From an uncultured bacterium (GTDB taxonomy: Bacteria; Verrucomicrobiota; Verrucomicrobiia; Verrucomicrobiales; DEV007), in contig CAXBMO010000001.1 in the NCBI GenBank assembly GCA_963977015.1, forward strand, positions 544,001 through 608,000: a stretch of 64,000 nt of DNA, written 5' to 3'. Positions 1 through 64,000 of this stretch are shown one piece after another; within the stretch, counting starts at the first letter, position 1; each line of letters starts with the position of its first letter. Both the position numbers and the translations under genes were made by a program. A model generated the notes under the pieces. It did no database searches. It was not told the DNA's origin and saw only the letters and a program-made list of their open reading frames with translations.

Positions 1-49
1 GGCTTTCAGGATTCTACGGGCGTGGTACGCCAACTTCTCGCTTGAACGC

Positions 50-2419
50 ATGATGAAGCGCCTTTTCAAAATCGCGATCACGTTTGGGGCGACGGCATGC
101 CTGACAGCCCAAGAGCCAAGCCTGACCGACACCGCAGGGAACGAGATGAGGCTGGTTCGCGAAGGTCATTTCGTCATGGGTTACGTCCATTACCGCGAAA
201 AAATTGGATCCTGGTTTGGTGAAGATCACATCGGCGGGATCCAGGCTCAGGACGAGCAACCGGCCCATCCTGTCATCATCACCAAACCGTTTTATCTGGC
301 GGCGCGAGAAGTCTCCGTTGGGCAGTTTCGGCGTTTCGTCGAGGAAACCGGTTATGTTACCACCGCGGAAAAATCCGGCGATGGAATCACCGGCTGGCTC
401 GGCGACGCTGCATCCGACCGGCGAAATCACGGCCGGAAGTTCGAGCGGTTGGCTGAGTTTACGTGGAAAAATCCGGGATTCGACCAAACGGACGATCACC
501 CAGTCGTTGGCGTAAGCTGGAACGACGCCAAGGCCTATTGCGACTGGCTGAGTGTGAAGGAAGGTGCCACCTATCGCCTCCCAACCGAAGCGGAGTGGGA
601 GTATGCCTGCGCAGCCGGTTCCACGACGTTCTTCGATTTTGGCGACCGGCACTTGGGAGAATTGAACCGCCACGCCAACTACGGGGATTCGACGCTGGAA
701 GACGCCTTTGCCCAAACCGCCTCGCTTCAGTGGTATGTCGGGGGACCGGAAGACGGCGCCGTGTTTACCAAGGAAGTAGGAAGCTACCTACCCAACGCCT
801 GGGGCTTTCACGACATGCACGGAAACGTGTGGGAGCTCTGCCAGGATTTCTATCACGATACCTACTTCAACCGTTACCGCCCGAAAGGTGATAATCGCCG
901 TCCCTACGGGCGCGATATCGATCCGGTGAATCTCGACGAACCCTGGAACGATTTCGGCAACTGGCGCGTCATCAAGGGCGGCTCCTGGTACGTAGCGCCT
1001 GTTTTGTGTCGCCGGTCGGTTCGCAGCTATTTCGAAGAAAACGACGGGGCGTGTTATATCGGATTCAGAGTGGTTCGCGAGGCCGAAGGGCCCTTGGTCG
1101 ATCGAGCCTTGGAACAACACGATCGACATGAAGCAGCACGCGCCGCGATCGAGGCTATCGACACGATCGATTGGTGGAGAGCGTTTAACGACGATCTTAC
1201 GATTCGACTGCGAATCAATCAACCGCCACCGGACGGGATCGCAGAGCACCTGCCTTTCGTTCGCCGGGTTTCGGCCATTGAATGGAGCGCCCATGGACAG
1301 GCCGATCCGCAAGTCGTGGCTGCGATCGCGAAAATTCCGGATTTGCGGAGTGTCAGGATTTACAATCCAGGTCTCGGCGTTCCCGCTGAAGCCTATGATG
1401 CTTTCGGCCAACTGAAAAACTTGGAAGAATTCATCGTTAATGACAACTCCACGATGACGGCGGATCAACTGGCATCGTTCGGATTTCTGGAGAATCTGCG
1501 TCTGCTAGGCTTGGGGAACCGCAATTTGACCTCCTCCAGCCTAGGTGCATTGGCAGGACGCAATTTTCCCTATCTGGAAGAGTTGCAGCTTCAATACATC
1601 CAATCCGATGGAACCGGATTGGCGCACTTTACCGGCGCTCCATTGCGAACGCTCTCGCTGCAGGCTCTCACCGACGCCGGGGCTCGCGAAGTCGGCAAGT
1701 TTCCGACTCTCGAGAGCCTTAGCATCTACGATCCTCGCATCAGCGCCACTGGTTTGGCGGAATTGGCCAGCTTGTCGAATCTGCAGCGCATCCGGCTTTC
1801 CAATTTGAGCGAGATAGCCGACGCGGACTTCGCGCCGCTCGAAAAGATGGTTTCGCTGATTTCCGTTGAACTCGAAGACTCGGGTGCCGGGGATTTGACC
1901 GCCGCGATCCTCACCAACTTGCCGCGATTGCGCGGATTGCGAATCGGGAGCCCCGCGCTGACCGACGAAGGCATGAGACACCTGGGCTCGATTGCGACAC
2001 TCAATGAGACGCTCGACATCGCCGCCGAAGCACAAGTAACAGACGCGGGCCTTATGCATCTCTGGGCTCCGGATCGCCTAAACCGGTTGGTGTTGCGCCC
2101 TCGCCACGGAATTACCGGCCGCGGATTCAGCTCGTTGGCTGAAAACCTCGTTGGCCTTCGCTGGGTCGAGATTCACAGCCAGGATCTTACCGATGAAGGG
2201 CTGAGGTATTTGGGCTACCTGCCGAATCTGGAAGAATTAAAAGTGATTGGGACTTCCGATAGCGGTCCGCCAATCACGGACACAGGCCTGCTCGATCTCG
2301 CCGAAGCGCCAAAACTCCGAAAAGTCGAAATCCACGCCGTCGGACTGTCAATTACCGAAGCCGGAATTGCCGCGATGAAAGCAAAGCGTCCCAACCTCGA
2401 AGTTATTGTAAGGTCATGA
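50..2419 (+). CDS. Secreted FGE/SUMF1 (formylglycine-generating enzyme-like, C-type lectin fold) domain protein with C-terminal leucine-rich repeats
   Basis: Signal-peptide-like N-terminus. FGE motifs HPVVGVSWNDAKAYC, RLPTEAEWEYAC, PNAWGFHDMHGNVWE and GGSW...GFRV. C-terminal half has LxxLxL...TDxGLxxL repeats. Confidence 0.9.
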   Translation: MMKRLFKIAITFGATACLTAQEPSLTDTAGNEMRLVREGHFVMGYVHYREKIGSWFGEDHIGGIQAQDEQPAHPVIITKPFYLAAREVSVGQFRRFVEETGYVTTAEKSGDGITGWLGDAASDRRNHGRKFERLAEFTWKNPGFDQTDDHPVVGVSWNDAKAYCDWLSVKEGATYRLPTEAEWEYACAAGSTTFFDFGDRHLGELNRHANYGDSTLEDAFAQTASLQWYVGGPEDGAVFTKEVGSYLPNAWGFHDMHGNVWELCQDFYHDTYFNRYRPKGDNRRPYGRDIDPVNLDEPWNDFGNWRVIKGGSWYVAPVLCRRSVRSYFEENDGACYIGFRVVREAEGPLVDRALEQHDRHEAARAAIEAIDTIDWWRAFNDDLTIRLRINQPPPDGIAEHLPFVRRVSAIEWSAHGQADPQVVAAIAKIPDLRSVRIYNPGLGVPAEAYDAFGQLKNLEEFIVNDNSTMTADQLASFGFLENLRLLGLGNRNLTSSSLGALAGRNFPYLEELQLQYIQSDGTGLAHFTGAPLRTLSLQALTDAGAREVGKFPTLESLSIYDPRISATGLAELASLSNLQRIRLSNLSEIADADFAPLEKMVSLISVELEDSGAGDLTAAILTNLPRLRGLRIGSPALTDEGMRHLGSIATLNETLDIAAEAQVTDAGLMHLWAPDRLNRLVLRPRHGITGRGFSSLAENLVGLRWVEIHSQDLTDEGLRYLGYLPNLEELKVIGTSDSGPPITDTGLLDLAEAPKLRKVEIHAVGLSITEAGIAAMKAKRPNLEVIVRS

Positions 2420-4992
2420 TGCAACGCGTTCTCTTTTTCGCCCTGTTCCCGGCAATCATTTCAGCAACGGAATTCAGTGCCGAAATCCGCCCCTTCCTCA
2501 AACAGCACTGTTACAAGTGTCACGGGGCGGAGAAACAGAAGGCCGATCTTCGGCTCGACACCCTAACCGATGACTTCAGCGATTCACGCACCGCTGCAGC
2601 TTGGATCGAAGTGCGCGATAATCTGAATCTCGGCGAAATGCCGCCTGACGACGAACCTCGGCCGGATGGAGATCAGTTGATCGCGGTTTCGCACTGGATC
2701 GCCAACGAGCTTCGAGCGATGCAGGCGCGTTCGAATAGCACAGATGGCCGCGTTTTGTTGCGCAGGCTGAGCCGGACGGAATACGTCAACACGGTTCGCG
2801 ATCTTCTCAAAATCCGCGTAATTGAAGGGGACGGAACGCGGGAATTATTGCCCCCTGATGGTAAGCTGGAGGGTTTTGACAAGGTCAGCAAGGCGCTCCT
2901 GCTCGATCCCTCGCTCATGGACAGCTATTTCGCGGCAGGGCGGCAAATCGCCGATCGCGCGGTGAGGATTCGTCCGCCCCGGGTCGAACATCTGGCCCAA
3001 CGCTACGAGTTCGAGACGATTCCCAACACCGGTGGTATCAATTACTTGGCTGATTCGCGTGCGGTCGATATCCTCGAAGACGGAATTTTACTCTACTCAG
3101 GCGGAGCCCGAACCGCAAACTTGCCGAAGCATCCCTACAACGATCAGCAGGTCCCGATTTTGGGCGAATACACGGTTCGCGTTCGCGCAGGAGCAGATCG
3201 CGGCGAAAAAGGAGAGCCCGTTTACGTCGAGTTGATGCGGGGACGCGGGTTGAGCAAACGCATTGAGGTCGAAGCACCGCTCGATGCGCCGGAAATCTAC
3301 GAATGGACGGTCACGATCGATCCCATGGAGAATATGGAATGGCAGGTTCACATCATTCCGGGTAACCAGTTTCAACTTTACAATAGCCGCCCGGATCAAT
3401 TGCGCCGGGAAGCGGAACGACTCGTACAGAGCGGAGATCCGAAAGAAGGATTCCGTCTGCGGGCTCAAGGCGAAGCGGAAGGCGGATTCGCGGATCGCCC
3501 CAATCCGGAAGCCTACGACAAAACGCGCGTTCCGAGGCTCTTTCTCGATTATTTCGAGATCGAAGGTCCGCTCAACGAATCGTTCCCGCCAGCCAGCACG
3601 CGTTACCTTTATCCCAATGGCTTTGAGGATCCCGGCAAACTCACGATCGACGACGCGCGATCGCTCTTTCAGCAACTGCTACCGCGAGCATTTCGGCGGC
3701 CGGTCCAGGAAGACGAATTGGCAGCGTGGACGGAGCTCGTGGCTCAAGAGATGGAGCTGGGCCATTCCTATCACGACGCACTCAAAACTGGCATTACCGC
3801 AATGGTATGCTCGCCTGATTTTCTGTTTCTGATGGAGCCGGATTCGATCGCGGTGACTCCGCCGCAGAAACCGCGTGGATTTTTCAGCCGAATCTTCGGT
3901 TCGAGCACGAAGGCGGAACCCGAACCCTCGAATGGCCGAAATCTGAACGATTTCGAACTCGCCACGCGATTGAGCTATTTCGTTTGGAGTTCGATGCCGG
4001 ACGGCGAATTGTTCGACCTGGCGGCGAAAGGTGAACTATCCAATCCGGCGAATCTCGACGCTCAGGTAACGCGAATGCTAGCCGATCCCAAGGCGGAGGC
4101 ATTGATCAATGATTTCGCGACCCAATGGCTCAAGATCGATGAATTCGAACAATTCAAGCCGGACGAGTCGATTTACCGCCACAGTTACTACGCACCCCGG
4201 TTTGCCGGCCTGACTGCAGACTTTGAGGAAGAAGCTCGCTCCTTCTTCCGCGAGATCCTGGCCAGGGATGAAAGCGTGCTCAACTTTCTCGATTCCGATT
4301 GGATCATGGCGAACGAAAAATTGGCGGCTTACTACGGGATTGATGGCGTTGAAGGCGAAGAGTTTCGCCGGGTTTCGCTGCCAACCAACTCTCCTCGTGG
4401 CGGCATTCTAGGCATGGGTGGTTTTCACCAATGGGGCTCAGATGGCGCCCGCACCAAGCCGGTCGAACGCGGCAAATACATTCTCAGCGTTCTCTTCAAC
4501 GATCCGCCGGATCCGCCGCCGCCCAATGCCGGAGAAGTGGAGCCGAACATTCAGGGCGAACGTCTCACGGTGCGCGAACGCCTCCTTCAGCATCAGGAAA
4601 TCGAGGCCTGCGCCGGTTGCCACCGAACCATCGATCCTTACGGGTTGGCGATGGAGAATTTCAACGTCGTCGGGCTCTGGCGCGACCGCCAAGACGGAGA
4701 GATCGAGCATTTCTGGTCGCACAATCCACCGCCGATCATCAATGAAGGCGCTCTTCCTAACGGAAAGGACTACGCCGGTTTTTCGGAATTCAAAGCGCTC
4801 TTGGCCGAGCAATCCGCGCGGTTCGAGCGAGGGCTGGCCGAGAAACTCATGATTTACGCGCTAGGTCGAAGCTTGGACCCGGCCGATGATGCGACGTTGT
4901 CTGCATTGGTCGCTGATATGAGCGAAAACGGACACACGTTGAGCGGCCTGATTCGCGGGATTGTGAAAACCGAGGCGTTTCGAACCAAGTAG
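2416..4992 (+). CDS. PVC-type DUF1587/1592/1588/1585-family protein with N-terminal planctomycete cytochrome c domain
   Basis: CYKCH and CAGCH heme motifs; LRRLSRTEYVNTVRDL, ELATRLSYFVWSSMPD, RGGILG and TKPVERG motifs; ATGA overlap with the upstream gene. Confidence 0.9.
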   Translation: MMQRVLFFALFPAIISATEFSAEIRPFLKQHCYKCHGAEKQKADLRLDTLTDDFSDSRTAAAWIEVRDNLNLGEMPPDDEPRPDGDQLIAVSHWIANELRAMQARSNSTDGRVLLRRLSRTEYVNTVRDLLKIRVIEGDGTRELLPPDGKLEGFDKVSKALLLDPSLMDSYFAAGRQIADRAVRIRPPRVEHLAQRYEFETIPNTGGINYLADSRAVDILEDGILLYSGGARTANLPKHPYNDQQVPILGEYTVRVRAGADRGEKGEPVYVELMRGRGLSKRIEVEAPLDAPEIYEWTVTIDPMENMEWQVHIIPGNQFQLYNSRPDQLRREAERLVQSGDPKEGFRLRAQGEAEGGFADRPNPEAYDKTRVPRLFLDYFEIEGPLNESFPPASTRYLYPNGFEDPGKLTIDDARSLFQQLLPRAFRRPVQEDELAAWTELVAQEMELGHSYHDALKTGITAMVCSPDFLFLMEPDSIAVTPPQKPRGFFSRIFGSSTKAEPEPSNGRNLNDFELATRLSYFVWSSMPDGELFDLAAKGELSNPANLDAQVTRMLADPKAEALINDFATQWLKIDEFEQFKPDESIYRHSYYAPRFAGLTADFEEEARSFFREILARDESVLNFLDSDWIMANEKLAAYYGIDGVEGEEFRRVSLPTNSPRGGILGMGGFHQWGSDGARTKPVERGKYILSVLFNDPPDPPPPNAGEVEPNIQGERLTVRERLLQHQEIEACAGCHRTIDPYGLAMENFNVVGLWRDRQDGEIEHFWSHNPPPIINEGALPNGKDYAGFSEFKALLAEQSARFERGLAEKLMIYALGRSLDPADDATLSALVADMSENGHTLSGLIRGIVKTEAFRTK

Positions 4993-5037
4993 CATTTTCC
5001 AACAGCCGCCCGATCAAGCTCGTCACCGGTGAGAAGT

Positions 5038-6150
5038 CTATTCGACTTTCGCGAGGTCCGCGATTACTGCGGCCAGAAAGCGACAGGCTTCTCCGCCCAT
5101 GATGGCGCGGTGGTCGAAGGTCAAGGAGAGAGGGAGATGGCGACGCACGGCCGGTTTTCCTTCGTGGGCGACCACGGCTTCGTGGATTTTGCCGGCTCCG
5201 AGAATGGCTACCGTCGGCGGCATCACAATCGGGTTGGCAAAGCGACCGGCAATCATGCCGAAGTTCGACAAGGTGATCGTATGCCCGCGCAGTTCCTCTG
5301 GCGCGAGGCTGCGGTCTTTGACCCCTTTCCGTAGACGGGTGATTTCGTCGCGAATTTGCTGGGGGCTCATTTCCTGCACATCCCGAATGACCGGGACGAA
5401 GAGTCCGTCGCTGGTGTCGACGGCGATTCCGAGGTGCACGCTGGAAAGCAGGCGGCGACCGACGGACTCCGCGTCATACCAGGAGTTGAGCGAGGGTTCG
5501 GCTTGGCAGCCCTGGACCAGGGCACGGATCAGGCGGGCCGTGATGTCGGCGTCGGGCGCCCAGTCGTTGATATCCGCCTCGTCCATCACGGTTACCGGCA
5601 CCACTTCGGCGTTGGCGCGCGCCATGTTCGCGGCCATGACCCGGCGGACTCCGCGAAGCGGTTCGAGGGGGCCGACCTCGGCAAAAATCTTGGCGACGCG
5701 CTCGATGTCGCCCTTGGTGATGACTCCGTTAGGGCCGCTTGGCGTGACCACGCTGAGATCGATCTTGTGACGCTTCGCCAGGGCGCGCACCGCGGGGGTC
5801 GCTTTGACCCCGGAGGACTTGCTTCCCACGGCTTCCGGTTTTTCCTCGACCACATTCGCACTCACTTCGACATCTCCGACCACCGTGCCTTTGTCGCCAG
5901 TGACGGCGTCGGCATCCTCCGCTTCAAATTCCACAAGGGTATTGCCAACCGGAACGATGTCGCCCGCCGCTGCGCACAGTTTCGCGATGGTGCCGGTAAA
6001 GGGAGAGGGCAGCTCGACGACGGCCTTGTCGGTCTCCACGGACACGAGCGTCTGGTCCACGGTGACGCGGTCGCCTTCGTTGACGTGCCAGGAAACGATT
6101 TCGCCTTCCTGGAGGCCTTCGCCGAGATCGGGGAGTTTGAATTTTTTCAT
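5038..6150 (-). CDS. 2-oxoacid dehydrogenase E2, dihydrolipoamide acyltransferase (branched-chain or pyruvate)
   Basis: Lipoyl motif VETDKAVVE, E3-binding ATPAVRALA, catalytic FDHRAIMG. Confidence 0.95.
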   Translation of the reverse strand: MKKFKLPDLGEGLQEGEIVSWHVNEGDRVTVDQTLVSVETDKAVVELPSPFTGTIAKLCAAAGDIVPVGNTLVEFEAEDADAVTGDKGTVVGDVEVSANVVEEKPEAVGSKSSGVKATPAVRALAKRHKIDLSVVTPSGPNGVITKGDIERVAKIFAEVGPLEPLRGVRRVMAANMARANAEVVPVTVMDEADINDWAPDADITARLIRALVQGCQAEPSLNSWYDAESVGRRLLSSVHLGIAVDTSDGLFVPVIRDVQEMSPQQIRDEITRLRKGVKDRSLAPEELRGHTITLSNFGMIAGRFANPIVMPPTVAILGAGKIHEAVVAHEGKPAVRRHLPLSLTFDHRAIMGGEACRFLAAVIADLAKVE

Positions 6151-7127
6151 TCGTAAGTGATGGTTTCTTTGGCTGCTGTTAGGATGCGTTCCACGGAGGG
6201 AAGGTAGGTTTTTTCCAGTTTGGCCAGGGGCATCACGACATCATAACCCGTGACGCGACGGACCGGCGCAAAGAGCGACATCAACCCGAGCTCGGCAAGA
6301 TTGGCCGCGATTTCGGCTCCGAAACCGGCGCAGCGAGGGGCCTCGTGGATAATGACACAACGCCCGGTCTTCTCCACGGACTTGAGGATGGTGTTCATGT
6401 CGAGAGGCTTGATCGTGGCCACGTCGATGACTTCCGCCGAGATCCCTTCTTCGGCCAACTTGTCGGCGGCGAGCCGGGTCTCGTGCATCATCGCTCCCCA
6501 GCTCACCAGGGTGATGTCGGTGCCTTCGCGGTCGATGAAACACACGTCGAGCGGCATCGCTTCGCCGTCGTCCTGAACCTCCTGTTTGAACAACCGGTAG
6601 AGGCGAGTCGGTTCAAGGAAGATGACGGGATCGGAATCCCGGATCGCAGCGAGCAGCAAGCCGTAGGCGCGCAGGGGTGAGGACGGATAAACCACGCGAA
6701 TCCCAGGAATGTGGGCAAAAAAGGCTTCGGGGCTTTCCGAATGATGTTCGGGCGCGTGAATCCCGCCTCCGGAAGGTGAACGGAGCACCATGGGGCACGA
6801 CATGCGCCCCCGGGAACGGTTCCGGATTCGGGACGCGTGGTTGTAGACCGTGTCCATCGTTGAAAAGATGAACCCGGAAAACTGGATTTCCGCAACGGGT
6901 TTGTATCCGGAGACTGCCAGGCCATAAGACATGGAGCCGATCAGGACCTCAGCAAGAGGAGTATCGACAACCCTGTCTTCGCCAAATTTCTCGAGGAGAC
7001 CCTGAGTAGCGCGAAAAACGCCGCCATTGACCGCGACGTCCTCACCTAACACGACCACTTTGGAGTCGTGCTCCATTTCATGCTTTAGGGCTAGGTTGAT
7101 CGCTTCGACTAAATTGATTTCAGACAT
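6147..7127 (-). CDS. 2-oxoacid dehydrogenase E1 beta subunit
   Basis: GEDVAVNGGVFRAT, DTPLAE, EHHSES. Confidence 0.95.
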   Translation of the reverse strand: MSEINLVEAINLALKHEMEHDSKVVVLGEDVAVNGGVFRATQGLLEKFGEDRVVDTPLAEVLIGSMSYGLAVSGYKPVAEIQFSGFIFSTMDTVYNHASRIRNRSRGRMSCPMVLRSPSGGGIHAPEHHSESPEAFFAHIPGIRVVYPSSPLRAYGLLLAAIRDSDPVIFLEPTRLYRLFKQEVQDDGEAMPLDVCFIDREGTDITLVSWGAMMHETRLAADKLAEEGISAEVIDVATIKPLDMNTILKSVEKTGRCVIIHEAPRCAGFGAEIAANLAELGLMSLFAPVRRVTGYDVVMPLAKLEKTYLPSVERILTAAKETITYE

Positions 7128-7132
7128 AAAGA

Positions 7133-8197
7133 TTAAGGGGTATTGAGAACTTCTTCACGCTGTTCGGCGAGGGCGCCGGGGAGGGCTTCATAGAGGGAAT
7201 CGAACATGGACACTGCCGGTTGCGGATCCATGGCTAGATAGGCTTCGGCTTCCTCCGCGGCTTTCGCGGTGGCCGCCTTTTGCAGGGATTCCTCGTCCTC
7301 CTTGCTCCACACTTTGGACTTCACGAGGTAGGTTTTTAGCCTAGCGATGGGATCTTCCTTCCAATGGCGGCTGACTTCTTCCTCTTTTCGGTATCGGCTC
7401 GCATCGTCCGCGGTGGTGTGGTCGGACATCCGGTAGGTCATCATTTCGAGCAGGGTGGGTCCCTCGCCTTCGCGAGCGCGATCCAGCGCGGAATTCATCG
7501 CGGCGGAGACGGCGACGATGTCATTCCCATCGAGTTGCTCGCTGGGGATGCCGGCAGCGATGCCTTTCTGGGCCAGGGTTTCAGCTCCGCTCTGCCGGTC
7601 GCGGCGCATCGAGATGGCGTATTGATTGTTGGCGACGACAAAGACCACGGGAAGTTGCCACGTTCCCGCAGCGTTGATCCCTTCGTAGAAATCGCCTTTC
7701 GAAGTCGCGCCGTCACCCAGGGTACAGACGGCGGCCCGGGTTCCGCCTTCGAGTTTCAGGGCGTAGCCCACTCCGACGGCATGACCGGCGTGAGCACCGA
7801 TGGTCACGCAGATGGGCAGGTCGTGCTTTTGGTTTTGGTAGTCCCCGCTGCGTTCATCGCCACTCCAGTAAAGTAAGATTTCGCGCATCTGCACGCCGCG
7901 CCAGAACTGGGCGCCGTACTCGCGATAGCTTGGAATCAGAATATCGTCTTCGCGCATCGCTGCACCGATTCCGACTCCGATCGCCTCCTGTCCCAGCGAA
8001 GAAGCATAGGTGCCGAGTTGTCCGGTGCGTTGCAGCGCGATCGCTTTGGAGTCGAAGGCCCGGTTTTCGATCATCGCTTTGTAGAGCGGGATCAATGTTT
8101 TCGCATCGCGGAGCTGTTCCGGGAATTCCCTCACCGGCTCGCCACCGGGATCGAGGTAGCGGGTGTATTCTATCTTAAATTTGGCGATAATTGGCAT
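7133..8197 (-). CDS. 2-oxoacid dehydrogenase E1 alpha subunit (probably branched-chain from context)
   Basis: TPP motif GDGATSKGD...NNQYAIS and HTTADD. Start moved to the ATG of MPIIAKF. Confidence 0.93.
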   Translation of the reverse strand: MPIIAKFKIEYTRYLDPGGEPVREFPEQLRDAKTLIPLYKAMIENRAFDSKAIALQRTGQLGTYASSLGQEAIGVGIGAAMREDDILIPSYREYGAQFWRGVQMREILLYWSGDERSGDYQNQKHDLPICVTIGAHAGHAVGVGYALKLEGGTRAAVCTLGDGATSKGDFYEGINAAGTWQLPVVFVVANNQYAISMRRDRQSGAETLAQKGIAAGIPSEQLDGNDIVAVSAAMNSALDRAREGEGPTLLEMMTYRMSDHTTADDASRYRKEEEVSRHWKEDPIARLKTYLVKSKVWSKEDEESLQKAATAKAAEEAEAYLAMDPQPAVSMFDSLYEALPGALAEQREEVLNTP

Positions 8198-8208
8198 AGT
8201 ATATAAAA

Positions 8209-8997
8209 TCAGGTTGGTTGGTTCTCCTTCGCCCAATGCGGTTCTCGTTTTTCGAGAAATGCGGCGATCCCCTCGACGGCTTCCTCGGAATTGCGCGCCA
8301 CCAGATGCGATTCCAAAGCGGCATCGAGATCTTCGCGAATGCTGCCATAACCGCAGGCCAACAATTCCTTGGTTCTCGAAATCGCTTTCGGAGCGCCTTG
8401 GTGGATTTCCCGGACGAATTCGTCGGCGGATTCCTGCCCGCGCCCGGTTGGAACGACGCGATTGACCAGGCCCATTGCCAACGCCCGCTCGGCCGTGATG
8501 AGGCCCCCGCCGATCAACATTTCGCGCAAGTGTCGCTCGCCAATCTGACGTCGAAGAAATGTCGTCACCAAGGCTCCGACCAGCCCTCGTCTCACTTCGG
8601 GAAAACCGATTCTGGTTCCCTCTTCCGCGACGACGAAATCACAAGCGGACATGAGCCCGGCACCACCGGCAACGGCAGCACCGTGGACGATGGCGATCGT
8701 CACCACCGTGGCATCAGCCACCGCCTGTAGGGTTTCCGCGACGGCGCGGGCGGAGCGATGGCTTTGATCCGACATCGCTTCCGCGAGATCGAGACCGGCG
8801 CAAAATACCTTGCCTGCTCCCTGAAAAATGACCGCACGCACGCGGTTGTCGTCACCGCCGATTTTGGCCAACTCGGCCTGGAGTTGATCCATCATCTGCA
8901 TCGACAGCGCATTGCGCTGCTCAGGGCGATTCAGCGTGATTCGCACCACGGTTGGCTCGATCCGCTCGACGAGGATGGTTGGGGTTTCAGAAGTCAT
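8209..8997 (-). CDS. Enoyl-CoA hydratase/isomerase, probably methylglutaconyl-CoA hydratase (LiuC/AtuE-like)
   Basis: LNRPEQRNAL, FCAGLDL, AGGAGL and FPEVRRGL crotonase motifs; context. Confidence 0.85.
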   Translation of the reverse strand: MTSETPTILVERIEPTVVRITLNRPEQRNALSMQMMDQLQAELAKIGGDDNRVRAVIFQGAGKVFCAGLDLAEAMSDQSHRSARAVAETLQAVADATVVTIAIVHGAAVAGGAGLMSACDFVVAEEGTRIGFPEVRRGLVGALVTTFLRRQIGERHLREMLIGGGLITAERALAMGLVNRVVPTGRGQESADEFVREIHQGAPKAISRTKELLACGYGSIREDLDAALESHLVARNSEEAVEGIAAFLEKREPHWAKENQPT

Positions 8998-9321
8998 TTA
9001 GAGTTCAAGTTCGAGTATCGCCTGTCCGAGTGCCTTGCCCTGGGAATCAACCCGCAGGGAACGGCTGCCGCCGCCGTCCAGCACACCATCAATCACAAAA
9101 TTGAGGGCCAGGAGGTTGGGCACCTCGTATCGAGTCACCCTCCCGGGTCCCAGCGTCTTAAAAAATTCAGCGACCCTGGCCTCGGTCAGCTTTTCGACGA
9201 GGATCGGATAGTGTTCCGGTTCGCGGGCAAACACGGCCACATTAGCCGAACTCCCCTTGTCGCCGCTGCGGGCAAAGGCGATGTCACCTAGTTGGACGGG
9301 CTTTTGCTGATCGCTCTTCAT
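8998..9321 (-). CDS. AtuA-related small protein (AtuA C-terminal-like domain)
   Basis: ARSGDKG, RYEVPNLLALNF and GGGSRSLRVDSQGK motifs; overlaps the atuA-like gene. Confidence 0.85.
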   Translation of the reverse strand: MKSDQQKPVQLGDIAFARSGDKGSSANVAVFAREPEHYPILVEKLTEARVAEFFKTLGPGRVTRYEVPNLLALNFVIDGVLDGGGSRSLRVDSQGKALGQAILELEL

Positions 9322-10676
9322 GACACAATTTCCATCCGGGGCTTCACGTTTTCCCTGTCGATCAGGCAGGGCCAGTATCCAAATACGGGACGCACTTTCG
9401 GGCGGCCTGACGTATATCCGGTCACGCCTTGAGGACCGCTGGTCACCAGAGGCGCCACTTCTTTGGCGAAGGCGTCAGCCACCGCGCGGTCGGTGGAGAA
9501 CACGGCCACTCGTAAGACACATTCCACCAAGTCCGTCCGACGCCCCATGGCGCCCCCGGTAACGTCTCCGGAGCCGATCACTTCCATCGCGGTGCGATCC
9601 GGCACGAAGCCTTTCCGCTCGATGCGCTCGATGAGCACTTCACCCGCGCGGCGCGCTTTCGCGACCGCATTGTTACCCACGATAACGAGCATGCCTTCAG
9701 CCCGAAAGCCATCATGCCAGGTGGCGCTGACTTTGTAGGTAACCGGCGGCGGTCCTCCGCGAGCGCCAGTGATCTTGATTCGATCTTTCCCCAGCTCCTC
9801 GAGATCGAGCCCGAGGAAGGAAACAGTCGCGTCGGGGCTCAGATATCGGCCGGGATCACCAATTTCGTAGAGAAGTTGTTCCTTGACGGTTTGCAAGCTA
9901 ACCCGTCCACCAGTGGACTCCGCTTTCGTGGCGACGAACGAGCCGTCAGCCTCCATCTCAATGATGGGAAAACCGAGGTCGGCCTGACCGGGAACATCCA
10001 TCCAGTCCGTGGAACAGCCGCCCGTCATCTGCGTGCCGCACTCGATCAAATGACCCGCCACGGTGGCTGCGGCAATTCGGTCCCAGTCGTCGGTCTGCCA
10101 GTCAAACGCGGCGATCGCGGCGCCGACGGTGAGACTGGGATCGGCGACCCGCCCGGTCACCACGATATCGGCGCCCGCTCGCAAAGCTTCGGCGACCGGC
10201 GTCGCGCCGATGTAGGCATTGGCCGTTCGCAGCCGATCGCGTATCGAATCGAAGGGCTCAGCGGTCTCCGTGTTTTTGAAGCTGGACGGTTCGCCGGACC
10301 GCAGCAACTCGAGAACATCGTCTCCGGTCACCACGCCCACATTCCGGTTCGCCAGCCCTGCTTCGTCGAGGATGGCGCGAATCTCCCGGGCACATCCAGG
10401 CGGGTTCAATCCACCCGCATTGGTGATGACCTTGACCGTTCCGCCCGCATTCCAAACCGGAAGCAGCGAGCGCACCACCTCCAGAAAATCCCGGGCGTAA
10501 CCAGCGTCCGGATCGCGCTCGCGTTGGATCGCCATGATGGAAAGCGACACCTCGGCGAGGTAGTCGAGGGTCAGGAAATCGAGATCCGGGCAGGTCTCCA
10601 CCAGCCTCGCCGCAGCCCCGGGTTGGTCTCCCCAGAAGGCTTGCGCGTTGCCGATTTTGATCTGTTTTTTCATCAC
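9318..10676 (-). CDS. Acyclic terpene utilization AtuA-family protein (DUF1446)
   Basis: AFWGD, DYLAEVS, TNAGGLNP, NAYIGA, GRVADPSL, GHLIECG, EQLLYEI. Confidence 0.92.
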   Translation of the reverse strand: MMKKQIKIGNAQAFWGDQPGAAARLVETCPDLDFLTLDYLAEVSLSIMAIQRERDPDAGYARDFLEVVRSLLPVWNAGGTVKVITNAGGLNPPGCAREIRAILDEAGLANRNVGVVTGDDVLELLRSGEPSSFKNTETAEPFDSIRDRLRTANAYIGATPVAEALRAGADIVVTGRVADPSLTVGAAIAAFDWQTDDWDRIAAATVAGHLIECGTQMTGGCSTDWMDVPGQADLGFPIIEMEADGSFVATKAESTGGRVSLQTVKEQLLYEIGDPGRYLSPDATVSFLGLDLEELGKDRIKITGARGGPPPVTYKVSATWHDGFRAEGMLVIVGNNAVAKARRAGEVLIERIERKGFVPDRTAMEVIGSGDVTGGAMGRRTDLVECVLRVAVFSTDRAVADAFAKEVAPLVTSGPQGVTGYTSGRPKVRPVFGYWPCLIDRENVKPRMEIVS

Positions 10677-10708
10677 TGGTCTAGGGTGAAAGTCCGAAAC
10701 CTCGCGTT

Positions 10709-10940
10709 GGCCACCGCCGAGCTCGTCTCGGTGGGGCCCTGTTCAGTCACCAGATCAAAACCGCTGGCAATCCGCCACCACTGCGCTCGCCGCAGTGGTG
10801 CCATGTCCCCTTCTCCGGCGTCGCCGGGTGGAAAAAGGGGACATCGCTCGCCCCCGGCAAGCGGGGCCGGGGCGCTTTTGGCACAATTCATTCTGGTAGT
10901 TGAACGTGCTAACCCCCGGCGCAAGGCCGGGGGCGTGCCC
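10709..10940. repeat. Cluster of GC-rich REP-like hairpins
   Basis: CACCACTGCG-ctcgc-CGCAGTGGTG (10776-10800), ATGTCCCCTT...AAGGGGACAT (10803-10844), CCCCCGGC-gcaag-GCCGGGGG (10913-10933), and a further hairpin at 10709-10738. Confidence 0.75.
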
Positions 10941-10993
10941 AAACCTGTCTTTCGTGATTGGAAAAACCTGGAATTTGAGACTTTCACCCTATT

Positions 10994-12589
10994 TTAGACT
11001 TGGATAACTCCGGTATGAAATTTCCCTTCCGTCTTCGGTCGCGACACCAGTTCGAGGGAACGAATCAACGTCGCCCTCGTTTCATGGGGCTGGATAATCG
11101 CGTCGATCCATCCCCGCGCCGCGCCGTAACGGATGTCCATCTGCTCTTGGTATTGTTGGCGAACCCGCTCGCGGAGTTCTTCCAACTCGTCGTCGTTTTC
11201 GGCGGTGCTCGAACGTTTGAGAATGGCGAACAGCGTTTCGGAGGCCTGCCCGGCTCCCATCACGGCAAAATCGGCAGTGGGCCAGGCGAAGAGAAAACGC
11301 GGATCGTAAGCCTTGCCACAGAGCGCGTAGTTCCCGGCCCCAAACGAGCCACCGACGACCACGGTGATTTTCGGCACCACCGAATTGCTCATCGCGTTCA
11401 CGAGCTTGGCCCCACTGCGGATGATGCCGGATGCTTCGGCGTCCTTGCCTACCATGAAGCCGGTGACATCCTGGAAGAAAATGAGCGGGATGCCAGTCTG
11501 GTTGCAGTCCATCACAAACCGCGCCGCTTTATCCGCGCTGTCGCCGTAAATCACGCCGCCGATCCGGACGCCTTTTTTGGACTTCGTGTGAGTCTTCTGA
11601 TTCGCGACAATCCCTACCGGATACCCGCCGATGCGTGCGTAAGCCGTGATCAGACTTTTGCCATAATCAGCCTTGGATTCCTCGAACGAATCGGCGTCGA
11701 CGACACATTCGAGGAGGTCGTGCATCTCGTATCCCTGGCGACGGTTCCCGCCCATCACGTCAAGGATTTCGTCCACGCGACGCCCGGGCTTTTTGACGGC
11801 AGCCCGGCGTTGGCAAACAGGATTTTCCGGCAACATGGCCACCAGCCTTCGAAGCCTGGTGAGACACGCCTCATCATCCGGTTCGTGAAAATCGACGGTC
11901 CCGCTCACCTCGGCATGCATCGTCGCGCCACCCAGTGTCTCCGCATCGACCACTTCGCCGATGGCAGCTTTGACCAGCGAGGGGGCCGCGAGGTAAAGAC
12001 CGCTTCCCTCAGTCATGAGAATTTTGTCGCACAGCACCGGAAGGTAGGCTCCGCCGGCGACACAGTTTCCCATGATCGCCGCAAACTGAGGCAGGCCCGC
12101 CGCCGACATCACCGAATTATTCCGGAAAATCCGCCCAAAATCGTCTTCGTCAGGGAACACCTCATCCTGCAACGGCAGGAAGACCCCGGCCGAATCGACC
12201 AGATAAATCACCGGCAAACTGTTTTCAAAAGCGATCCGCTGGGCACGCAGCGCCTTCTTGACCGATTGCGGAAACATCGCCCCCGCTTTCACCGTCGCAT
12301 CGTTGGCGATAATCATGCAGTCCCGGCCCTCGACCGCCCCGATCCCGGCCACCACGCCCGCGGCCGCTATCTCCCCCCATTCTTGATACATGCCCCAGGC
12401 AGCCCACAAACCGATCTCCAACCAACCCGCGTCCACGTCCAGCAATTGCTCGATGCGTTGCCGCGCCGTCAACCGCCCCAGCGCAGCCTGCCGCTTAATG
12501 CCGGCTTCACCGCCACCCTGGCGGAGGACACGCTCCTGCTCCAGCACCTCCCGGCATCGGGCTTTTAGGTCATGTTTTTCGTCTGTCAT
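10994..12589 (-). CDS. Acyl-CoA carboxylase carboxyltransferase subunit (methylcrotonyl-CoA carboxylase beta-like)
   Basis: ANDATVKAG, VDSAGVFLPLQDEVFPD, GNCVAGGAY, GGSFGAGNY. Start moved to MTDEKH. Confidence 0.92.
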   Translation of the reverse strand: MTDEKHDLKARCREVLEQERVLRQGGGEAGIKRQAALGRLTARQRIEQLLDVDAGWLEIGLWAAWGMYQEWGEIAAAGVVAGIGAVEGRDCMIIANDATVKAGAMFPQSVKKALRAQRIAFENSLPVIYLVDSAGVFLPLQDEVFPDEDDFGRIFRNNSVMSAAGLPQFAAIMGNCVAGGAYLPVLCDKILMTEGSGLYLAAPSLVKAAIGEVVDAETLGGATMHAEVSGTVDFHEPDDEACLTRLRRLVAMLPENPVCQRRAAVKKPGRRVDEILDVMGGNRRQGYEMHDLLECVVDADSFEESKADYGKSLITAYARIGGYPVGIVANQKTHTKSKKGVRIGGVIYGDSADKAARFVMDCNQTGIPLIFFQDVTGFMVGKDAEASGIIRSGAKLVNAMSNSVVPKITVVVGGSFGAGNYALCGKAYDPRFLFAWPTADFAVMGAGQASETLFAILKRSSTAENDDELEELRERVRQQYQEQMDIRYGAARGWIDAIIQPHETRATLIRSLELVSRPKTEGKFHTGVIQV

Positions 12590-12665
12590 ATCAGGGGTTT
12601 CAACCGCCAGCGGTTGGATGGGTCTCGCGTGACGAGATCCCACCAATCAAGCGTGAATCTGCATT

Positions 12666-12871
12666 CGTCGCGTCTGCGACTGATGATGTTAGCCGTGGGA
12701 TTAATCCCACGGAAAGGCATGAAATAAGGCTTCGTCGCGTCAGCGACCGGTCAAGCGTCTTGGCCAATCGATTCCCAAGCGACGCGAACGGTCGCTGACG
12801 CGACGTCATCCATCTATCACACCAAACGTGGGTTAAAACCCACGCCTAACATGAACTGTCGCTACGCGACG
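12666..12871. mobile_element. Nested inverted-repeat element (REP/MITE-like)
   Basis: Outer CGTCGCGT.. / ..ACGCGACG ends, two CGTGGG-N-CCCACG hairpins, and a perfect inner 17-bp IR (12733-12749 / 12789-12805). Confidence 0.7.
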
Positions 12872-13336
12872 CTAAATGGATGCCAGCGGTTGATAATTAG
12901 ACGTGAACGGAATGAGTCTCTTCCGAAAAACTTTCGGCAAGAAATACGGTTCGCCGGGGCCGTCTGGCCGAACCGCGTTAACTAAACGCAGAGCTTCGGC
13001 CATCGGACTCCACGCGAGCTTGTCTCCGTGAAACCGCGATCATCAACCAGAATCGCACCGGATTACGTCCGCCCCGGGCTGGCCTCGTGCCGATCGAGCG
13101 ATGATTCTCTTGGGCGGGAGTCAGAGCTCGAACGGGGGCAAATTTGTGAGGCTCCGTTCTGGTAGTTGGTCAAATAAACATGGCGTGGCCACTCTGAACG
13201 TGGACGAGTTCCAACGAGTCGCCAATCTGGATGTGATCGACGCTGGGAAGTATTCGTCTTAGAGGGAATGGCGCAAGGTTAAGCGGGCTCATCGGAAAAT
13301 TTACCCAGGTCTCCACAGGGATTTATTCCCGTGGAA

Positions 13337-13534
13337 CCGAGACCAACCACCAGACCAATTCAATCTAAATGCTCGCCCCGGCTGGCCTTGCGCCAGTCGA
13401 GCGCTGACCGTCAAAAACCAGATCGTGCGCCTGGAAGGAGTCAGCGCTCCACCGGCATGAAACCGGTGGTGGCGATTGGTCTCGGGAGATGGATCTGGTG
13501 GTTGATCGCGCACCCACCGGGGCGAGCCCGGTGG
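13337..13534. repeat. Second nested inverted-repeat/REP-like cluster
   Basis: IR pairs 13337-46/13476-85, 13344-54/13494-504, 13399-408/13440-49 and 13371-81/13517-27; hairpins CCACCGG..CCGGTGG. Confidence 0.7.
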
Positions 13535-13629
13535 AGAGCTAAGTTGGTTAAACTTGCGCCATTCGTTTTAGGGGGGAGTCCTCCACTGAACTTGCGAAGC
13601 GATCCCATCTATTTTTGCGCTGACGCTAA

Positions 13630-15621
13630 TTACCGGTCTCCCGGAAATTGCTGGATATCATCCTTCACGACCGGTTTTCCCTCGCCCTTGGCGACCGGGG
13701 ATGTTTCGTGAATGTAGAAGTCCTTGTTGGGTAGGGTGTCGTTGTGATCCAGAACGGCTTGGGCGGCGGCGGACATGGTCTTGTCGGCGTTGTTTTTCAG
13801 TCTAGTGACGTTTTCGTGGTAGGCGTGCTCGGCGAGGTCGAGGAAATGGAGGGCGCAGGCCTTGTCCCGTTCGAAGAGCTTGCCGGATGCGTTGCTGTTG
13901 AGCTGGGAATCGAGCTTTGACAGCACGCAAGCCATGGCGTGCAGCCACATGGCGCCATCGCCGAGGCGGGCCTGGACGAGCTGCCGTTTCAGGATCTGAT
14001 CCTTGAACCGCTGGCTGGCGAGCTTGAATTGGTGGTTGTGATCGGCGACCATCTTGGACCATTTGTCGGCATGCTCTCGGAGCGAGGGATGGATGTTGCT
14101 GATGTGGGGCTTGGGTGGTTTGATTCCTAGGAAAATCTGCGCGCCGAGGCCCATGGCTTTGAGCGAAATCTGCGGGTTGAGGGCGTTTTTTATGATCCGG
14201 GACAGGTTCGCTCCGACGGTCTCGGTTCCATCCCAAAACAGAGCCTGACGAATGGCCAGCATTTGCTCGGCAAGCTGCTTGCCTCCGTAGCCGAAGACGA
14301 ACACTCGCATCACCTCGTTGGCTCCCTCGCCGATCTTGTAAAGCCGTGCGTCGCGATAGGCGCGCTCGACTTCGTTTTCGGTCATGTAGCCTTCGCCTCC
14401 CATGATTTGCAGGGCGTCGTCAATCACCTGCCAGCCATAGTGCGAGGCAAACACCTTGGCGACCGCGGTTTCGACCATGATGTCTTTCTCATCGCGGTCG
14501 AGCATGCCGGTGGTCATGTAGAGCATCGCGTCGATCGCGTAGCACATGGCGCCCATGTTGGCGATCCGATCCTGAACGAGCTCGAAGGCCGACAAGGGGC
14601 GCTCGAACTGGTATCTCGTCTGCGACCACTTCACCGCCTGCTCCATCGCGCCCTTGGCGGAGCCGAGAATTCCCGACGAGAGGGTGCATCTTCCGTAATT
14701 CAGACAGGTGAGCGCCACTTTCAGGCCTTGCCCTTCTTTATGCAGCAGGTTCTCTTTCGGGACCCTGACATTGGTAAAACGAATCCGGCCCTGCCAGGTG
14801 CCGCGAACGCCGCACTTGGAACGGTTTTTCTCAAAAATATCCACGCCCTCCATGTCCGGGGTGCAGATCAATGCCGTGACCGCCTTCGATACCCGACCCG
14901 TTTTGGGATCCACGAGTTGCTGGTTGCATAACACGGTGAACAACGCGCTGTAGGCGGCGGAGGTTGACCACTTTTTCTCTCCGTTGAGGATGTAGTGGGT
15001 TCCGTCCTCGCTGAGTTCGGCGCGGGTTTCCTGGCCGCCGGCGTCGCAACCCACGTTCGGCTCGGATAGACAAAAGGCGGAGAGGGCCGAACGGGCCATG
15101 ATGGGAAGCCACTTCTTTTTCTGCTCCGCCGTCCCGAACAGCATCAATGCCTTGCAGCCGATCGACTGGTGGGCGGAGACGACCACGGAGGTCGAGGCGC
15201 AGGTCCGGCCGAGACGCTCGAGAACCCGGTTGTAGCTGGTGATGCTCAACCCCAAACCACCGTATTCCTCGGGAATCGTCATCCCCATGACGCCAAGTTC
15301 AAAGAGCCGGTCAATCGCGCTGCGCGGAATTTCCTGCTCGCGGTCAATCCGAATCGCGGGATGCTCGTTTTTCAGATAGTCATCCAGTTTCGCCAGCAAA
15401 TCGTCGGCTTTCCGCTTCTCCTCTGGCGAAACTTCGGGGTAGGGAAAAATCAGATCTTCGCGGATTTTGCCCCAGAACAGGTTCTTCACAAAACCCATTT
15501 CGGCGGGTTCCGGCCCCATCACCATCTGGGTGTTTTCGAGCATCTTGCGATCTTCCTCGGAGATGTCTCTAAGATGTTTGAGATCGCTCATGTTTAAAGT
15601 TTTAGACGAAAACCAAGCCAT
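13630..15621 (-). CDS. Acyl-CoA dehydrogenase, long (ACAD9/VLCAD-like) form
   Basis: SAHQSIG, AFCLSEPNVGCDA, LNGEKKW, GGEGYM, IGEGANEV. Alternative start at 15591. Confidence 0.93.
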   Translation of the reverse strand: MAWFSSKTLNMSDLKHLRDISEEDRKMLENTQMVMGPEPAEMGFVKNLFWGKIREDLIFPYPEVSPEEKRKADDLLAKLDDYLKNEHPAIRIDREQEIPRSAIDRLFELGVMGMTIPEEYGGLGLSITSYNRVLERLGRTCASTSVVVSAHQSIGCKALMLFGTAEQKKKWLPIMARSALSAFCLSEPNVGCDAGGQETRAELSEDGTHYILNGEKKWSTSAAYSALFTVLCNQQLVDPKTGRVSKAVTALICTPDMEGVDIFEKNRSKCGVRGTWQGRIRFTNVRVPKENLLHKEGQGLKVALTCLNYGRCTLSSGILGSAKGAMEQAVKWSQTRYQFERPLSAFELVQDRIANMGAMCYAIDAMLYMTTGMLDRDEKDIMVETAVAKVFASHYGWQVIDDALQIMGGEGYMTENEVERAYRDARLYKIGEGANEVMRVFVFGYGGKQLAEQMLAIRQALFWDGTETVGANLSRIIKNALNPQISLKAMGLGAQIFLGIKPPKPHISNIHPSLREHADKWSKMVADHNHQFKLASQRFKDQILKRQLVQARLGDGAMWLHAMACVLSKLDSQLNSNASGKLFERDKACALHFLDLAEHAYHENVTRLKNNADKTMSAAAQAVLDHNDTLPNKDFYIHETSPVAKGEGKPVVKDDIQQFPGDR

Positions 15622-15688
15622 AATCAGTGAACGAATTTCTCATGGGTGTCGGTAGTCCAATTTCGTGACAACCCTTTTCCCCGTCGCC

Positions 15689-16456
15689 ATGAAACTAAAA
15701 GACAGCATCGTCCTGGTAACCGGAGGAGCGTCCGGTCTTGGGGCTGGCGTTGCCCGCAACGTCATCGAGCGTGGAGGCTCGGTCGTGATCGCCGATCTCA
15801 ATGAATCCGCGGGAAAGGAACTCGCGTCGCAACTGGGCGAGCGCGCCCGATTCTCCCGTACCGACGTCACGAATCCCGATAGCGTGAATGCAACCCTCGA
15901 TGTCACCGCACAGCTCCCCGGAACCTTCCGCGTCGTGGTCAACTGCGCCGGGGTTCTCGCAGCGGGCAAGGTCGTGGGCAAAGACGGCCCGCACGATCTG
16001 GAGAGATTCGCCAAGGTCATCGACGTCAATCTGATTGGCACCTTCAACGTGATCCGTCTGGCTGCCGCTCGTTTTGTGCAGGGAGAACCGGATGAGGAGG
16101 GAGAGCGAGGCGTCATCATCAACACCGCATCGATTGCGGCCTTCGAAGGTCAGATGGGCCAGGCCGCCTACTCCGCCTCCAAGGCGGGAGTCGCGGGGAT
16201 GACGCTGCCTCTCGCCCGCGATCTCGCGTCGGATGGTGTCAGGGTCATGGCGATCGCCCCGGGGATGTTCGACACGGCAATGGTGGCCGGTCTGACGGAC
16301 AAGGTGCGGGAGAGTCTCGCCGCCATGGTCCCTTTTCCTCCCCGTCTCGGACGTCCCGAAGAATTTGCGGCGCTCGCCATTCACATCATGGAAAACACGA
16401 TGCTCAACGGTGAAGTCATCCGCCTGGACGGTGCCGTGAGAATGTCCGCTCGCTGA
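15689..16456 (+). CDS. SDR 3-hydroxyacyl-CoA dehydrogenase type 2 (HSD17B10/3-hydroxy-2-methylbutyryl-CoA dehydrogenase-like)
   Basis: [39 protein letters not shown]. Confidence 0.93.
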
Positions 16457-16464
16457 CAAGGCCG

Positions 16465-17607
16465 ATGAATGATCCCGTACTCTATGAAGTTCGCGATACC
16501 ACGGGCGGCAAGTCCATTGGGATCGCGACTCTGAATATCGAAAATCGCCTCAATTCGACCAGCCTGGAGTTGGTGCGCAGTCTTAGTCCGAAGTTGGAAG
16601 CGTGGGCCAGGGACGATCAGATTGCCTGCGTCGTGATCCGCGGCGCTGGGGAGAAAGCCTTTTGTGCGGGAGGCGATTGTATCGACATGTATCACTCCAT
16701 GGTCGAAGACCCGAGTCTGGAGAACCGCTACGCCCAACAGTTCTTTTCCGAAGAATACTCACTCTTCTATCTGATCCACGTTTACCCCAAACCCGTCATC
16801 ACCTGGGGCAGCGGCATCGTCATGGGCGCCGGTCTCGGATTGATGTGCGCCGGCAGTCACCGCATCGTCACGGAACGTTCACTGCTCGCCATGCCGGAAA
16901 TCTCCATCGGGCTTTATCCCGATGCCGGCGGCTCATGGTTCCTTGGCAGGACGCCCGGCCGCAGTGGGCTTTTCCTCGGGCTCACGGGAAGTAAAATGAA
17001 CGCGACCGACGCTCGGTTTCTCGGGCTGGCCACCCACTCCCTGGATTCCACCGCCTACGTAGTGATGTTGGACGCACTGGCATCCGTCCCATGGACGAAC
17101 GACGGCAAGCTCAACGCCGACCTGACGAGCACTTGCCTGTCGACCTTGCAAAAAACAACCGCACCGGCAAGAACCGAGTCCAACATTCGCAAACACTACG
17201 ATACCATCCAGGAACTCTGCGACTGCAACAACCCGATCGAATTCGCGGACAACTTGAAGCGCCTCAAAACCCGGAGTCCCTGGCTGGAAACGGCCCGCGA
17301 CGGTTTTCTGTCGGGAAGCCCCACCACGGCCCATCTCGTCTTTGAACTGCGCCGCCGCACCCTTCGTCTTTCCCTCGCTGACGTCTTCCGCATCGAATAC
17401 GGCGTCTCCATGCAATGCGTCGTCCACCCGGACTTTCGCGAAGGAATCCGCTCCACCCTTATCGACAAAGACAAGTCGCCTGTCTGGACGCCTGACCAAC
17501 TCGAAAAAGTCACCCCGGAATGGATCGCCGCTCACTTCGATCCGCCCTGCGCCGACGCGAACAATCCCATGAACCATTCTCATTGTGCGGTGGAAACGTT
17601 GCAGTGA
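16465..17607 (+). CDS. 3-hydroxyisobutyryl-CoA hydrolase-like (ECH_2 crotonase family)
   Basis: AFCAGGD, GIVMGAG, AMPEISIGLYPDAG, DFREGIRSTLIDKD. Confidence 0.9.
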   Translation: MNDPVLYEVRDTTGGKSIGIATLNIENRLNSTSLELVRSLSPKLEAWARDDQIACVVIRGAGEKAFCAGGDCIDMYHSMVEDPSLENRYAQQFFSEEYSLFYLIHVYPKPVITWGSGIVMGAGLGLMCAGSHRIVTERSLLAMPEISIGLYPDAGGSWFLGRTPGRSGLFLGLTGSKMNATDARFLGLATHSLDSTAYVVMLDALASVPWTNDGKLNADLTSTCLSTLQKTTAPARTESNIRKHYDTIQELCDCNNPIEFADNLKRLKTRSPWLETARDGFLSGSPTTAHLVFELRRRTLRLSLADVFRIEYGVSMQCVVHPDFREGIRSTLIDKDKSPVWTPDQLEKVTPEWIAAHFDPPCADANNPMNHSHCAVETLQ

Positions 17608-17771
17608 CAAGTTGAAGCGCCCTGAAGAACTTGCCTCGCCAGGCGCTCGCCGGGAAGTGGACGCAAATGGAATCAGCACCTTCCGTCCTTGGTAAAGCCT
17701 GTCGGCGACCGTGTCCTGGATCGAGCTTGAATGCGCGCTCGCTATCCGGTGCGGACGGACTACCGTCCGTC

Positions 17772-18002
17772 ATGGCGACCTACATCTACGAGACTATTCC
17801 AGAGGAAAAGGGTGCGTTGCCCGAGCGTTTTGAGATTCAACAAAGTATGACCGAGGACGCCCTTACCAAGCATCCCAAAACCGGTGAACCCATGAGACGC
17901 ATTATCACCGGCGGGTTCGGTTACTTCAAAAAGAATGTCGGAGAGAGCATCGGCTCCGTGGATGACTACTCCCATGGCCACGGACACGATCATGAGCACT
18001 AA
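17772..18002 (+). CDS. FmdB-like zinc-ribbon family protein, cysteine-less variant with His-rich tail
   Basis: MATYIYE...FEIQQSM...LTKHP.TG.PMRRII follows the FmdB pattern but has no Cys; ends HGHGHDHEH. Confidence 0.75.
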   Translation: MATYIYETIPEEKGALPERFEIQQSMTEDALTKHPKTGEPMRRIITGGFGYFKKNVGESIGSVDDYSHGHGHDHEH

Positions 18003-18095
18003 CGAACCCCGACGCGAGGCCATCGCCAAATGGAAGGCGGTCGTGGCCGAGTATCGCAGCGCGTCTCGACCTCAGTTTCAAACGCCCCCTAGATG

Positions 18096-18965
18096 CTACG
18101 TTAACGCGGTGACCCAGACACCGACGTCGAGGGTGGCTCCCTCAGGCCCGACAAACGATCCGGCCACTGGCGGCACGGATTCCGGGAGCCTGGCTACGGC
18201 CACCGCGATGTGATTGGTTCCCACGATCTCGCCGCTGGTGGGGTCGAACCCTTTCCAGCCCGCCCCAGGCAGATAGACTTCCGCCCACGCATGGGTCGCC
18301 CCGAAATTGGCCGACGAAGGCTCAGCGTTGAGGTAGCCGCTGGCAAAGCGCGCCGCCAGACCGAGGCGTCGAGCGGCAGCCATGAACAAGGACGCGAAAT
18401 CGCGGCAGGAGCCTGATTCCAGACGCAGCGTCTCATCCGGAGCTTGAACGCCGGGTTCCTCGCGAATTTGATAGCTGAAGGTTTGCGGGATCTGCTCGCA
18501 GATGCGTCGCAGCAACGCGTAGGTTTGAATGGGTTCGCCCGGAGTCCACAAACTTGAGACCCAACCTTTCAAGGACTCTCCGTCCTTCGGCCCGGCTTCG
18601 TCAAGGTAGGGGGAGAGAACCGCGCGGTCTTCCGGGGTGTAGTTAAATGGATAATCGGTCGCATAATCGGCAACCAGGAAGTCGAGTGGAGCTTGGTTGA
18701 ATTGCTGGATGACGATTTCACTCTCAATCGCGAGTTGGCTGGCGGTGGTCTCAAACACCGCTGTCGCAACGGAGTTGTCTTCCACGTCCCGATGCCAACG
18801 AAGCGTAGCGTCAGGGGTGATTTCGAGGTTTGAGGATTCGATTCGCAGTTCATGGCCCTCTCTCGGGCGCAGGCGCAATTGGTGTGGCTCGAGCCGCACG
18901 GGGCCCGAGAAATTGTAGTAGGTGCGGTGAAGAATTTTATAGCGCTGCATTAGGATTACATTCAC
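18096..18965 (-). CDS. Transglutaminase-like protein (Bact_transglu_N plus core)
   Basis: GSCRDFA, SGYL, THAWAEVYLPGAGWKGFDPT (Cys-His-Asp triad). Confidence 0.93.
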   Translation of the reverse strand: MNVILMQRYKILHRTYYNFSGPVRLEPHQLRLRPREGHELRIESSNLEITPDATLRWHRDVEDNSVATAVFETTASQLAIESEIVIQQFNQAPLDFLVADYATDYPFNYTPEDRAVLSPYLDEAGPKDGESLKGWVSSLWTPGEPIQTYALLRRICEQIPQTFSYQIREEPGVQAPDETLRLESGSCRDFASLFMAAARRLGLAARFASGYLNAEPSSANFGATHAWAEVYLPGAGWKGFDPTSGEIVGTNHIAVAVARLPESVPPVAGSFVGPEGATLDVGVWVTALT

Positions 18966-19343
18966 AATGCCTCTTCTTCGAGTCGACTACAACATGCGAT
19001 GCCGGTGTCGCTGCCAACTTGGGTGAAATCTGCCTCCCTTGAAGGATCTGAGTTGCTGACAAGTCCATTCTGGGCATGGGACCGGTTCCCTAATGGCAAG
19101 TAGTGCGGCCAACAAGTCGTCCAGCGAGACACTCGCAATCGCCGAGGCTGCGAAGGGGAGGATTAGCTTCCGACCGTGAAGCATCGAGCCGCAGGTATGA
19201 CCCACGTTGGGCATGTAGTCACGAACCGTTCACGTGAATAGAACCCGTTGGAGAAGCGTTCTAACTATCGAAGCTACTACGGCTGACATGTCCCTGACTT
19301 GTCCCTACGGCAAAACGTAGCTATATTGATTTTAGGAGATGTT

Positions 19344-20525
19344 ATGATGAATTCCCCCCATCTCCATAGCGGCTCGCCGCAGGATTTTGAAATCCTGGAA
19401 GACTCCGAACACGAACAGATTGTTTTCTGCAAGGATCTGGAGTCCGGGCTACGGGCGATCATCGCCATTCACAACACGGCGCTGGGGCCCAGCCTGGGCG
19501 GATGCCGCATGTGGAACTACGGTTCGGAAGCGGAGGCGCTAACCGATGCGCTGCGTCTGAGCCGCGGCATGAGCTACAAATCAGCGCTGGCCGGGCTGCC
19601 ACTGGGCGGTGGGAAGGCCGTGATTTGGGGGGATTCGAAGCGGGACAAATCCAAGGCGATGTTTCGCGCTTTCGGACGATTTGTCGAAAGCCTGAACGGG
19701 CGTTACATCACCGGGGAAGACGTTGGCACCAGCATGGCTGACATGGACGTCATCTTTGAAGAAACCAGCTACGTGGTGGGCGTTTCGCCTCGCTTGGGCG
19801 GCTCCGGCGATCCCAGCCGTTATACGGCTTACGGCTGTTTGCAGGGCATCCGCGCCTCGGTTAAGGAACAGCTGAATCGAGACACGCTCAAAGGGATTCG
19901 CGTTGCGATTCAGGGGATCGGGCATGTGGGGCAAAACCTGGCCCGGATGCTCCGCGAACAAGATGCCGAGGTGATTGCGGCGGATCTCGATACGGAAAAA
20001 TGTAGGAAGTTTTGCGACGAATTCGACTGCGAACCAGCCAACGCCGAAGAGATCCTTTTCGTCGATTGCGACGTCCTTGCGCCCTGTGCCATGGGCGGCG
20101 CGATCAACGACGACACCATTGACAAGCTGAATTGCTCGATCGTGGCGGGATCGGCCAACAATCAACTTGCAGCAAAGCGCCATGGAAAGGCGCTGGCGGA
20201 CAAGGGCATTCTCTACGCGCCGGATTATGCCATTAATTCCGGGGGGCTCATCAACGTTTCGTTGGAGTTGGAAGGCTACAACCGCGACGAGGCGGTTTGC
20301 CGAGTCAAGCGCCTCTACGATGTCTTGTCGCACATCTACAAGATTGCCCGGGCAGAAGGGATTCCCACCAACGAAGCGGCAGACCATGTCGCCGAGCAAC
20401 GCCTTGAGAACGCCAAACACCAATCGCGGCGAGTTTGGCTGGCTCGGGAACATCCCTCCTTCATTCACCGCAATCAGGAAAGGTCCCTGCCGGGAAGTCA
20501 ATCTCAGCTGGATCTTTTTGGATAA
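19344..20525 (+). CDS. Leucine/valine dehydrogenase (Glu/Leu/Phe/Val family)
   Basis: LGPSLGGCR, GMSYK, GGGKAVI, GEDVG, GIGHVG, GSANNQL; AGGAG RBS at 19334-19338. Confidence 0.95.
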   Translation: MMNSPHLHSGSPQDFEILEDSEHEQIVFCKDLESGLRAIIAIHNTALGPSLGGCRMWNYGSEAEALTDALRLSRGMSYKSALAGLPLGGGKAVIWGDSKRDKSKAMFRAFGRFVESLNGRYITGEDVGTSMADMDVIFEETSYVVGVSPRLGGSGDPSRYTAYGCLQGIRASVKEQLNRDTLKGIRVAIQGIGHVGQNLARMLREQDAEVIAADLDTEKCRKFCDEFDCEPANAEEILFVDCDVLAPCAMGGAINDDTIDKLNCSIVAGSANNQLAAKRHGKALADKGILYAPDYAINSGGLINVSLELEGYNRDEAVCRVKRLYDVLSHIYKIARAEGIPTNEAADHVAEQRLENAKHQSRRVWLAREHPSFIHRNQERSLPGSQSQLDLFG

Positions 20526-20562
20526 AGACTGAGGCTTGCGTTCGTCGAGCCTTTTGAGGTGC

Positions 20563-21687
20563 TTACTCCATTGGGTAATCGCGTTTCGCCGGTCCGGTAT
20601 AGAGCGACCGGGGCCGAATCAGGCGATTGTTTTTCTGTTGCTCGATCACGTGGGCACACCAGCCACTAACGCGCGAACAGGCAAAGAGCGGGGTATTCAG
20701 TTGGGCGGGAAGATCAAGCATCAGAAACACGGGCGCCGCATAGAGATCGACGTTCGCGCAGAGTTGTTTTTCGCGCCACATCACCTTCTCCAACTCCTCG
20801 CAGACCGGTACCCAGTGTGTCTGTCCGCATCGCTTTCCGAGATCGCGGGCCAACTCGCGCATAATAGGCACGCGGCTGTCGCCGGTCTTATATACGCGGT
20901 GCCCGAAACCCATGATCTTCTCCTTTTTCGCCAGCTTTTCTTGAAGCCAGGATTCGGCGTCTTCCGGCGTCCGGATTTGTTCCAGCATGTGAATGGACTC
21001 CTGGTTGGCTCCTCCATGGAGAGGGCCTTTCAAGGTGCCGATGGCGGAAGTGATCGCGGCGTAGATATCCGCGAGAGTCGATGCCGTAACCCGCGCCGAG
21101 AACGTGGAAGCGTTGAAGTCGTGATCCGCGTAGAGAACAAAAATGGTATCCAGCATCTTCGTTTTCCACGTCTCTGGCTCCACGCCTTGCAAGCGGTAAA
21201 GGAAGTTGGCGGCGTGGGGCAAATCATCGCGGGACGGAAGCAAATCCTCACCCTGCAAGATTCGCCAACTGTCGGTAATGAGGGTAGAGGCTCGAGCAAT
21301 GATTCGAATCGCTTTCCGCACATTGGCCTCTACCGACAAATCGCTCAGGTCGTCATCAAAGGTGCTCAACATCGACATCCCGGTTCGCAGGGCGTCCATC
21401 GGATGCGTCTTCTTGGGAAGCAGGTGGAGCATTTCGATCACCGGGGGCGGCAGTTCGCGTTCGCGTTGCATTTCCAGCCGCAGCGAGGCCAACTGTTGGT
21501 CCGTCGGTAATTCGCCGTGAAACAGCAGCCAGACGACTTCCTCAAACGTGCTCTTCTCGGCCATTTGATGAATGTCGTAGCCGCGATAGGTAAGTCCCGC
21601 ATCGGGATCGACCCAGCAGATGGCGGATTCGCCCGCAATAACCCCGGCAAGTCCGGGGCTGTATTCTTGTTTGGTCGTGGTTTTCAT
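20563..21687 (-). CDS. prpC: 2-methylcitrate synthase / citrate synthase
   Basis: DHDFNASTF, GPLHGGAN, MGFGHRVY, NVD; next to prpB and prpD. Start uncertain. Confidence 0.85.
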   Translation of the reverse strand: MKTTTKQEYSPGLAGVIAGESAICWVDPDAGLTYRGYDIHQMAEKSTFEEVVWLLFHGELPTDQQLASLRLEMQRERELPPPVIEMLHLLPKKTHPMDALRTGMSMLSTFDDDLSDLSVEANVRKAIRIIARASTLITDSWRILQGEDLLPSRDDLPHAANFLYRLQGVEPETWKTKMLDTIFVLYADHDFNASTFSARVTASTLADIYAAITSAIGTLKGPLHGGANQESIHMLEQIRTPEDAESWLQEKLAKKEKIMGFGHRVYKTGDSRVPIMRELARDLGKRCGQTHWVPVCEELEKVMWREKQLCANVDLYAAPVFLMLDLPAQLNTPLFACSRVSGWCAHVIEQQKNNRLIRPRSLYTGPAKRDYPME

Positions 21688-21833
21688 ACTCGAAACGTTC
21701 AAATACTCCATCCATTTCTCATCCATCGACTCGCCTGGTTTTTGCCGATGGAAACAGTCCCTAACCTTTGGACGCACATCGTCTTCCGAATCATCAATTC
21801 CAGCTGCGATCACGCACCGGTGAATTCAACCAA

Positions 21834-22676
21834 CTAACGGTCCTTGGGATCATAGCCCAGCAACGCGTAGAGTTCGTCTCTCGTTTGCATTCGATCGAGC
21901 CACGCAGATTGAGTTCCGTCGCGTTTTAGGTCACCGAGGCAAGCCTCCGCCGCGTGCATCGAAGCGCGAAACGCCGTTTGTGGAAAGATGACCATGCGGT
22001 AGCCCATTTCGGCCAGTTCATCCACGGTGAGGAGGGGCCCTTTACCAAACTCGGTCATGTTGGCGAGAAGCGGCGCGTCCACTTCGCGGGCGAAGCTGGC
22101 GAATTCTTCGGCGGACGCCAGAGCTTCGGGGAAAATGGCGTCGGCGCCGGCCTCGAGGTAGGCGTGGGCGCGTTCAACAGCGGGAGCAAATCCTTCGACC
22201 GCACGGGCGTCGGTGCGGGCGATGATGAGGAAGTCCGGGTCGGTTCTGGCGGCGACGGCTGCGCGGAGTTTCTGGGTCATCTCATCCACGGTCGTGACGT
22301 TTTTGCCGGAGAGATGACCACAGCGTTTCGGAAATTCCTGGTCTTCGAGATGCAGGCCGGCAAGGCCCGCGCGTTCGAATTCGCGGACCGTGCGGGCGGC
22401 GTTTTCGGGGCCGCCGAAACCCGTGTCGGCGTCGGCGATTGCGGGAATCGAAACGGCTTTTGCGATGTAGCCGGCCAGTTGCGCCACTTCGGTCAGGGTG
22501 AGGAGCCCGATGTCCGGAACCCCGACCGTGGCGTTGGCCAAACCAGCCCCGCTCACGTAAACGGCGGGAAACCCGGCGCGTTCGATCAGGCGGCCGGTGG
22601 CGGCGTTGCAGGCGCCGGGCATGGCGACGCAGCCTTCGGCGATCGCGGCGCGGAGCCTGGAGGCGGCGGTTTTCAT
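21834..22676 (-). CDS. prpB: Methylisocitrate lyase
   Basis: DADTGFG, PKRCGHL, ARTDA, NMTEFGK; ATGA overlap with prpD. Confidence 0.93.
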   Translation of the reverse strand: MKTAASRLRAAIAEGCVAMPGACNAATGRLIERAGFPAVYVSGAGLANATVGVPDIGLLTLTEVAQLAGYIAKAVSIPAIADADTGFGGPENAARTVREFERAGLAGLHLEDQEFPKRCGHLSGKNVTTVDEMTQKLRAAVAARTDPDFLIIARTDARAVEGFAPAVERAHAYLEAGADAIFPEALASAEEFASFAREVDAPLLANMTEFGKGPLLTVDELAEMGYRMVIFPQTAFRASMHAAEACLGDLKRDGTQSAWLDRMQTRDELYALLGYDPKDR

Positions 22677-24055
22677 TTGGGCTGAGTATTCGAACCACCA
22701 AATTTGAAATCCGAAAGGGCTTCCACCGACTTCAGCGAGTCCAGATTCCACGCCAATTCCATCAACTTGCTCGCCTTTTCACCAGTCAGGGCGAGGAACT
22801 TGGCTTCCACTTCGGCGTCGCTCATCGGATTCTTGGCATGGCCGCGGGGATGATCAACACGCTCGGTGACGTCGGTTCCGTCCCGCAAACGGACGTGGAC
22901 GATGTTGCCGACGGCGCCGGGATAGGCTGCGCTCAATTCGGCGTGGCGTGTCACCTTGACCCGCTCAACCAGGGAAAGCAGTCCCTCGTCCGTGAAGCGT
23001 TCGGGCGCAAACTGCCGCTCCGTAATTTCGCCATCGGCGAGGGCGGCGGCGACGATGTAAGGCAGACTGTGATCGGCGGTTTCGCGGTTCTGGGGGCGCC
23101 ACTTTTCGGGCTCGCTTCCGATGATGTCGACCGCGGCATCATGGCTTTCAACGGTCACGGACTCGACCGCTTCGATGCCTGGAATCCGGTCGCGGAGCTT
23201 CAACGCCGCTTCAATCGCGCTTTGGGAGTGGTATTCGGCCGGCCAGCCCTTGATTGAAGTTTTCAAGATCATGAGATCTGAGGACTCACCCGCCAAAGTG
23301 AAGTTTTCGAGCGGACCGCTGACCAGCTTTTCAAAACCCATCGCGCCTTCAAAAATCGGACCGGGACCGGTCATGCCGTTTTTGGCGAGCAAGGCGGCGA
23401 AAACTCCCTGCCGGGCCGCGGCTCCGACGGTAGCGCCCTTCCAATGGGAGAGTTCGCCGACGCGGGATTGGCGGAGGGCGCCAGCTGCCACTCCGGCAAT
23501 GTTGATGGCATGGCGGGTTTGTTCGCAATCCAGATTCAGCAACCGGGATGCACCCAACGCGACCGAAAAGGGAACGTAGCTGACGTGGTCCCAGCCGCGC
23601 GAACGGGGTGAGGCAGCGTCACAGAGCCGGCACTGAATTTCGTAAGCCAAGGCGATCGCCGCGATCAGTTCTTTGCCGGTTGAACCCGCGGATTCGGCGA
23701 TGGCGAGGAGGGGCGCGATGTTGTCGCTGGGATGGGCCGGTTCTTTGGAAAGGTAGGTGTCGTTGAAATCGAGGTAGCGGACACAGACGCCGTTGGCGAA
23801 GGCTGCCCAATCCGGGGGCACGCGCAAGTTCGTTCCAAACAGTCTCGCCCCATTCGGCGTCACGAATGCCCCGGCCGTCTGGCGAGCGATGCTTGCGGGT
23901 TCGGAGTTGAGGGCGCCGATGGCGCATCCGAGAGAATCGATGAGCCGGCGTTTCACTTCGCGAACCGCTGACTCGTCCACGTTCTCAAAGCGGAAGTCGC
24001 CCGCGTATTGGGCGAGACGATCGGCCAGCGGCTTGGAATCAGCACTCAAATTCAT
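22673..24055 (-). CDS. prpD: 2-methylcitrate dehydratase (MmgE/PrpD)
   Basis: RYLDFNDTYLSKEPAHPSDN, LSHWKG, RETADHSLPY. Confidence 0.93.
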   Translation of the reverse strand: MNLSADSKPLADRLAQYAGDFRFENVDESAVREVKRRLIDSLGCAIGALNSEPASIARQTAGAFVTPNGARLFGTNLRVPPDWAAFANGVCVRYLDFNDTYLSKEPAHPSDNIAPLLAIAESAGSTGKELIAAIALAYEIQCRLCDAASPRSRGWDHVSYVPFSVALGASRLLNLDCEQTRHAINIAGVAAGALRQSRVGELSHWKGATVGAAARQGVFAALLAKNGMTGPGPIFEGAMGFEKLVSGPLENFTLAGESSDLMILKTSIKGWPAEYHSQSAIEAALKLRDRIPGIEAVESVTVESHDAAVDIIGSEPEKWRPQNRETADHSLPYIVAAALADGEITERQFAPERFTDEGLLSLVERVKVTRHAELSAAYPGAVGNIVHVRLRDGTDVTERVDHPRGHAKNPMSDAEVEAKFLALTGEKASKLMELAWNLDSLKSVEALSDFKFGGSNTQPK

Positions 24056-24207
24056 CAATGGGGGAGGGGGCGGAAGTGGGAACGGCGCCTTTGTTTGGGC
24101 GGCTCTTTCGCCCGGATCTTCAATCAGGTCGCCGACAAATATGGCTCTGCTGGGGCCAAGTTCATGAATGGAAGTATAGTGGAAGGCGGTCGAATTCTAA
24201 AGAACGA

Positions 24208-25353
24208 ATGCCGAACTCCCCCAAACAAGCCCCCATTCGCCTCCTAACCGCGGTGCCGATTTGCGATGGGCATGACAGTGCGATTTCCACGATTAATCTG
24301 GAATTTAGCCGCCGGGGGCTGGAGATCATTTACCTCGGCTATCACCGGCGTGCGCGGGAAATCGTGCGCGCGGCGGTACAGGAAGACGTGCGCGCCATTG
24401 GCATTTCAAGCTACAACGGCGGGCACGTCGAGTTCTTCGAAGTGGTTGCCAAGCTTCTCAAGGAAGAGGGGGCCGGGCATATCGGAATCTTCGGGGGTGG
24501 CGGCGGAACGATCACACCGGAGGACGCGGAGGTGATGGCCGGATTTGGCGTGGATCGCATTTTTTTCGCCGGAACCAAGTTGGAAGAAATGGTGGGTTGG
24601 GTGAAGGCGCATTATTCGGAACAACCCACGAGAGAAATCCTCACCGATGCCTCGACGGATCTGGCGCTGGGACGAATGATCACCGCCGCTGAGTTTGCAG
24701 GGAAGGTTCCCAAACCGCCTCCGCGAAGTCGGCGTCCGGCCATCTTCGGATTCACCGGACCAGGCGGCGCCGGAAAGACGACGTTGATCGACGAGCTGTT
24801 GGCGCGCTGGTTGGCGACCCAGCCGAAAGGCCGCCTGGCGATCTTGTCGCACGATCCCAGCATCGTGGGCAAAGGTGCGCTGCTCGGCGACCGGGCCGGG
24901 ATGATCCACGTGCACGATGACCGCATTTTTGTTCGCAGCCTCGCCACGGCCGGTCGCGCCGGAGGCCTGGCGCCAATGACAGAGCGTTGCCTTCAGATTC
25001 TCTGCCAGCCGGATTGGGGCTTCGACACGATTTTCGTCGAAACGGTCGGCATCGGCCAGGAAGCGATCCCGTTTGGCGAAGGCTGGGTTGATGCCGCCGT
25101 CTTCGTCCTCAATCCGGATTACGGCAGCCGGCTCCAGCTTCAGAAAATCGCCATGCTCGACGTCGCCGACATCGTGGTACTCAACAAGTTCGACCGCCCT
25201 GAGGCTCCCGCGGCCTTGGCGGAACTGGAGGACCGCCTGAGCTTGCGCGAACGCCCGCATCAAGTCTTCACGACCGTGGCCAGTCGGCATCGCGATCCCG
25301 GTGTGGACCGGTTGTTCGAAACGCTGAACATACAAAAGGAGGAGGGGGCATGA
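24208..25353 (+). CDS. B12-binding domain fused to MeaB/MeaI-type GTPase (N-terminal half of an IcmF-like enzyme)
   Basis: DGHD cobalamin-His motif, SSYNGGH, GGGGTI, P-loop GPGGAGKT, ETVGIGQ, NKFD. Confidence 0.88.
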   Translation: MPNSPKQAPIRLLTAVPICDGHDSAISTINLEFSRRGLEIIYLGYHRRAREIVRAAVQEDVRAIGISSYNGGHVEFFEVVAKLLKEEGAGHIGIFGGGGGTITPEDAEVMAGFGVDRIFFAGTKLEEMVGWVKAHYSEQPTREILTDASTDLALGRMITAAEFAGKVPKPPPRSRRPAIFGFTGPGGAGKTTLIDELLARWLATQPKGRLAILSHDPSIVGKGALLGDRAGMIHVHDDRIFVRSLATAGRAGGLAPMTERCLQILCQPDWGFDTIFVETVGIGQEAIPFGEGWVDAAVFVLNPDYGSRLQLQKIAMLDVADIVVLNKFDRPEAPAALAELEDRLSLRERPHQVFTTVASRHRDPGVDRLFETLNIQKEEGA

Positions 25354-27089
25354 GTGTACTGGCGCAAATCAACCGGGCGGTCGAAGCGTTCAATTCGAAC
25401 GTTGAAAAACGCGTCCGCCAGGCGCGCGAGGACGAAGAATTTGCGGAAGAGACGAAGCGCCGTTGGGACGCAATCTGCAGCGAGATCACCGAAGTCGAAA
25501 CGCCGACCGGATTGAAGTTGCCGCGGCTCGCCCTGCCGCAAACCGACGAACCCGGTGAGATTGTGCGTTACCTGGAAGGCGAGGGGCTGCCGGGCGAATT
25601 TCCGTTTGTGAACGCGATTTATCGGGAAATGTATCGCGGGGAGGAGGAAGAGCCGACCCGCTTATTCGCAGGTCTCGGGTTAGCCGAAGACACCAACGAG
25701 CGATTTCATTACCTCACCGGACATCAGGAGAGCCGGCGGCTCAGCACCGCGTTCGACGGCCCCACGCTCTACGGCATCGACAGCGATGAGGAAGACGTTT
25801 TTGGCAAAATCGGCGAGGGCGGTGTCGCCATCGACACGATCGAGGACATGGAACGGCTCTACGCGGGGTTTCCGCTCGATGACCTGCGGTTGTCGGTGTC
25901 GATGACCATCAACGGCCCCGCTCCCACGATCCTGGCAATGTACGTCGCGATGGCCAAAAAACGGCACGGCGAGGGCGTCATCGAAGAGCTGCGTGGCACG
26001 GTCCAGGCCGACATTCTCAAGGAAGTCCAGGCCCAGAACGAGAGCCTCTTTGCGGTCGACGCCTCCCTCCGGTTTCTCACCGACATGGTCGAATTCGCCG
26101 CGGAACGCATGCCGCGCTGGTATCCCATTTCCATCAGCGGCTACCACATGACCGAAGCCGGCGCGACGCCCGTGCAGCAGGCCGCCTACACGCTTTCGAA
26201 CGGGTTCGCCTACGTCGAGATGTTTCGCGAGCGCGGCATGAAGCTCGACCGCTTCGCCCCGAGACTGTCCTTCTTTCTGGATTGTGGACTCGACGTGGAA
26301 TACCTCGTCCTGGCGCGGGTTTGCCGGAAGCTCTGGGCCGTCGGAATGCGCGACGTTTTCGGCGCGGAGGCGTCAGCTCAGAAGTTCAAACTCCACACCC
26401 AAACCAGCGGCCGTTCCCTCGTCGCCGCCGAGTTCAAAAACAACCTGACCCGCACCGCGGTGGAGTTGATGCTCGCCTACATCAACGCCACGAACTCCAG
26501 CCACAGCAACAGCGCCGATGAACCGTTCACCACCCCGAGCGAGGAATACGTTCGCCTCGCTTCCCACGGCCAATCGATCCTTCTGGAAGAATCCGGGCTG
26601 TTCAAACACATGATGAACACGTTGGCGGGATCGCCCGGGATGAAGATTCTCGAGAGCCGGGTCGAAGCCGCAATTTTGAGCGAGTTTCGCGAAATCGACC
26701 GGTTGGGCGGCGTGCTCGCTGCGATGGAGCATCGTTACCAGCGCAGCCAGATTCAATCTGCGGCTCTACGCTACGAACGCGCCATTTCGGAGGGGACACG
26801 ACCGATCATCGGCGTGAACCGCTACGCCAGTGTCACGGGCTCCGACTCCCCCGAAATCGAACTGGTCCGTATTCCGCATGAGAAAAAGGAGCGGCAAGTC
26901 GCGCGGGTGAGGGACTTCAAACAGCGTCACGCCGGGGAAGCCGGACATGCTCTGCAACGCCTGGCTCAAGTCGTGGAGAATGGCGGGAATGTCTTCGAGG
27001 AACTCATCACCACGGTAGAGACCTGCACGTTGGGCCAGATTACTGAATTGCTACAAGAGGTGACCGGACCGTTCCGGCCCAGTTTGTAA
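25350..27089 (+). CDS. AdoCbl-dependent acyl-CoA mutase substrate-binding subunit (C-terminal half of an IcmF-like isobutyryl-CoA mutase)
   Basis: PTRLFAG, RLSTAFD, SMTINGPAP, GTVQADILKEVQAQN, SISGYH; strong RBS and ATGA overlap. Confidence 0.88.
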   Translation: MSVLAQINRAVEAFNSNVEKRVRQAREDEEFAEETKRRWDAICSEITEVETPTGLKLPRLALPQTDEPGEIVRYLEGEGLPGEFPFVNAIYREMYRGEEEEPTRLFAGLGLAEDTNERFHYLTGHQESRRLSTAFDGPTLYGIDSDEEDVFGKIGEGGVAIDTIEDMERLYAGFPLDDLRLSVSMTINGPAPTILAMYVAMAKKRHGEGVIEELRGTVQADILKEVQAQNESLFAVDASLRFLTDMVEFAAERMPRWYPISISGYHMTEAGATPVQQAAYTLSNGFAYVEMFRERGMKLDRFAPRLSFFLDCGLDVEYLVLARVCRKLWAVGMRDVFGAEASAQKFKLHTQTSGRSLVAAEFKNNLTRTAVELMLAYINATNSSHSNSADEPFTTPSEEYVRLASHGQSILLEESGLFKHMMNTLAGSPGMKILESRVEAAILSEFREIDRLGGVLAAMEHRYQRSQIQSAALRYERAISEGTRPIIGVNRYASVTGSDSPEIELVRIPHEKKERQVARVRDFKQRHAGEAGHALQRLAQVVENGGNVFEELITTVETCTLGQITELLQEVTGPFRPSL

Positions 27090-27186
27090 ACCGAATCCAT
27101 CACGGGTGGAGCCAGCCCGGATACAAATGCATCGTTTCGGGTGGTTCTCGCATTCCCGCCGCGAGATGCGTAGGTAGTCAAGCCTG

Positions 27187-29127
27187 TTAGGCGAGGCGTT
27201 GGTCGATGTTGGTTTGGATCCAGGCCCACATGGCGTCGAGCGATTGGGAGGCGGATTTTTTGGCGGCTGGGAGGTCGGTGACGTCTTTCTGGTTGCCGAA
27301 GAGGTAGTATTTGATCTTGGGCTCGGTGCCGCTGGGGCGGACCGCGAATTTACGGCCGTCTTCCAACTCGACGATGACCATTTTCTCTGCGGGGATGGAG
27401 TCGCCTTCTTCGTCGACGTTGTCGCCACTGAAGAAGTTGCGGACCTGGGCGACTTTGCAGCCGTCGACTTCGGTGGGCGGGTTGTCGCGATAGGAGTTGG
27501 CGAGTTTTTGGATTTGGGCGGCTCCGTCCGCTCCTTCCATATAGATGGATTCGGCGCGTTCGAGATAGTATCCAAACTCCTGGTAAATCTGGTCGAGAAG
27601 TTCGACGAGGGTGATGCCCTTGGATTTGGCGTAGGCGGCGACTTCGGCGAACATGACGACGGCTCCATTGCCGTCTTTATCTCTCAATCCATCATCGGCG
27701 AGATAGCCGTAGCTTTCTTCTCCGCCAAAAACGAAGAATTGGGAGTGCTCGAGGCGAAGGTCGCGGGTGGTTTCCAGCGGGAGATCGCGATAATTTTTGC
27801 GGAGGTCCTCCGGGATTTGTTCCTCATACTTCCGCAGCTTCTCGCCAATATATTTGAAGCCGGTCAGCGTGTTGACGCAGTTGATGCCAAATCCGGCGGC
27901 GATGGCGTCCTGGAGAGGAGAGGTGACATAGGTCTTAACCCAGGTGGCGTGGCTTTTGTTCTGATCGTTGAGGATCCCCAAATCGAAAAACGTTTTGATG
28001 CGATAATATCCCATCAAGCAGCCAATCATATTACCGGTAAGAAGCTGAAGGTCACCGCTGGTGTTGCGAACGGCGACTCCCATGCGGTCGCAATCGGGAT
28101 CGGTTGCGAGGACGATGTCTCCACCATCGGCGTTTGCCTGCGCGATCCCCATGGCGAGGGCGGGGGCGTTTTCCGGGTTGGGAGAATCGACAGTGGGAAA
28201 GCGGCCGTCCTGCTCGTCCTGGGCCTTGACGGTGTCGCACTGGAAATTGAGGCGGCGCAGCATTGGCGGACTAATGACGCCACCCGTTCCGTGAAGATTG
28301 GTGAAGACGATTTTAAGATCGTTTTGCGAGGCGACGAGATCCGGCTGAAGCAGGAGCGATTCAAGCCGATCCATATAGATTTGATCATTGTCCTCTCCCA
28401 AGGTTGTGACGGTTCCCTGCTCGCTCTCGGGGAGCGCGTCATAGGTTTCGCTTGGGGTGTTGTTGAATTCTTCGATGATGCGGTTGGCGTGTGGCTGAAC
28501 GACCTGTGCGCCATCGTCGAAATAGACTTTGTATCCGTTGTCGTGCGGTGGGTTGTGACTGGCGGTTAAGACGATGCCGGCGCTGGCGTTGAGGTGCCTG
28601 ACGGCAAAGCTGAGCTGAGGGGTTGAGCGCGGCCCTGGAAAGAGATAGACGTCGCAACCGTTCTCTGCGGCGACCTTGGCGCAAAACTGGGCGAATTCGG
28701 GGCTGAAGTGCCGGGTGTCGTGAGCGATGGCGAGCGATGGCTTCCCGGCTTTGCCTTTTTCCTGAGCCCAATGCTTGATGTAGCGGACCAAGCCCTGAGT
28801 CGCGCGGCTGAGGTTGTAGTAGTTGAGGCAATTGGTGCCGACCGCCGGGTGTTCCGGGCGTTCGAGAGCGGTTGGAGTGCCCTTTTCGACGCTGGTGACG
28901 ACCCGCCCGATGGTTCGTGCCCGCATTCCGCCGGTGCCGAACGCCAGTTTCTTAAAAAATCGATCATTCAGCTCCGAAAACTGACCCTGATCGAGCAATT
29001 CCTTGATGGTGGAATCGTAAAGCTCGTTGGTGCCTGATTCGAGCAAACCAAGAATGTTATCCCGGCTTGATTCGAGCAAATCCTGGGAGGCTACGGCGGA
29101 GTTTAGGCGTTCTGTTAGGTCGTTCAC
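27187..29127 (-). CDS. pgm: Phosphoglucomutase/phosphomannomutase
   Basis: FGTGGMR, TASHNP, DPDCDR, GEESYG, RPSGTEPK. Confidence 0.93.
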   Translation of the reverse strand: MNDLTERLNSAVASQDLLESSRDNILGLLESGTNELYDSTIKELLDQGQFSELNDRFFKKLAFGTGGMRARTIGRVVTSVEKGTPTALERPEHPAVGTNCLNYYNLSRATQGLVRYIKHWAQEKGKAGKPSLAIAHDTRHFSPEFAQFCAKVAAENGCDVYLFPGPRSTPQLSFAVRHLNASAGIVLTASHNPPHDNGYKVYFDDGAQVVQPHANRIIEEFNNTPSETYDALPESEQGTVTTLGEDNDQIYMDRLESLLLQPDLVASQNDLKIVFTNLHGTGGVISPPMLRRLNFQCDTVKAQDEQDGRFPTVDSPNPENAPALAMGIAQANADGGDIVLATDPDCDRMGVAVRNTSGDLQLLTGNMIGCLMGYYRIKTFFDLGILNDQNKSHATWVKTYVTSPLQDAIAAGFGINCVNTLTGFKYIGEKLRKYEEQIPEDLRKNYRDLPLETTRDLRLEHSQFFVFGGEESYGYLADDGLRDKDGNGAVVMFAEVAAYAKSKGITLVELLDQIYQEFGYYLERAESIYMEGADGAAQIQKLANSYRDNPPTEVDGCKVAQVRNFFSGDNVDEEGDSIPAEKMVIVELEDGRKFAVRPSGTEPKIKYYLFGNQKDVTDLPAAKKSASQSLDAMWAWIQTNIDQRLA

Positions 29128-29158
29128 TCCATAAGTGTAGAGACGCTTTGTTTGAAAT

Positions 29159-30220
29159 TCAATCGTCCATTTTCGTCACCCAAGAGAGCTTTTCGACATT
29201 GGCCAAATCCTCGATCGCTTTTCGAGTCGCAATCACGGATTGAGTGAGCCTAGGCAGGTCAAGTGTCTCCAGAGTATCCGTGCTCTTATGATAGTTGGGA
29301 TTCCGGAACGGCGCGGTGTCGGTGATCATGATGGCAGGGTAACCAAATTTCCAAAAGGCCCAGTGGTCCGACCAACCGACGCCTTCGATCATTTCGGGAA
29401 AAGCGCCCTTTTCGGTGGGGATGGTTGCCGCGCTGACGAAACTGTTGTGACAGAAGTCGACGAGTTCGCGACTTTTCAGGTTGCCGACGATCCCGATGAA
29501 GTTGCCGACCTTGGGATATTGATCCGAGATCGCCTGCGGGTATTTCTGCGAATCTGGCGCGTCAGAAAAGTAGCCCATTGATTCGAGGGACAACATTGCA
29601 ACGATCAAATCGCCGTCATTTTTGCAGCGTTCGGCATAGCGATAACTGCCCATGTCGTTTGTCTCGAAAAAGGGAGGCTCTTCATTCACAAAGGCCACAA
29701 AACGAAGGGTTCGTGCCTGCTGCTTGCCGCTGAAGGATTGGGCGAGCGCGAGCATTGCGGCGACTCCGCTGGCGTTGTCATCAGCACCGGGCGTTCCCTT
29801 GACGGTATCGTAGTGGGCACCAATGACGACGATCTGTTCCGGCCATTTGGTCCCCGGAATTTCGACCTCGACGTTGGTAAAGGTCTGCCCTTCCACTTCA
29901 AAGTTCTGTTCTTTGACCTGAAAGCCGAAGTTGCTGATTCCAAGCGTGGATTCGAGGTAAAACTTCGTGGCCTCAAGCATCTGAGGCTTTTCATAATGGC
30001 GTTCGCCGATGCGGACGGTGAGCGTTTCTAGATAGTCCTGCAAATCGGCTTCGCGGATTCCCGAGACGCTGACCATTGGGCCTCGATTTGCGGTGGATGC
30101 TTCAAGTTCCTTCGCCTGAGGCTTGAAAATCGTGGTGTAGGTGAGGCTGGCAATTCCGATGACGGCCAGTCCCATGGGAAGAGCAATCAAAAGGCCACGG
30201 ATAAGTTTTCCGGAATTCAT
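29159..30220 (-). CDS. Membrane-anchored M28 family metallopeptidase
   Basis: N-terminal TM helix; GAHYD, GADDNASG, NEEP, SDH, YH..TD. Confidence 0.92.
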   Translation of the reverse strand: MNSGKLIRGLLIALPMGLAVIGIASLTYTTIFKPQAKELEASTANRGPMVSVSGIREADLQDYLETLTVRIGERHYEKPQMLEATKFYLESTLGISNFGFQVKEQNFEVEGQTFTNVEVEIPGTKWPEQIVVIGAHYDTVKGTPGADDNASGVAAMLALAQSFSGKQQARTLRFVAFVNEEPPFFETNDMGSYRYAERCKNDGDLIVAMLSLESMGYFSDAPDSQKYPQAISDQYPKVGNFIGIVGNLKSRELVDFCHNSFVSAATIPTEKGAFPEMIEGVGWSDHWAFWKFGYPAIMITDTAPFRNPNYHKSTDTLETLDLPRLTQSVIATRKAIEDLANVEKLSWVTKMDD

Positions 30221-30260
30221 GCTTGTTGCTCCTGTTACGTTTGAGCGTCAGTTCCTGCAA

Positions 30261-32333
30261 CTAGGATTGCCAAACATAAGCTGCGGCCGTGGGGGAAACA
30301 TGCACGCGAACCTCAGCGAGATAGTCCTGGCAAATCTCGCGCACGTCATCAATTCCAGGAGGTTCCGGCATGGATTCTTCCAGGGCGTTGAGGAGTGCCT
30401 CTTCGCCAAGAAAGCGCTGCTGACGGATCATTTCGCGAACGGCTTCAACCAGCGAGGGATCGGGCGTGTGGGGATCCGGTTGAGTGGCAACGTTGGAGAG
30501 GGCGGGGGAGAGCAGTTCCGCCCACCAATCCCGAAGTTCGTTTGCGGCAAACTGGAGAATCGTTTTGGGCGTTGCGTCGATGTCGCCCTGGCAGCTGCGG
30601 CTGTAAAGATCCCAAAGCGCGTGCAGGGTGGCGTGCCGCTCTTCGCTGAGTTGATGAAAAAACAAGCCTTCATCCTGGATGTCTTCGATGAACGGAGCCG
30701 CTGCCCAATTGGAATGCGGAATGACCGGCTGATTGTCCAAGCGGATCAGGATGACTCTGCATTTTCCGTCGTGGGCCCGGATTTGGCGCTGGGCTTCGCG
30801 GGCGATGGCTTCCCAGGTTCGGTGATTGTCGCGGTCCTCAAATCCGAAGAGGAGTTTGAGGCCGTCCTCACTCGGCCAGGCAATCTGTAAATAGTCGCGA
30901 TGAGAGCTGAAAACCTCGGCTTTTCGATCCGACTCAGCCGCGTTGAAGACGTCGCGCAAGGCCCAGCGATAAAGGTCGGCTCGGTACTGGGTCAGACGGG
31001 CTCGCTGGCCGGAAAGCGCCAGTTTCTCCATCTTGAAGAGTTCGTCCAGGTCCGGCGAGGAAACGGATTCCTCGATCAGATCGGAAAATCGCATCGAAGC
31101 GGCTTCGAGAAAGCGGCGGACCGAACTTCCACCGGCGCGAACGGCCGTTTCCAACCAGGAATCGTCGATGAAACGCTCGATCTCCGAGGGGGCAACGTCG
31201 CAGGCGGCGAGTCGGCGGCGCGCGAGAATCTCGGCTTGGCGGCGATCGATTTCTTCGAGGTAAACCGGCATTCCGAGTCGTTCCTGATGAGCGTTGTCGA
31301 TGTAGGGCTCCAGGTCTTTTTGCCACTTGTCCTGGTTTGCCGTGACAATCGTCATCTGGTTGGGAGCCTCGTGAAAGAGATCGGCCATCAGGTTGCCGAA
31401 GGCGTTGGCCAGCTCGGGTTTTTGGCCGTAGGTCTCGGTTTGGTCGAAGGCGATCACGAAGGGGCGGAAGAGACCGGCGAGGGAGCACAAGTCGAGAACG
31501 CGGGCCCGGGCTTCTTCGTTGCGCCGGGATCGATCGGCGTCGTCATCGAGTGCGTCGGCGGGACTGAGCCCCAAATCCGCGATGTCACTGCGATGGACCT
31601 TGGCTTCCATCCATTCGAGACAGGCACCGCGCCGAAGCGTGTTTTCGCGATCGATGGCGTAGAAAAAGAGCACTTTGAGCCAGGCGGCGGCTGAACTTCC
31701 CGGCTGGAGCTCCGAATTCAAACTTGGAAGCAAGGCGCCAGCTTCGGCGAGTTCTCGACCGGTCAGGCCGCGCACCCACGCTGCTGCGTGGTTTTCAGGA
31801 TCGGCGAGATCCCAGGTATCGAGCGGACGGCCGCGAATCGCTTCGAGAATCGCGGGATTTTTCGGAGCGATCATCGGTTTGGTTCCGGCGAGAGCTGCGA
31901 AAGCCTGCCCCAGAATACCCTGGGCAAAGGCGTCGAGCTGGGAGGGCTCACCGGGCAGGCATTGCGCGGCGTTTCCATTTTCCGGCAGCGACATTTCCTG
32001 AATGATGCGGGAAAGCACCGAAGACCACGAGTTGGATGGATCGGTGAACGGGGTGACGTAGATTCGCGTGGCCTGACGCTCCAAAACCTGGAAAAGGCGG
32101 CCCAAAAGGTGGGATTTGCCGTAGCCGGGATCGGGAGACGCGATGAATTGAATTTGCGGAGAGGTGGGGCGCGACCGTGGCACCGCGCCTTCCGTCAAAA
32201 CGGCAAATTCGCGTTGGAGTCCCCGGATGACTCGCCCATTCAACTCGTCGATCGTGATTTCGATCTTCCGTGGTCGATCAACGACGCGCCGGGCAAATGG
32301 GTTAAATAGCAGGTCCTTAAGTTTTGACGGCAT
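30261..32333 (-). CDS. Uncharacterised P-loop (AAA+-like) ATPase
   Basis: Walker A DPGYGKS, Walker B FVIAFDQ.E, putative Arg finger HQERL; about 690 aa. Confidence 0.8.
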   Translation of the reverse strand: MPSKLKDLLFNPFARRVVDRPRKIEITIDELNGRVIRGLQREFAVLTEGAVPRSRPTSPQIQFIASPDPGYGKSHLLGRLFQVLERQATRIYVTPFTDPSNSWSSVLSRIIQEMSLPENGNAAQCLPGEPSQLDAFAQGILGQAFAALAGTKPMIAPKNPAILEAIRGRPLDTWDLADPENHAAAWVRGLTGRELAEAGALLPSLNSELQPGSSAAAWLKVLFFYAIDRENTLRRGACLEWMEAKVHRSDIADLGLSPADALDDDADRSRRNEEARARVLDLCSLAGLFRPFVIAFDQTETYGQKPELANAFGNLMADLFHEAPNQMTIVTANQDKWQKDLEPYIDNAHQERLGMPVYLEEIDRRQAEILARRRLAACDVAPSEIERFIDDSWLETAVRAGGSSVRRFLEAASMRFSDLIEESVSSPDLDELFKMEKLALSGQRARLTQYRADLYRWALRDVFNAAESDRKAEVFSSHRDYLQIAWPSEDGLKLLFGFEDRDNHRTWEAIAREAQRQIRAHDGKCRVILIRLDNQPVIPHSNWAAAPFIEDIQDEGLFFHQLSEERHATLHALWDLYSRSCQGDIDATPKTILQFAANELRDWWAELLSPALSNVATQPDPHTPDPSLVEAVREMIRQQRFLGEEALLNALEESMPEPPGIDDVREICQDYLAEVRVHVSPTAAAYVWQS

Positions 32334-32409
32334 GGGCAACGATCGCGCAGGGCGGAATTCCAGACGCAACCTCCGTCATTCCGCAATCATCCATAAAGTG
32401 GTGGCTTTG

Positions 32410-32949
32410 TTATGGTAGCCTGACTTTGATAAACCGTCTGCCGCCAGTTTCAAGTGCCGCTTGCTTTTCTTCTTCCGTCGCACTGGACCAATCGCCCGTG
32501 CTGAGGACGGCTTGCCCCCGTGATTCCTGCTCCACCAAATAGTCGTGAAGGTCTTCGGTCCGGCACTTGCTTCGCTTGACGAGGGCCGAGATAAATACGT
32601 AGGGACTGCGCGTCTCGCGAGCCAATTTCTTGTAGTCTTCCCGAGCCTGACCGGGGTTGAAGTTGGAAGCAGATGCGGGCTCCAAACCGAATTTCCGGTT
32701 CGCGCACTCCGGATGCCAGACGCGGACGGCCTGAGATTTCCCGGTTGGCGGTTCGACGACGACTTTGCCGCTTTTCCAGAGTTGGTGAACCAGATCCCGA
32801 ACCTCGCCGGCGGTGCATTCCGTCTGCTTTCGCGACCCAGCCGCTTTCCGCCAGGCCATTCCGCACTTTTTCCGAATTTCTCCCACGGTAAGGCCGGCTT
32901 TGGACCCCTTGGTCCGCAGCGTGTCGAGAAGATGCTCTTCCAGATTCAT
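32410..32949 (-). CDS. Basic, putative winged-helix DNA-binding protein, partner of the ATPase
   Basis: Lys/Arg-rich, two wHTH-like segments (..LVHQLWKSGKVVV.. and ..LHDYLVEQESRGQAVL..); directly upstream of and co-oriented with the ATPase. Confidence 0.6.
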   Translation of the reverse strand: MNLEEHLLDTLRTKGSKAGLTVGEIRKKCGMAWRKAAGSRKQTECTAGEVRDLVHQLWKSGKVVVEPPTGKSQAVRVWHPECANRKFGLEPASASNFNPGQAREDYKKLARETRSPYVFISALVKRSKCRTEDLHDYLVEQESRGQAVLSTGDWSSATEEEKQAALETGGRRFIKVRLP

Positions 32950-33001
32950 CCGGCCAAGAAAGCCGCGGGATCGACCAAATTGCAACTAGTGCGTCGTCTT
33001 C

Positions 33002-34522
33002 TCAAGCCGCTGCTGGCATCGTGTTTGGATCGGAACCGATCTTGCTGGCCGAAACGAAGCGCTCTTTGGCATATCGGCGCAATCGACTGACTTCCTCCGC
33101 GCGGGAAATGGAAAGGGGGACTGTTTCGTAGATTTCGCGAACGAGCAGCTCCTGGTGGAGCGGCACCCGCTTTTCGAGTGCGCGATAGAGGGAGGCGATG
33201 ACGGCTTGCTCGATTTCCGCACCGCTGAATCCTTCCGTTAATTGGGACAATTGCCCCAGATCGAATTGCCCGGGCGATTGTTTGCGCAATCGAAGGTGGA
33301 TATCCCAAATGGAAAGCCGCTCGGACGGAGTCGGCAAATCGACAAAGAAGATTTCGTCGAATCGTCCCTTTCGGATCATCTCGGGAGGGAGTCCCTGGAG
33401 GTTGTTGGCCGTGGCGACCAAAAAGACGCTTTCCTTCTTTTCCTGCATCCAGGTCAGGAAACTGGCGAGCAGGCGTTGGGAGGTTCCACCGTCCGTGCTG
33501 ACGTCTCCGCCCGACGCGAAGGCTTTCTCGATTTCATCGATCCAAAGCACACAGGGAGCCATGGATTCCGCCATCTGTGCCGCTTTGCGGAAGTTGGCCT
33601 CGGATTGGCCGATGTATTTGTCGAAGAGTTGCCCCGCATCCAGTTTCAACAGGGGAATCTGCCATTGGCGGGCAATGACTTTGGCGGCGAGCGACTTCCC
33701 ACACCCCTGAACGCCGGTGAGAAGGACACCGCGCGGTGGCGTGAGATTCCATTCCCGCGCTTGGTCGGAAAACCCGAGAGCGGCGCGATTTAGCCAGGAT
33801 TGGAGATTCTCGAATCCACCGAGCTGAAAGGCATTTTCCTGAGGAGGATAGTATTCGAGAAGGCCACCATCCCGAATGGTGGCCGCCTTCATTTCCTGCA
33901 GATTCACGATGTCTGCAGCATCGAGTCGGCGGTCTTCGAAAATCGCCCGCATCAGGCATTGCCGGGCCTGATTTCGCGTCATCCCGGTCAAGGAGCGGAT
34001 CAGGCTTTGGCGATCCGAATCCGAAACTGCCAGATCAATTTGCTGGCGCAGCGAGGCCGATTTCACCGTGTGGTCGAAAAGTTGTCCAATCTCCTCTTCG
34101 TCGGGGAGTTGCAGGGTGTAGGACACGGCTTCGTGCTCCAATTCGTGAGGAAGGTCGATCTTGGAACCTGTCATTACGAGGCAAGAGCGAGAAAAGCGAA
34201 ATTGATCGCAGAGGTCCCGGATGGTTCGCAAAAGAACGGGATTCTCAACGTGCGCACCGATGTCCTTGAACAGGAAGGCTCCTTCGACATGCAGATCCTT
34301 CACATGCTGGATCGCGTTCACCGGATCCCCTGACTGATGGTTCAACGGTCGGTTGTCTCCACTTCGACAAAGCCCGGATGTAACCGTCCACTCAAACATT
34401 TCCATTCCCAGTTGCTCGCTGGCCTCGCGAACGAGTTTGGCGGCTTGTTCTTCCTCAATCGTTTCCATCACAATGATGGGATGATGAGAAAGAATGAGGG
34501 TTTTGATGTCATGGAGGCTCAT
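33002..34522 (-). CDS. Ycf46-like AAA+ ATPase
   Basis: Degenerate N-terminal AAA domain; GVQGCGKS, LWIDEIEK, ATAN, RKGRFDEIFFVDLP. Confidence 0.9.
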   Translation of the reverse strand: MSLHDIKTLILSHHPIIVMETIEEEQAAKLVREASEQLGMEMFEWTVTSGLCRSGDNRPLNHQSGDPVNAIQHVKDLHVEGAFLFKDIGAHVENPVLLRTIRDLCDQFRFSRSCLVMTGSKIDLPHELEHEAVSYTLQLPDEEEIGQLFDHTVKSASLRQQIDLAVSDSDRQSLIRSLTGMTRNQARQCLMRAIFEDRRLDAADIVNLQEMKAATIRDGGLLEYYPPQENAFQLGGFENLQSWLNRAALGFSDQAREWNLTPPRGVLLTGVQGCGKSLAAKVIARQWQIPLLKLDAGQLFDKYIGQSEANFRKAAQMAESMAPCVLWIDEIEKAFASGGDVSTDGGTSQRLLASFLTWMQEKKESVFLVATANNLQGLPPEMIRKGRFDEIFFVDLPTPSERLSIWDIHLRLRKQSPGQFDLGQLSQLTEGFSGAEIEQAVIASLYRALEKRVPLHQELLVREIYETVPLSISRAEEVSRLRRYAKERFVSASKIGSDPNTMPAAA

Positions 34523-34677
34523 CGGGGCATTTTGTTAGAATAAGTTAAAATTATGTATTACCAAAATTAAGCAACTGCGAAATGCGCTTTATCCATTCCT
34601 TCAGATCGTTCCAGAATGACAATTTGTTGGCTTAGTTGGCCTCGTTGTGGCATCAAATAGCACAAGCGCCTTGTCCG

Positions 34678-35661
34678 ATGATCGAACTTAAACATGACCG
34701 GCTGCATCTCTCCTTTCCCCAGGTTCATGAGGAGGCGTTTTGTGCCATTGATCTCCTTCGCACCCTGCGCTTGCCGGAAGATGAGCAACAACATCCTCTC
34801 CCTCCAGACTTGGGACGATTTCCGCTGAAACGGGTGGATGATCTCAAATCGAGCGTTCCCCCAACTTGGCTCGAACGCGGCGGAGTGCTGGTTCCCTTGT
34901 ATCAGGCGGAGGCGCTTTGGATTCGATTTGAAGGCAATTACCCGTTTGCCGTGAAACTCGGGACGCAGGGAATCAATGCGCTGAATGGCGAATTGTGGAG
35001 CGATGGTCTGGATGCGAAAAATCAAGACTACGTGGTAACAACCAGCCAGCCTTGGGTTGACGGTTACCGCTTGGATGGAGAGGCGTTGAGTCAGTTTACG
35101 GCACTGCCGTTGGAGTCCGACCACGCGGCAAACGTGCAGTTGAGCGGGCATTCAGACATTGGAGCCTTGCGTTTGCTCGCCTACCCGCTTTCCGCATCAC
35201 ATTACGGAAAAGGGGGCGGGCAAGTTGGTGCAGGAAGTAAGAATTTGGATCCGGTGTCGCCGGATGAGGCGGAACCCGGCGTTGAGCCGGGCGGCAAGGT
35301 GCGGCTTCAGGTGTATTCCGATCCGTGGGGGCACGATGCCTGGGACACCGATCATTCGGCGAAATGCTATGTTCGGATCTGCAATTCGGTGATCTGGCGC
35401 GCGGTGGCCGGGAAGAGCCCTCCGCAAGTTCCCCTGACCGAGCAGGACTACGAGGCGTATCAATACCCTTGGATTGATTCTTACGAAGAGCCTGAGCAGA
35501 GTGACGTTCAGATCGAGCGGATGAAAAAGACGATCGCGATTAGTTCTGGATCTGACGCAGAGTCGGACGAGGAACCGAAAGCAAAATTGGATCAACACAA
35601 CGCGATCATCTTGCCAGAGCCGCGTTCCCTCCGTTATCGGGTGAAGGAAGATCCAAGCTAG
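34678..35661 (+). CDS. Conserved hypothetical protein
   Basis: Long ORF with plausible codon usage; motifs RTLRLPED..HPLPPDLGRFPL, PLYQAEALWI and QDYVV..QPWVDG look like a conserved family. Confidence 0.7.
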   Translation: MIELKHDRLHLSFPQVHEEAFCAIDLLRTLRLPEDEQQHPLPPDLGRFPLKRVDDLKSSVPPTWLERGGVLVPLYQAEALWIRFEGNYPFAVKLGTQGINALNGELWSDGLDAKNQDYVVTTSQPWVDGYRLDGEALSQFTALPLESDHAANVQLSGHSDIGALRLLAYPLSASHYGKGGGQVGAGSKNLDPVSPDEAEPGVEPGGKVRLQVYSDPWGHDAWDTDHSAKCYVRICNSVIWRAVAGKSPPQVPLTEQDYEAYQYPWIDSYEEPEQSDVQIERMKKTIAISSGSDAESDEEPKAKLDQHNAIILPEPRSLRYRVKEDPS

Positions 35662-35664
35662 AAG

Positions 35665-37536
35665 CTAGGCCCGCTTGCGCAAAAAGGTCGGGATGTCCAA
35701 ATCCTGCCCGTTGACGATCGTAGGCTGAGCCTTGACGAAACGCCCGCGAACCCGGGGATCGAGATTGACGGGAGTTTGCGGGTTCCGGGCAGCTGCGGGA
35801 GCTGTTTCCGAACTCGAACGGCCCGCGATGGATGGAGCCGGCTGTTCCAACGTAATGGTTGGAGTTGCCGCTGCGGAGCGACCATCGCCGACTTCGGGAT
35901 CGCCCTCATTGAAATCAATCCGGACCTTGGGCTTGGCCGCCTGTTGAGGAATGGCGGATTCAATCCCCTGATTCTCTGCGATCTTGAAGATGCTTGGCGT
36001 TTTCTTGCCCGCGGGAGCCGCTGCTGGAGGATTGATGGCTGCTGGCGCCTTTGGCGGAATCGCAGCAGGAGCAAACTCTCCTCCCTGACGTTGAATTGCC
36101 GGAATGCTGTCGGCATCATCTTGAAGATATGCCGGATTGATGAGCTGACGTGCGGGTTCTGCAGGGGGAGCCGGTGCCGGTGGGACTGGGGCCTTTTCCA
36201 CGATGGAGCCCGTCTTGGCTTCGGCAGGCGTTTGAACGGGGAGGGTTGGCTGAGTCTGAACCTTGGGTGAAATCGGGTGAACCTTGGTGAATTTTGGAAC
36301 CTTCCGTGGAGCGACCTGAGGAGGTGCCGATTGCAATCCGACTTTCGGGGCCGGGATAGGCTGAATCTGAGCCGCTGGCTTTTGAATCTGAGGCGCCGGA
36401 GCCGGTTCTATTTTCGGTTGAAGGGGAGCCTGGACCGCCGCGGTGTCAGGTTGCGTCAGCAGGCGCGATGGCGGATCCAATGGGCGAATCTGAGGTGACA
36501 CAACCGGAGCGTTCTGATTGGCTGTAGCCAGTGCCTCCTCGGTGGATGCCGATTTATCTTCACGCTCTACGGAGCTGATGATCGAAACACACAGGTCGTT
36601 GCCCAAATCCTGAGACGTTGAAACGCCGAACAGCAGCTTGGTTTGGTCGTCCAACTGCTCGTTGATCTGCTTCATCACGGTCTCGACTTCAGACAGCGTG
36701 ACGGATTCTCCTCCGGAGATTTGCACGAGGACGCTTGAAGCGTTGGCGAGCAATTCTCCGCGCTCGAGAAGCGGGTTGGCCAGGGCTTCCTGAAGCGCGG
36801 CGTTTGCCCGGTCTGAGCCCTCGGCACGGCCAAAGCCAAAGAGGACGCGTGCATCCCGGCCATTGAGAACGGCCAGAACGTCCGCCATTCCAACGCGGAT
36901 GATTCCGGGCTTCTCCACCAACGACGTGATTGCGCGGATGGACTGGCAAATGGTCTTGTCGGAAGCGGAAAAGGCCTTGTCCACGCCGTCGGTCGGAACG
37001 ATCAAATCGCCCATCCGGTCGTTTTCAAAGGTGAGGAGGGCGCCGGTATACGTCTTGAGTTCCTCCAGCGCGGCCTGGGCCTGCTGCAGCCGGCGACGTC
37101 CCTCGAAGTGGAATGGAATCGTGACTGAGGCGACGACAAATGCGCCTTCTTCTTTCGCGATCCGGGCAATGACCGGAGTGGCGCCAGATCCGGTTCCGCC
37201 GCCGAGACCAGCGCAGAGGAAAATCATTCTGGTGCCTTTAACCGCAGCGCGAATTTCTGCTTCCGCTTCCAAGGCGGCGTCGCGTCCCATGTCGGGATCG
37301 CCTCCACAGCCCAATCCGTGGGTTAAGTTTTTCCCCAATTGAATCTTCGCTCCCGCTTTCGAGCCGTTCAGCGCCCGAACATCCGTGTTGAGGATGACCA
37401 GTCGCTCATTCTCGACACCTTCCGAGGCAATTCGGTCCAGAATATTGGATCCAGCTCCGCCAATTCCCAGAACCTTGATCGGAAAGTTCTGGCCCGCTGT
37501 CGAATCGGTATTTTTGTCTCGATGAAACTCAATCAT
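35665..37536 (-). CDS. ftsZ: Cell division protein FtsZ with very long Pro/Ala-rich linker
   Basis: GIGGAGSN, tubulin signature GGGTGSG, PFHFEG, C-terminal DLDIPTFLRK. Confidence 0.97.
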   Translation of the reverse strand: MIEFHRDKNTDSTAGQNFPIKVLGIGGAGSNILDRIASEGVENERLVILNTDVRALNGSKAGAKIQLGKNLTHGLGCGGDPDMGRDAALEAEAEIRAAVKGTRMIFLCAGLGGGTGSGATPVIARIAKEEGAFVVASVTIPFHFEGRRRLQQAQAALEELKTYTGALLTFENDRMGDLIVPTDGVDKAFSASDKTICQSIRAITSLVEKPGIIRVGMADVLAVLNGRDARVLFGFGRAEGSDRANAALQEALANPLLERGELLANASSVLVQISGGESVTLSEVETVMKQINEQLDDQTKLLFGVSTSQDLGNDLCVSIISSVEREDKSASTEEALATANQNAPVVSPQIRPLDPPSRLLTQPDTAAVQAPLQPKIEPAPAPQIQKPAAQIQPIPAPKVGLQSAPPQVAPRKVPKFTKVHPISPKVQTQPTLPVQTPAEAKTGSIVEKAPVPPAPAPPAEPARQLINPAYLQDDADSIPAIQRQGGEFAPAAIPPKAPAAINPPAAAPAGKKTPSIFKIAENQGIESAIPQQAAKPKVRIDFNEGDPEVGDGRSAAATPTITLEQPAPSIAGRSSSETAPAAARNPQTPVNLDPRVRGRFVKAQPTIVNGQDLDIPTFLRKRA

Positions 37537-37606
37537 GGTCGCTGTTTGTGGCTATACGGGAATTGGACGAGAAGCTTCTAGGTTTTCTTCTTTGCTTTTC
37601 TGGTTT

Positions 37607-38815
37607 TTATCGCGATCCCCCAAATAAACCGCCCGCCTTGGCTGGCTGTGCCTGACTTTGGGTCTGTTGATCCAGAAGCTGGGCATAACGAATCAGGCCA
37701 ATCGGAGTGGCATATTGTGGGTTTTCGAATGCGGTTCGCATCCCGCTTGGCGAATTGGAGTCCGCCTGATGAACCGGCATTTGAAAAACGTTTTGGGCGA
37801 GGTCCGCGATCCCGTCGAGGAGACTGCAACCACCCGTCAGAAAAATTCCGCTCGAGATTCGGCCAAGAAATCCGGTCGGCTCAAGTTGGCGATAAACGAG
37901 CTGCAACGTTTCCTTCATTCGCGCATGAATCACATGATTAAGCGTGTTCTGATCGACCTGACCGCCAGGGTAGCCCCGGTCCGGTTCAATCGTGATCATC
38001 TCACCCTGTGTCTTGCTGTCAAAATAGACCGAACCGTGTTTCGTCTTCAGGCGTTCGCTGATTTGAAGCGGCAGTTCAAGAACCAGAGAAATGTCGTTGG
38101 TGACGTGATCGCCGCCGAGGCCAATGCATCCGGATGCGGCGACCGAGCCATCCTGATAGAGAACGTAATCCGTGGTGCCTCCGCCAATATCAATCAGCAA
38201 CGTGCCTTGATCCTTGTGGGCGCGGCTCACCACCACTTGAGCAGACGCCAGTGGCGAGAAAACGATTTCCTCGACCTCCAGCGGGACTTCGCGGACACAG
38301 CGAATCGTATTCTGGATTCGATTTCGAATTCCATGAATGATGTGGTAATCCGCTTCCAGAACCTGTCCCTGCATCCCAATCGGGTTGAGGACCGGTTCTT
38401 TGCCATCCACATAGTAATGGCGGACAATGCTGTGGATCAGGGCGTTGGTTTGCGGGATCTCAATTTCGCGAGCCGTTTGCTTCACCTCATCCAAGTCCTC
38501 TTCAGTCACCGCTGCGGGCCCGCCCGGAATCTCCGTCCTTCCGCGATTATTCATGCAGGCGACGTGGGCGCCGGTGACTGCCAAATAAACAGACTTGATG
38601 TCGACGTCGCTGCGTTCCTCGGCCTTGACGAGAGCCTCATGCAGCGAGGCCGAGGCTGATTCCATATCCACGATCTCGCCTTTGCGGACACCCCGCGACG
38701 GAGCCTGACCAACTCCCAGGATTTTGATTCCGCCGTCTGGGCGCACCTCTCCGACCACCACGCAGATTTTGGAGGTGCCGATTTCGAGGCCGACATAAAT
38801 TTTAGTACGTGCCAT
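37607..38815 (-). CDS. ftsA: Cell division protein FtsA
   Basis: GLEIGTSKI, DIGGGTTD, GGDHVTNDI, LTGG; directly upstream of ftsZ. Confidence 0.97.
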   Translation of the reverse strand: MARTKIYVGLEIGTSKICVVVGEVRPDGGIKILGVGQAPSRGVRKGEIVDMESASASLHEALVKAEERSDVDIKSVYLAVTGAHVACMNNRGRTEIPGGPAAVTEEDLDEVKQTAREIEIPQTNALIHSIVRHYYVDGKEPVLNPIGMQGQVLEADYHIIHGIRNRIQNTIRCVREVPLEVEEIVFSPLASAQVVVSRAHKDQGTLLIDIGGGTTDYVLYQDGSVAASGCIGLGGDHVTNDISLVLELPLQISERLKTKHGSVYFDSKTQGEMITIEPDRGYPGGQVDQNTLNHVIHARMKETLQLVYRQLEPTGFLGRISSGIFLTGGCSLLDGIADLAQNVFQMPVHQADSNSPSGMRTAFENPQYATPIGLIRYAQLLDQQTQSQAQPAKAGGLFGGSR

Positions 38816-38875
38816 AGCAGAGACGATGATGGTTAATATCCGAAAGTTTTTTTAGTTATCAACATATTCAAAATT

Positions 38876-39664
38876 TTAAGGAATCTTTTTTCGAAAAGTG
38901 GACTCTTCAGCAATGTCCGGGTTCGGAGAAGTGGATTTGTCAGGACGGAATGTGATCGGAATGTTGCGTTTCATCAACAAATTCACAGTGGCGATCTTGC
39001 GATTTGACGATTTTGACCGCTGAAAGATCAAATTGAGGTCGTTTATCTGGCGTGACAGATCGCGAACGCCAAAAATAGCAGACGTTCCGCTCTCAAAGCG
39101 AGCCTCAACCGAAAAGTCGTTCAGTTCGTGAACTTCAGTGATGGGTTCATCGGAGTTTTTCCATTCAACGCACAGGTTCAGAGCGGTAAACAGGCTTGGA
39201 GAATCCGTGATGTTGCCCGGCGGAAGAATCCGCTCCTTCGCCACAATCGAGGGGAAGGGGAGTTCGGCTTCCTTTTCAGGGGAAGCGGCTTTCAGGTATC
39301 CACCCGCATCCAGCAAATAGAGTTTGGTTTGATCCGCTTCGGATCGCATTCGGGCGACTGGCTTGAACGTCTCGATCTCGAGGCGACCTGTGTCCGAAAT
39401 GGTGACCTGGCGGATCTGGGGTAATGCTTCCAGCTTCTGCTTCAGATCTCCGAGATCGGCTTTGGCGAACTCTGCGCTCTCTGCAATTCCACTTTCCTTC
39501 CGAATCTCCTCCTTTGTCAGATTGCCATCGGTTCGGATGTCCCAATCCGCCCAACTGACAATCGAGTCCCGCTCGATAATTCGAAGACTAGCCCAGATGA
39601 TCGCACCAATGAGACCGAGAAAGAGCGCAAGTTTCAGCCTGAAAGTCCCCCTGCTTCTTTCCAC
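38876..39664 (-). CDS. ftsQ: Cell division protein FtsQ/DivIB
   Basis: Single N-terminal TM helix, POTRA-like LEALPQIRQV, position upstream of ftsA. Confidence 0.8.
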   Translation of the reverse strand: MERSRGTFRLKLALFLGLIGAIIWASLRIIERDSIVSWADWDIRTDGNLTKEEIRKESGIAESAEFAKADLGDLKQKLEALPQIRQVTISDTGRLEIETFKPVARMRSEADQTKLYLLDAGGYLKAASPEKEAELPFPSIVAKERILPPGNITDSPSLFTALNLCVEWKNSDEPITEVHELNDFSVEARFESGTSAIFGVRDLSRQINDLNLIFQRSKSSNRKIATVNLLMKRNIPITFRPDKSTSPNPDIAEESTFRKKIP

Positions 39665-39676
39665 AGATTGGCACGG

Positions 39677-40558
39677 CTAAGACTTTTGGGCGTCGAGGGC
39701 GGCTTTGGCACGCGCTGCGGCATCTTTCGCCTTTTGCTGAATCTCTTCAGGGGAGGGAAGGGATGCCAGGTCGATTTCGGCCATCACTTCGGCGGGGATG
39801 ATTCCGTCGGATTGAAGCTTGGTGAGGCACTTCTGCCGCTCATTCAGGGCTTTGTCAGGACTGCGCTCCTTGGAAAACCTGGATTTGGCCGCTTCGCTGC
39901 GATCCCGCAAATTCGTGTAGATATCGCCACCGAGCAGGGCCGAGATATCCACCTTCATCTTCTCACGGTTCACATCCTGGTCACTGACCGGCGCTCCGTT
40001 GATGGGGCCGGACGCGTATTTGGGGAACATGATGGCAACTTCGGGGCAGACGCGTGAGCAGGCGGGACAGTTCGTTTTGCAGTTGTCCTGATTCTGCACC
40101 TGGATCTTCTGATCGTCATCCACGCCGTAAACGTCGAAGAGGCAGAAGCTGAGGCACTGCATGCAGTTGGTGCAGCGGTCGTAGTCGATCACCGGAAACC
40201 ATGGTTTCCAGCTTTTTCCGCCTGCCGAAGGAGGCTGATTCATCTCTTTCCCCTGCTTGAATTCATCAACCAGGTTGAAGACGGCATCCGCATCCATCGC
40301 CGTGACGTCTCGCGTTTCGACACTCACCTGGTTGCTCGCATCCTCGACTTCCGGCGCGGAATCGCCAAAATTTCCCAGGACGAGCAGACTGTCGGTCACC
40401 GGCTTCGGAGAATTGCCCTCCGTTCCAATTCGTGTCACCGCGTAGCCGCGATCCAGCAACCCGCTGAAAACTTCGAACTTCAGATCGTCGTCGATTGGAG
40501 GGGTGCCTTCGCCTTCGTAAAGGACAACTTGGAGGGGGCTGGCTTCGTTGTTTACCAT
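39677..40558 (-). CDS. 2x[4Fe-4S] ferredoxin-domain protein
   Basis: [11 protein letters not shown] and [13 protein letters not shown] motifs. Confidence 0.9.
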
Positions 40559-40561
40559 GAT

Positions 40562-40888
40562 CTATTCGTCAATAAGTTCGTCCAGGATGTTTTCGGCGGC
40601 ATCCTCCCGCATGTTCAGCACGGTTACCTCATCCTCGCTGTCTGGAAAATCGACTCCCGCGTTGTGGAACAGCCACTTCACCGCGCGCGGATAACAGGCG
40701 GCAATCTTGACCGGGCCATCTTTGAGGAGTTCACCCAGGCGAGGGTCTTTCCGCGCCGCCATTTCGCACAAATCGGAAACGGTCTCGAAGGTTGTCTCCG
40801 ATTCGCAGAGTCCTTTCAACACTTCGTCCTTCACGTGATCGGGAACGACTTGAGCGTAGGCGCATCGGCAGTAGAGGACTTTGGGCAT
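40562..40888 (-). CDS. Small Cys-containing protein resembling the N-terminal Fe-S domain of HdrA
   Basis: YCRC...DLCE...IAACYPR...LNMRE pattern. Confidence 0.7.
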   Translation of the reverse strand: MPKVLYCRCAYAQVVPDHVKDEVLKGLCESETTFETVSDLCEMAARKDPRLGELLKDGPVKIAACYPRAVKWLFHNAGVDFPDSEDEVTVLNMREDAAENILDELIDE

Positions 40889-40960
40889 AAACGGCATAAC
40901 ATCTGCCCAGAATCCGGCAAAGCGCAAGAAATCCGGAAACGTCTTTGGGATTTCGAAACC

Positions 40961-42157
40961 TTACCCCAGTCCGGCAAACTGCCGATACCAGTTGAGGATC
41001 TGAGGCCCCCAGAACAAAAAGACCAACGCGCCCAGGGCGAGGTAAGGGCCGAAGGGAATCGGTTTGTTCCATTTTTCGTTGGCGATAAATTTTTGGCCGA
41101 TTCCTCCAAAGGAGCCGAACACGGAACCTGCAATCAGGGTGAAGACGGTCGCCTGCCAACCGAGAAACGCTCCGATCATCATGACGAATTTCACGTCGCC
41201 CAACCCCATGGCTTCCCGCGGTTGCTGAATTCTTCGAGTGGTTCCCTCGATCAACTCCATCTTGTCGAGATCCGTCTTTTGCTCACCAAACTCTGCGCGA
41301 TTCCAGAACATGACCAGCGTATCCGTTTTCTGGGGAGTGCCATCAATCTTCACATCGGAACTCTCGATCACCAACCGGTCGGTTGGGCGGGAAAAAAGAT
41401 CGCTCCAAGGGTAGACGTCGGTCCCGATCTCGAGCTGCGGTTCCCCGTCCTTGTCCGGCTGATGAATCTTCCAGGGAAGCGCTTCCTCAAATTCATGAAT
41501 CTTCCGGCCAAAGGCAAGCTTCCCGCCTTCAACCACCGCCTTCAACAGTCCCCATCCCACGATTCCTCCAATCGCGGACCACATCAGCCCCCGATACCAA
41601 ATCGCATTGGGCAGGCTGGAATCATCCACCACAGCCTGGTTTACGATCCCCGACCCGGGAAACCATGAAGAAAGCAGGGGCAGCAATCCGGCCAGCAGCA
41701 GTGCAACCACCGCTCCTCCCCAGTTGAGGCTGTCGGGAATGATGTAGTGCTCGAAATCGATGAACGTTGCCGAGATCAGCAGCGAAACCAGAATCCAGGT
41801 TACAATCGGCCATCCCCAGCCAAAGGGCAGCAGGGTGAGCCAGACCGCGAGAAACAGAACCGCGGTTAGCCCCTCCACTAGAACATAACGCACCGCAATG
41901 GGGGCCCCGCACTTGGCGCATTTCCCTTTCAACATGATCCAACTCACGATCGGAATGTTGAGGTAGCCGGGGATCTGGGTTTCGCACGCGGGGCAGAACG
42001 AACGTTTTGGTTCGTCCACCCTCATGTTGCGGGGAAGGCGATGGATCACCACGTTCAAGAACGAACCGACACAAGCTCCCAGCGCCACCACAAAAAGGAG
42101 CACGACGGGATGGCGAAGCGTGGGTTCGAGCGACGATTGAAGTTCAGCAGGATTCAT
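40961..42157 (-). CDS. pilD: Type IV prepilin peptidase (A24)
   Basis: GSFLNVVIHRLP, CPAC/CAKC, IDFEHYIIPD, MGLGDVK, PFGPYL. Confidence 0.95.
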   Translation of the reverse strand: MNPAELQSSLEPTLRHPVVLLFVVALGACVGSFLNVVIHRLPRNMRVDEPKRSFCPACETQIPGYLNIPIVSWIMLKGKCAKCGAPIAVRYVLVEGLTAVLFLAVWLTLLPFGWGWPIVTWILVSLLISATFIDFEHYIIPDSLNWGGAVVALLLAGLLPLLSSWFPGSGIVNQAVVDDSSLPNAIWYRGLMWSAIGGIVGWGLLKAVVEGGKLAFGRKIHEFEEALPWKIHQPDKDGEPQLEIGTDVYPWSDLFSRPTDRLVIESSDVKIDGTPQKTDTLVMFWNRAEFGEQKTDLDKMELIEGTTRRIQQPREAMGLGDVKFVMMIGAFLGWQATVFTLIAGSVFGSFGGIGQKFIANEKWNKPIPFGPYLALGALVFLFWGPQILNWYRQFAGLG

Positions 42158-42207
42158 GGGATCGACGCGGAATCCTAGCACATTCCTCAGCCAAACAAAG
42201 AAGCAAA

Positions 42208-42225
42208 GCTTAAGAATTCTTAAGC
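42208..42225. promoter_or_regulatory. Perfect 18-bp palindrome, candidate operator upstream of pilD
   Basis: GCTTAAGAATTCTTAAGC, about 50 bp upstream of the pilD start. Confidence 0.5.
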
Positions 42226-42244
42226 AAATCGGATTTGGAAACGC

Positions 42245-42275
42245 AAAAGCCCCGGCCAATTGCGGGCCGGGGCTT
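42245..42275 (-). terminator. Rho-independent terminator after Verru_Chthon A
   Basis: 11-bp stem AAGCCCCGGCC / GGCCGGGGCTT ending in a short T run on the minus strand. Confidence 0.75.
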
Positions 42276-42305
42276 CTGGATCAAATGGATGGGAAGATCC
42301 TCGGG

Positions 42306-45300
42306 TTAAGGAGCAAATCTCCGGTGGCTCACCACCCGGAAACGATAGTAGTGATCGATGCCGGGAACATCGCCTGGAGTACTGCCTTCCTGAAGATTGA
42401 CGGCATAGTCAGGAATCCGTGTGTCGTTGGGATCGACGTAACGTTCCAGAATCGTGGATCCACGATACTCGCTGACGATGTTATCCGTAGCTTCATCAAA
42501 GGAGGCCCATTCCGAGTCGCTGCGTCGCTGCCCCGGATTTTGAGGAGACATGATGGACTGCTTCAGGATCTGGCTCCGGAAATGCACCTGAAAGGTATTC
42601 GATTTCGTGGTCAGGCGTGGGTAGATATTTCCATAGGGTTTCTCCCGTGCGTTGTCACCCACCGTGCTGATACCGTCCGTCATCTTCGGATTCCAGAGAT
42701 CCCCCATTTTTTCAAGAGTCCCCAGCTTCAGGATGAGTCCATCCATCGCCTCGGGCACGAGGTAAGTCTTGGTGAATTCCGAGGCACTAATGAAGTGTTC
42801 GTCATTCGCGAAACGCTCCTCAAATTGCTTGAGGGTTTCATCGGTATTGATCCAGCTCCGCAAGCTCTTGTAGCGGAGGTCTCCTCCCTTATCTTCCCAC
42901 CAATTGTAGCCTTTGCCCCAGCCTGAGCCGACCTTTGACGAACCCGCATAGGGATCATTGGGAATGGTCAGCATTTCTTCGGAGGCAAACACCCCGTGAA
43001 GGCCGGAGGCTCGTTTGATGTGGGTAAACGGCGCAATCTCGTAGTTGACATTAATCTTGCCAGCGGTTGAGAGCGGCTCGCTGATGGACCACGGCTCAAC
43101 GATTGGCATCCAGAAGAAATCGAGGAAGAAGTGATCTTCAGGATCGAGATTGCCGGGATGAATCTCCCGCTCCTTGATGTAATCGGTTCCTTCCTTGAAC
43201 AAGTTCATGTTATTCACGTCTTGCTGCTTCCGGAAGAGAAGCGTTTGCCAGGGTTTGCTCTCATACCGGGTACCGTTTTTCTCACCGTAAACACCGGTTG
43301 GCAGCGACCCAAACATCACCGCTCCAGTTGTGATTCGATTCGGCGAAAACAGGCCCGGCCGTGAAGGCTCATGCTGATTCGGTCGGCTAAAGTAGGGAAC
43401 CTGTTTGCGGGCAACGGCGCCATATTCCTTTTCATAGGCGGTTAACTCCAATTCCTGACGAATGCCGAAGGAGTTGCCTTCGTCGGGCTTATTTATCCAG
43501 CATCCGTCACTTTGCGTTGCCGTTCCGTTGTCCCAATCCCCGTAGGGATTAAAGCGGCGTCTATAGGTGTCTGGCGCATAGGACTTGGCGACAGCCGCTT
43601 CTTTGCCATTGGGCGCAATATAGACACTAAGGGCTTTGTCACCGCCGCCGAACCCAGCGAAGTCCGCGCCAATATTGGCAGGCGTATTTTGATTTGACCC
43701 GTTGTCATAGACCCACAACGAATGACGAGTTTCATCATTGGTTAAGTGTCGAACCTCTTCATCGTAGAGCGGGTGCTTGATATACCCAGTGAAGGTTTCG
43801 ATTTCATTCAGGAAGTTCCCGATCTCATCATCGGTGGTCTCGATGTCATTGTTCGTCGTCAGAAGTGGCCTTACTGCGGAAAGGCGCGCATCACCGTGGC
43901 TGATGACATAGCTGCGCGTTACATCGACGTTGTAGTCATAAGACTCTGATTGGTTGCCGCTACCCGCCAAAGGGTCCCCGGAGTCGTTCACTGCCGGCAG
44001 TTTGTAGTTTTGATGGATTAATGTGCCGCCAGCGCCATCGCCAAGGAGGAAGGCGAGACGACCAACTCCAGGATTGTCCTCCGAAATCCTGACAGGTTTG
44101 GGATCACCTTGAAAGACGGGTTTAGCATCGTTGTCATCCCGAAAGGCTCCGGTCTTGTGGAACGTCCAGAAATCGCGTGCCTGGCGAGTATGCTGAAGAA
44201 TTGGTACTCGGTTGCGGCCAAAACCTCCGGCCAAGCCAGGGTGCAAGTTGGGAACAGGCAGGTGGTCGATATCGTCCATCTCCACAATCGCCACCTGAAC
44301 AGGCTGGTCGACGTCCTTTTTGGTGTCGGAATTGTATCCGTCATCGAGAAACAAGCGAATCTCGATGTCGCCACACTCAACCTCAAGCGCCTCATCTTTC
44401 TTGACGCGGATGGGGCCGCCGATGAAGGGATAGGCTTCAGCAGCCTCGTCACCGATCTTGTCGGTGGGATCTTGTTCCGTGCCGCCATTGACCCATTTGG
44501 CTGGTAGTGGGAAGAGGAGCTCGCCTTTGCCTTCACCGGGATCATAGTTTTCGGCGTTATCATCTTCAGCGCGATAAGTCGCATAGCGGGCGCGCCGGAC
44601 TCCCTTGCTGCTTTGGCTGGAGAAGAGAGCCCGTGCGCTATAAACCCCTCCGTTGGTGGTGGATCCCCAATAATGATGGGTGGTGTCCGCATCCGGAGAC
44701 TTCAGCTCGTAAAAGGTGTTGGAAAGGTGAGGGAACAGCTTTCCGTTATGCTTTTTAGGATTACCGCCTCCGTCCAGATATTCCCTAATTCCATTAGCCT
44801 TGATTTTGAATGTGTCGGGATCCAATCTTACCTCCAAACGGAAATCCGGCTTGATGCCCGTCCAGCCCTTTGCCGGACAATGAAGCTGCATGATCAAGGC
44901 CGGCTGGATGATCTTTTCATCAGATTTCAGCGGCCTCTCGATCGGGATGGTATAGTTCCAGTTCTGTTTTGCGACCAGCATCCTCCATTCCTTTTCGCGT
45001 TGCTCTTGTTGGGCTGGGTCGAAATTGGTGAAGTAGTCTGAAGGGATATAGTCCTTGTAAACTTTAGCAACGTCTCCCTTTTGGGTTCCATTGGCCTTTG
45101 AAAGGTCCGGATCAATATTCTGATCACTGAGCGGGCAGACATTGCCATACCAGAAATGCTGGTGGGATGGCTTGAATCCCCTGTTGCCCAATCCCTGGGC
45201 ATTGATTCGCCACCCGTGCTCGACCATCGCGGCCAGCTTGCGACCTCCCAATTCGTTGGTGCCTTCCGCGCAGCAAATAAACTGCAGACCCACTTCATTC

Positions 45301-47321
45301 AGAGCATAGAATCTGCCGAACCCCTGGGAAAACGTGTCTGGATTGATATTGCCTGCATCCGTGATGTCATCGAATACCGGGGTTGCTTGATCGGGATTCT
45401 TTGGATTGATGCGCAATGGTGCAACCTGACCATGACCGGGATGGAGCTTCCGGTTGTCGTCTCCATCCGTCATGCTGCTGTTGTTCACCAGAAGGCGGTT
45501 GTTGGTGAAGGCACGATGATCATGAGGATTGTCACCCCAAAGCGTATAGCCACTCTGATCCTGGGTAATGGGATCGACCAGATTGTCATCGAAGAGATTG
45601 GTGCATCGAATATAGTCGAACATCTGCGTCATGATCTGATAGCGATCATACGGATACTTGTCTTCAAAACTGGCACCGACTCCCGGGATGGGCTGTGAGG
45701 TCAGCCAGGAGAAATACTTATAGAGTTCCTGATTCCGAGCGATATTGATGATGTCGTGATCCGGAGAATCCGAACGCTCACGCATGATGTGATAGCGTGC
45801 CCTAGTGGAGTTGATGCTGTCATTACTTTCTGACATTCCCACCTCAGCACAGAAGCGGATGCGTTTATCAAATTCCGTGAAGTGATAGGTTCCTTCCTTG
45901 CCGCCCGGTGCTGGAGGGTCCAATTCCGGATCCCCATGAAAGGATGGCCACATGCTGATCCGCGGGGTGTTGAAAACCGTGGTCTCCGGGGCACGACTGT
46001 TGGCCGTCAGGAAAAAGCGCAACCGGTTCAGGTAACTGACCATTCCCCGGGAGTCCCCCGCGGCCCATGGAAACTGATTGACCGTGCGGGGCAGAGCCAT
46101 CGATTGAGCGTCAGTTTTATCTGATCCCTTGAAGAGGAGTTCATCAAAGGTCGCGTAAAGTCGGTGACGGTCCGGGACTGGCATGTCGATCGTCGATTCG
46201 CTGGCCCGAATTTCGCGAACTCCACTCATCGAGGTGTTTTGACCACCAACCACGCGAGGGGCGATTCGATAAATCAGTTCGTTCTGGGTGGCCAACTGTT
46301 TCAGCAGGCCCGGATCGTTCGTGAAGCGAGGGCCGTTGGGAAACAAGACCGGAGCGATCGAGGTGACGGCCGGGTGGGAGGGGTAACGCTGAAACTCGTT
46401 CCGGACTGGCTGAGTGAGGCCATAGTTCCGGTCGGCCAATCCTCCACCGCGCGGTACGTCCCATGGACGGCCGCCTGCTGCGGTGTTGATATTGATTTTC
46501 GCAGTCTCGTCGTCCGTCCAGAAGGCAAACCGCGAAACGATCGGGTTGCTCGCCGAGGGAATCCCTTGTCCGGCTTGACTTCCACTTACCTGCAGGGGTT
46601 CGAACTTTTCGTTCTCCAGCGTTCCCATGGTTCCATCTTCCAACTGGTAGATCCACTTTACCGGCATGGGTAGGCCCACCACGTGATCGCCGACCGTCGT
46701 ATTCGATGCCCGCTTGACCTGGTCGGTGGCGAAATAGAATCCCTCAACATGGCGTTTCTCAGGATCCTCCTCAAAACCGTCTTTCCAGTTTTGGGCCTTC
46801 CAGCTCGAACGGGAAATATTCTGGGCTTTCGCGCCTTCCGGGTAGGCTCTTGGATCCACAATGGGATAATAAACCTCGTCTCCTCGAATCACCGGTTCGT
46901 TGAGATCAACGTAGGTGTTCTTGTTATTGGCATTATTCCAGTTCCGAAGATCGACTTCATCCTCTCGAACATCGCCCAGTGATTTCTCGACCATGTCCTC
47001 ATCCGAATACAATTTGTAGGCTCCATTGAAGCCCGCTTCGGTCCACGTTCGGATCAGTCCCGGTTGGCTGGCCCAGGCGACTTCAACCTTTTCTGTTGCG
47101 GCGCGCAGCTGGTGGATCACCAAATTGGTGGCGGTTTGGCCCAATGCCTGAGCCTGCTGCCCCTGGGAGTAGCTGGTGGAGGCGGCCAGTTCATTTTGAG
47201 AAATCGAGAAAAACGCCATTACGAGAACAGCCATGAGCATGAGGATGCTGAGGACTGTGATGAGCGCGATTCCGCGTTCTTTGGTCGTTTTCTCTGGCAC
47301 GGGAATGTGTGGGCTTTTCAT
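42306..47321 (-). CDS. vccA: Verru_Chthon cassette protein A (very large PilX-like protein)
   Basis: Prepilin-like RG|IALITVL N-terminus; WASQPG, RFAFWTDDETAKININTA, EPLSTAGKIN, TGDNARE-like motif, YRGSTILERY, C-terminal RFAP. Confidence 0.9.
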   Translation of the reverse strand: MKSPHIPVPEKTTKERGIALITVLSILMLMAVLVMAFFSISQNELAASTSYSQGQQAQALGQTATNLVIHQLRAATEKVEVAWASQPGLIRTWTEAGFNGAYKLYSDEDMVEKSLGDVREDEVDLRNWNNANNKNTYVDLNEPVIRGDEVYYPIVDPRAYPEGAKAQNISRSSWKAQNWKDGFEEDPEKRHVEGFYFATDQVKRASNTTVGDHVVGLPMPVKWIYQLEDGTMGTLENEKFEPLQVSGSQAGQGIPSASNPIVSRFAFWTDDETAKININTAAGGRPWDVPRGGGLADRNYGLTQPVRNEFQRYPSHPAVTSIAPVLFPNGPRFTNDPGLLKQLATQNELIYRIAPRVVGGQNTSMSGVREIRASESTIDMPVPDRHRLYATFDELLFKGSDKTDAQSMALPRTVNQFPWAAGDSRGMVSYLNRLRFFLTANSRAPETTVFNTPRISMWPSFHGDPELDPPAPGGKEGTYHFTEFDKRIRFCAEVGMSESNDSINSTRARYHIMRERSDSPDHDIINIARNQELYKYFSWLTSQPIPGVGASFEDKYPYDRYQIMTQMFDYIRCTNLFDDNLVDPITQDQSGYTLWGDNPHDHRAFTNNRLLVNNSSMTDGDDNRKLHPGHGQVAPLRINPKNPDQATPVFDDITDAGNINPDTFSQGFGRFYALNEVGLQFICCAEGTNELGGRKLAAMVEHGWRINAQGLGNRGFKPSHQHFWYGNVCPLSDQNIDPDLSKANGTQKGDVAKVYKDYIPSDYFTNFDPAQQEQREKEWRMLVAKQNWNYTIPIERPLKSDEKIIQPALIMQLHCPAKGWTGIKPDFRLEVRLDPDTFKIKANGIREYLDGGGNPKKHNGKLFPHLSNTFYELKSPDADTTHHYWGSTTNGGVYSARALFSSQSSKGVRRARYATYRAEDDNAENYDPGEGKGELLFPLPAKWVNGGTEQDPTDKIGDEAAEAYPFIGGPIRVKKDEALEVECGDIEIRLFLDDGYNSDTKKDVDQPVQVAIVEMDDIDHLPVPNLHPGLAGGFGRNRVPILQHTRQARDFWTFHKTGAFRDDNDAKPVFQGDPKPVRISEDNPGVGRLAFLLGDGAGGTLIHQNYKLPAVNDSGDPLAGSGNQSESYDYNVDVTRSYVISHGDARLSAVRPLLTTNNDIETTDDEIGNFLNEIETFTGYIKHPLYDEEVRHLTNDETRHSLWVYDNGSNQNTPANIGADFAGFGGGDKALSVYIAPNGKEAAVAKSYAPDTYRRRFNPYGDWDNGTATQSDGCWINKPDEGNSFGIRQELELTAYEKEYGAVARKQVPYFSRPNQHEPSRPGLFSPNRITTGAVMFGSLPTGVYGEKNGTRYESKPWQTLLFRKQQDVNNMNLFKEGTDYIKEREIHPGNLDPEDHFFLDFFWMPIVEPWSISEPLSTAGKINVNYEIAPFTHIKRASGLHGVFASEEMLTIPNDPYAGSSKVGSGWGKGYNWWEDKGGDLRYKSLRSWINTDETLKQFEERFANDEHFISASEFTKTYLVPEAMDGLILKLGTLEKMGDLWNPKMTDGISTVGDNAREKPYGNIYPRLTTKSNTFQVHFRSQILKQSIMSPQNPGQRRSDSEWASFDEATDNIVSEYRGSTILERYVDPNDTRIPDYAVNLQEGSTPGDVPGIDHYYRFRVVSHRRFAP

Positions 47322-47395
47322 GGCAAGAGATGGTTGGTTTTGGTGGGTCAAGGAACGAGATTCCTGAATTTACGATGCATTCTGTTTGAAATACA

Positions 47396-47475
47396 TTGTG
47401 AATACAAGAGAAAAATTCTACGGGGAGAATGATTCCGAGAATTTTCTATCTCGAATACCTTGTAAATACAAGGTA
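47396..47475. promoter_or_regulatory. Two TTGT-N4-ACAA operator-like sites upstream of vccA
   Basis: TACCTTGTA-AA-TACAAGGTA (47456-47475) and TTGTGAATACAA (47396-47407) in an AT-rich spacer. Confidence 0.6.
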
Positions 47476-47510
47476 AATTCTTTTGTCAGGAAAAAATCGC
47501 GAAATCCTGC

Positions 47511-48086
47511 CTACGATTTTCGCTTCCTGAGATTCGCTTCGCTTTCCCGTTTCAGAGCTTTCAGCGATTTTTTCAGCGACATTCTCTTGGCGGTGCTCAT
47601 CCGGTCGATAAACAGGATGCCATTGAGGTGGTCGGTTTCGTGCTGAATGGCTCTCGCGAAGAGACCGTCGGTTTCCAATTCAAGGGTTTCCCCCTCAAGG
47701 GTCGACAAGGTTGCGCGAATGGTGCCTGGTCTTTTGATTTCCGCGCGGATCTCGGGGAACGACAGGCAGCCTTCCGTGTCGGAAATCTGCTCAGGGCCGC
47801 CGTGAATCACCGGATTGATAAAGATCAGGGGCATGATTTTCGTCAGCTCGGTTTCTTCCCCATTCACTTTCACAAAGGTTGCCGCGTCGGTTGCCTCAGA
47901 AACATCGACAACCGCCAGTTGTAAGGGAAGACCGACTTGTTGTGCCGCGAGTCCAACCCCTTCCGCGTCTTCCATCGTCTCGACCATATCCTCGGCAAGG
48001 GCACGGATGTTATCGGTGACCTCGTCAATCCTGGCACCCTTTTCCCGAAGAACGGGATCTCCAAAAAGCACAATTTCTCGAATCAT
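47511..48086 (-). CDS. def: Peptide deformylase
   Basis: GVGLAAQQVG, EGCLS, QHETDH. Confidence 0.97.
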   Translation of the reverse strand: MIREIVLFGDPVLREKGARIDEVTDNIRALAEDMVETMEDAEGVGLAAQQVGLPLQLAVVDVSEATDAATFVKVNGEETELTKIMPLIFINPVIHGGPEQISDTEGCLSFPEIRAEIKRPGTIRATLSTLEGETLELETDGLFARAIQHETDHLNGILFIDRMSTAKRMSLKKSLKALKRESEANLRKRKS

Positions 48087-48117
48087 TAGGCTAAAAAGCC
48101 GAATTTGGCGATCCTGG

Positions 48118-48534
48118 CTATTTGTGCAACAGAATCCTTGCTGGTACGTCCTTGATTGCGATTCCTGCCTGGTTAAATGCGTCCCAAACTCCCACGAGCA
48201 GCCCGAGAGGCAGTTCTTCGTCCGCTTTGAGCTCCAATTTCAGGTCGGGCTCACTCTGTTTGAGCTGAATCAGCGCAGGTGCGAGGTTTTCGAGGGCGAC
48301 GAGTTCGTCTTCAATCCAAATTTCTTCCTCCGCGGTTACGGAAATCGTCATTCGGCGTTCAACGACGGCTGCTCCCGACATTTTACTCGCTTTGGGGAGC
48401 GAGATATTCAGCATCGTCTTCTTTTGCTTAAAGGTCGTCGTTGCGATGAAGAAGATCAGCAAAATCGCCAGAATGTCGATCAGGGAAATGATCGGCACGG
48501 CGGGAAGCGAACGGCGTTTGGAGTAAATGTTCAC
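48118..48534 (-). CDS. exbD: ExbD/TolR family protein
   Basis: SLIDILAILLIFF TM helix with Asp; LKADE. Confidence 0.9.
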   Translation of the reverse strand: MNIYSKRRSLPAVPIISLIDILAILLIFFIATTTFKQKKTMLNISLPKASKMSGAAVVERRMTISVTAEEEIWIEDELVALENLAPALIQLKQSEPDLKLELKADEELPLGLLVGVWDAFNQAGIAIKDVPARILLHK

Positions 48535-49313
48535 TTTTTACCCGATGGCGGTTTGGCGTGGGAACCGAGTTTGGGTGGCGGGATCAATGGGGAGGGAATT
48601 GGCACATCGGTAAGGGGGCCGGGTTTTCCCTTGGATCGGGCAAGGCCGTTGATCACGGCACCGAGCAGGACTTCCATTCGCACGGCCATTCGCTCGATCT
48701 TCTTGTTGAAATAGCTATGGGCAATGACGACCGGCACGGCAACCGCCAGTCCGCCAATGGTGGTGTAGAGCGCTTCGGCGATTCCGGCGGCAATCAGGGC
48801 GGGATCGGGATCCTCCAACGCCTGCGAGCCTCCAAACACGCCAAATACACTGATCAATCCGGAAACGGTTCCCAGCAGCCCCAGCAAGGGAGCGATGGTG
48901 ATAATGACTTCCATTGCCGGAAGGCCGTTCTGGAGTTTCACAATCTCTTCACGCGCCGCGGCTTCCACTCCGCTTCGGATCGAGTCAGAATTCTGGTCGC
49001 GGAGCCCGAAGGCCACTGAAACGGTGCGAGCCAACGGAGATCTCTGTTTTTCGGCCTCTTTTTCCAAGCTTTTGACCGCCTCAGGTTTGCCTTCCTTGGC
49101 TTGGTTGATGAGGACGTCCATCACGTTGGGGATGGCATTGTGCCAGCGAAGCGAGAGAAAGCGATGGATGATCAATCCGGTCGCGACCAGCGAACAGAGC
49201 AAAATGAAGAGCATGAAAACCCCGCCACCCTGGACGAAGGCGCCGAGTTGATCAGCTGGCGAAGGAGGGGCTTCAGCTTGGGCGAGAATCGTAAAAACAG
49301 AAATGCGTTCCAT
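48531..49313 (-). CDS. exbB: MotA/TolQ/ExbB proton channel protein
   Basis: APLLGLLGTVSG, GIAEALYTT.GGL.VA.P. Confidence 0.92.
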   Translation of the reverse strand: MERISVFTILAQAEAPPSPADQLGAFVQGGGVFMLFILLCSLVATGLIIHRFLSLRWHNAIPNVMDVLINQAKEGKPEAVKSLEKEAEKQRSPLARTVSVAFGLRDQNSDSIRSGVEAAAREEIVKLQNGLPAMEVIITIAPLLGLLGTVSGLISVFGVFGGSQALEDPDPALIAAGIAEALYTTIGGLAVAVPVVIAHSYFNKKIERMAVRMEVLLGAVINGLARSKGKPGPLTDVPIPSPLIPPPKLGSHAKPPSGKK

Positions 49314-49409
49314 AAAGTGGGGATCGAGTAGCGGGGAGTTCCCATTCCTTGGAGTGATCAGAGTGCGATTTCAATCACTTCAAAGTTGCCTTTTTCGAAA
49401 GGGGCCGAG

Positions 49410-50771
49410 CTAGTAGATGATGATGTCGTAGGTTACTTCGAGCGGTTGGCCGCCTAGCAGGGTGATGATTTCTTCGGGCATGGGAGGAATATCGGCCTCG
49501 ATGAGAGCCTGCATCGTAAAGTCGGTCAGGCGCGAATTTGCGTCCTGATGAACCAGATTGATCTGGGAAGGGGCAACGTTTCCGTTGCGATCGACGAGAA
49601 AGCTGATTTTTAGGCTTCCAAAGGTGACGAAGGTCGCGTTTTGCACGCGAAGGGCATGCCAGCGGCGCTCAATCGCCATACTGACGCGCTTTTTGTATTC
49701 CCCAAGCGGGGTCTTTTCGGCATCGACAGCTGCGGTTCGGCCCAGATTGTCGATCGAACCCGACATCTTGTTTTTGATCCGTTCCGGGCTGAAGGCGATC
49801 GAGTCGGCGTCTCCGTTGGTTTGCGTGGTTGGCTGCATTCCGGGTTGGATGGGGACTGCTGCGATCACGGGTTTGGCGATCGGGGTTGGGACGATGGGGG
49901 CATTGGGCCTTGGTGCCGGCGCCTGGAGCATGGGATTGACCGGATCCACGATTTCAGGATTCCGTTCCGGCATCGCATCTTCCACATCCTCCGTCATCGG
50001 CATATTTTCGTCGACAATTTGAAGTTCGTCCGAAAACGCTGACTTGGTTTTCTCCAAGTCGACTTTGGCCATCTCCATGTTCGTTGCCGCTCCGCCTGCT
50101 TCTCCGGGTTGCAGATCGGTGACCTGAGCATCTTTGGTCTCGGATTCCGCGGAGTTTTCCTGATAATCCGTCTGATTGGGATCCATGACCTCGGATTCCT
50201 CCGGGGCGGCTTTTGCGGGCTTCAGATCCGCCATCAATTTGGGATTTTTGCTCTCCTCCTGGGGGATCTTCAGTTGATCCGATGGTTGGGCGGGCATTCC
50301 CGCAGGTGCGGCGGCCGAGTCCGGAATTTCGCCTTCGGGCCCGTCGACAAATTGATGATCCTGCAAATCAATGACGGGAATGGGAGCCTCCTTGCCATCC
50401 TGTGTCGGGGTGAGCTGGTCCGATTTTTCGCTGGGCAGCATTTCAGTCGCCGCCAGGGTATTGCGATCGCTTTCGAACTGCGGCTTGAGCGGGGCGACGC
50501 TGCTTTCCTGATTGGCGTAGGTGTCAATATAGGGGGCTGGTCCCTTTTCTTCGCTGGGAACTTCAATAACGTCAGGAATCAGTTCCTCCAACTTGATGAC
50601 GACTTCGTTGGGTTCGGCCTTTTCCGAGCTCTTGCGGGTTTGGATCTGCCAGAGCAAAAACCAGCCGATCGCATACAACACGGCGAAATTCACCAGCAGC
50701 GATCCAATGATCGCCACCAGCGTCTTCAAAGCATCGCTGTCGAAAGCGGTTTGTTTGTCGGCTGCTGTCAT
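49410..50771 (-). CDS. TonB/TolA-like energy transducer
   Basis: N-terminal TM helix, long acidic/Pro-rich linker, TonB-C-like domain (Y...I..RW...F.VDRNG); upstream of exbBD. Confidence 0.7.
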   Translation of the reverse strand: MTAADKQTAFDSDALKTLVAIIGSLLVNFAVLYAIGWFLLWQIQTRKSSEKAEPNEVVIKLEELIPDVIEVPSEEKGPAPYIDTYANQESSVAPLKPQFESDRNTLAATEMLPSEKSDQLTPTQDGKEAPIPVIDLQDHQFVDGPEGEIPDSAAAPAGMPAQPSDQLKIPQEESKNPKLMADLKPAKAAPEESEVMDPNQTDYQENSAESETKDAQVTDLQPGEAGGAATNMEMAKVDLEKTKSAFSDELQIVDENMPMTEDVEDAMPERNPEIVDPVNPMLQAPAPRPNAPIVPTPIAKPVIAAVPIQPGMQPTTQTNGDADSIAFSPERIKNKMSGSIDNLGRTAAVDAEKTPLGEYKKRVSMAIERRWHALRVQNATFVTFGSLKISFLVDRNGNVAPSQINLVHQDANSRLTDFTMQALIEADIPPMPEEIITLLGGQPLEVTYDIIIY

Positions 50772-50967
50772 GCACCCTCCCGAAGGCAGAATCGTGGTCG
50801 TCTGAATGAGTAGACGCCTTACAGCGTCTCGCTATTTAGTTAAGGGAGGTTTGGCTTTTTCGCTAGCAGAACTACTAATTAGGAGCGAAAAAGGCCCACA
50901 TCTGCAAGTTTGCGATACCATCGGCTATCCCCGTAGAATAGTCAGTCAAAAAGAAGTCACCCATGCT

Positions 50968-51963
50968 ATGAAGAATGTAGTCGTTTTAGGAGCCGGCAGT
51001 TTTGGAACCGCCTTAGCCGCGGTCGTTGCCGAGCGTGGGCTGAACGTTTCCCTCTGGGGACGGGATCCAGAGGTTGTCCGCGGAATCAATGAGCACCATC
51101 GCAATGACAACTACCTTTCCGACATCGAGTTGCCCGAACGGATCAAGGCGACGACCGATCTCGCCTGTTGTGAGGATGCCGATTTGTTGATTGTTGCGAT
51201 CCCATCGAAATTCTTTCGGCAAGTTTGTGAGGATGCTGCTCAGTACGGAATTCCACCCCATTGCGTGACGCTTTCCGCGACCAAGGGGATCGAGCTATCC
51301 AGTGGGAAGCGGATGACGGAGCTGCTTCGCGAGATCTTCCCGGAGAATGTCGCGGCGGTGGTTTCCGGCCCGTCTCACGCCGAGGAACTCGCTCGAAAGC
51401 TGCCCACGGCGTTGGTTGTGGGGTGTGCGGATGAGGCGATTGCAAAGCAGCTGCAAGGGCTCCTCACTCAACCGTTTCTCCGAAGCTACACTTCGAACGA
51501 CGTCGTCGGAATCGAGTTCGGCGGTACGGTGAAGAACATTGCGGCCATCGCCGGCGGAATCGTGGAAGGGCTCGGGCTGGGCGACAATGCGAAGGCGGCA
51601 TTGGTGACCCGTGGTCTGGCGGAAATGGTTCGTCTGGGCGTGGCCAAAGGGGCCAACCCGGAAACGTTTATGGGACTCAGCGGAGTCGGTGATCTGATGG
51701 TGACCTGCTTTAGCGATTATAGCCGGAATACCCGGGTTGGCAGATTGCTCGGCAAAGGCAGCAGCCTTGCAGAGATTCAGAGCCAAACCAACATGATTGC
51801 AGAAGGCGTTCCGAATACGGAGAGCGTTTATCAATTCGCTCAGAAGAACGGAATTCGGGCTCCCATCACCGAGATGCTTCACGCGGTTCTCAACAACCAA
51901 GTCTCTCCGAAGGATGCGGCACAGCAACTCTTCGCCCGAAGTCCACGTTCCGAGACGGATTAA
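50968..51963 (+). CDS. gpsA: NAD(P)H-dependent glycerol-3-phosphate dehydrogenase
   Basis: GAGSFGTALA, TKGIE, SGPSHA, KN..AI..G, GDLMVTC.S..SRN. Confidence 0.97.
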   Translation: MKNVVVLGAGSFGTALAAVVAERGLNVSLWGRDPEVVRGINEHHRNDNYLSDIELPERIKATTDLACCEDADLLIVAIPSKFFRQVCEDAAQYGIPPHCVTLSATKGIELSSGKRMTELLREIFPENVAAVVSGPSHAEELARKLPTALVVGCADEAIAKQLQGLLTQPFLRSYTSNDVVGIEFGGTVKNIAAIAGGIVEGLGLGDNAKAALVTRGLAEMVRLGVAKGANPETFMGLSGVGDLMVTCFSDYSRNTRVGRLLGKGSSLAEIQSQTNMIAEGVPNTESVYQFAQKNGIRAPITEMLHAVLNNQVSPKDAAQQLFARSPRSETD

Positions 51964-51984
51964 CCTTCCGGCGCGAGAACAGAC

Positions 51985-52689
51985 CTAAAATTCAATCGTG
52001 AGGTTTCCCTCATCGATTTTCACCCGGGTGACGTCCTCGTCGGAAAGAACGGCTTGCTCACGGGTGCAGGCCTGGGCGATTCGAAAGAACGGGGCCATGA
52101 TGGGACGGAACATCGCTCCACTGAAGGAGAACCGCCCGACGCTGCTGGATTTGCATTCCCTCACATACTTCCCATCGGAAAGGTAGTAATCCCAACTGGA
52201 TGCAATGGTGAACGGAAGACCGAAAACCTTGCGTTCCACGAAGATCGTCGCTTCGTTCTTCTTAAAATCCAGATAAACGCCGTTCATCTTCACGAATGAG
52301 CCGAAGGCTCCTCGCTGCTTCGCATTCAGGCGCTGATTGAGATAGGTGTTCACCTCTTCTTCGCTGAAAGAAACGGAACCCTCATCCTTCACCAGCTGAT
52401 CCTCAGCGATTTTCAGGAGATTCTTGGGAGGGTTGGGTGCCTTCGAATCCGAGTAGGGATATCCACCAACGTGACTCAGATCCCGCGGTAAAAAGATAAA
52501 AACGACAAACCCCAAAAGCGCTGCGGTGATCAAAAACATGATCACGCCTCCGATTCCGAAGCCTTCGCCCGGCATGGCCGGAGGTTTTGGTGGTTTCGGC
52601 TCCCCGGCTGCCGCTACACTTCCGGGAGGAGCCGACTTGGCGACCTTTTTCTTCCGGACTTTTTTCTTTACTGCGATCTTCTTTGCCAT
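51985..52689 (-). CDS. Hypothetical membrane-anchored protein
   Basis: Lys-rich N-terminus, one TM helix, AGG-type RBS. Confidence 0.7.
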   Translation of the reverse strand: MAKKIAVKKKVRKKKVAKSAPPGSVAAAGEPKPPKPPAMPGEGFGIGGVIMFLITAALLGFVVFIFLPRDLSHVGGYPYSDSKAPNPPKNLLKIAEDQLVKDEGSVSFSEEEVNTYLNQRLNAKQRGAFGSFVKMNGVYLDFKKNEATIFVERKVFGLPFTIASSWDYYLSDGKYVRECKSSSVGRFSFSGAMFRPIMAPFFRIAQACTREQAVLSDEDVTRVKIDEGNLTIEF

Positions 52690-52760
52690 GCTTCAGGAGG
52701 GGGCGTTTCTTTGAACGCCTCTAGAACTATAGAAATCGCGACACAATTCAAGCCAACGCT

Positions 52761-53084
52761 TTAGTCTTTCGAACTGGTCGTCTTCGGTTTCTTGGACGGC
52801 TTATCAGTTTTTGACTTCGAAGAGGAGTCTTTTTTCGAGGAATCACTCGCCGGCTTGCTGGCAGACTCGGCTTCCTTGGCTCCCTTCTTGTAGGATTCGC
52901 TCCGGTAATCCGTTTCGTAGAATCCCGATCCCTTGAAGATCAGCCCTGCGCCAGTTCCCAGCAATCGCTCCACTTTGCCGCCACATTCTTTATCTGGGCA
53001 TTTCGAGAGTTTCCGAGCCTTCATCGATTGAAAGATCTCGAACACATTATCGCATTTGTGGCACTTGTATTCGTAGGTTGGCAT
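52761..53084 (-). CDS. FmdB family zinc-ribbon protein
   Basis: MPTYEYKCHKC...CPDKEC...FKGSGFYETDY; Ser/Lys-rich tail. Confidence 0.92.
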   Translation of the reverse strand: MPTYEYKCHKCDNVFEIFQSMKARKLSKCPDKECGGKVERLLGTGAGLIFKGSGFYETDYRSESYKKGAKEAESASKPASDSSKKDSSSKSKTDKPSKKPKTTSSKD

Positions 53085-53128
53085 AGTTTTACGGCAGACA
53101 ACGCTGCGCCGAACTGTGTTCATTTCGT

Positions 53129-53158
53129 GACCATTCGCAACTGCTATTGCGAATGGTC
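53129..53158 (-). terminator. Stem-loop immediately after the menD stop
   Basis: Perfect 12-bp stem GACCATTCGCAA-ctgcta-TTGCGAATGGTC; no clear U tract. Confidence 0.45.
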
Positions 53159-53160
53159 GG

Positions 53161-54708
53161 TTAGAGTTGCTTGAATTCCTTCCAGAATTGTTCGGTCTGG
53201 GCCGAATCCGGGTGAATCTCCAAAACGACTTCCTTGGGCAATCGAGCCGGAAACGAATTCGATTCGATCGACCGGTGGCTCAGTCCCCACATTTTCGCCC
53301 AATGCTCCAATTGGATCTCGTGCGTGTTTTCGGTAATGCGTTTTGTGGATTCCGGCAATTCACCGAGAACCGGCAACCGGGAAAAAATCTTCCCGCCGCC
53401 ATTGTTGATGACCACGAATCGCCGCTTTTTGGCGGGGAGTTCCCGCAGAATCCACGGTGCGGCAAGGTCATAGAGGGTCGTCAAATCGCCGAAAATTCCC
53501 CATGATTCGGCAGCATTGGCGGTAAGCCCCAAAAACGTGGACACGTTTCCGTCGATGCCGTTTGCGCCGCGATTCGCCCAGACCCCGAATTGCCGGTTCT
53601 CAAATGTCGCCGCGAGGTTCCATTCTCGAATCGGGAGGCTGTTGCCCAGAAAAAGGCTCGATTTGGCGGGGATTCGCTCGGACAGGCTTCGCATCAGGCT
53701 CGGTTCGCTCTCGGGGAACTCGTTCAAGAGTGATTCAAATCCGGCGATGCGTTTCCGGTCCGTTTTGAGGATCTCCCTCGGGGATGGGGTTCCCTCAAAG
53801 CAAAGCGACCGAAGCGATTCAAACATGACGCTTTTTCGCGCCAATCCGGTAAAACCCCGGCTGAGAACGGAGATGACCTGAATGCCGGGCAGGTTCTCCA
53901 AATCGCGCCAGAATCGGCAACTGGGGACTCCGCCGATCCGTAAAACCGTGCTTGGCGGGCTGGTGGAAAGGATGGATTCCCCGGATTGCAGCATGAGCGC
54001 GTTCAAGTCGGGAGCTTCCCGCAGGCAACTGGTCGCGTCGGCGAGGATGGGAGATCCCAATTCCGCCAAAAATTCGCGGACAGCCTGCCGGTCCCTGCGG
54101 CGAACCGCCCCCAACAACACCAGATCGGGCGCGAAAGGGAATTTCGTGTGGCGGGACTTTGAGGCCGGCTCGACAAGCGGTTTCGGAGTTGGCGATTTCC
54201 CCGGGGCCGGGCTTTTCTCGTCCCCGGAAGTCAGGAGCGGATCATCGAAGCAGATATTGAGGTGTGCCGGTCCCCATCCATCCCATCGCGTCAGGTCAAA
54301 TCGATCGTCCTGCACATCCCAACTGTCCCGCGCATACATGCAGAAGATGCCGGCTTGTTCGATCGCCTGAGGCGCTCCGGAATTTCGAAAGGCCTTTGGG
54401 CGATCCCCCGTAATGCAGAGGAGCGGGGCGCGAAGATACGTCGCCTCGATGACAGCAGGGAGAAGCTCCGCAACCGCCGTTCCCGAAGTCGTGATGACGG
54501 CAACGGGTGCTTCCGAATCGCGACAACGTCCCAAGGCAAAAAACGCCGCGCTCCGTTCCTCGAAAAACGACCAAACCTGAACGTCGTGGCGCAAGACTTC
54601 CAAAACGAGCGGGCTGTTTCGCGATCCCGCACAAACCACAAATTCGCTAATCCCGATTTCCAGACACCGCTGGATCGTGATTTCGGCTAGGCTCTCGCTT
54701 GGGGACAT
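53161..54708 (-). CDS. menD: SEPHCHC synthase MenD
   Basis: GSRNSPL, ERSAAFFALG, TSGTAVAELLPAVIEA, NRGANGIDG, NNGGG.IF. Confidence 0.95.
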   Translation of the reverse strand: MSPSESLAEITIQRCLEIGISEFVVCAGSRNSPLVLEVLRHDVQVWSFFEERSAAFFALGRCRDSEAPVAVITTSGTAVAELLPAVIEATYLRAPLLCITGDRPKAFRNSGAPQAIEQAGIFCMYARDSWDVQDDRFDLTRWDGWGPAHLNICFDDPLLTSGDEKSPAPGKSPTPKPLVEPASKSRHTKFPFAPDLVLLGAVRRRDRQAVREFLAELGSPILADATSCLREAPDLNALMLQSGESILSTSPPSTVLRIGGVPSCRFWRDLENLPGIQVISVLSRGFTGLARKSVMFESLRSLCFEGTPSPREILKTDRKRIAGFESLLNEFPESEPSLMRSLSERIPAKSSLFLGNSLPIREWNLAATFENRQFGVWANRGANGIDGNVSTFLGLTANAAESWGIFGDLTTLYDLAAPWILRELPAKKRRFVVINNGGGKIFSRLPVLGELPESTKRITENTHEIQLEHWAKMWGLSHRSIESNSFPARLPKEVVLEIHPDSAQTEQFWKEFKQL

Positions 54709-54815
54709 CTTGGCTCCCTTCGCCCTACCTTTTGTCCGATGCAACCAATTAGCCGACTCGACAGGTTGCCTTCTCAAGTCCAGATTCCGCGATGGGATCA
54801 CCCGCCAATTTGAGG

Positions 54816-55667
54816 ATGAAAGTCCGGAATTTTGATTTGGCTGAAACGCTCGATTCCGGCCAGGTCTTTCACTGGTTGGAAACGGCGAATGGCAGCTTCG
54901 TCGGCTGCATCGGCGATGTTCCGGTCAGCCTTCGGCAGGATGGCGAAACCCTGACCGCTTCAGGTGCGCTGGAGAAACAAGCGATTCAACATTATCTGCG
55001 GCTCGATCCAACGCATGATGACGCGATCGCCTCCTTGTCCGCGAATGACGAGCCGTTACAGGAGGCGATGTCCTTCTGCTCGGGCCTGCGGATTCTTCGT
55101 CAACCCGCCTGGGAGTGTCTGGCGACGTTCATCACCTCTTCGCTCAAGCAGGTGGCCCATATTCGGCAGATTTCCCTGGAGCTGCGAAGACGGTTTGGTG
55201 TTCGTCAATCGATCGATGGCCACGAGGTCTTTGCCTACCCAACTCCGCAGGCACTCTCCGATGCCGGGGAGGCGGAGTTGAGAACGTGCGGATTGGGCTA
55301 CCGGGCGAAAAGCCTTCATCTCGCGGCCGAATCGATCGCCAGCGGAGCGACCGATCTGGAAGCGGCCCGGACGCTTGGAAACGAAGAGGCGAAAGCCTTC
55401 CTCTGCCAATTGCACGGCGTCGGCCCCAAAATCGCGGACTGCGCTTTGCTCTTCGGGTTTGATCGTCTCAGCGCGTTTCCCGTCGATGTCTGGATCGAGC
55501 GCATTTTGCGGGAACGCTACTTTCCACGGCGTCGGAAGCCGCTCTCCAAGAAAGAGTTGGAGAAATGGGCGCTCAAGCATTTTGGCGACTACGGAGGCCT
55601 GGCGCAGCAGTTCCTGTTTCACTTCGCCCGCAAAGGCCCGAAGTCGCCGGAGAAAACCAAGGGCTAG
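54816..55667 (+). CDS. 8-oxoguanine DNA glycosylase (OGG_N plus HhH-GPD)
   Basis: TLDSGQVFHW, GLGYRAK, LHGVGPKIADC, FPVDVWI. Confidence 0.92.
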   Translation: MKVRNFDLAETLDSGQVFHWLETANGSFVGCIGDVPVSLRQDGETLTASGALEKQAIQHYLRLDPTHDDAIASLSANDEPLQEAMSFCSGLRILRQPAWECLATFITSSLKQVAHIRQISLELRRRFGVRQSIDGHEVFAYPTPQALSDAGEAELRTCGLGYRAKSLHLAAESIASGATDLEAARTLGNEEAKAFLCQLHGVGPKIADCALLFGFDRLSAFPVDVWIERILRERYFPRRRKPLSKKELEKWALKHFGDYGGLAQQFLFHFARKGPKSPEKTKG

Positions 55668-55668
55668 C

Positions 55669-56301
55669 CTAACTTTCGGGCGCCATCTCGACCTGCGTTT
55701 TGATGCCCAACAGGCACTTGGGCAGATTTTTCGCCATCCCTTTGCGAACCAGGCCCTGGGGGACGAATCTGCCGGGATCAACGTGGAGGGAGTAAATCAA
55801 AAGTGTTTTCGTGTTTTCCTCCACGGGAACAAACTGCCACGAGCCTCGAATATCGCGCAAATCCCCGCTCACCCGCTCAAAATCCACTCGCTCGAACGGT
55901 CTCATCACGTGCTTCACGATGTAGGTAAAGGTGCCGGGGAGTCCGTTCATCTTCATTTCCTGCTCCACCATCATGTGGGCCGCGCCTTTGCCAACAATTC
56001 GGCAGCGAACCAGAGATTGGACATAGTCTGGAGCGGCTTCCTTGTCATTGATCAGGTTCCAAACGTTTTCGACCGGTGAGTTGATCAGGATCGCTCCGGT
56101 CGGATAAAAGGCCGGATTCCCACGATCCTGTTTGCTGACCTTCTCATTCACATCGACGAGCAGAACGACTTCGCCCTGCTCCAGCATTTTCCAATCCGCG
56201 TCATCTTTAACGATGTCTCTCGCGGTGGGGGGATTTTCAGTTTGAGCGGTTAAACTCGAACCCAAGGCACAGAGGCCCAAACCGACGACAATACTCTTCA
56301 T
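55669..56301 (-). CDS. Secreted SRPBCC/START (polyketide cyclase-like) protein
   Basis: Signal peptide; INSPVENVW.LI.D, GDLRDIRGSW. Confidence 0.75.
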   Translation of the reverse strand: MKSIVVGLGLCALGSSLTAQTENPPTARDIVKDDADWKMLEQGEVVLLVDVNEKVSKQDRGNPAFYPTGAILINSPVENVWNLINDKEAAPDYVQSLVRCRIVGKGAAHMMVEQEMKMNGLPGTFTYIVKHVMRPFERVDFERVSGDLRDIRGSWQFVPVEENTKTLLIYSLHVDPGRFVPQGLVRKGMAKNLPKCLLGIKTQVEMAPES

Positions 56302-56564
56302 GAGAGCTTAGACGCTCGTTCCGTCTCAAATTGGAAAAAAGTTTGAGACTCGCTGGGGTTTTCCTGACGAAAATCTAAAAAAGCGCTGCGGGATCGGCGT
56401 TGATGTGCCCGACGAATCATCTGTTGGCGCATTTGGCGAAGGCGTTTCTGCTGTTTGGCGCGCTTGGAGTCATTCTGCGACCAACCGTTATCAACGGTTT
56501 GGCAACTGGTCATGCAGGAGGAGATTCCAACAATGGCGATGAGGGAAAGAACGGTTCGAATCAT
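56298..56564 (-). CDS. Small hypothetical lipoprotein
   Basis: MIRTVLSLIAIVGISSC lipobox-like sequence; ATGA overlap with the next gene. Confidence 0.5.
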   Translation of the reverse strand: MIRTVLSLIAIVGISSCMTSCQTVDNGWSQNDSKRAKQQKRLRQMRQQMIRRAHQRRSRSAFLDFRQENPSESQTFFQFETERASKLS

Positions 56565-56714
56565 GATGTTGGGGAGTTTCGAGCGGCCCAAATCGGGCGC
56601 GGTGGGCAGCATCGCCGCAATCGAACGGGTTTTCCTGCAAAATTTTGGAGCGCTGATGGGGAAGTTTGGCAGGCAATTGATTTACGGATTGCAGAATGCT
56701 GCTTATTTCAAGTT

Positions 56715-57386
56715 ATGAGCAACTCATTCGACCAGCGTGTCATTTGCCCAAGTTTACTGGCTGCTGACTGGAGCCGAGTTCGTGAAGAAGTCGTCCGCGC
56801 CGAAAAAGCGGGTGGCGACTGGCTTCATCTCGATGTGATGGATGGCCACTTCGTCGACAACATTTCGTTCGGCCCCAACTTCGTGAAGCACGTTCGGGAT
56901 TGCACCGAGTTACCGCTGGACGTGCATCTCATGATTGATCGCCCCGATCACTACTTTCCCCGCTTCGTCAAAGCCGGCGCCAACAACATCACGGTTCATG
57001 TCGAGGCGCAGCATGATGTCGCGGATACGTTGAAGAAGATTCGCGAGGCTGGCTGCACCTGTGGACTGGCTCTGAATCCCGCCACGGACTTCGCGGATGT
57101 GGTTCCGTTTCTCGATCAGATTGATCTGCTTCTCGTGATGACCGTCGTTCCCGGCTTTGGCGGTCAGGTTTTCATGGAGGCGGAAACCATGCCCAAAATC
57201 GATGCCGCCGTTGCGGAGCGAACCGCCAGAGGTCTGGACTTCCACATTGAAGTGGATGGAGGAATCGACGGCGAAACCGTTCACATTGCCGCGAAACACG
57301 GTGCCAACGTCATGGTCGCCGGAACGTCCCTGTTCGGGGCGCACGACATGGCCAATGCGGTCGACCGGCAGCGCGAACAGCGGTGA
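56715..57386 (+). CDS. rpe: Ribulose-phosphate 3-epimerase
   Basis: PSLLAAD, HLDVMDGHFV, DVHLMI, MTVVPGFGGQ, EVDGG. Confidence 0.97.
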   Translation: MSNSFDQRVICPSLLAADWSRVREEVVRAEKAGGDWLHLDVMDGHFVDNISFGPNFVKHVRDCTELPLDVHLMIDRPDHYFPRFVKAGANNITVHVEAQHDVADTLKKIREAGCTCGLALNPATDFADVVPFLDQIDLLLVMTVVPGFGGQVFMEAETMPKIDAAVAERTARGLDFHIEVDGGIDGETVHIAAKHGANVMVAGTSLFGAHDMANAVDRQREQR

Positions 57387-57400
57387 AAGCCGCTTGACGT

Positions 57401-57598
57401 TTGGGCATGGACTGGCGCAAGAAATTGGCCGAAAAAGAGGGCGTCCCGCCGTTTTCGATCTTTCACAACGCCACCTTGGTCGCGATTGCGGAGAAGCGGC
57501 CCAAGGATGCGACGGCCTTGCGGGAGATTGAAAAAGTGGGCGCGGACATGGCGGAGCGCTTTGGGAAAGATGTGATGGAGATTTTGGAAGCGGCGTAG
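57401..57598 (+). pseudogene. HRDC-domain fragment (DGR accessory-like or RecQ-like)
   Basis: WRKKLAEKEGVPPFSIFHNATLVAIA..RP....L.EIEKVG....RFG is the HRDC pattern. Confidence 0.8.
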
Positions 57599-57625
57599 GA
57601 ACGGGATGCCACGGTGCTGAACGCG

Positions 57626-57713
57626 TAAAACGGGACATCGGCCCGTTCCTGCGCAGACTCCCGCCGATTGACCGGCACGTCGTCCGCAGGAACGGGCCGG
57701 TGTCCCGTTTTAC
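57626..57713. repeat. 29-bp inverted repeat (REP doublet-like hairpin)
   Basis: GTAAAACGGGACATCGGCCCGTTCCTGCG ... CGCAGGAACGGGCCGGTGTCCCGTTTTAC, one mismatch (a G-U pair in RNA). Confidence 0.85.
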
Positions 57714-57899
57714 ATGAAACGCATTGGCAACCTCTTCGAGCCGATCCTGTTCTGGCAGAACCTGGAGCACGCGTTGCGCCGCGCCTTGCGCGGGAAACGC
57801 TCCCGCGATGACGCCCAAACGTTTTCCGCGGGGATGCCGGATAGCCTGGAGGAAGTCGGCGAGCGGCTGCGTTCCAGGAGCGGACCGGTGGTAGGTTGA
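57714..57899 (+). pseudogene. Truncated N-terminus of a DGR-type reverse transcriptase
   Basis: MKRIGNLFEPI..WQNL..A.RRA.RGKR resembles the RT0/N-terminal region of DGR RTs; stops after 61 aa with no catalytic YxDD. Confidence 0.72.
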
Positions 57900-58025
57900 A
57901 AAGGAAAGGCCAAACGTCCCGGCGCGGATTCTCGAAAAGCTTCCCCGCAGTATCGACTCGCGGCATGGCCAATGCCGTCGAACGGCAGCGCGAACAGCGG
58001 GGCGTCTGACGAGGAAAGGCGCCGA

Positions 58026-59438
58026 TCAACTGAGAGTCGCGCCCGGCTCAATCTTGGCCTCGTCTTTGCGAGCCAAAAACGCGGCTTCTGAATCGGCGAA
58101 CAGCGGACTGATCTCGAAATCGAAGGCCGGCAATCCCGTTTCGTCGACTTCGAGTTTAATCCCAGCAGCTGTGACCCAGCGGGCAAACTGCCGGAGCTGA
58201 TCCTGGCGCGATGTTTCCGGCGAATCATTGCCTTCCCCGTTTTTGACGGGACTGAAATCGTCTTCGCGAGCGGTCTGGATCACGACCGGATTCTTCGCGA
58301 ACGGAAGCGCATCAAAGACAAAGGTTTCGAACTTCACGCCGTTGGGCGTCTCGGGTTTCACCGGCTGACCGGCTTCATCGATGGTCGGAACCTTCTTGTC
58401 GGCGCGGTGAAAGGGGAGGCGGACCGAGGCGTCTTTGCCCTCGCCAATCTTCTCGATCAAATCCCGGCTGAAAATGTGGATCGCGATACTGCCGGCCTGG
58501 TAGAGCAGCGTTCCCTTGTCGTCGGTGGCTTCTGACATGGAATCCGGCATGTCGCTGTATTCCAACACTTCGATATTCTCGCCCCGTTTTACGAAAACGC
58601 CGACTTTCTCACCGGCATAGGCCTTGAGACAGGCTTTGCTCGAAAGCTCGGATTCTCCCAGGAGATGAAATCCAATGAAAGCGGGATCCACACAACGAAC
58701 GAGCGGATTGTCGACCTGGAAATAGCTCACGAGGTCGATGCCGCGATCCTTCATCGCTTGAACACAGCCGTTGCGAACCAAGGCGCGAAGCGATCCGCCA
58801 TGTCCGTCCGGGCTCAAGGCGATGGAATCGGGGGCTTCGAGGATGATTTTTCCTTCCAGATCAACCGCCGGCATCAAGCCCTGGGAAAAGAAGGTCACGT
58901 CCTTGGGATCCAGCCCGAAAAAGTCGTGTTTCTCGAAAAATGCCACGGTCGCCTCATGGTTGATCACCGACGTCATGATGAACCAGGGAATCGGCTTCCC
59001 GTAGTGGCGGGACGAAGCCAGAATCTTCTCGGCGAACACTTGGAAAAGCGTTTTCTTGGTCACCGGCGTCACCGGAAACGTTCCTTTCGGGCCATCGAAA
59101 CCCAACCGCGTGCCTTGGCCGCCGGCGACGGTAAATGCCGCGACCCTTCCCGCGTTGAGCGCTTCTTCACCTTTCGCAAAAGCCGCGCCCCACTTGGCTT
59201 GTTCTTCGGCACTTTTCGGCAGCGGGACGAAAGGGGCCGGTTCGACATCATCCAGATTGAGCGAGCCGCTTTTTTCCGTCAGCACCAGAGTTTGAACCAA
59301 CTCATCCACTTCCGCCAAATCAATATCGGCGGCTTGCTGGAGAAGTTGTGCCTGGCTATCCGGCGAAAGATCATTAAAAAAGCGGAAAACGTGACCTTGG
59401 CCGGCTTTCTCGAATTGGGTGCGTAGTTCGTCTGACAT
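58026..59438 (-). CDS. UDPGP-family sugar-1-phosphate uridylyltransferase (UAP1-like UDP-GlcNAc pyrophosphorylase)
   Basis: AGGQGTRLGFDGPKG, SPDGHGG, QVDNPL, EKVG, EYSD, KFETFVFD, FSPVKN. Confidence 0.92.
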   Translation of the reverse strand: MSDELRTQFEKAGQGHVFRFFNDLSPDSQAQLLQQAADIDLAEVDELVQTLVLTEKSGSLNLDDVEPAPFVPLPKSAEEQAKWGAAFAKGEEALNAGRVAAFTVAGGQGTRLGFDGPKGTFPVTPVTKKTLFQVFAEKILASSRHYGKPIPWFIMTSVINHEATVAFFEKHDFFGLDPKDVTFFSQGLMPAVDLEGKIILEAPDSIALSPDGHGGSLRALVRNGCVQAMKDRGIDLVSYFQVDNPLVRCVDPAFIGFHLLGESELSSKACLKAYAGEKVGVFVKRGENIEVLEYSDMPDSMSEATDDKGTLLYQAGSIAIHIFSRDLIEKIGEGKDASVRLPFHRADKKVPTIDEAGQPVKPETPNGVKFETFVFDALPFAKNPVVIQTAREDDFSPVKNGEGNDSPETSRQDQLRQFARWVTAAGIKLEVDETGLPAFDFEISPLFADSEAAFLARKDEAKIEPGATLS

Positions 59439-59466
59439 GGCAGTACAGGGTGTTCTGAAAAGTGTT

Positions 59467-60264
59467 CTATTTCCCGAGTTCGCGAGAACGTCGTGTTGCT
59501 TCGCGCACGGCCTCGATGAGTGCCGAACGAATGCCATTTTTTTCCAATTCGGCAAGTCCCGCGATGGTTGTTCCGCCCGGGCTGGTGACATTGTCACGAA
59601 GCACTGCCGGATGTTCTCCGGACTGAAGGGCGAGTTCCGCGGCTCCAGCCAGGGTTTGAGCGGCGAGTTGGAGCGCCAAAGGTTTGGGCAATCCCTCAAG
59701 CACGCCGCCGTCGGCCAGCGCCTCAATGATCGTGAAAACGTAAGCCGGGCCGCTCCCGCTGAGTCCGGTCACGGCGTCCAGTTGCGATTCCTTGACCGAA
59801 ACGGCAATTCCGACACTCTCAAGCAGCGTCTGGACGGTCGTGGCATCACTCTCCGTCGCATTCGATCCCAGGGCAAAGCCCGATGCTCCTTTGCCGATGA
59901 GCGCGGGAGTATTGGGCATGACCCGAACGACCCGTTGTGGCTTGGCCGCCCAGGTTTCGAGATCGCGCAGACCAATCCCGGCCGCGATCGATACCACCAA
60001 TCGACCGGTTTTGACGTTGGCTGCGCCCTTGAGCGAAGCCTGAACGTCCTGCGGCTTGACGCAAATGACCACGGTCTCCGCCAGTTCAAAAACTTCGGCA
60101 CAGGAGCTGACCGCGGTGACGCCAAGCTTCTTCGAAATCGCAGTTGCCGCCGGTTCAAAGGCATCGTGAACGACCACCTCTCCCGATGTGCACACCTTGG
60201 CGTTCAGCACGCCCTCAAGCAGTGCTGAACCCATTTTTCCGACGCCAATGAATCCAAGTTTCAT
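59467..60264 (-). CDS. proC: Pyrroline-5-carboxylate reductase
   Basis: GFIGVGKMG, VKPQ, RVMPNTP, SGSGPAY, VTSPGGTT. Confidence 0.97.
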   Translation of the reverse strand: MKLGFIGVGKMGSALLEGVLNAKVCTSGEVVVHDAFEPAATAISKKLGVTAVSSCAEVFELAETVVICVKPQDVQASLKGAANVKTGRLVVSIAAGIGLRDLETWAAKPQRVVRVMPNTPALIGKGASGFALGSNATESDATTVQTLLESVGIAVSVKESQLDAVTGLSGSGPAYVFTIIEALADGGVLEGLPKPLALQLAAQTLAGAAELALQSGEHPAVLRDNVTSPGGTTIAGLAELEKNGIRSALIEAVREATRRSRELGK

Positions 60265-60326
60265 TCTCAGTTCCCTCATCCCGCACACGGCGCTGCGCAA
60301 CCGGAAAAAGGCGGCGGAATTGGTAA

Positions 60327-61331
60327 CTACTCCAAAGCTTTCCGGAGTTGAACCGACTTTCGTTCGATGATGTTGGCCCCCAAAACGAGTGACGGTCTGG
60401 AAGTTGGCTCAACCAGGGAATTGACCGCTTCAACCGCCATTTGTTGGGTGGGTTGGGAAACCGTGGTCAGGGGCGGATTTGCAAACGATGACCAGGGTTG
60501 TTCGTCGAAGGCAATGATCGAGACATCTTCGGGGATGCGGACGCGTAATTCCTGCGCGGCTTCCAGGATTCCCAGGATTCCCTGCCCGCTCAACGCGATG
60601 ACCGCGTCGGGCCGGGGATCTGAATCCAGGATCGCCCCTGCTCCTGTCAAACTTGCCGCCTGCGTGTAACCGCTGCCGGAAATCCAGTCGGAATTCATCT
60701 CGAATCCGGCATCGGCCAGGGCCTCGGTGACGCCGCGAAATCGTTGGCGGTCCGTGAAGGATTCGTGGTCGCCGCGCAGGCAACCGATCCGTTGGTGGCC
60801 GGTTTTGATGAGATGCTCGGCCGCAAGTCGACCGGCGGCGACATTGTCGAGGCTGATCGTCGGGACGTTGAGGTGCGGCACAATGCGGTCGAGCATGATG
60901 ATGGGCATGGGAGAGGACTCGATGGCCCGGGTGAACTCGGCGGAGGTGCGGCCGACCGGGGCGATGATGAGGCCATTGAGGCGGCGGCCGAGCATTTGCT
61001 GGAGAAGCTTGGCTTCGACGGCTGCGTCCTCATTGGAGTCGCAGAGTTGGACGGTCATGCCGTGTTGGCGCAGTTCGAGTTCGATGCAGCGGGCGAGTTG
61101 GGCGAAGAAGGAGTTGGTGATGTCGGGCACGAGCAACCCGATCATGCCGAGTTTGCCGCTGCGGAGACTGGTGCCGAGTGGGTCGGGACTGACGTGAAAT
61201 TTTTCGGCGGCTTGACGGACGCGTTGGACCGTTGCGGCGCTGACGCGGTACTTCTCGCCCTGGCCACTGAGGGCGCGGGAAACGGTGGTGGGGGAGAGGT
61301 TAAGGTGTTGAGCCAGTTCGCTGACGTTCAT
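60327..61331 (-). CDS. LacI family transcriptional regulator
   Basis: HTH ELAQHLNLSPTTVSRAL; periplasmic-binding-like core; PPLTTV.QP. Confidence 0.95.
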   Translation of the reverse strand: MNVSELAQHLNLSPTTVSRALSGQGEKYRVSAATVQRVRQAAEKFHVSPDPLGTSLRSGKLGMIGLLVPDITNSFFAQLARCIELELRQHGMTVQLCDSNEDAAVEAKLLQQMLGRRLNGLIIAPVGRTSAEFTRAIESSPMPIIMLDRIVPHLNVPTISLDNVAAGRLAAEHLIKTGHQRIGCLRGDHESFTDRQRFRGVTEALADAGFEMNSDWISGSGYTQAASLTGAGAILDSDPRPDAVIALSGQGILGILEAAQELRVRIPEDVSIIAFDEQPWSSFANPPLTTVSQPTQQMAVEAVNSLVEPTSRPSLVLGANIIERKSVQLRKALE

Positions 61332-61353
61332 GGGGGGCGTTGGGGAAAAATGG

Positions 61354-61377
61354 GCTTGTGCAAACGTTTGTGCAAGC
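61354..61377. promoter_or_regulatory. LacI-type operator between the divergent lacI and ABC operon
   Basis: GCTTGTG-CAAACGTTTG-TGCAAGC; the central AAACGTTT palindrome is typical of LacI/RbsR sites. Confidence 0.75.
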
Positions 61378-61398
61378 TATCATCGGCGAAGAATCATC

Positions 61399-62331
61399 AT
61401 GAACCCCTCCTTTCTCCGATCGCTTTCTGCCGTTTTTATCGGTCTTACTCTCATGTCCTGTGGAGATGATCCCGGGCCGGAAAAGCCCACCGTCGCCCTG
61501 GTGATGAAGTCCCTGGCAAATGAGTTTTTCAAGACGATGGCGGATGGGGCGGAAGCTTACCAGGCCGATCATGCGGAGGAGTTTGAGCTGATTGTGAATG
61601 GCATTCGAAATGAGACGGATTTGACGGCACAGGTGAATCTGGTGGAGCAAATGGTGTCGCGCGGAGTGGATGCAATTGTGATCGCTCCGGCCGATTCGAA
61701 AGCCTTGGCTCCGGCGTTGAAACGGGCAATGGATACGGGGGTGACGGTGGTGAATATTGACAATCAGTTGGATGCGGAGGTGTTGGCAGGGGCGAAACTC
61801 ACCATTCCATTCGTGGGACCGGACAATCGGGAAGGCGCGAAAATGGTGGGCGACGTGGTTGCCGGGAAGCTGCAGCCGGGCGATGCCGTGGCGATTATTG
61901 AAGGAGTGCCCACGGCGTTTAATGCCGTGCAGCGCCGGTTGGGATTTGAGGATGCGATGAAAGCGGGCGGAATGAAGATTGTCAGTTCGCAATCCGGGAG
62001 TTGGGAAATGGCGAAGGCGAATGCCGTGGCGTCGGCGATCTTGAGCGAGCACCCGGAGGTGAAGGCGCTGCTGTGCGCGAATGATTCGATGGCGCTCGGC
62101 GCGGTAACTGCGGTGAAGGCAGCGGGCGTGAGCGGAAAGGTGTTGGTGGCGGGGTTTGATAACATTTCTGCGATCACACCGTTGGTGGAGTCCGGCGAAG
62201 TGGTGGCAACGGCGGATCAACATGCGGATGACCTGGCCGTGTTTGGGATTCAAGCCGCGCTGGATATTTTGGCGGGAGGAACGGCGGAAAATCAGAAGAC
62301 GAAGGTGGACCTGGTCGTGAAGCCACAATGA
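61399..62331 (+). CDS. Sugar ABC transporter substrate-binding lipoprotein (RbsB-like)
   Basis: Lipobox LMSC; KSLANEFF, VGPDN, ANDSMALG, GFD. Confidence 0.93.
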   Translation: MNPSFLRSLSAVFIGLTLMSCGDDPGPEKPTVALVMKSLANEFFKTMADGAEAYQADHAEEFELIVNGIRNETDLTAQVNLVEQMVSRGVDAIVIAPADSKALAPALKRAMDTGVTVVNIDNQLDAEVLAGAKLTIPFVGPDNREGAKMVGDVVAGKLQPGDAVAIIEGVPTAFNAVQRRLGFEDAMKAGGMKIVSSQSGSWEMAKANAVASAILSEHPEVKALLCANDSMALGAVTAVKAAGVSGKVLVAGFDNISAITPLVESGEVVATADQHADDLAVFGIQAALDILAGGTAENQKTKVDLVVKPQ

Positions 62332-63758
62332 GCCGGGCGATCACCATTCGCGGCCTACAGAAGTCGTATGTCCCGGGGGTGCCGGTGCTGCGTGACTTCG
62401 ATTTTGAACTGGCGACAGGTGAGGTTCATGCGTTGGTCGGCAGCAATGGTGCGGGAAAGTCGACTTTGGCGAAAATCTTGTCGGGGCTGACTCCGGCGAA
62501 CTCGGGCGAGATCGATTGGCATGACGGTGATGCGTCGGGTGTGGTGATGGTCCTGCAGGAGCTGAACGTGATTCCGACTTTGAGTGTGGCGGAGAATTTG
62601 TTCCTGAAGGCGTTGCCCAACAAGTATGGGATGATTGCGGAGGCTGAGCTTCGTGAGAAGGCGGTGCGGGCGTTGGCGCGGGTGGGGTTGGGAAATTTGG
62701 ATCCGGATTTGCCGGCCGGGAGGCTTGGCGTCGGACAACAGCAATTGATGGAGATCGCTTCGGCGCTGGAACAGGAATCGTCGGTATTGATTCTGGATGA
62801 GCCGACGGCGGCGTTGACGGGGCCGGAGATTGAACTGCTTTTTGACAATGTCAGGGCACTTCGCGAGCAGGGCGTGGCGATTTTATTTATCAGTCATCGG
62901 ATGGATGAGATCGCGCAGATTTGTGATCGGGTAACAGTGATGCGTGATGGCGTTCGGGTGGCGACGCATCAGGTGGACGAGGTCGAGACTGCGCAGTTGG
63001 TCAGGGAGATGGCAGGGAATGAAATTGCGACCCGAAAGAGGGCCAAGGTGATGAAGGGGAGGGGTGAGGTTGGGATCTCGGTGACGAATTTGAGGGCGGG
63101 TCACGCGGTGAAAGGTGTGACCTTTGCCGCGCATCGCGGAGAGATTTTGGGGATCGCGGGATTGATTGGCGCGGGCCGGACGGAGACCTTGCGGGCGATT
63201 TTCGGAGCCGATCCTCGAACCGGGGGCGAGGTTGTCGTGACCGGGAAACGGTTGGCCTTGGTGCCGGAGGATCGGAAGATGGACGGACTGTTGCTCCCGC
63301 TCTCGGTGACTGCGAATACGATCCTGGCTTCGGCGAATCGAATTCTTGTCGATGACGAAGCGGATCTGGAAGACGCTGAGCGGGTCTGCAAACAGTTGGA
63401 CGTCAAGTGCGATACAATGGAGCAGGCGGTTGGCGATTTGAGTGGGGGCAACCAACAGAAAATCGTGATCGCGCGATGGCTGCTGTGTGATTGTGAGGTG
63501 TTTTTGTTTGATGAACCCACCCGCGGGATCGACGTGGCGGCGAAAGAGGCGATTTACACGCTGCTCGATGAATTGGCCGAAGCGGGGAAGACGCTGGTGG
63601 TCGTTTCGAGTGACCTGACCGAGTTGATGTCGATCAGTCATCGCATCGTGGTGATGTCGAACGGACGAATCACCGGAGAATTTAAACCGGATTCGTGGTC
63701 GCGCGAAGCCATCACGGCCGCTGCATTTGCGGGTTATCAAACAAGGGAGGCGGCATGA
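62328..63758 (+). CDS. Sugar ABC transporter ATP-binding protein (RbsA-like, two NBDs)
   Basis: GSNGAGKST, LDEPT, LSGGNQQK, DEPTRGID. Confidence 0.95.
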   Translation: MSRAITIRGLQKSYVPGVPVLRDFDFELATGEVHALVGSNGAGKSTLAKILSGLTPANSGEIDWHDGDASGVVMVLQELNVIPTLSVAENLFLKALPNKYGMIAEAELREKAVRALARVGLGNLDPDLPAGRLGVGQQQLMEIASALEQESSVLILDEPTAALTGPEIELLFDNVRALREQGVAILFISHRMDEIAQICDRVTVMRDGVRVATHQVDEVETAQLVREMAGNEIATRKRAKVMKGRGEVGISVTNLRAGHAVKGVTFAAHRGEILGIAGLIGAGRTETLRAIFGADPRTGGEVVVTGKRLALVPEDRKMDGLLLPLSVTANTILASANRILVDDEADLEDAERVCKQLDVKCDTMEQAVGDLSGGNQQKIVIARWLLCDCEVFLFDEPTRGIDVAAKEAIYTLLDELAEAGKTLVVVSSDLTELMSISHRIVVMSNGRITGEFKPDSWSREAITAAAFAGYQTREAA

Positions 63759-64000
63759 ATCAAAAACGATTGTTGGCGGAATACGGACCGATGCTCGTGA
63801 TCTGGCTGATTCTGATTCTGTTGTTCGGCAGTCTGAGCGACAACTTTCTGAGCGCGCGGACGTTGTCGACGATTGCGGGGCAGGTGCCGCCGCTGGTATT
63901 GGTCTGTTGTGGGATGACGTTGATCCTGATTGTGGCCGGGATCGATCTTTCCGTGGGATCGGTGTTGGCGTTTTCAGCGACGTTGTTTTGTATCCTCATT
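63755..64000 (+). CDS. Sugar ABC transporter permease (RbsC-like), truncated by the window end
   Basis: ATGA overlap, GGAGG RBS, GMTLILIVAGIDLSVGS motif. Confidence 0.9.
   Translation, partial: MNQKRLLAEYGPMLVIWLILILLFGSLSDNFLSARTLSTIAGQVPPLVLVCCGMTLILIVAGIDLSVGSVLAFSATLFCILI

Follow-up and report, generated by a model that had tools for sequence, protein, structure and literature searches.

The AtuA/AtuA-C pair encoded in the stretch of DNA analysed here (64 kb, the window) probably forms a heteromeric C–C lyase of the AtuA/CmlAB kind, which takes the last step of leucine/isovalerate degradation in place of the TIM-barrel HMG-CoA lyase absent from the genome. We propose AtuA as the catalytic subunit of an HMG-CoA:acetate lyase. 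If this is true, an AtuA-type, two-subunit lyase substitutes for HMG-CoA lyase in leucine breakdown.

Gene Content and Conservation of the Cluster

On the minus strand, a carboxyltransferase of the MccB type (CT; 3-methylcrotonyl-CoA carboxylase (MCC) beta; 10994..12589; PF01039 Carboxyl_trans, 463.4 bits) is followed by the AtuA large subunit of 451 aa (9318..10673; PF07287, 482.9 bits, cut-off 22.8), the AtuA-C small subunit of 107 aa (8998..9321; AtuA ferredoxin-like domain, DUF4387-type; PF23544, 105.1 bits, cut-off 27) and a crotonase-family enoyl-CoA hydratase (ECH) of 262 aa (8209..8997; ECH_1, 173.1 bits). The stop of AtuA and the start of AtuA-C overlap by 4 bases, and the stop of AtuA-C directly precedes the start of the crotonase. 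The genes for the E1a (7133-8236; E1_dh, 269.7 bits), E1b (6147-7127; Transket_pyr and Transketolase_C) and E2 (5038-6150; 2-oxoacid_dh, Biotin_lipoyl and E3_binding) components of a branched-chain 2-oxoacid dehydrogenase (BKD) come next in the same orientation, and all members of the co-oriented set named in the original prediction were recovered with Pfam and NCBIfam. The CT measures 531 aa counted from the ATG at 12589; its longest open reading frame (ORF) extends to 12646.

An acyl-CoA dehydrogenase (ACAD) and a leucine dehydrogenase had also been claimed nearby. Both dehydrogenase genes are there, but leucine specificity is at candidate level only. The ACAD (13630..15621, minus strand; 663 aa; Acyl-CoA_dh_N/M/1 and PF21343, with an ACAD9/ACADV-type C-terminal domain) is a candidate isovaleryl-CoA dehydrogenase by assignment at the family level. 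The amino-acid dehydrogenase of the Glu/Leu/Phe/Val family (19299..20525, plus strand; 408 aa), a candidate leucine dehydrogenase, has as its top NCBIfam match a ScyB-type model, at 393.5 bits under that model's cut-off of 600 bits.

The CT-AtuA-AtuA-C-hydratase cluster is conserved in 80 GTDB loci from several phyla (Chlamydiota, Verrucomicrobiota, Planctomycetota, Acidobacteriota, Hydrogenedentota and Bacteroidota). The CT is directly upstream of AtuA in 63 of the 70 loci with room for it, and an ECH orthologue occurs at most 3 kb downstream of AtuA in 49/68 loci with room. AtuA-C was recognised at 75 of 79 loci, as an in-frame fusion to AtuA at 24 and as a separate gene at 51. Neither an HMG-CoA lyase (HMGL) nor a biotin carboxylase (BC) was found at any of the AtuA loci (0/80 each). 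Many related loci carry, upstream of the CT, an ACAD of ~590 aa that is 34-39% identical to the 663-aa protein.

Compared with solved structures, the CT, which is the only 12S-type CT of the genome, is closest to AccD1 of M. tuberculosis (1.2e-134) and to the MCC beta subunits of P. aeruginosa (1.9e-131) and humans (1.9e-127); the beta subunits of geranyl-CoA carboxylase (1.1e-95) and PCC (about 1e-82) are more distant. The crotonase, which we propose on family resemblance to be a 3-methylglutaconyl-CoA hydratase (the LiuC role), has only NCBIfam matches under cut-off, including gamma-carboxygeranoyl-CoA hydratase (1.5e-40), and its PDB relatives include 4zu2, a putative isohexenylglutaconyl-CoA hydratase (2.8e-33). 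A dedicated MCC alpha subunit was not found in the genome, where BC domains occur only in AccC, urea carboxylase and pyruvate carboxylase. Other genomes of the phylum, with CT and HMGL but without AtuA (G090, G184, G325 and G340), likewise have BC of the AccC type only (455-493 aa), so that the lack of an alpha subunit goes with the lineage and not with AtuA; the AtuA carriers of the phylum and those of Chlamydiota have AccC-type BC only as well.

Structural Kinship with Citramalate Lyase

AtuA occurs as a single copy in the genome. Its AF2 model (pLDDT 88.7) matches chain A of citramalate lyase CmlAB, both in 9evf_A ("Citramalate lyase - ADP - pyruvate complex"; Foldseek E 8.6e-24, TM 0.71) and in 9erq_A ("AMPPNP - citramalate complex"; Z 29.1, rmsd 3.6 across 409/451 residues), the runner-up scoring Z 8.2. 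For the AtuA-C model (pLDDT 87.1), chain B of the same enzyme (9evf_B; E 8.3e-4, prob 1.00, TM 0.64/0.65) is the only PDB match at E<=1e-3. Judged from these models, both subunits are structurally akin to CmlA and CmlB, an acetate-releasing C–C lyase, which supports in silico the two-subunit lyase put forward in the original prediction.

CmlAB (PDB 9ERQ and 9EVF) is an enzyme of Raoultella planticola that comes from the I. Berg laboratory and is used in a preprint (bioRxiv 10.64898/2026.01.16.699985). It shares with the pair the division into a large AtuA-family subunit (~450 aa) and a small one (~105 aa), and, as predicted here, the type of reaction, in which a 3-hydroxy acid is split and acetate is released. 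Three motif blocks of AtuA (GR..DP, G[HK]..EC and LYE..DP), invariant across 22 relatives, align with CmlA in HMMER. Overall identity is as low as 16-18% with CmlAB and 16-17% with CmlA, so that substrate specificity is not transferable from it. CmlAB acts on free citramalate and belongs to a methylaspartate/glutamate-fermentation operon, whereas the predicted substrate here is a CoA thioester, HMG-CoA, and the pair is found in a liu-like acyl-CoA cluster.

AtuA and HMG-CoA Lyase across Genomes

HMG-CoA lyase is missing across the 95%-complete genome. The 64-kb window has no HMGL-like gene, as originally stated, and the three PF00682 matches of the genome lie on other contigs (C16, C10 and C27); they comprise only LeuA (NF002991, 815 bits), CimA (TIGR00977, 761 bits) and a 1165-aa pyruvate-carboxylase frame. 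A genome search with NF004283 (HMG-CoA lyase) gave nothing above cut-off, and tblastn with a real HMGL of the same phylum as the query gave no match at E<=1e-3.

The expected anti-correlation between the AtuA pair and the lyase was found, although it is not absolute. In a sample of 301 genomes of the window's own phylum, each at least 90% complete, the CT is carried by 14, of which six have AtuA adjacent to it, six have HMGL, two have neither (G057 and G322) and none has both (Fisher p=0.0097, the related genomes not being independent). The exchange is visible within one genus (g57), where G277 carries CT-AtuA-AtuA-C-ECH without HMGL, and G184 and G325 carry a contiguous CT-ECH with HMGL elsewhere. 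In G090, HMGL is placed between CT and ECH. Among 151 Acidobacteriota genomes, an HMGL match occurs in 3/13 with AtuA beside the CT versus 43/64 CT genomes without AtuA (p=0.005, relatives again not being independent). In 10 Acidobacteriota genomes the CT is followed, at a distance of 7-1333 bp, by an HMGL-like gene in the slot held by AtuA in others, which bears out the idea that AtuA occupies the HMG-CoA lyase position. Nine of 10 further cluster-bearing genomes, several of them of unknown completeness, are without HMGL.

The AtuA cluster and an HMGL-like gene occur together in G341, a genome of the Opitutae (268.7 bits), and, with AtuA beside the CT, in three Acidobacteriota (G591, G594 and G628; 266-271 bits, cut-off 246). 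In 4/4 co-carriers examined, the HMGL-like gene sits in a separate cluster with IsoDH-like, family-III CoA-transferase and aconitase-like genes; it could nonetheless be a working HMG-CoA lyase. At the thresholds used, 21/64 Acidobacteriota have, like the two genomes of the phylum sample, the CT and neither lyase. Either there is a third solution, or divergent lyases fall under the thresholds, or the CT is not always a marker of leucine degradation.

Proposed Route

Leucine would be converted to 2-oxoisocaproate by the amino-acid dehydrogenase, to isovaleryl-CoA by BKD E1a/E1b/E2 and to 3-methylcrotonyl-CoA by the long ACAD. The MccB-type CT would then form 3-methylglutaconyl-CoA with carboxybiotin from the housekeeping AccB/AccC, on which it presumably draws because a dedicated alpha subunit is absent, and the crotonase would hydrate the product to HMG-CoA. 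As the substrate of AtuA/AtuA-C, HMG-CoA would be cleaved on its free-carboxylate side into acetate and acetoacetyl-CoA, on the model of citramalate lyase, which splits citramalate into pyruvate and acetate, and of HIHG-CoA lyase, the classical reaction of which (EC 4.1.3.26) yields acetate and a 3-oxoacyl-CoA. In favour of this role, AtuA also comes after a hydratase in other annotated settings, on a Rhodococcus and a Microvirga plasmid. LiuE, in contrast, yields acetyl-CoA and acetoacetate. Acetoacetyl-CoA would be directly usable by thiolase. Thiolases are present in the genome and a family-I CoA-transferase for acetoacetate activation was not found there, which fits the release of acetoacetyl-CoA; acetoacetate might also be activated by an AMP-forming acetoacetyl-CoA synthetase, if the genome encodes one. 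ATP may activate or regulate AtuA/AtuA-C, given that AMPPNP and ADP are the nucleotides in the crystals of the solved relative.

Relation to Known Pathways

In the Atu pathway of Pseudomonas and Thauera, the carboxylase and the hydratase are followed by a lyase giving acetate and 3-oxoacyl-CoA, as described in PMC4847356 and PMC13689101. AtuA there belongs to the same Pfam families (PF07287 and PF23544) and holds the same place in the pathway logic, after carboxylase and hydratase. It is a fused protein, of 615 aa in Thauera (PMC4847356), whereas the subunits are split here, and the Atu carboxyltransferase is of the geranyl-CoA carboxylase type, unlike the MCC-type CT found here without alpha subunit and joined to a BKD operon. 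The function of Pseudomonas AtuA is tentative, and one review gives the step to LiuE (PMC4097962). Canonical HMG-CoA lyase (LiuE/HmgL/YngG; PF00682, NF004283) has the same proposed step and operon slot as AtuA, but its HMGL-like TIM barrel is unrelated to the AtuA fold. The liuABCDE operon of Pseudomonas for leucine/isovalerate utilisation similarly unites ACAD, MCC-beta CT and hydratase in one cluster; in the present genome, LiuD (alpha) and LiuE (lyase) were not found, AtuA/AtuA-C are inserted and the BKD genes are joined. Two adjacent AtuA-like lyase genes, thnQ and thnS, come after tertiary-alcohol-forming hydratases in the anaerobic naphthalene (thn) operon, for which the authors favour ring cleavage by an AtuA-like aldolase (PMC12016498, PMC13689101). 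By this description they resemble AtuA/AtuA-C, with a different substrate, a cyclohexane-derived CoA ester.

Alternative Functions

The pair could be a lyase for another 3-hydroxy-3-alkylglutaryl-CoA (such as the isohexenyl ester of acyclic terpene breakdown, the substrate proposed for Pseudomonas AtuA) or for another branched acid, in a cluster that is not for leucine or has a different end. The Atu pathway gave the family its name, and AtuA is listed as HIHG-CoA:acetate lyase in PMC4847356; the hydratase has the Atu-like matches given above, AtuA homologues occur in diverse contexts, and two CT-bearing genomes have neither lyase. We nevertheless consider another substrate unlikely: the CT clearly resembles MCC beta (1e-127 to 1e-134) and not geranyl-CoA carboxylase (1.1e-95), the pair shares its operon with BKD E1a/E1b/E2 close to an amino-acid dehydrogenase, and the distribution of AtuA is complementary to HMG-CoA lyase specifically. 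Furthermore, the liu-type AtuA orthologues of other phyla are ~55-60% identical to AtuA, the plasmid-borne Atu-like homologues at most 45%.

With HMG-CoA as the substrate, the chemistry might differ, giving acetyl-CoA and acetoacetate, or releasing acetyl phosphate through an ATP-coupled acyl phosphate. Points in favour of different chemistry are the nucleotides bound in both CmlAB crystal forms, an AMP-binding CoA ligase at most 4 kb from AtuA in 13/80 loci and, on the Rhodococcus plasmid, a PTA_PTB phosphate acyltransferase (268 bits) whose gene precedes AtuA and is translationally coupled to it. This is quite unlikely, as the acyltransferase link is a single locus (homologues of that protein were not found in the 80 loci or the genome at E<=1e-5), citramalate is described as being cleaved directly to pyruvate and acetate (bioRxiv 10.64898/2026.01.16.699985), and the canonical products would require the acetoacetate activation for which no family-I CoA-transferase was found. 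Nucleotide binding (titles of 9ERQ and 9EVF), the lack of a dedicated alpha subunit in the genome and of a BC gene at the loci, and the near-constant position of AtuA beside the CT could also suggest a nucleotide-dependent carboxylation helper that replaces MCC alpha (BC/BCCP), HMG-CoA being cleaved by something else. Such a role is very improbable: genomes with CT and HMGL lack the alpha subunit without having AtuA, the presence of AtuA follows the absence of the lyase and not that of the alpha subunit, the Rhodococcus plasmid cluster has AtuA/AtuA-C in addition to a 672-aa BC-BCCP subunit, and the solved relative is a lyase.

The CT–AtuA Spacer

The gene order originally given needs one correction, as CT and AtuA are not contiguous: a spacer of ~320 bp (10674..10993), hairpin-rich by its inverted repeats, separates them, which is a point against the proposed reading. 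Its 104-aa ORF matched no family in Pfam or NCBIfam and looks non-coding. Inside the spacer, a terminator-like stem-loop is weakly predicted on the minus strand (10855-10837), the scanned region holding 15 such sites versus 9.9 +/- 3.1 in shuffles, a weak signal.

The gene cluster and its surroundings

All the genes named in the original prediction are present in the window. On the minus strand, the first in transcription order is an acyl-CoA dehydrogenase of 663 amino acids (13630-15621), followed after a spacer of ~1 kb by an MccB-type carboxyltransferase (CT; 10994-12589) and, after a hairpin-rich spacer of ~320 bp, by AtuA (9318-10673), the AtuA ferredoxin-like small protein AtuA-C (8998-9321), a crotonase (8209-8997) and the E1a (7133-8236), E1b (6147-7127) and E2 (5038-6150) subunits of a branched-chain 2-oxoacid dehydrogenase (BKD). 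From AtuA through E2, successive stop and start codons overlap or abut. The genes are thus laid out as predicted, except that CT and AtuA are not contiguous: a spacer with a terminator-like hairpin separates them. Both spacers (10674-10993 and 12590-13629) are unusually long and crowded with GC-rich palindromes, e.g., that at 12733-12805 (31-nt arms, 81% complementary), and a 32-nt direct repeat occurs at 13073 and 13376, with a spacing of 303 bp. These elements look REP-like; no RNA family from Rfam was found in 4000-21000. A 104-aa open reading frame in the CT-AtuA spacer was rejected as a gene, as it has no family match and consists of low-complexity, hairpin-rich sequence.

The plus strand nearby carries genes for a short-chain dehydrogenase (SDR), a 3-hydroxyisobutyryl-CoA hydrolase-type crotonase and an amino-acid dehydrogenase of the Glu/Leu/Phe/Val family. 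Beyond these are PrpB, PrpD and an IcmF-like mutase pair (MeaB plus B12-binding protein; mutase large subunit) at 24058-27089, ~11 kb from the cluster. Such an IcmF-like pair lies immediately 5′ of CT-AtuA in eight Opitutae-type loci extracted from other genomes (L040, L053, L055, L059, L060, L070, L075 and L083); the B12 acyl-CoA mutase and the CT-AtuA cluster are recurrently linked.

HMG-CoA lyase and the carboxylase alpha subunit in the genome

HMG-CoA lyase is regarded as obligatory in leucine catabolism, and genomes that lack it are scored as non-degraders of leucine. Of the components of the Liu catabolic cluster, the beta subunit of methylcrotonyl-CoA carboxylase (MCC; LiuB) is present in the window and the candidate for LiuC is a crotonase-family protein, for which all NCBIfam matches are below their cut-offs. 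Neither LiuE (HMG-CoA lyase) nor LiuD (MCC alpha, a biotin carboxylase–biotin carrier protein of ~650 aa) was found in the genome (95.3% complete). The lyase, originally reported missing from the window, is thus missing genome-wide by three approaches. Matches to PF00682 (HMGL-like) are limited to 2-isopropylmalate synthase, citramalate synthase and a domain in a 1165-aa frame, which we take for pyruvate carboxylase because biotin-carboxylase and biotinyl domains are also present in it. The NCBIfam model for HMG-CoA lyase, NF004283, gave no match over its cut-off in any of 41 genomes (this one and 40 relatives of the same order); in 3 of 14 control genomes it scored above the cut-off. Finally, tblastn with a genuine HMG-CoA lyase (HMGL) of the same phylum yielded nothing in the genome at E ≤ 1e-3.

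Compared with solved relatives, the CT is nearer to MCC beta (1e-127 to 1e-134) than to the beta subunit of geranyl-CoA carboxylase (1.1e-95). The biotin carboxylase (BC) domain PF02785 is matched in the genome by AccC (453 aa), which adjoins AccB, by a 1193-aa urea carboxylase, whose neighbours are allophanate hydrolase and DUF1989, and by the pyruvate carboxylase frame (1165 aa). We considered and rejected a tie between the missing alpha subunit and AtuA, since the same alpha-less complement occurs in genomes with CT and HMGL that lack AtuA: four of five have AccC-type BC only (455-493 aa) and the fifth has one weak match of 553 aa. The AtuA carriers of the window's phylum and those of Chlamydiota likewise have AccC-type BC only. 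Altogether, no MCC alpha-type protein, only AccC-type BC of 455-560 aa, was found in the CT-bearing Verrucomicrobiota and Chlamydiota genomes G000 (the window's own), G041-G045, G087, G090, G101, G158, G184, G196, G277, G325 and G340. On a Rhodococcus plasmid, AtuA/AtuA-C stands alongside a BC subunit of 672 aa. The likeliest reading is that MCC in these lineages would be a multi-subunit enzyme that borrows AccB and AccC.

Relation of AtuA and AtuA-C to citramalate lyase

AtuA covers 436 of the 437 positions of the family model PF07287 (482.9 bits; cut-off 22.8) and AtuA-C matches PF23544, the AtuA ferredoxin-like domain (105.1 bits; cut-off 27). A PDB sequence search with AtuA returned a single weak match, 9erq/9evf, deposited as "Acyclic terpene utilization AtuA family protein" and "Citramalate lyase, subunit A (cmlA)". 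The two-subunit enzyme in question, CmlAB, is according to a preprint that made use of it the Raoultella planticola enzyme, obtained from I. Berg (bioRxiv 10.64898/2026.01.16.699985). The AlphaFold model of AtuA (pLDDT 88.7) matches 9evf_A ("Citramalate lyase - ADP - pyruvate complex") with a Foldseek E of 8.6e-24 and a TM of 0.71, and 9erq_A ("Citramalate lyase - AMPPNP - citramalate complex") with Z 29.1 and an rmsd of 3.6 over 409 of 451 residues, while the runner-up in the structural search reached only Z 8.2. As modelled, the large subunit has the CmlA fold along its whole length. For the model of the 107-aa AtuA-C (pLDDT 87.1), the sole PDB fold match at E ≤ 1e-3 is 9evf_B, chain B of CmlAB (E 8.3e-4, TM 0.64); neither phmmer nor a 19-sequence profile found a match to AtuA-C in the PDB, CmlB being recovered by the fold search alone. 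As in CmlAB, AtuA-C is a separate small subunit, homologous to CmlB by this fold match.

With CmlAB, the AtuA family thus has among its members a C-C lyase in experimental use, one that splits acetate off a 3-hydroxy acid. AtuA and AtuA-C likely form a heteromer, given that the two are fused in frame at 24 of 75 loci and that CmlA and CmlB were co-crystallised. We do not class the pair itself as a citramalate lyase because its neighbours are CT, crotonase, BKD and acyl-CoA dehydrogenase, whereas CmlAB belongs to a citramalate/methylaspartate context (mal, glutamate mutase, mesaconase); the annotated portion of the window (1-27089) showed no genes of the methylaspartate pathway. The cluster also differs from the Pseudomonas Atu pathway (atuABCDEFGH), whose geranyl-CoA carboxylase partner (AtuC/AtuF) does not occur here. 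HMG-CoA is the methyl homologue of the substrate proposed for the Atu-pathway lyase, 3-hydroxy-3-isohexenylglutaryl-CoA. As regards canonical HMG-CoA lyase, any likeness is functional only, for neither AtuA nor AtuA-C matches the HMGL models. In the passages on the Atu pathway in two papers, the function of AtuA is given as tentative only (PMC4847356, PMC13689101).

Conservation of the cluster

In the 40 relatives from its order, AtuA has a match in just one genome, a member of the same family (G010), which we rejected as an orthologous cluster on account of its 44% identity and its location at a contig end, and none has an MccB-type CT at comparable identity; the cluster is an island within its order. 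In the protein collection, homologues of AtuA with ~57-62% identity number in the thousands, and a scan of GTDB species genomes yielded 80 loci from Chlamydiota, Verrucomicrobiota, Planctomycetota, Acidobacteriota, Hydrogenedentota, Bacteroidota and others, which we annotated by BLAST against the window's proteins (1.29 Mb of flanks in total). CT is located immediately upstream, in the same orientation, in 63 of the 70 loci whose upstream flank extends for 1.8 kb or more, and a partial CT was found in 8 of the 10 with less. AtuA-C follows AtuA in 75 of 79 loci, either fused in frame (24) or as a split gene (51), and a crotonase occurs within 3 kb downstream of AtuA in 49 of 68. The flanks of the 80 loci include neither HMGL (0/80) nor biotin carboxylase (0/80). 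At 13 of the 80 there is an AMP-binding CoA ligase within 4 kb, verified with Pfam in three cases.

Distribution of AtuA and HMG-CoA lyase

One check proposed with the original prediction was whether AtuA pairs and HMG-CoA lyase are anti-correlated. We sampled 301 genomes of the window's phylum, all at least 90% complete, and called CT at E ≤ 1e-100 and HMGL at E ≤ 1e-40. We read this phylum as Verrucomicrobiota because it is shared with an Opitutae genome (G341), and on that ground rejected a reading as a planctomycete from PSD/PSCyt domains. CT is carried by 14 genomes: six, including the window's own, have AtuA beside CT and lack HMGL, six have HMGL and lack AtuA, two (of a single genus) lack both, and no genome has the two together (Fisher p = 0.0097, the genomes being related and hence not independent). 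The clearest case of complementary distribution is within a single genus (g57), in which one genome (G277) has the order CT-AtuA-AtuA-C-crotonase, and in two others (G184 and G325) CT adjoins the crotonase and an HMGL of 321-322 aa is encoded elsewhere. In G090, HMGL sits between crotonase and CT. Nine of 10 other cluster-bearing genomes are without an HMGL over the cut-off (5/5 in one set, 4/5 in another).

In a sample of 151 Acidobacteriota genomes, CT occurs in 94, AtuA in 45 and an HMGL match in 71. AtuA lies within 1.5 kb of CT in 13 genomes, of which three also have an HMGL match, compared with 43 of the 64 CT genomes without AtuA (p = 0.005). In 10 genomes (G509, G542, G554, G566, G578, G590, G602, G622, G635 and G645), with a CT 55-59% identical to that of the window, an HMGL-like gene starts 7-1333 bp after CT, the slot filled by AtuA elsewhere. 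It scores 171-229 bits, under the 246-bit NCBIfam cut-off, in frames of ~290-470 aa, and judging by sequence, this divergent gene would be a third flavour of lyase in the same operon slot. CT with neither lyase was encountered in 2 of the 14 genomes of the window's phylum and in 21 of the 64 Acidobacteriota genomes; the threshold of E ≤ 1e-40 may miss divergent HMGL-like genes.

The anti-correlation holds in both samples, but it is not absolute: one Opitutae genome (G341) and three of Acidobacteriota (G591, G594 and G628) carry the CT-AtuA cluster together with an HMGL-like gene, which scores 266-271 bits, just above the 246-bit cut-off. That gene may cleave HMG-CoA in the carriers of both. 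Its surroundings point elsewhere: in these four genomes and in G530 (255 bits to the HMG-CoA lyase model), it is always found in one conserved cluster, along with an IsoDH/IPMDH-like gene, a family-III CoA-transferase and the large and small subunits of an aconitase-like enzyme (L135:6473-13176, from G341; L136:7763-13095; L137:6897-12487; L138:7050-12079; L139:6832-11859). This cluster is 57-74% identical between the one Opitutae metagenome-assembled genome, whose version has an extra aldehyde dehydrogenase, and the four Acidobacteriota genomes, and the HMGL-like gene co-occurs with CT-AtuA only in genomes that have it. It probably serves another pathway. Computational evidence of several independent kinds supports the proposed recruitment of an AtuA/CmlAB-type lyase to the HMG-CoA step. 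A structurally unrelated two-subunit enzyme appears to fill the HMG-CoA lyase step, in an operon conserved across at least six phyla. If so, a pathway gap would be closed when the metabolism of environmental Chlamydiota, Verrucomicrobiota, Planctomycetota and Acidobacteriota is reconstructed, and HMG-CoA would offer a simple, purchasable substrate for probing AtuA-family function. In the literature searched, which takes in few subscription journals, we found no published statement of AtuA replacing HMG-CoA lyase.

Predicted products, nucleotide involvement and other contexts of AtuA

By analogy with CmlAB and EC 4.1.3.26, HMG-CoA would be cut on the side of the free carboxylate to yield acetate and acetoacetyl-CoA. 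These products fit the genome because thiolases are present in it and a family-I CoA-transferase was not found; they would alter the bookkeeping of the pathway, with no activation of acetoacetate required. Since CmlAB was crystallised, according to the titles of the structures, with AMPPNP and citramalate (9ERQ) and with ADP and pyruvate (9EVF), a nucleotide would, by the same analogy, have some part in catalysis or regulation. A bolder proposal, which we consider rather unlikely, is that the liu-type AtuA/AtuA-C could represent a new mechanistic class of HMG-CoA lyase that depends on a nucleotide. The free carboxylate would be activated by ATP, perhaps by way of an acyl phosphate, letting the acetate-level carbanion leave, with acetoacetyl-CoA and acetate or acetyl phosphate as the products. 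Were it true, free acetoacetate would be bypassed when Chlamydiota, Verrucomicrobiota, Planctomycetota, Acidobacteriota and others catabolise leucine, and the same mechanism would explain AtuA in terpene and naphthalene degradation. On the Rhodococcus gordoniae plasmid NZ_CP101468.1 (L141:5955-8661), the gene for a PTA_PTB phosphate acyltransferase (268 bits) runs into the beginning of a split AtuA/AtuA-C pair, and the atu-like cluster around them also has TetR, CT, the 672-aa BC subunit, acyl-CoA dehydrogenase and crotonase; at this one locus, the translational coupling hints at acyl-phosphate chemistry. A general link between PTA and AtuA was rejected, as it was found neither in the 80 loci nor in the window's genome.

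AtuA also occurs without CT, in some other context, in 15 of the 45 Acidobacteriota genomes that carry it. In the window's phylum, a genome without CT (G253) has an AtuA pair that is only distantly related (38% and 39% identical; L134:8503-11352) and is directly followed by a thiolase (Thiolase_N, 297.7 bits), an order that fits AtuA-type lyases yielding 3-oxoacyl-CoA. In eight small genomes of the same phylum (1.9-3.5 Mb; G060, G080, G102, G188, G224, G227, G302 and G338), open frames of 451-478 aa match the AtuA family weakly (E 1e-22 to 1e-28) and may represent a subfamily that is CmlA-like or divergent in some other way. On the Microvirga ossetica plasmid NZ_CP016618.1 (L142:4978-8776), a family-III CoA-transferase, an enoyl-CoA hydratase and a fused AtuA of 597 aa stand in a row, with dioxygenase-like genes as neighbours, another instance of a hydratase followed by AtuA.
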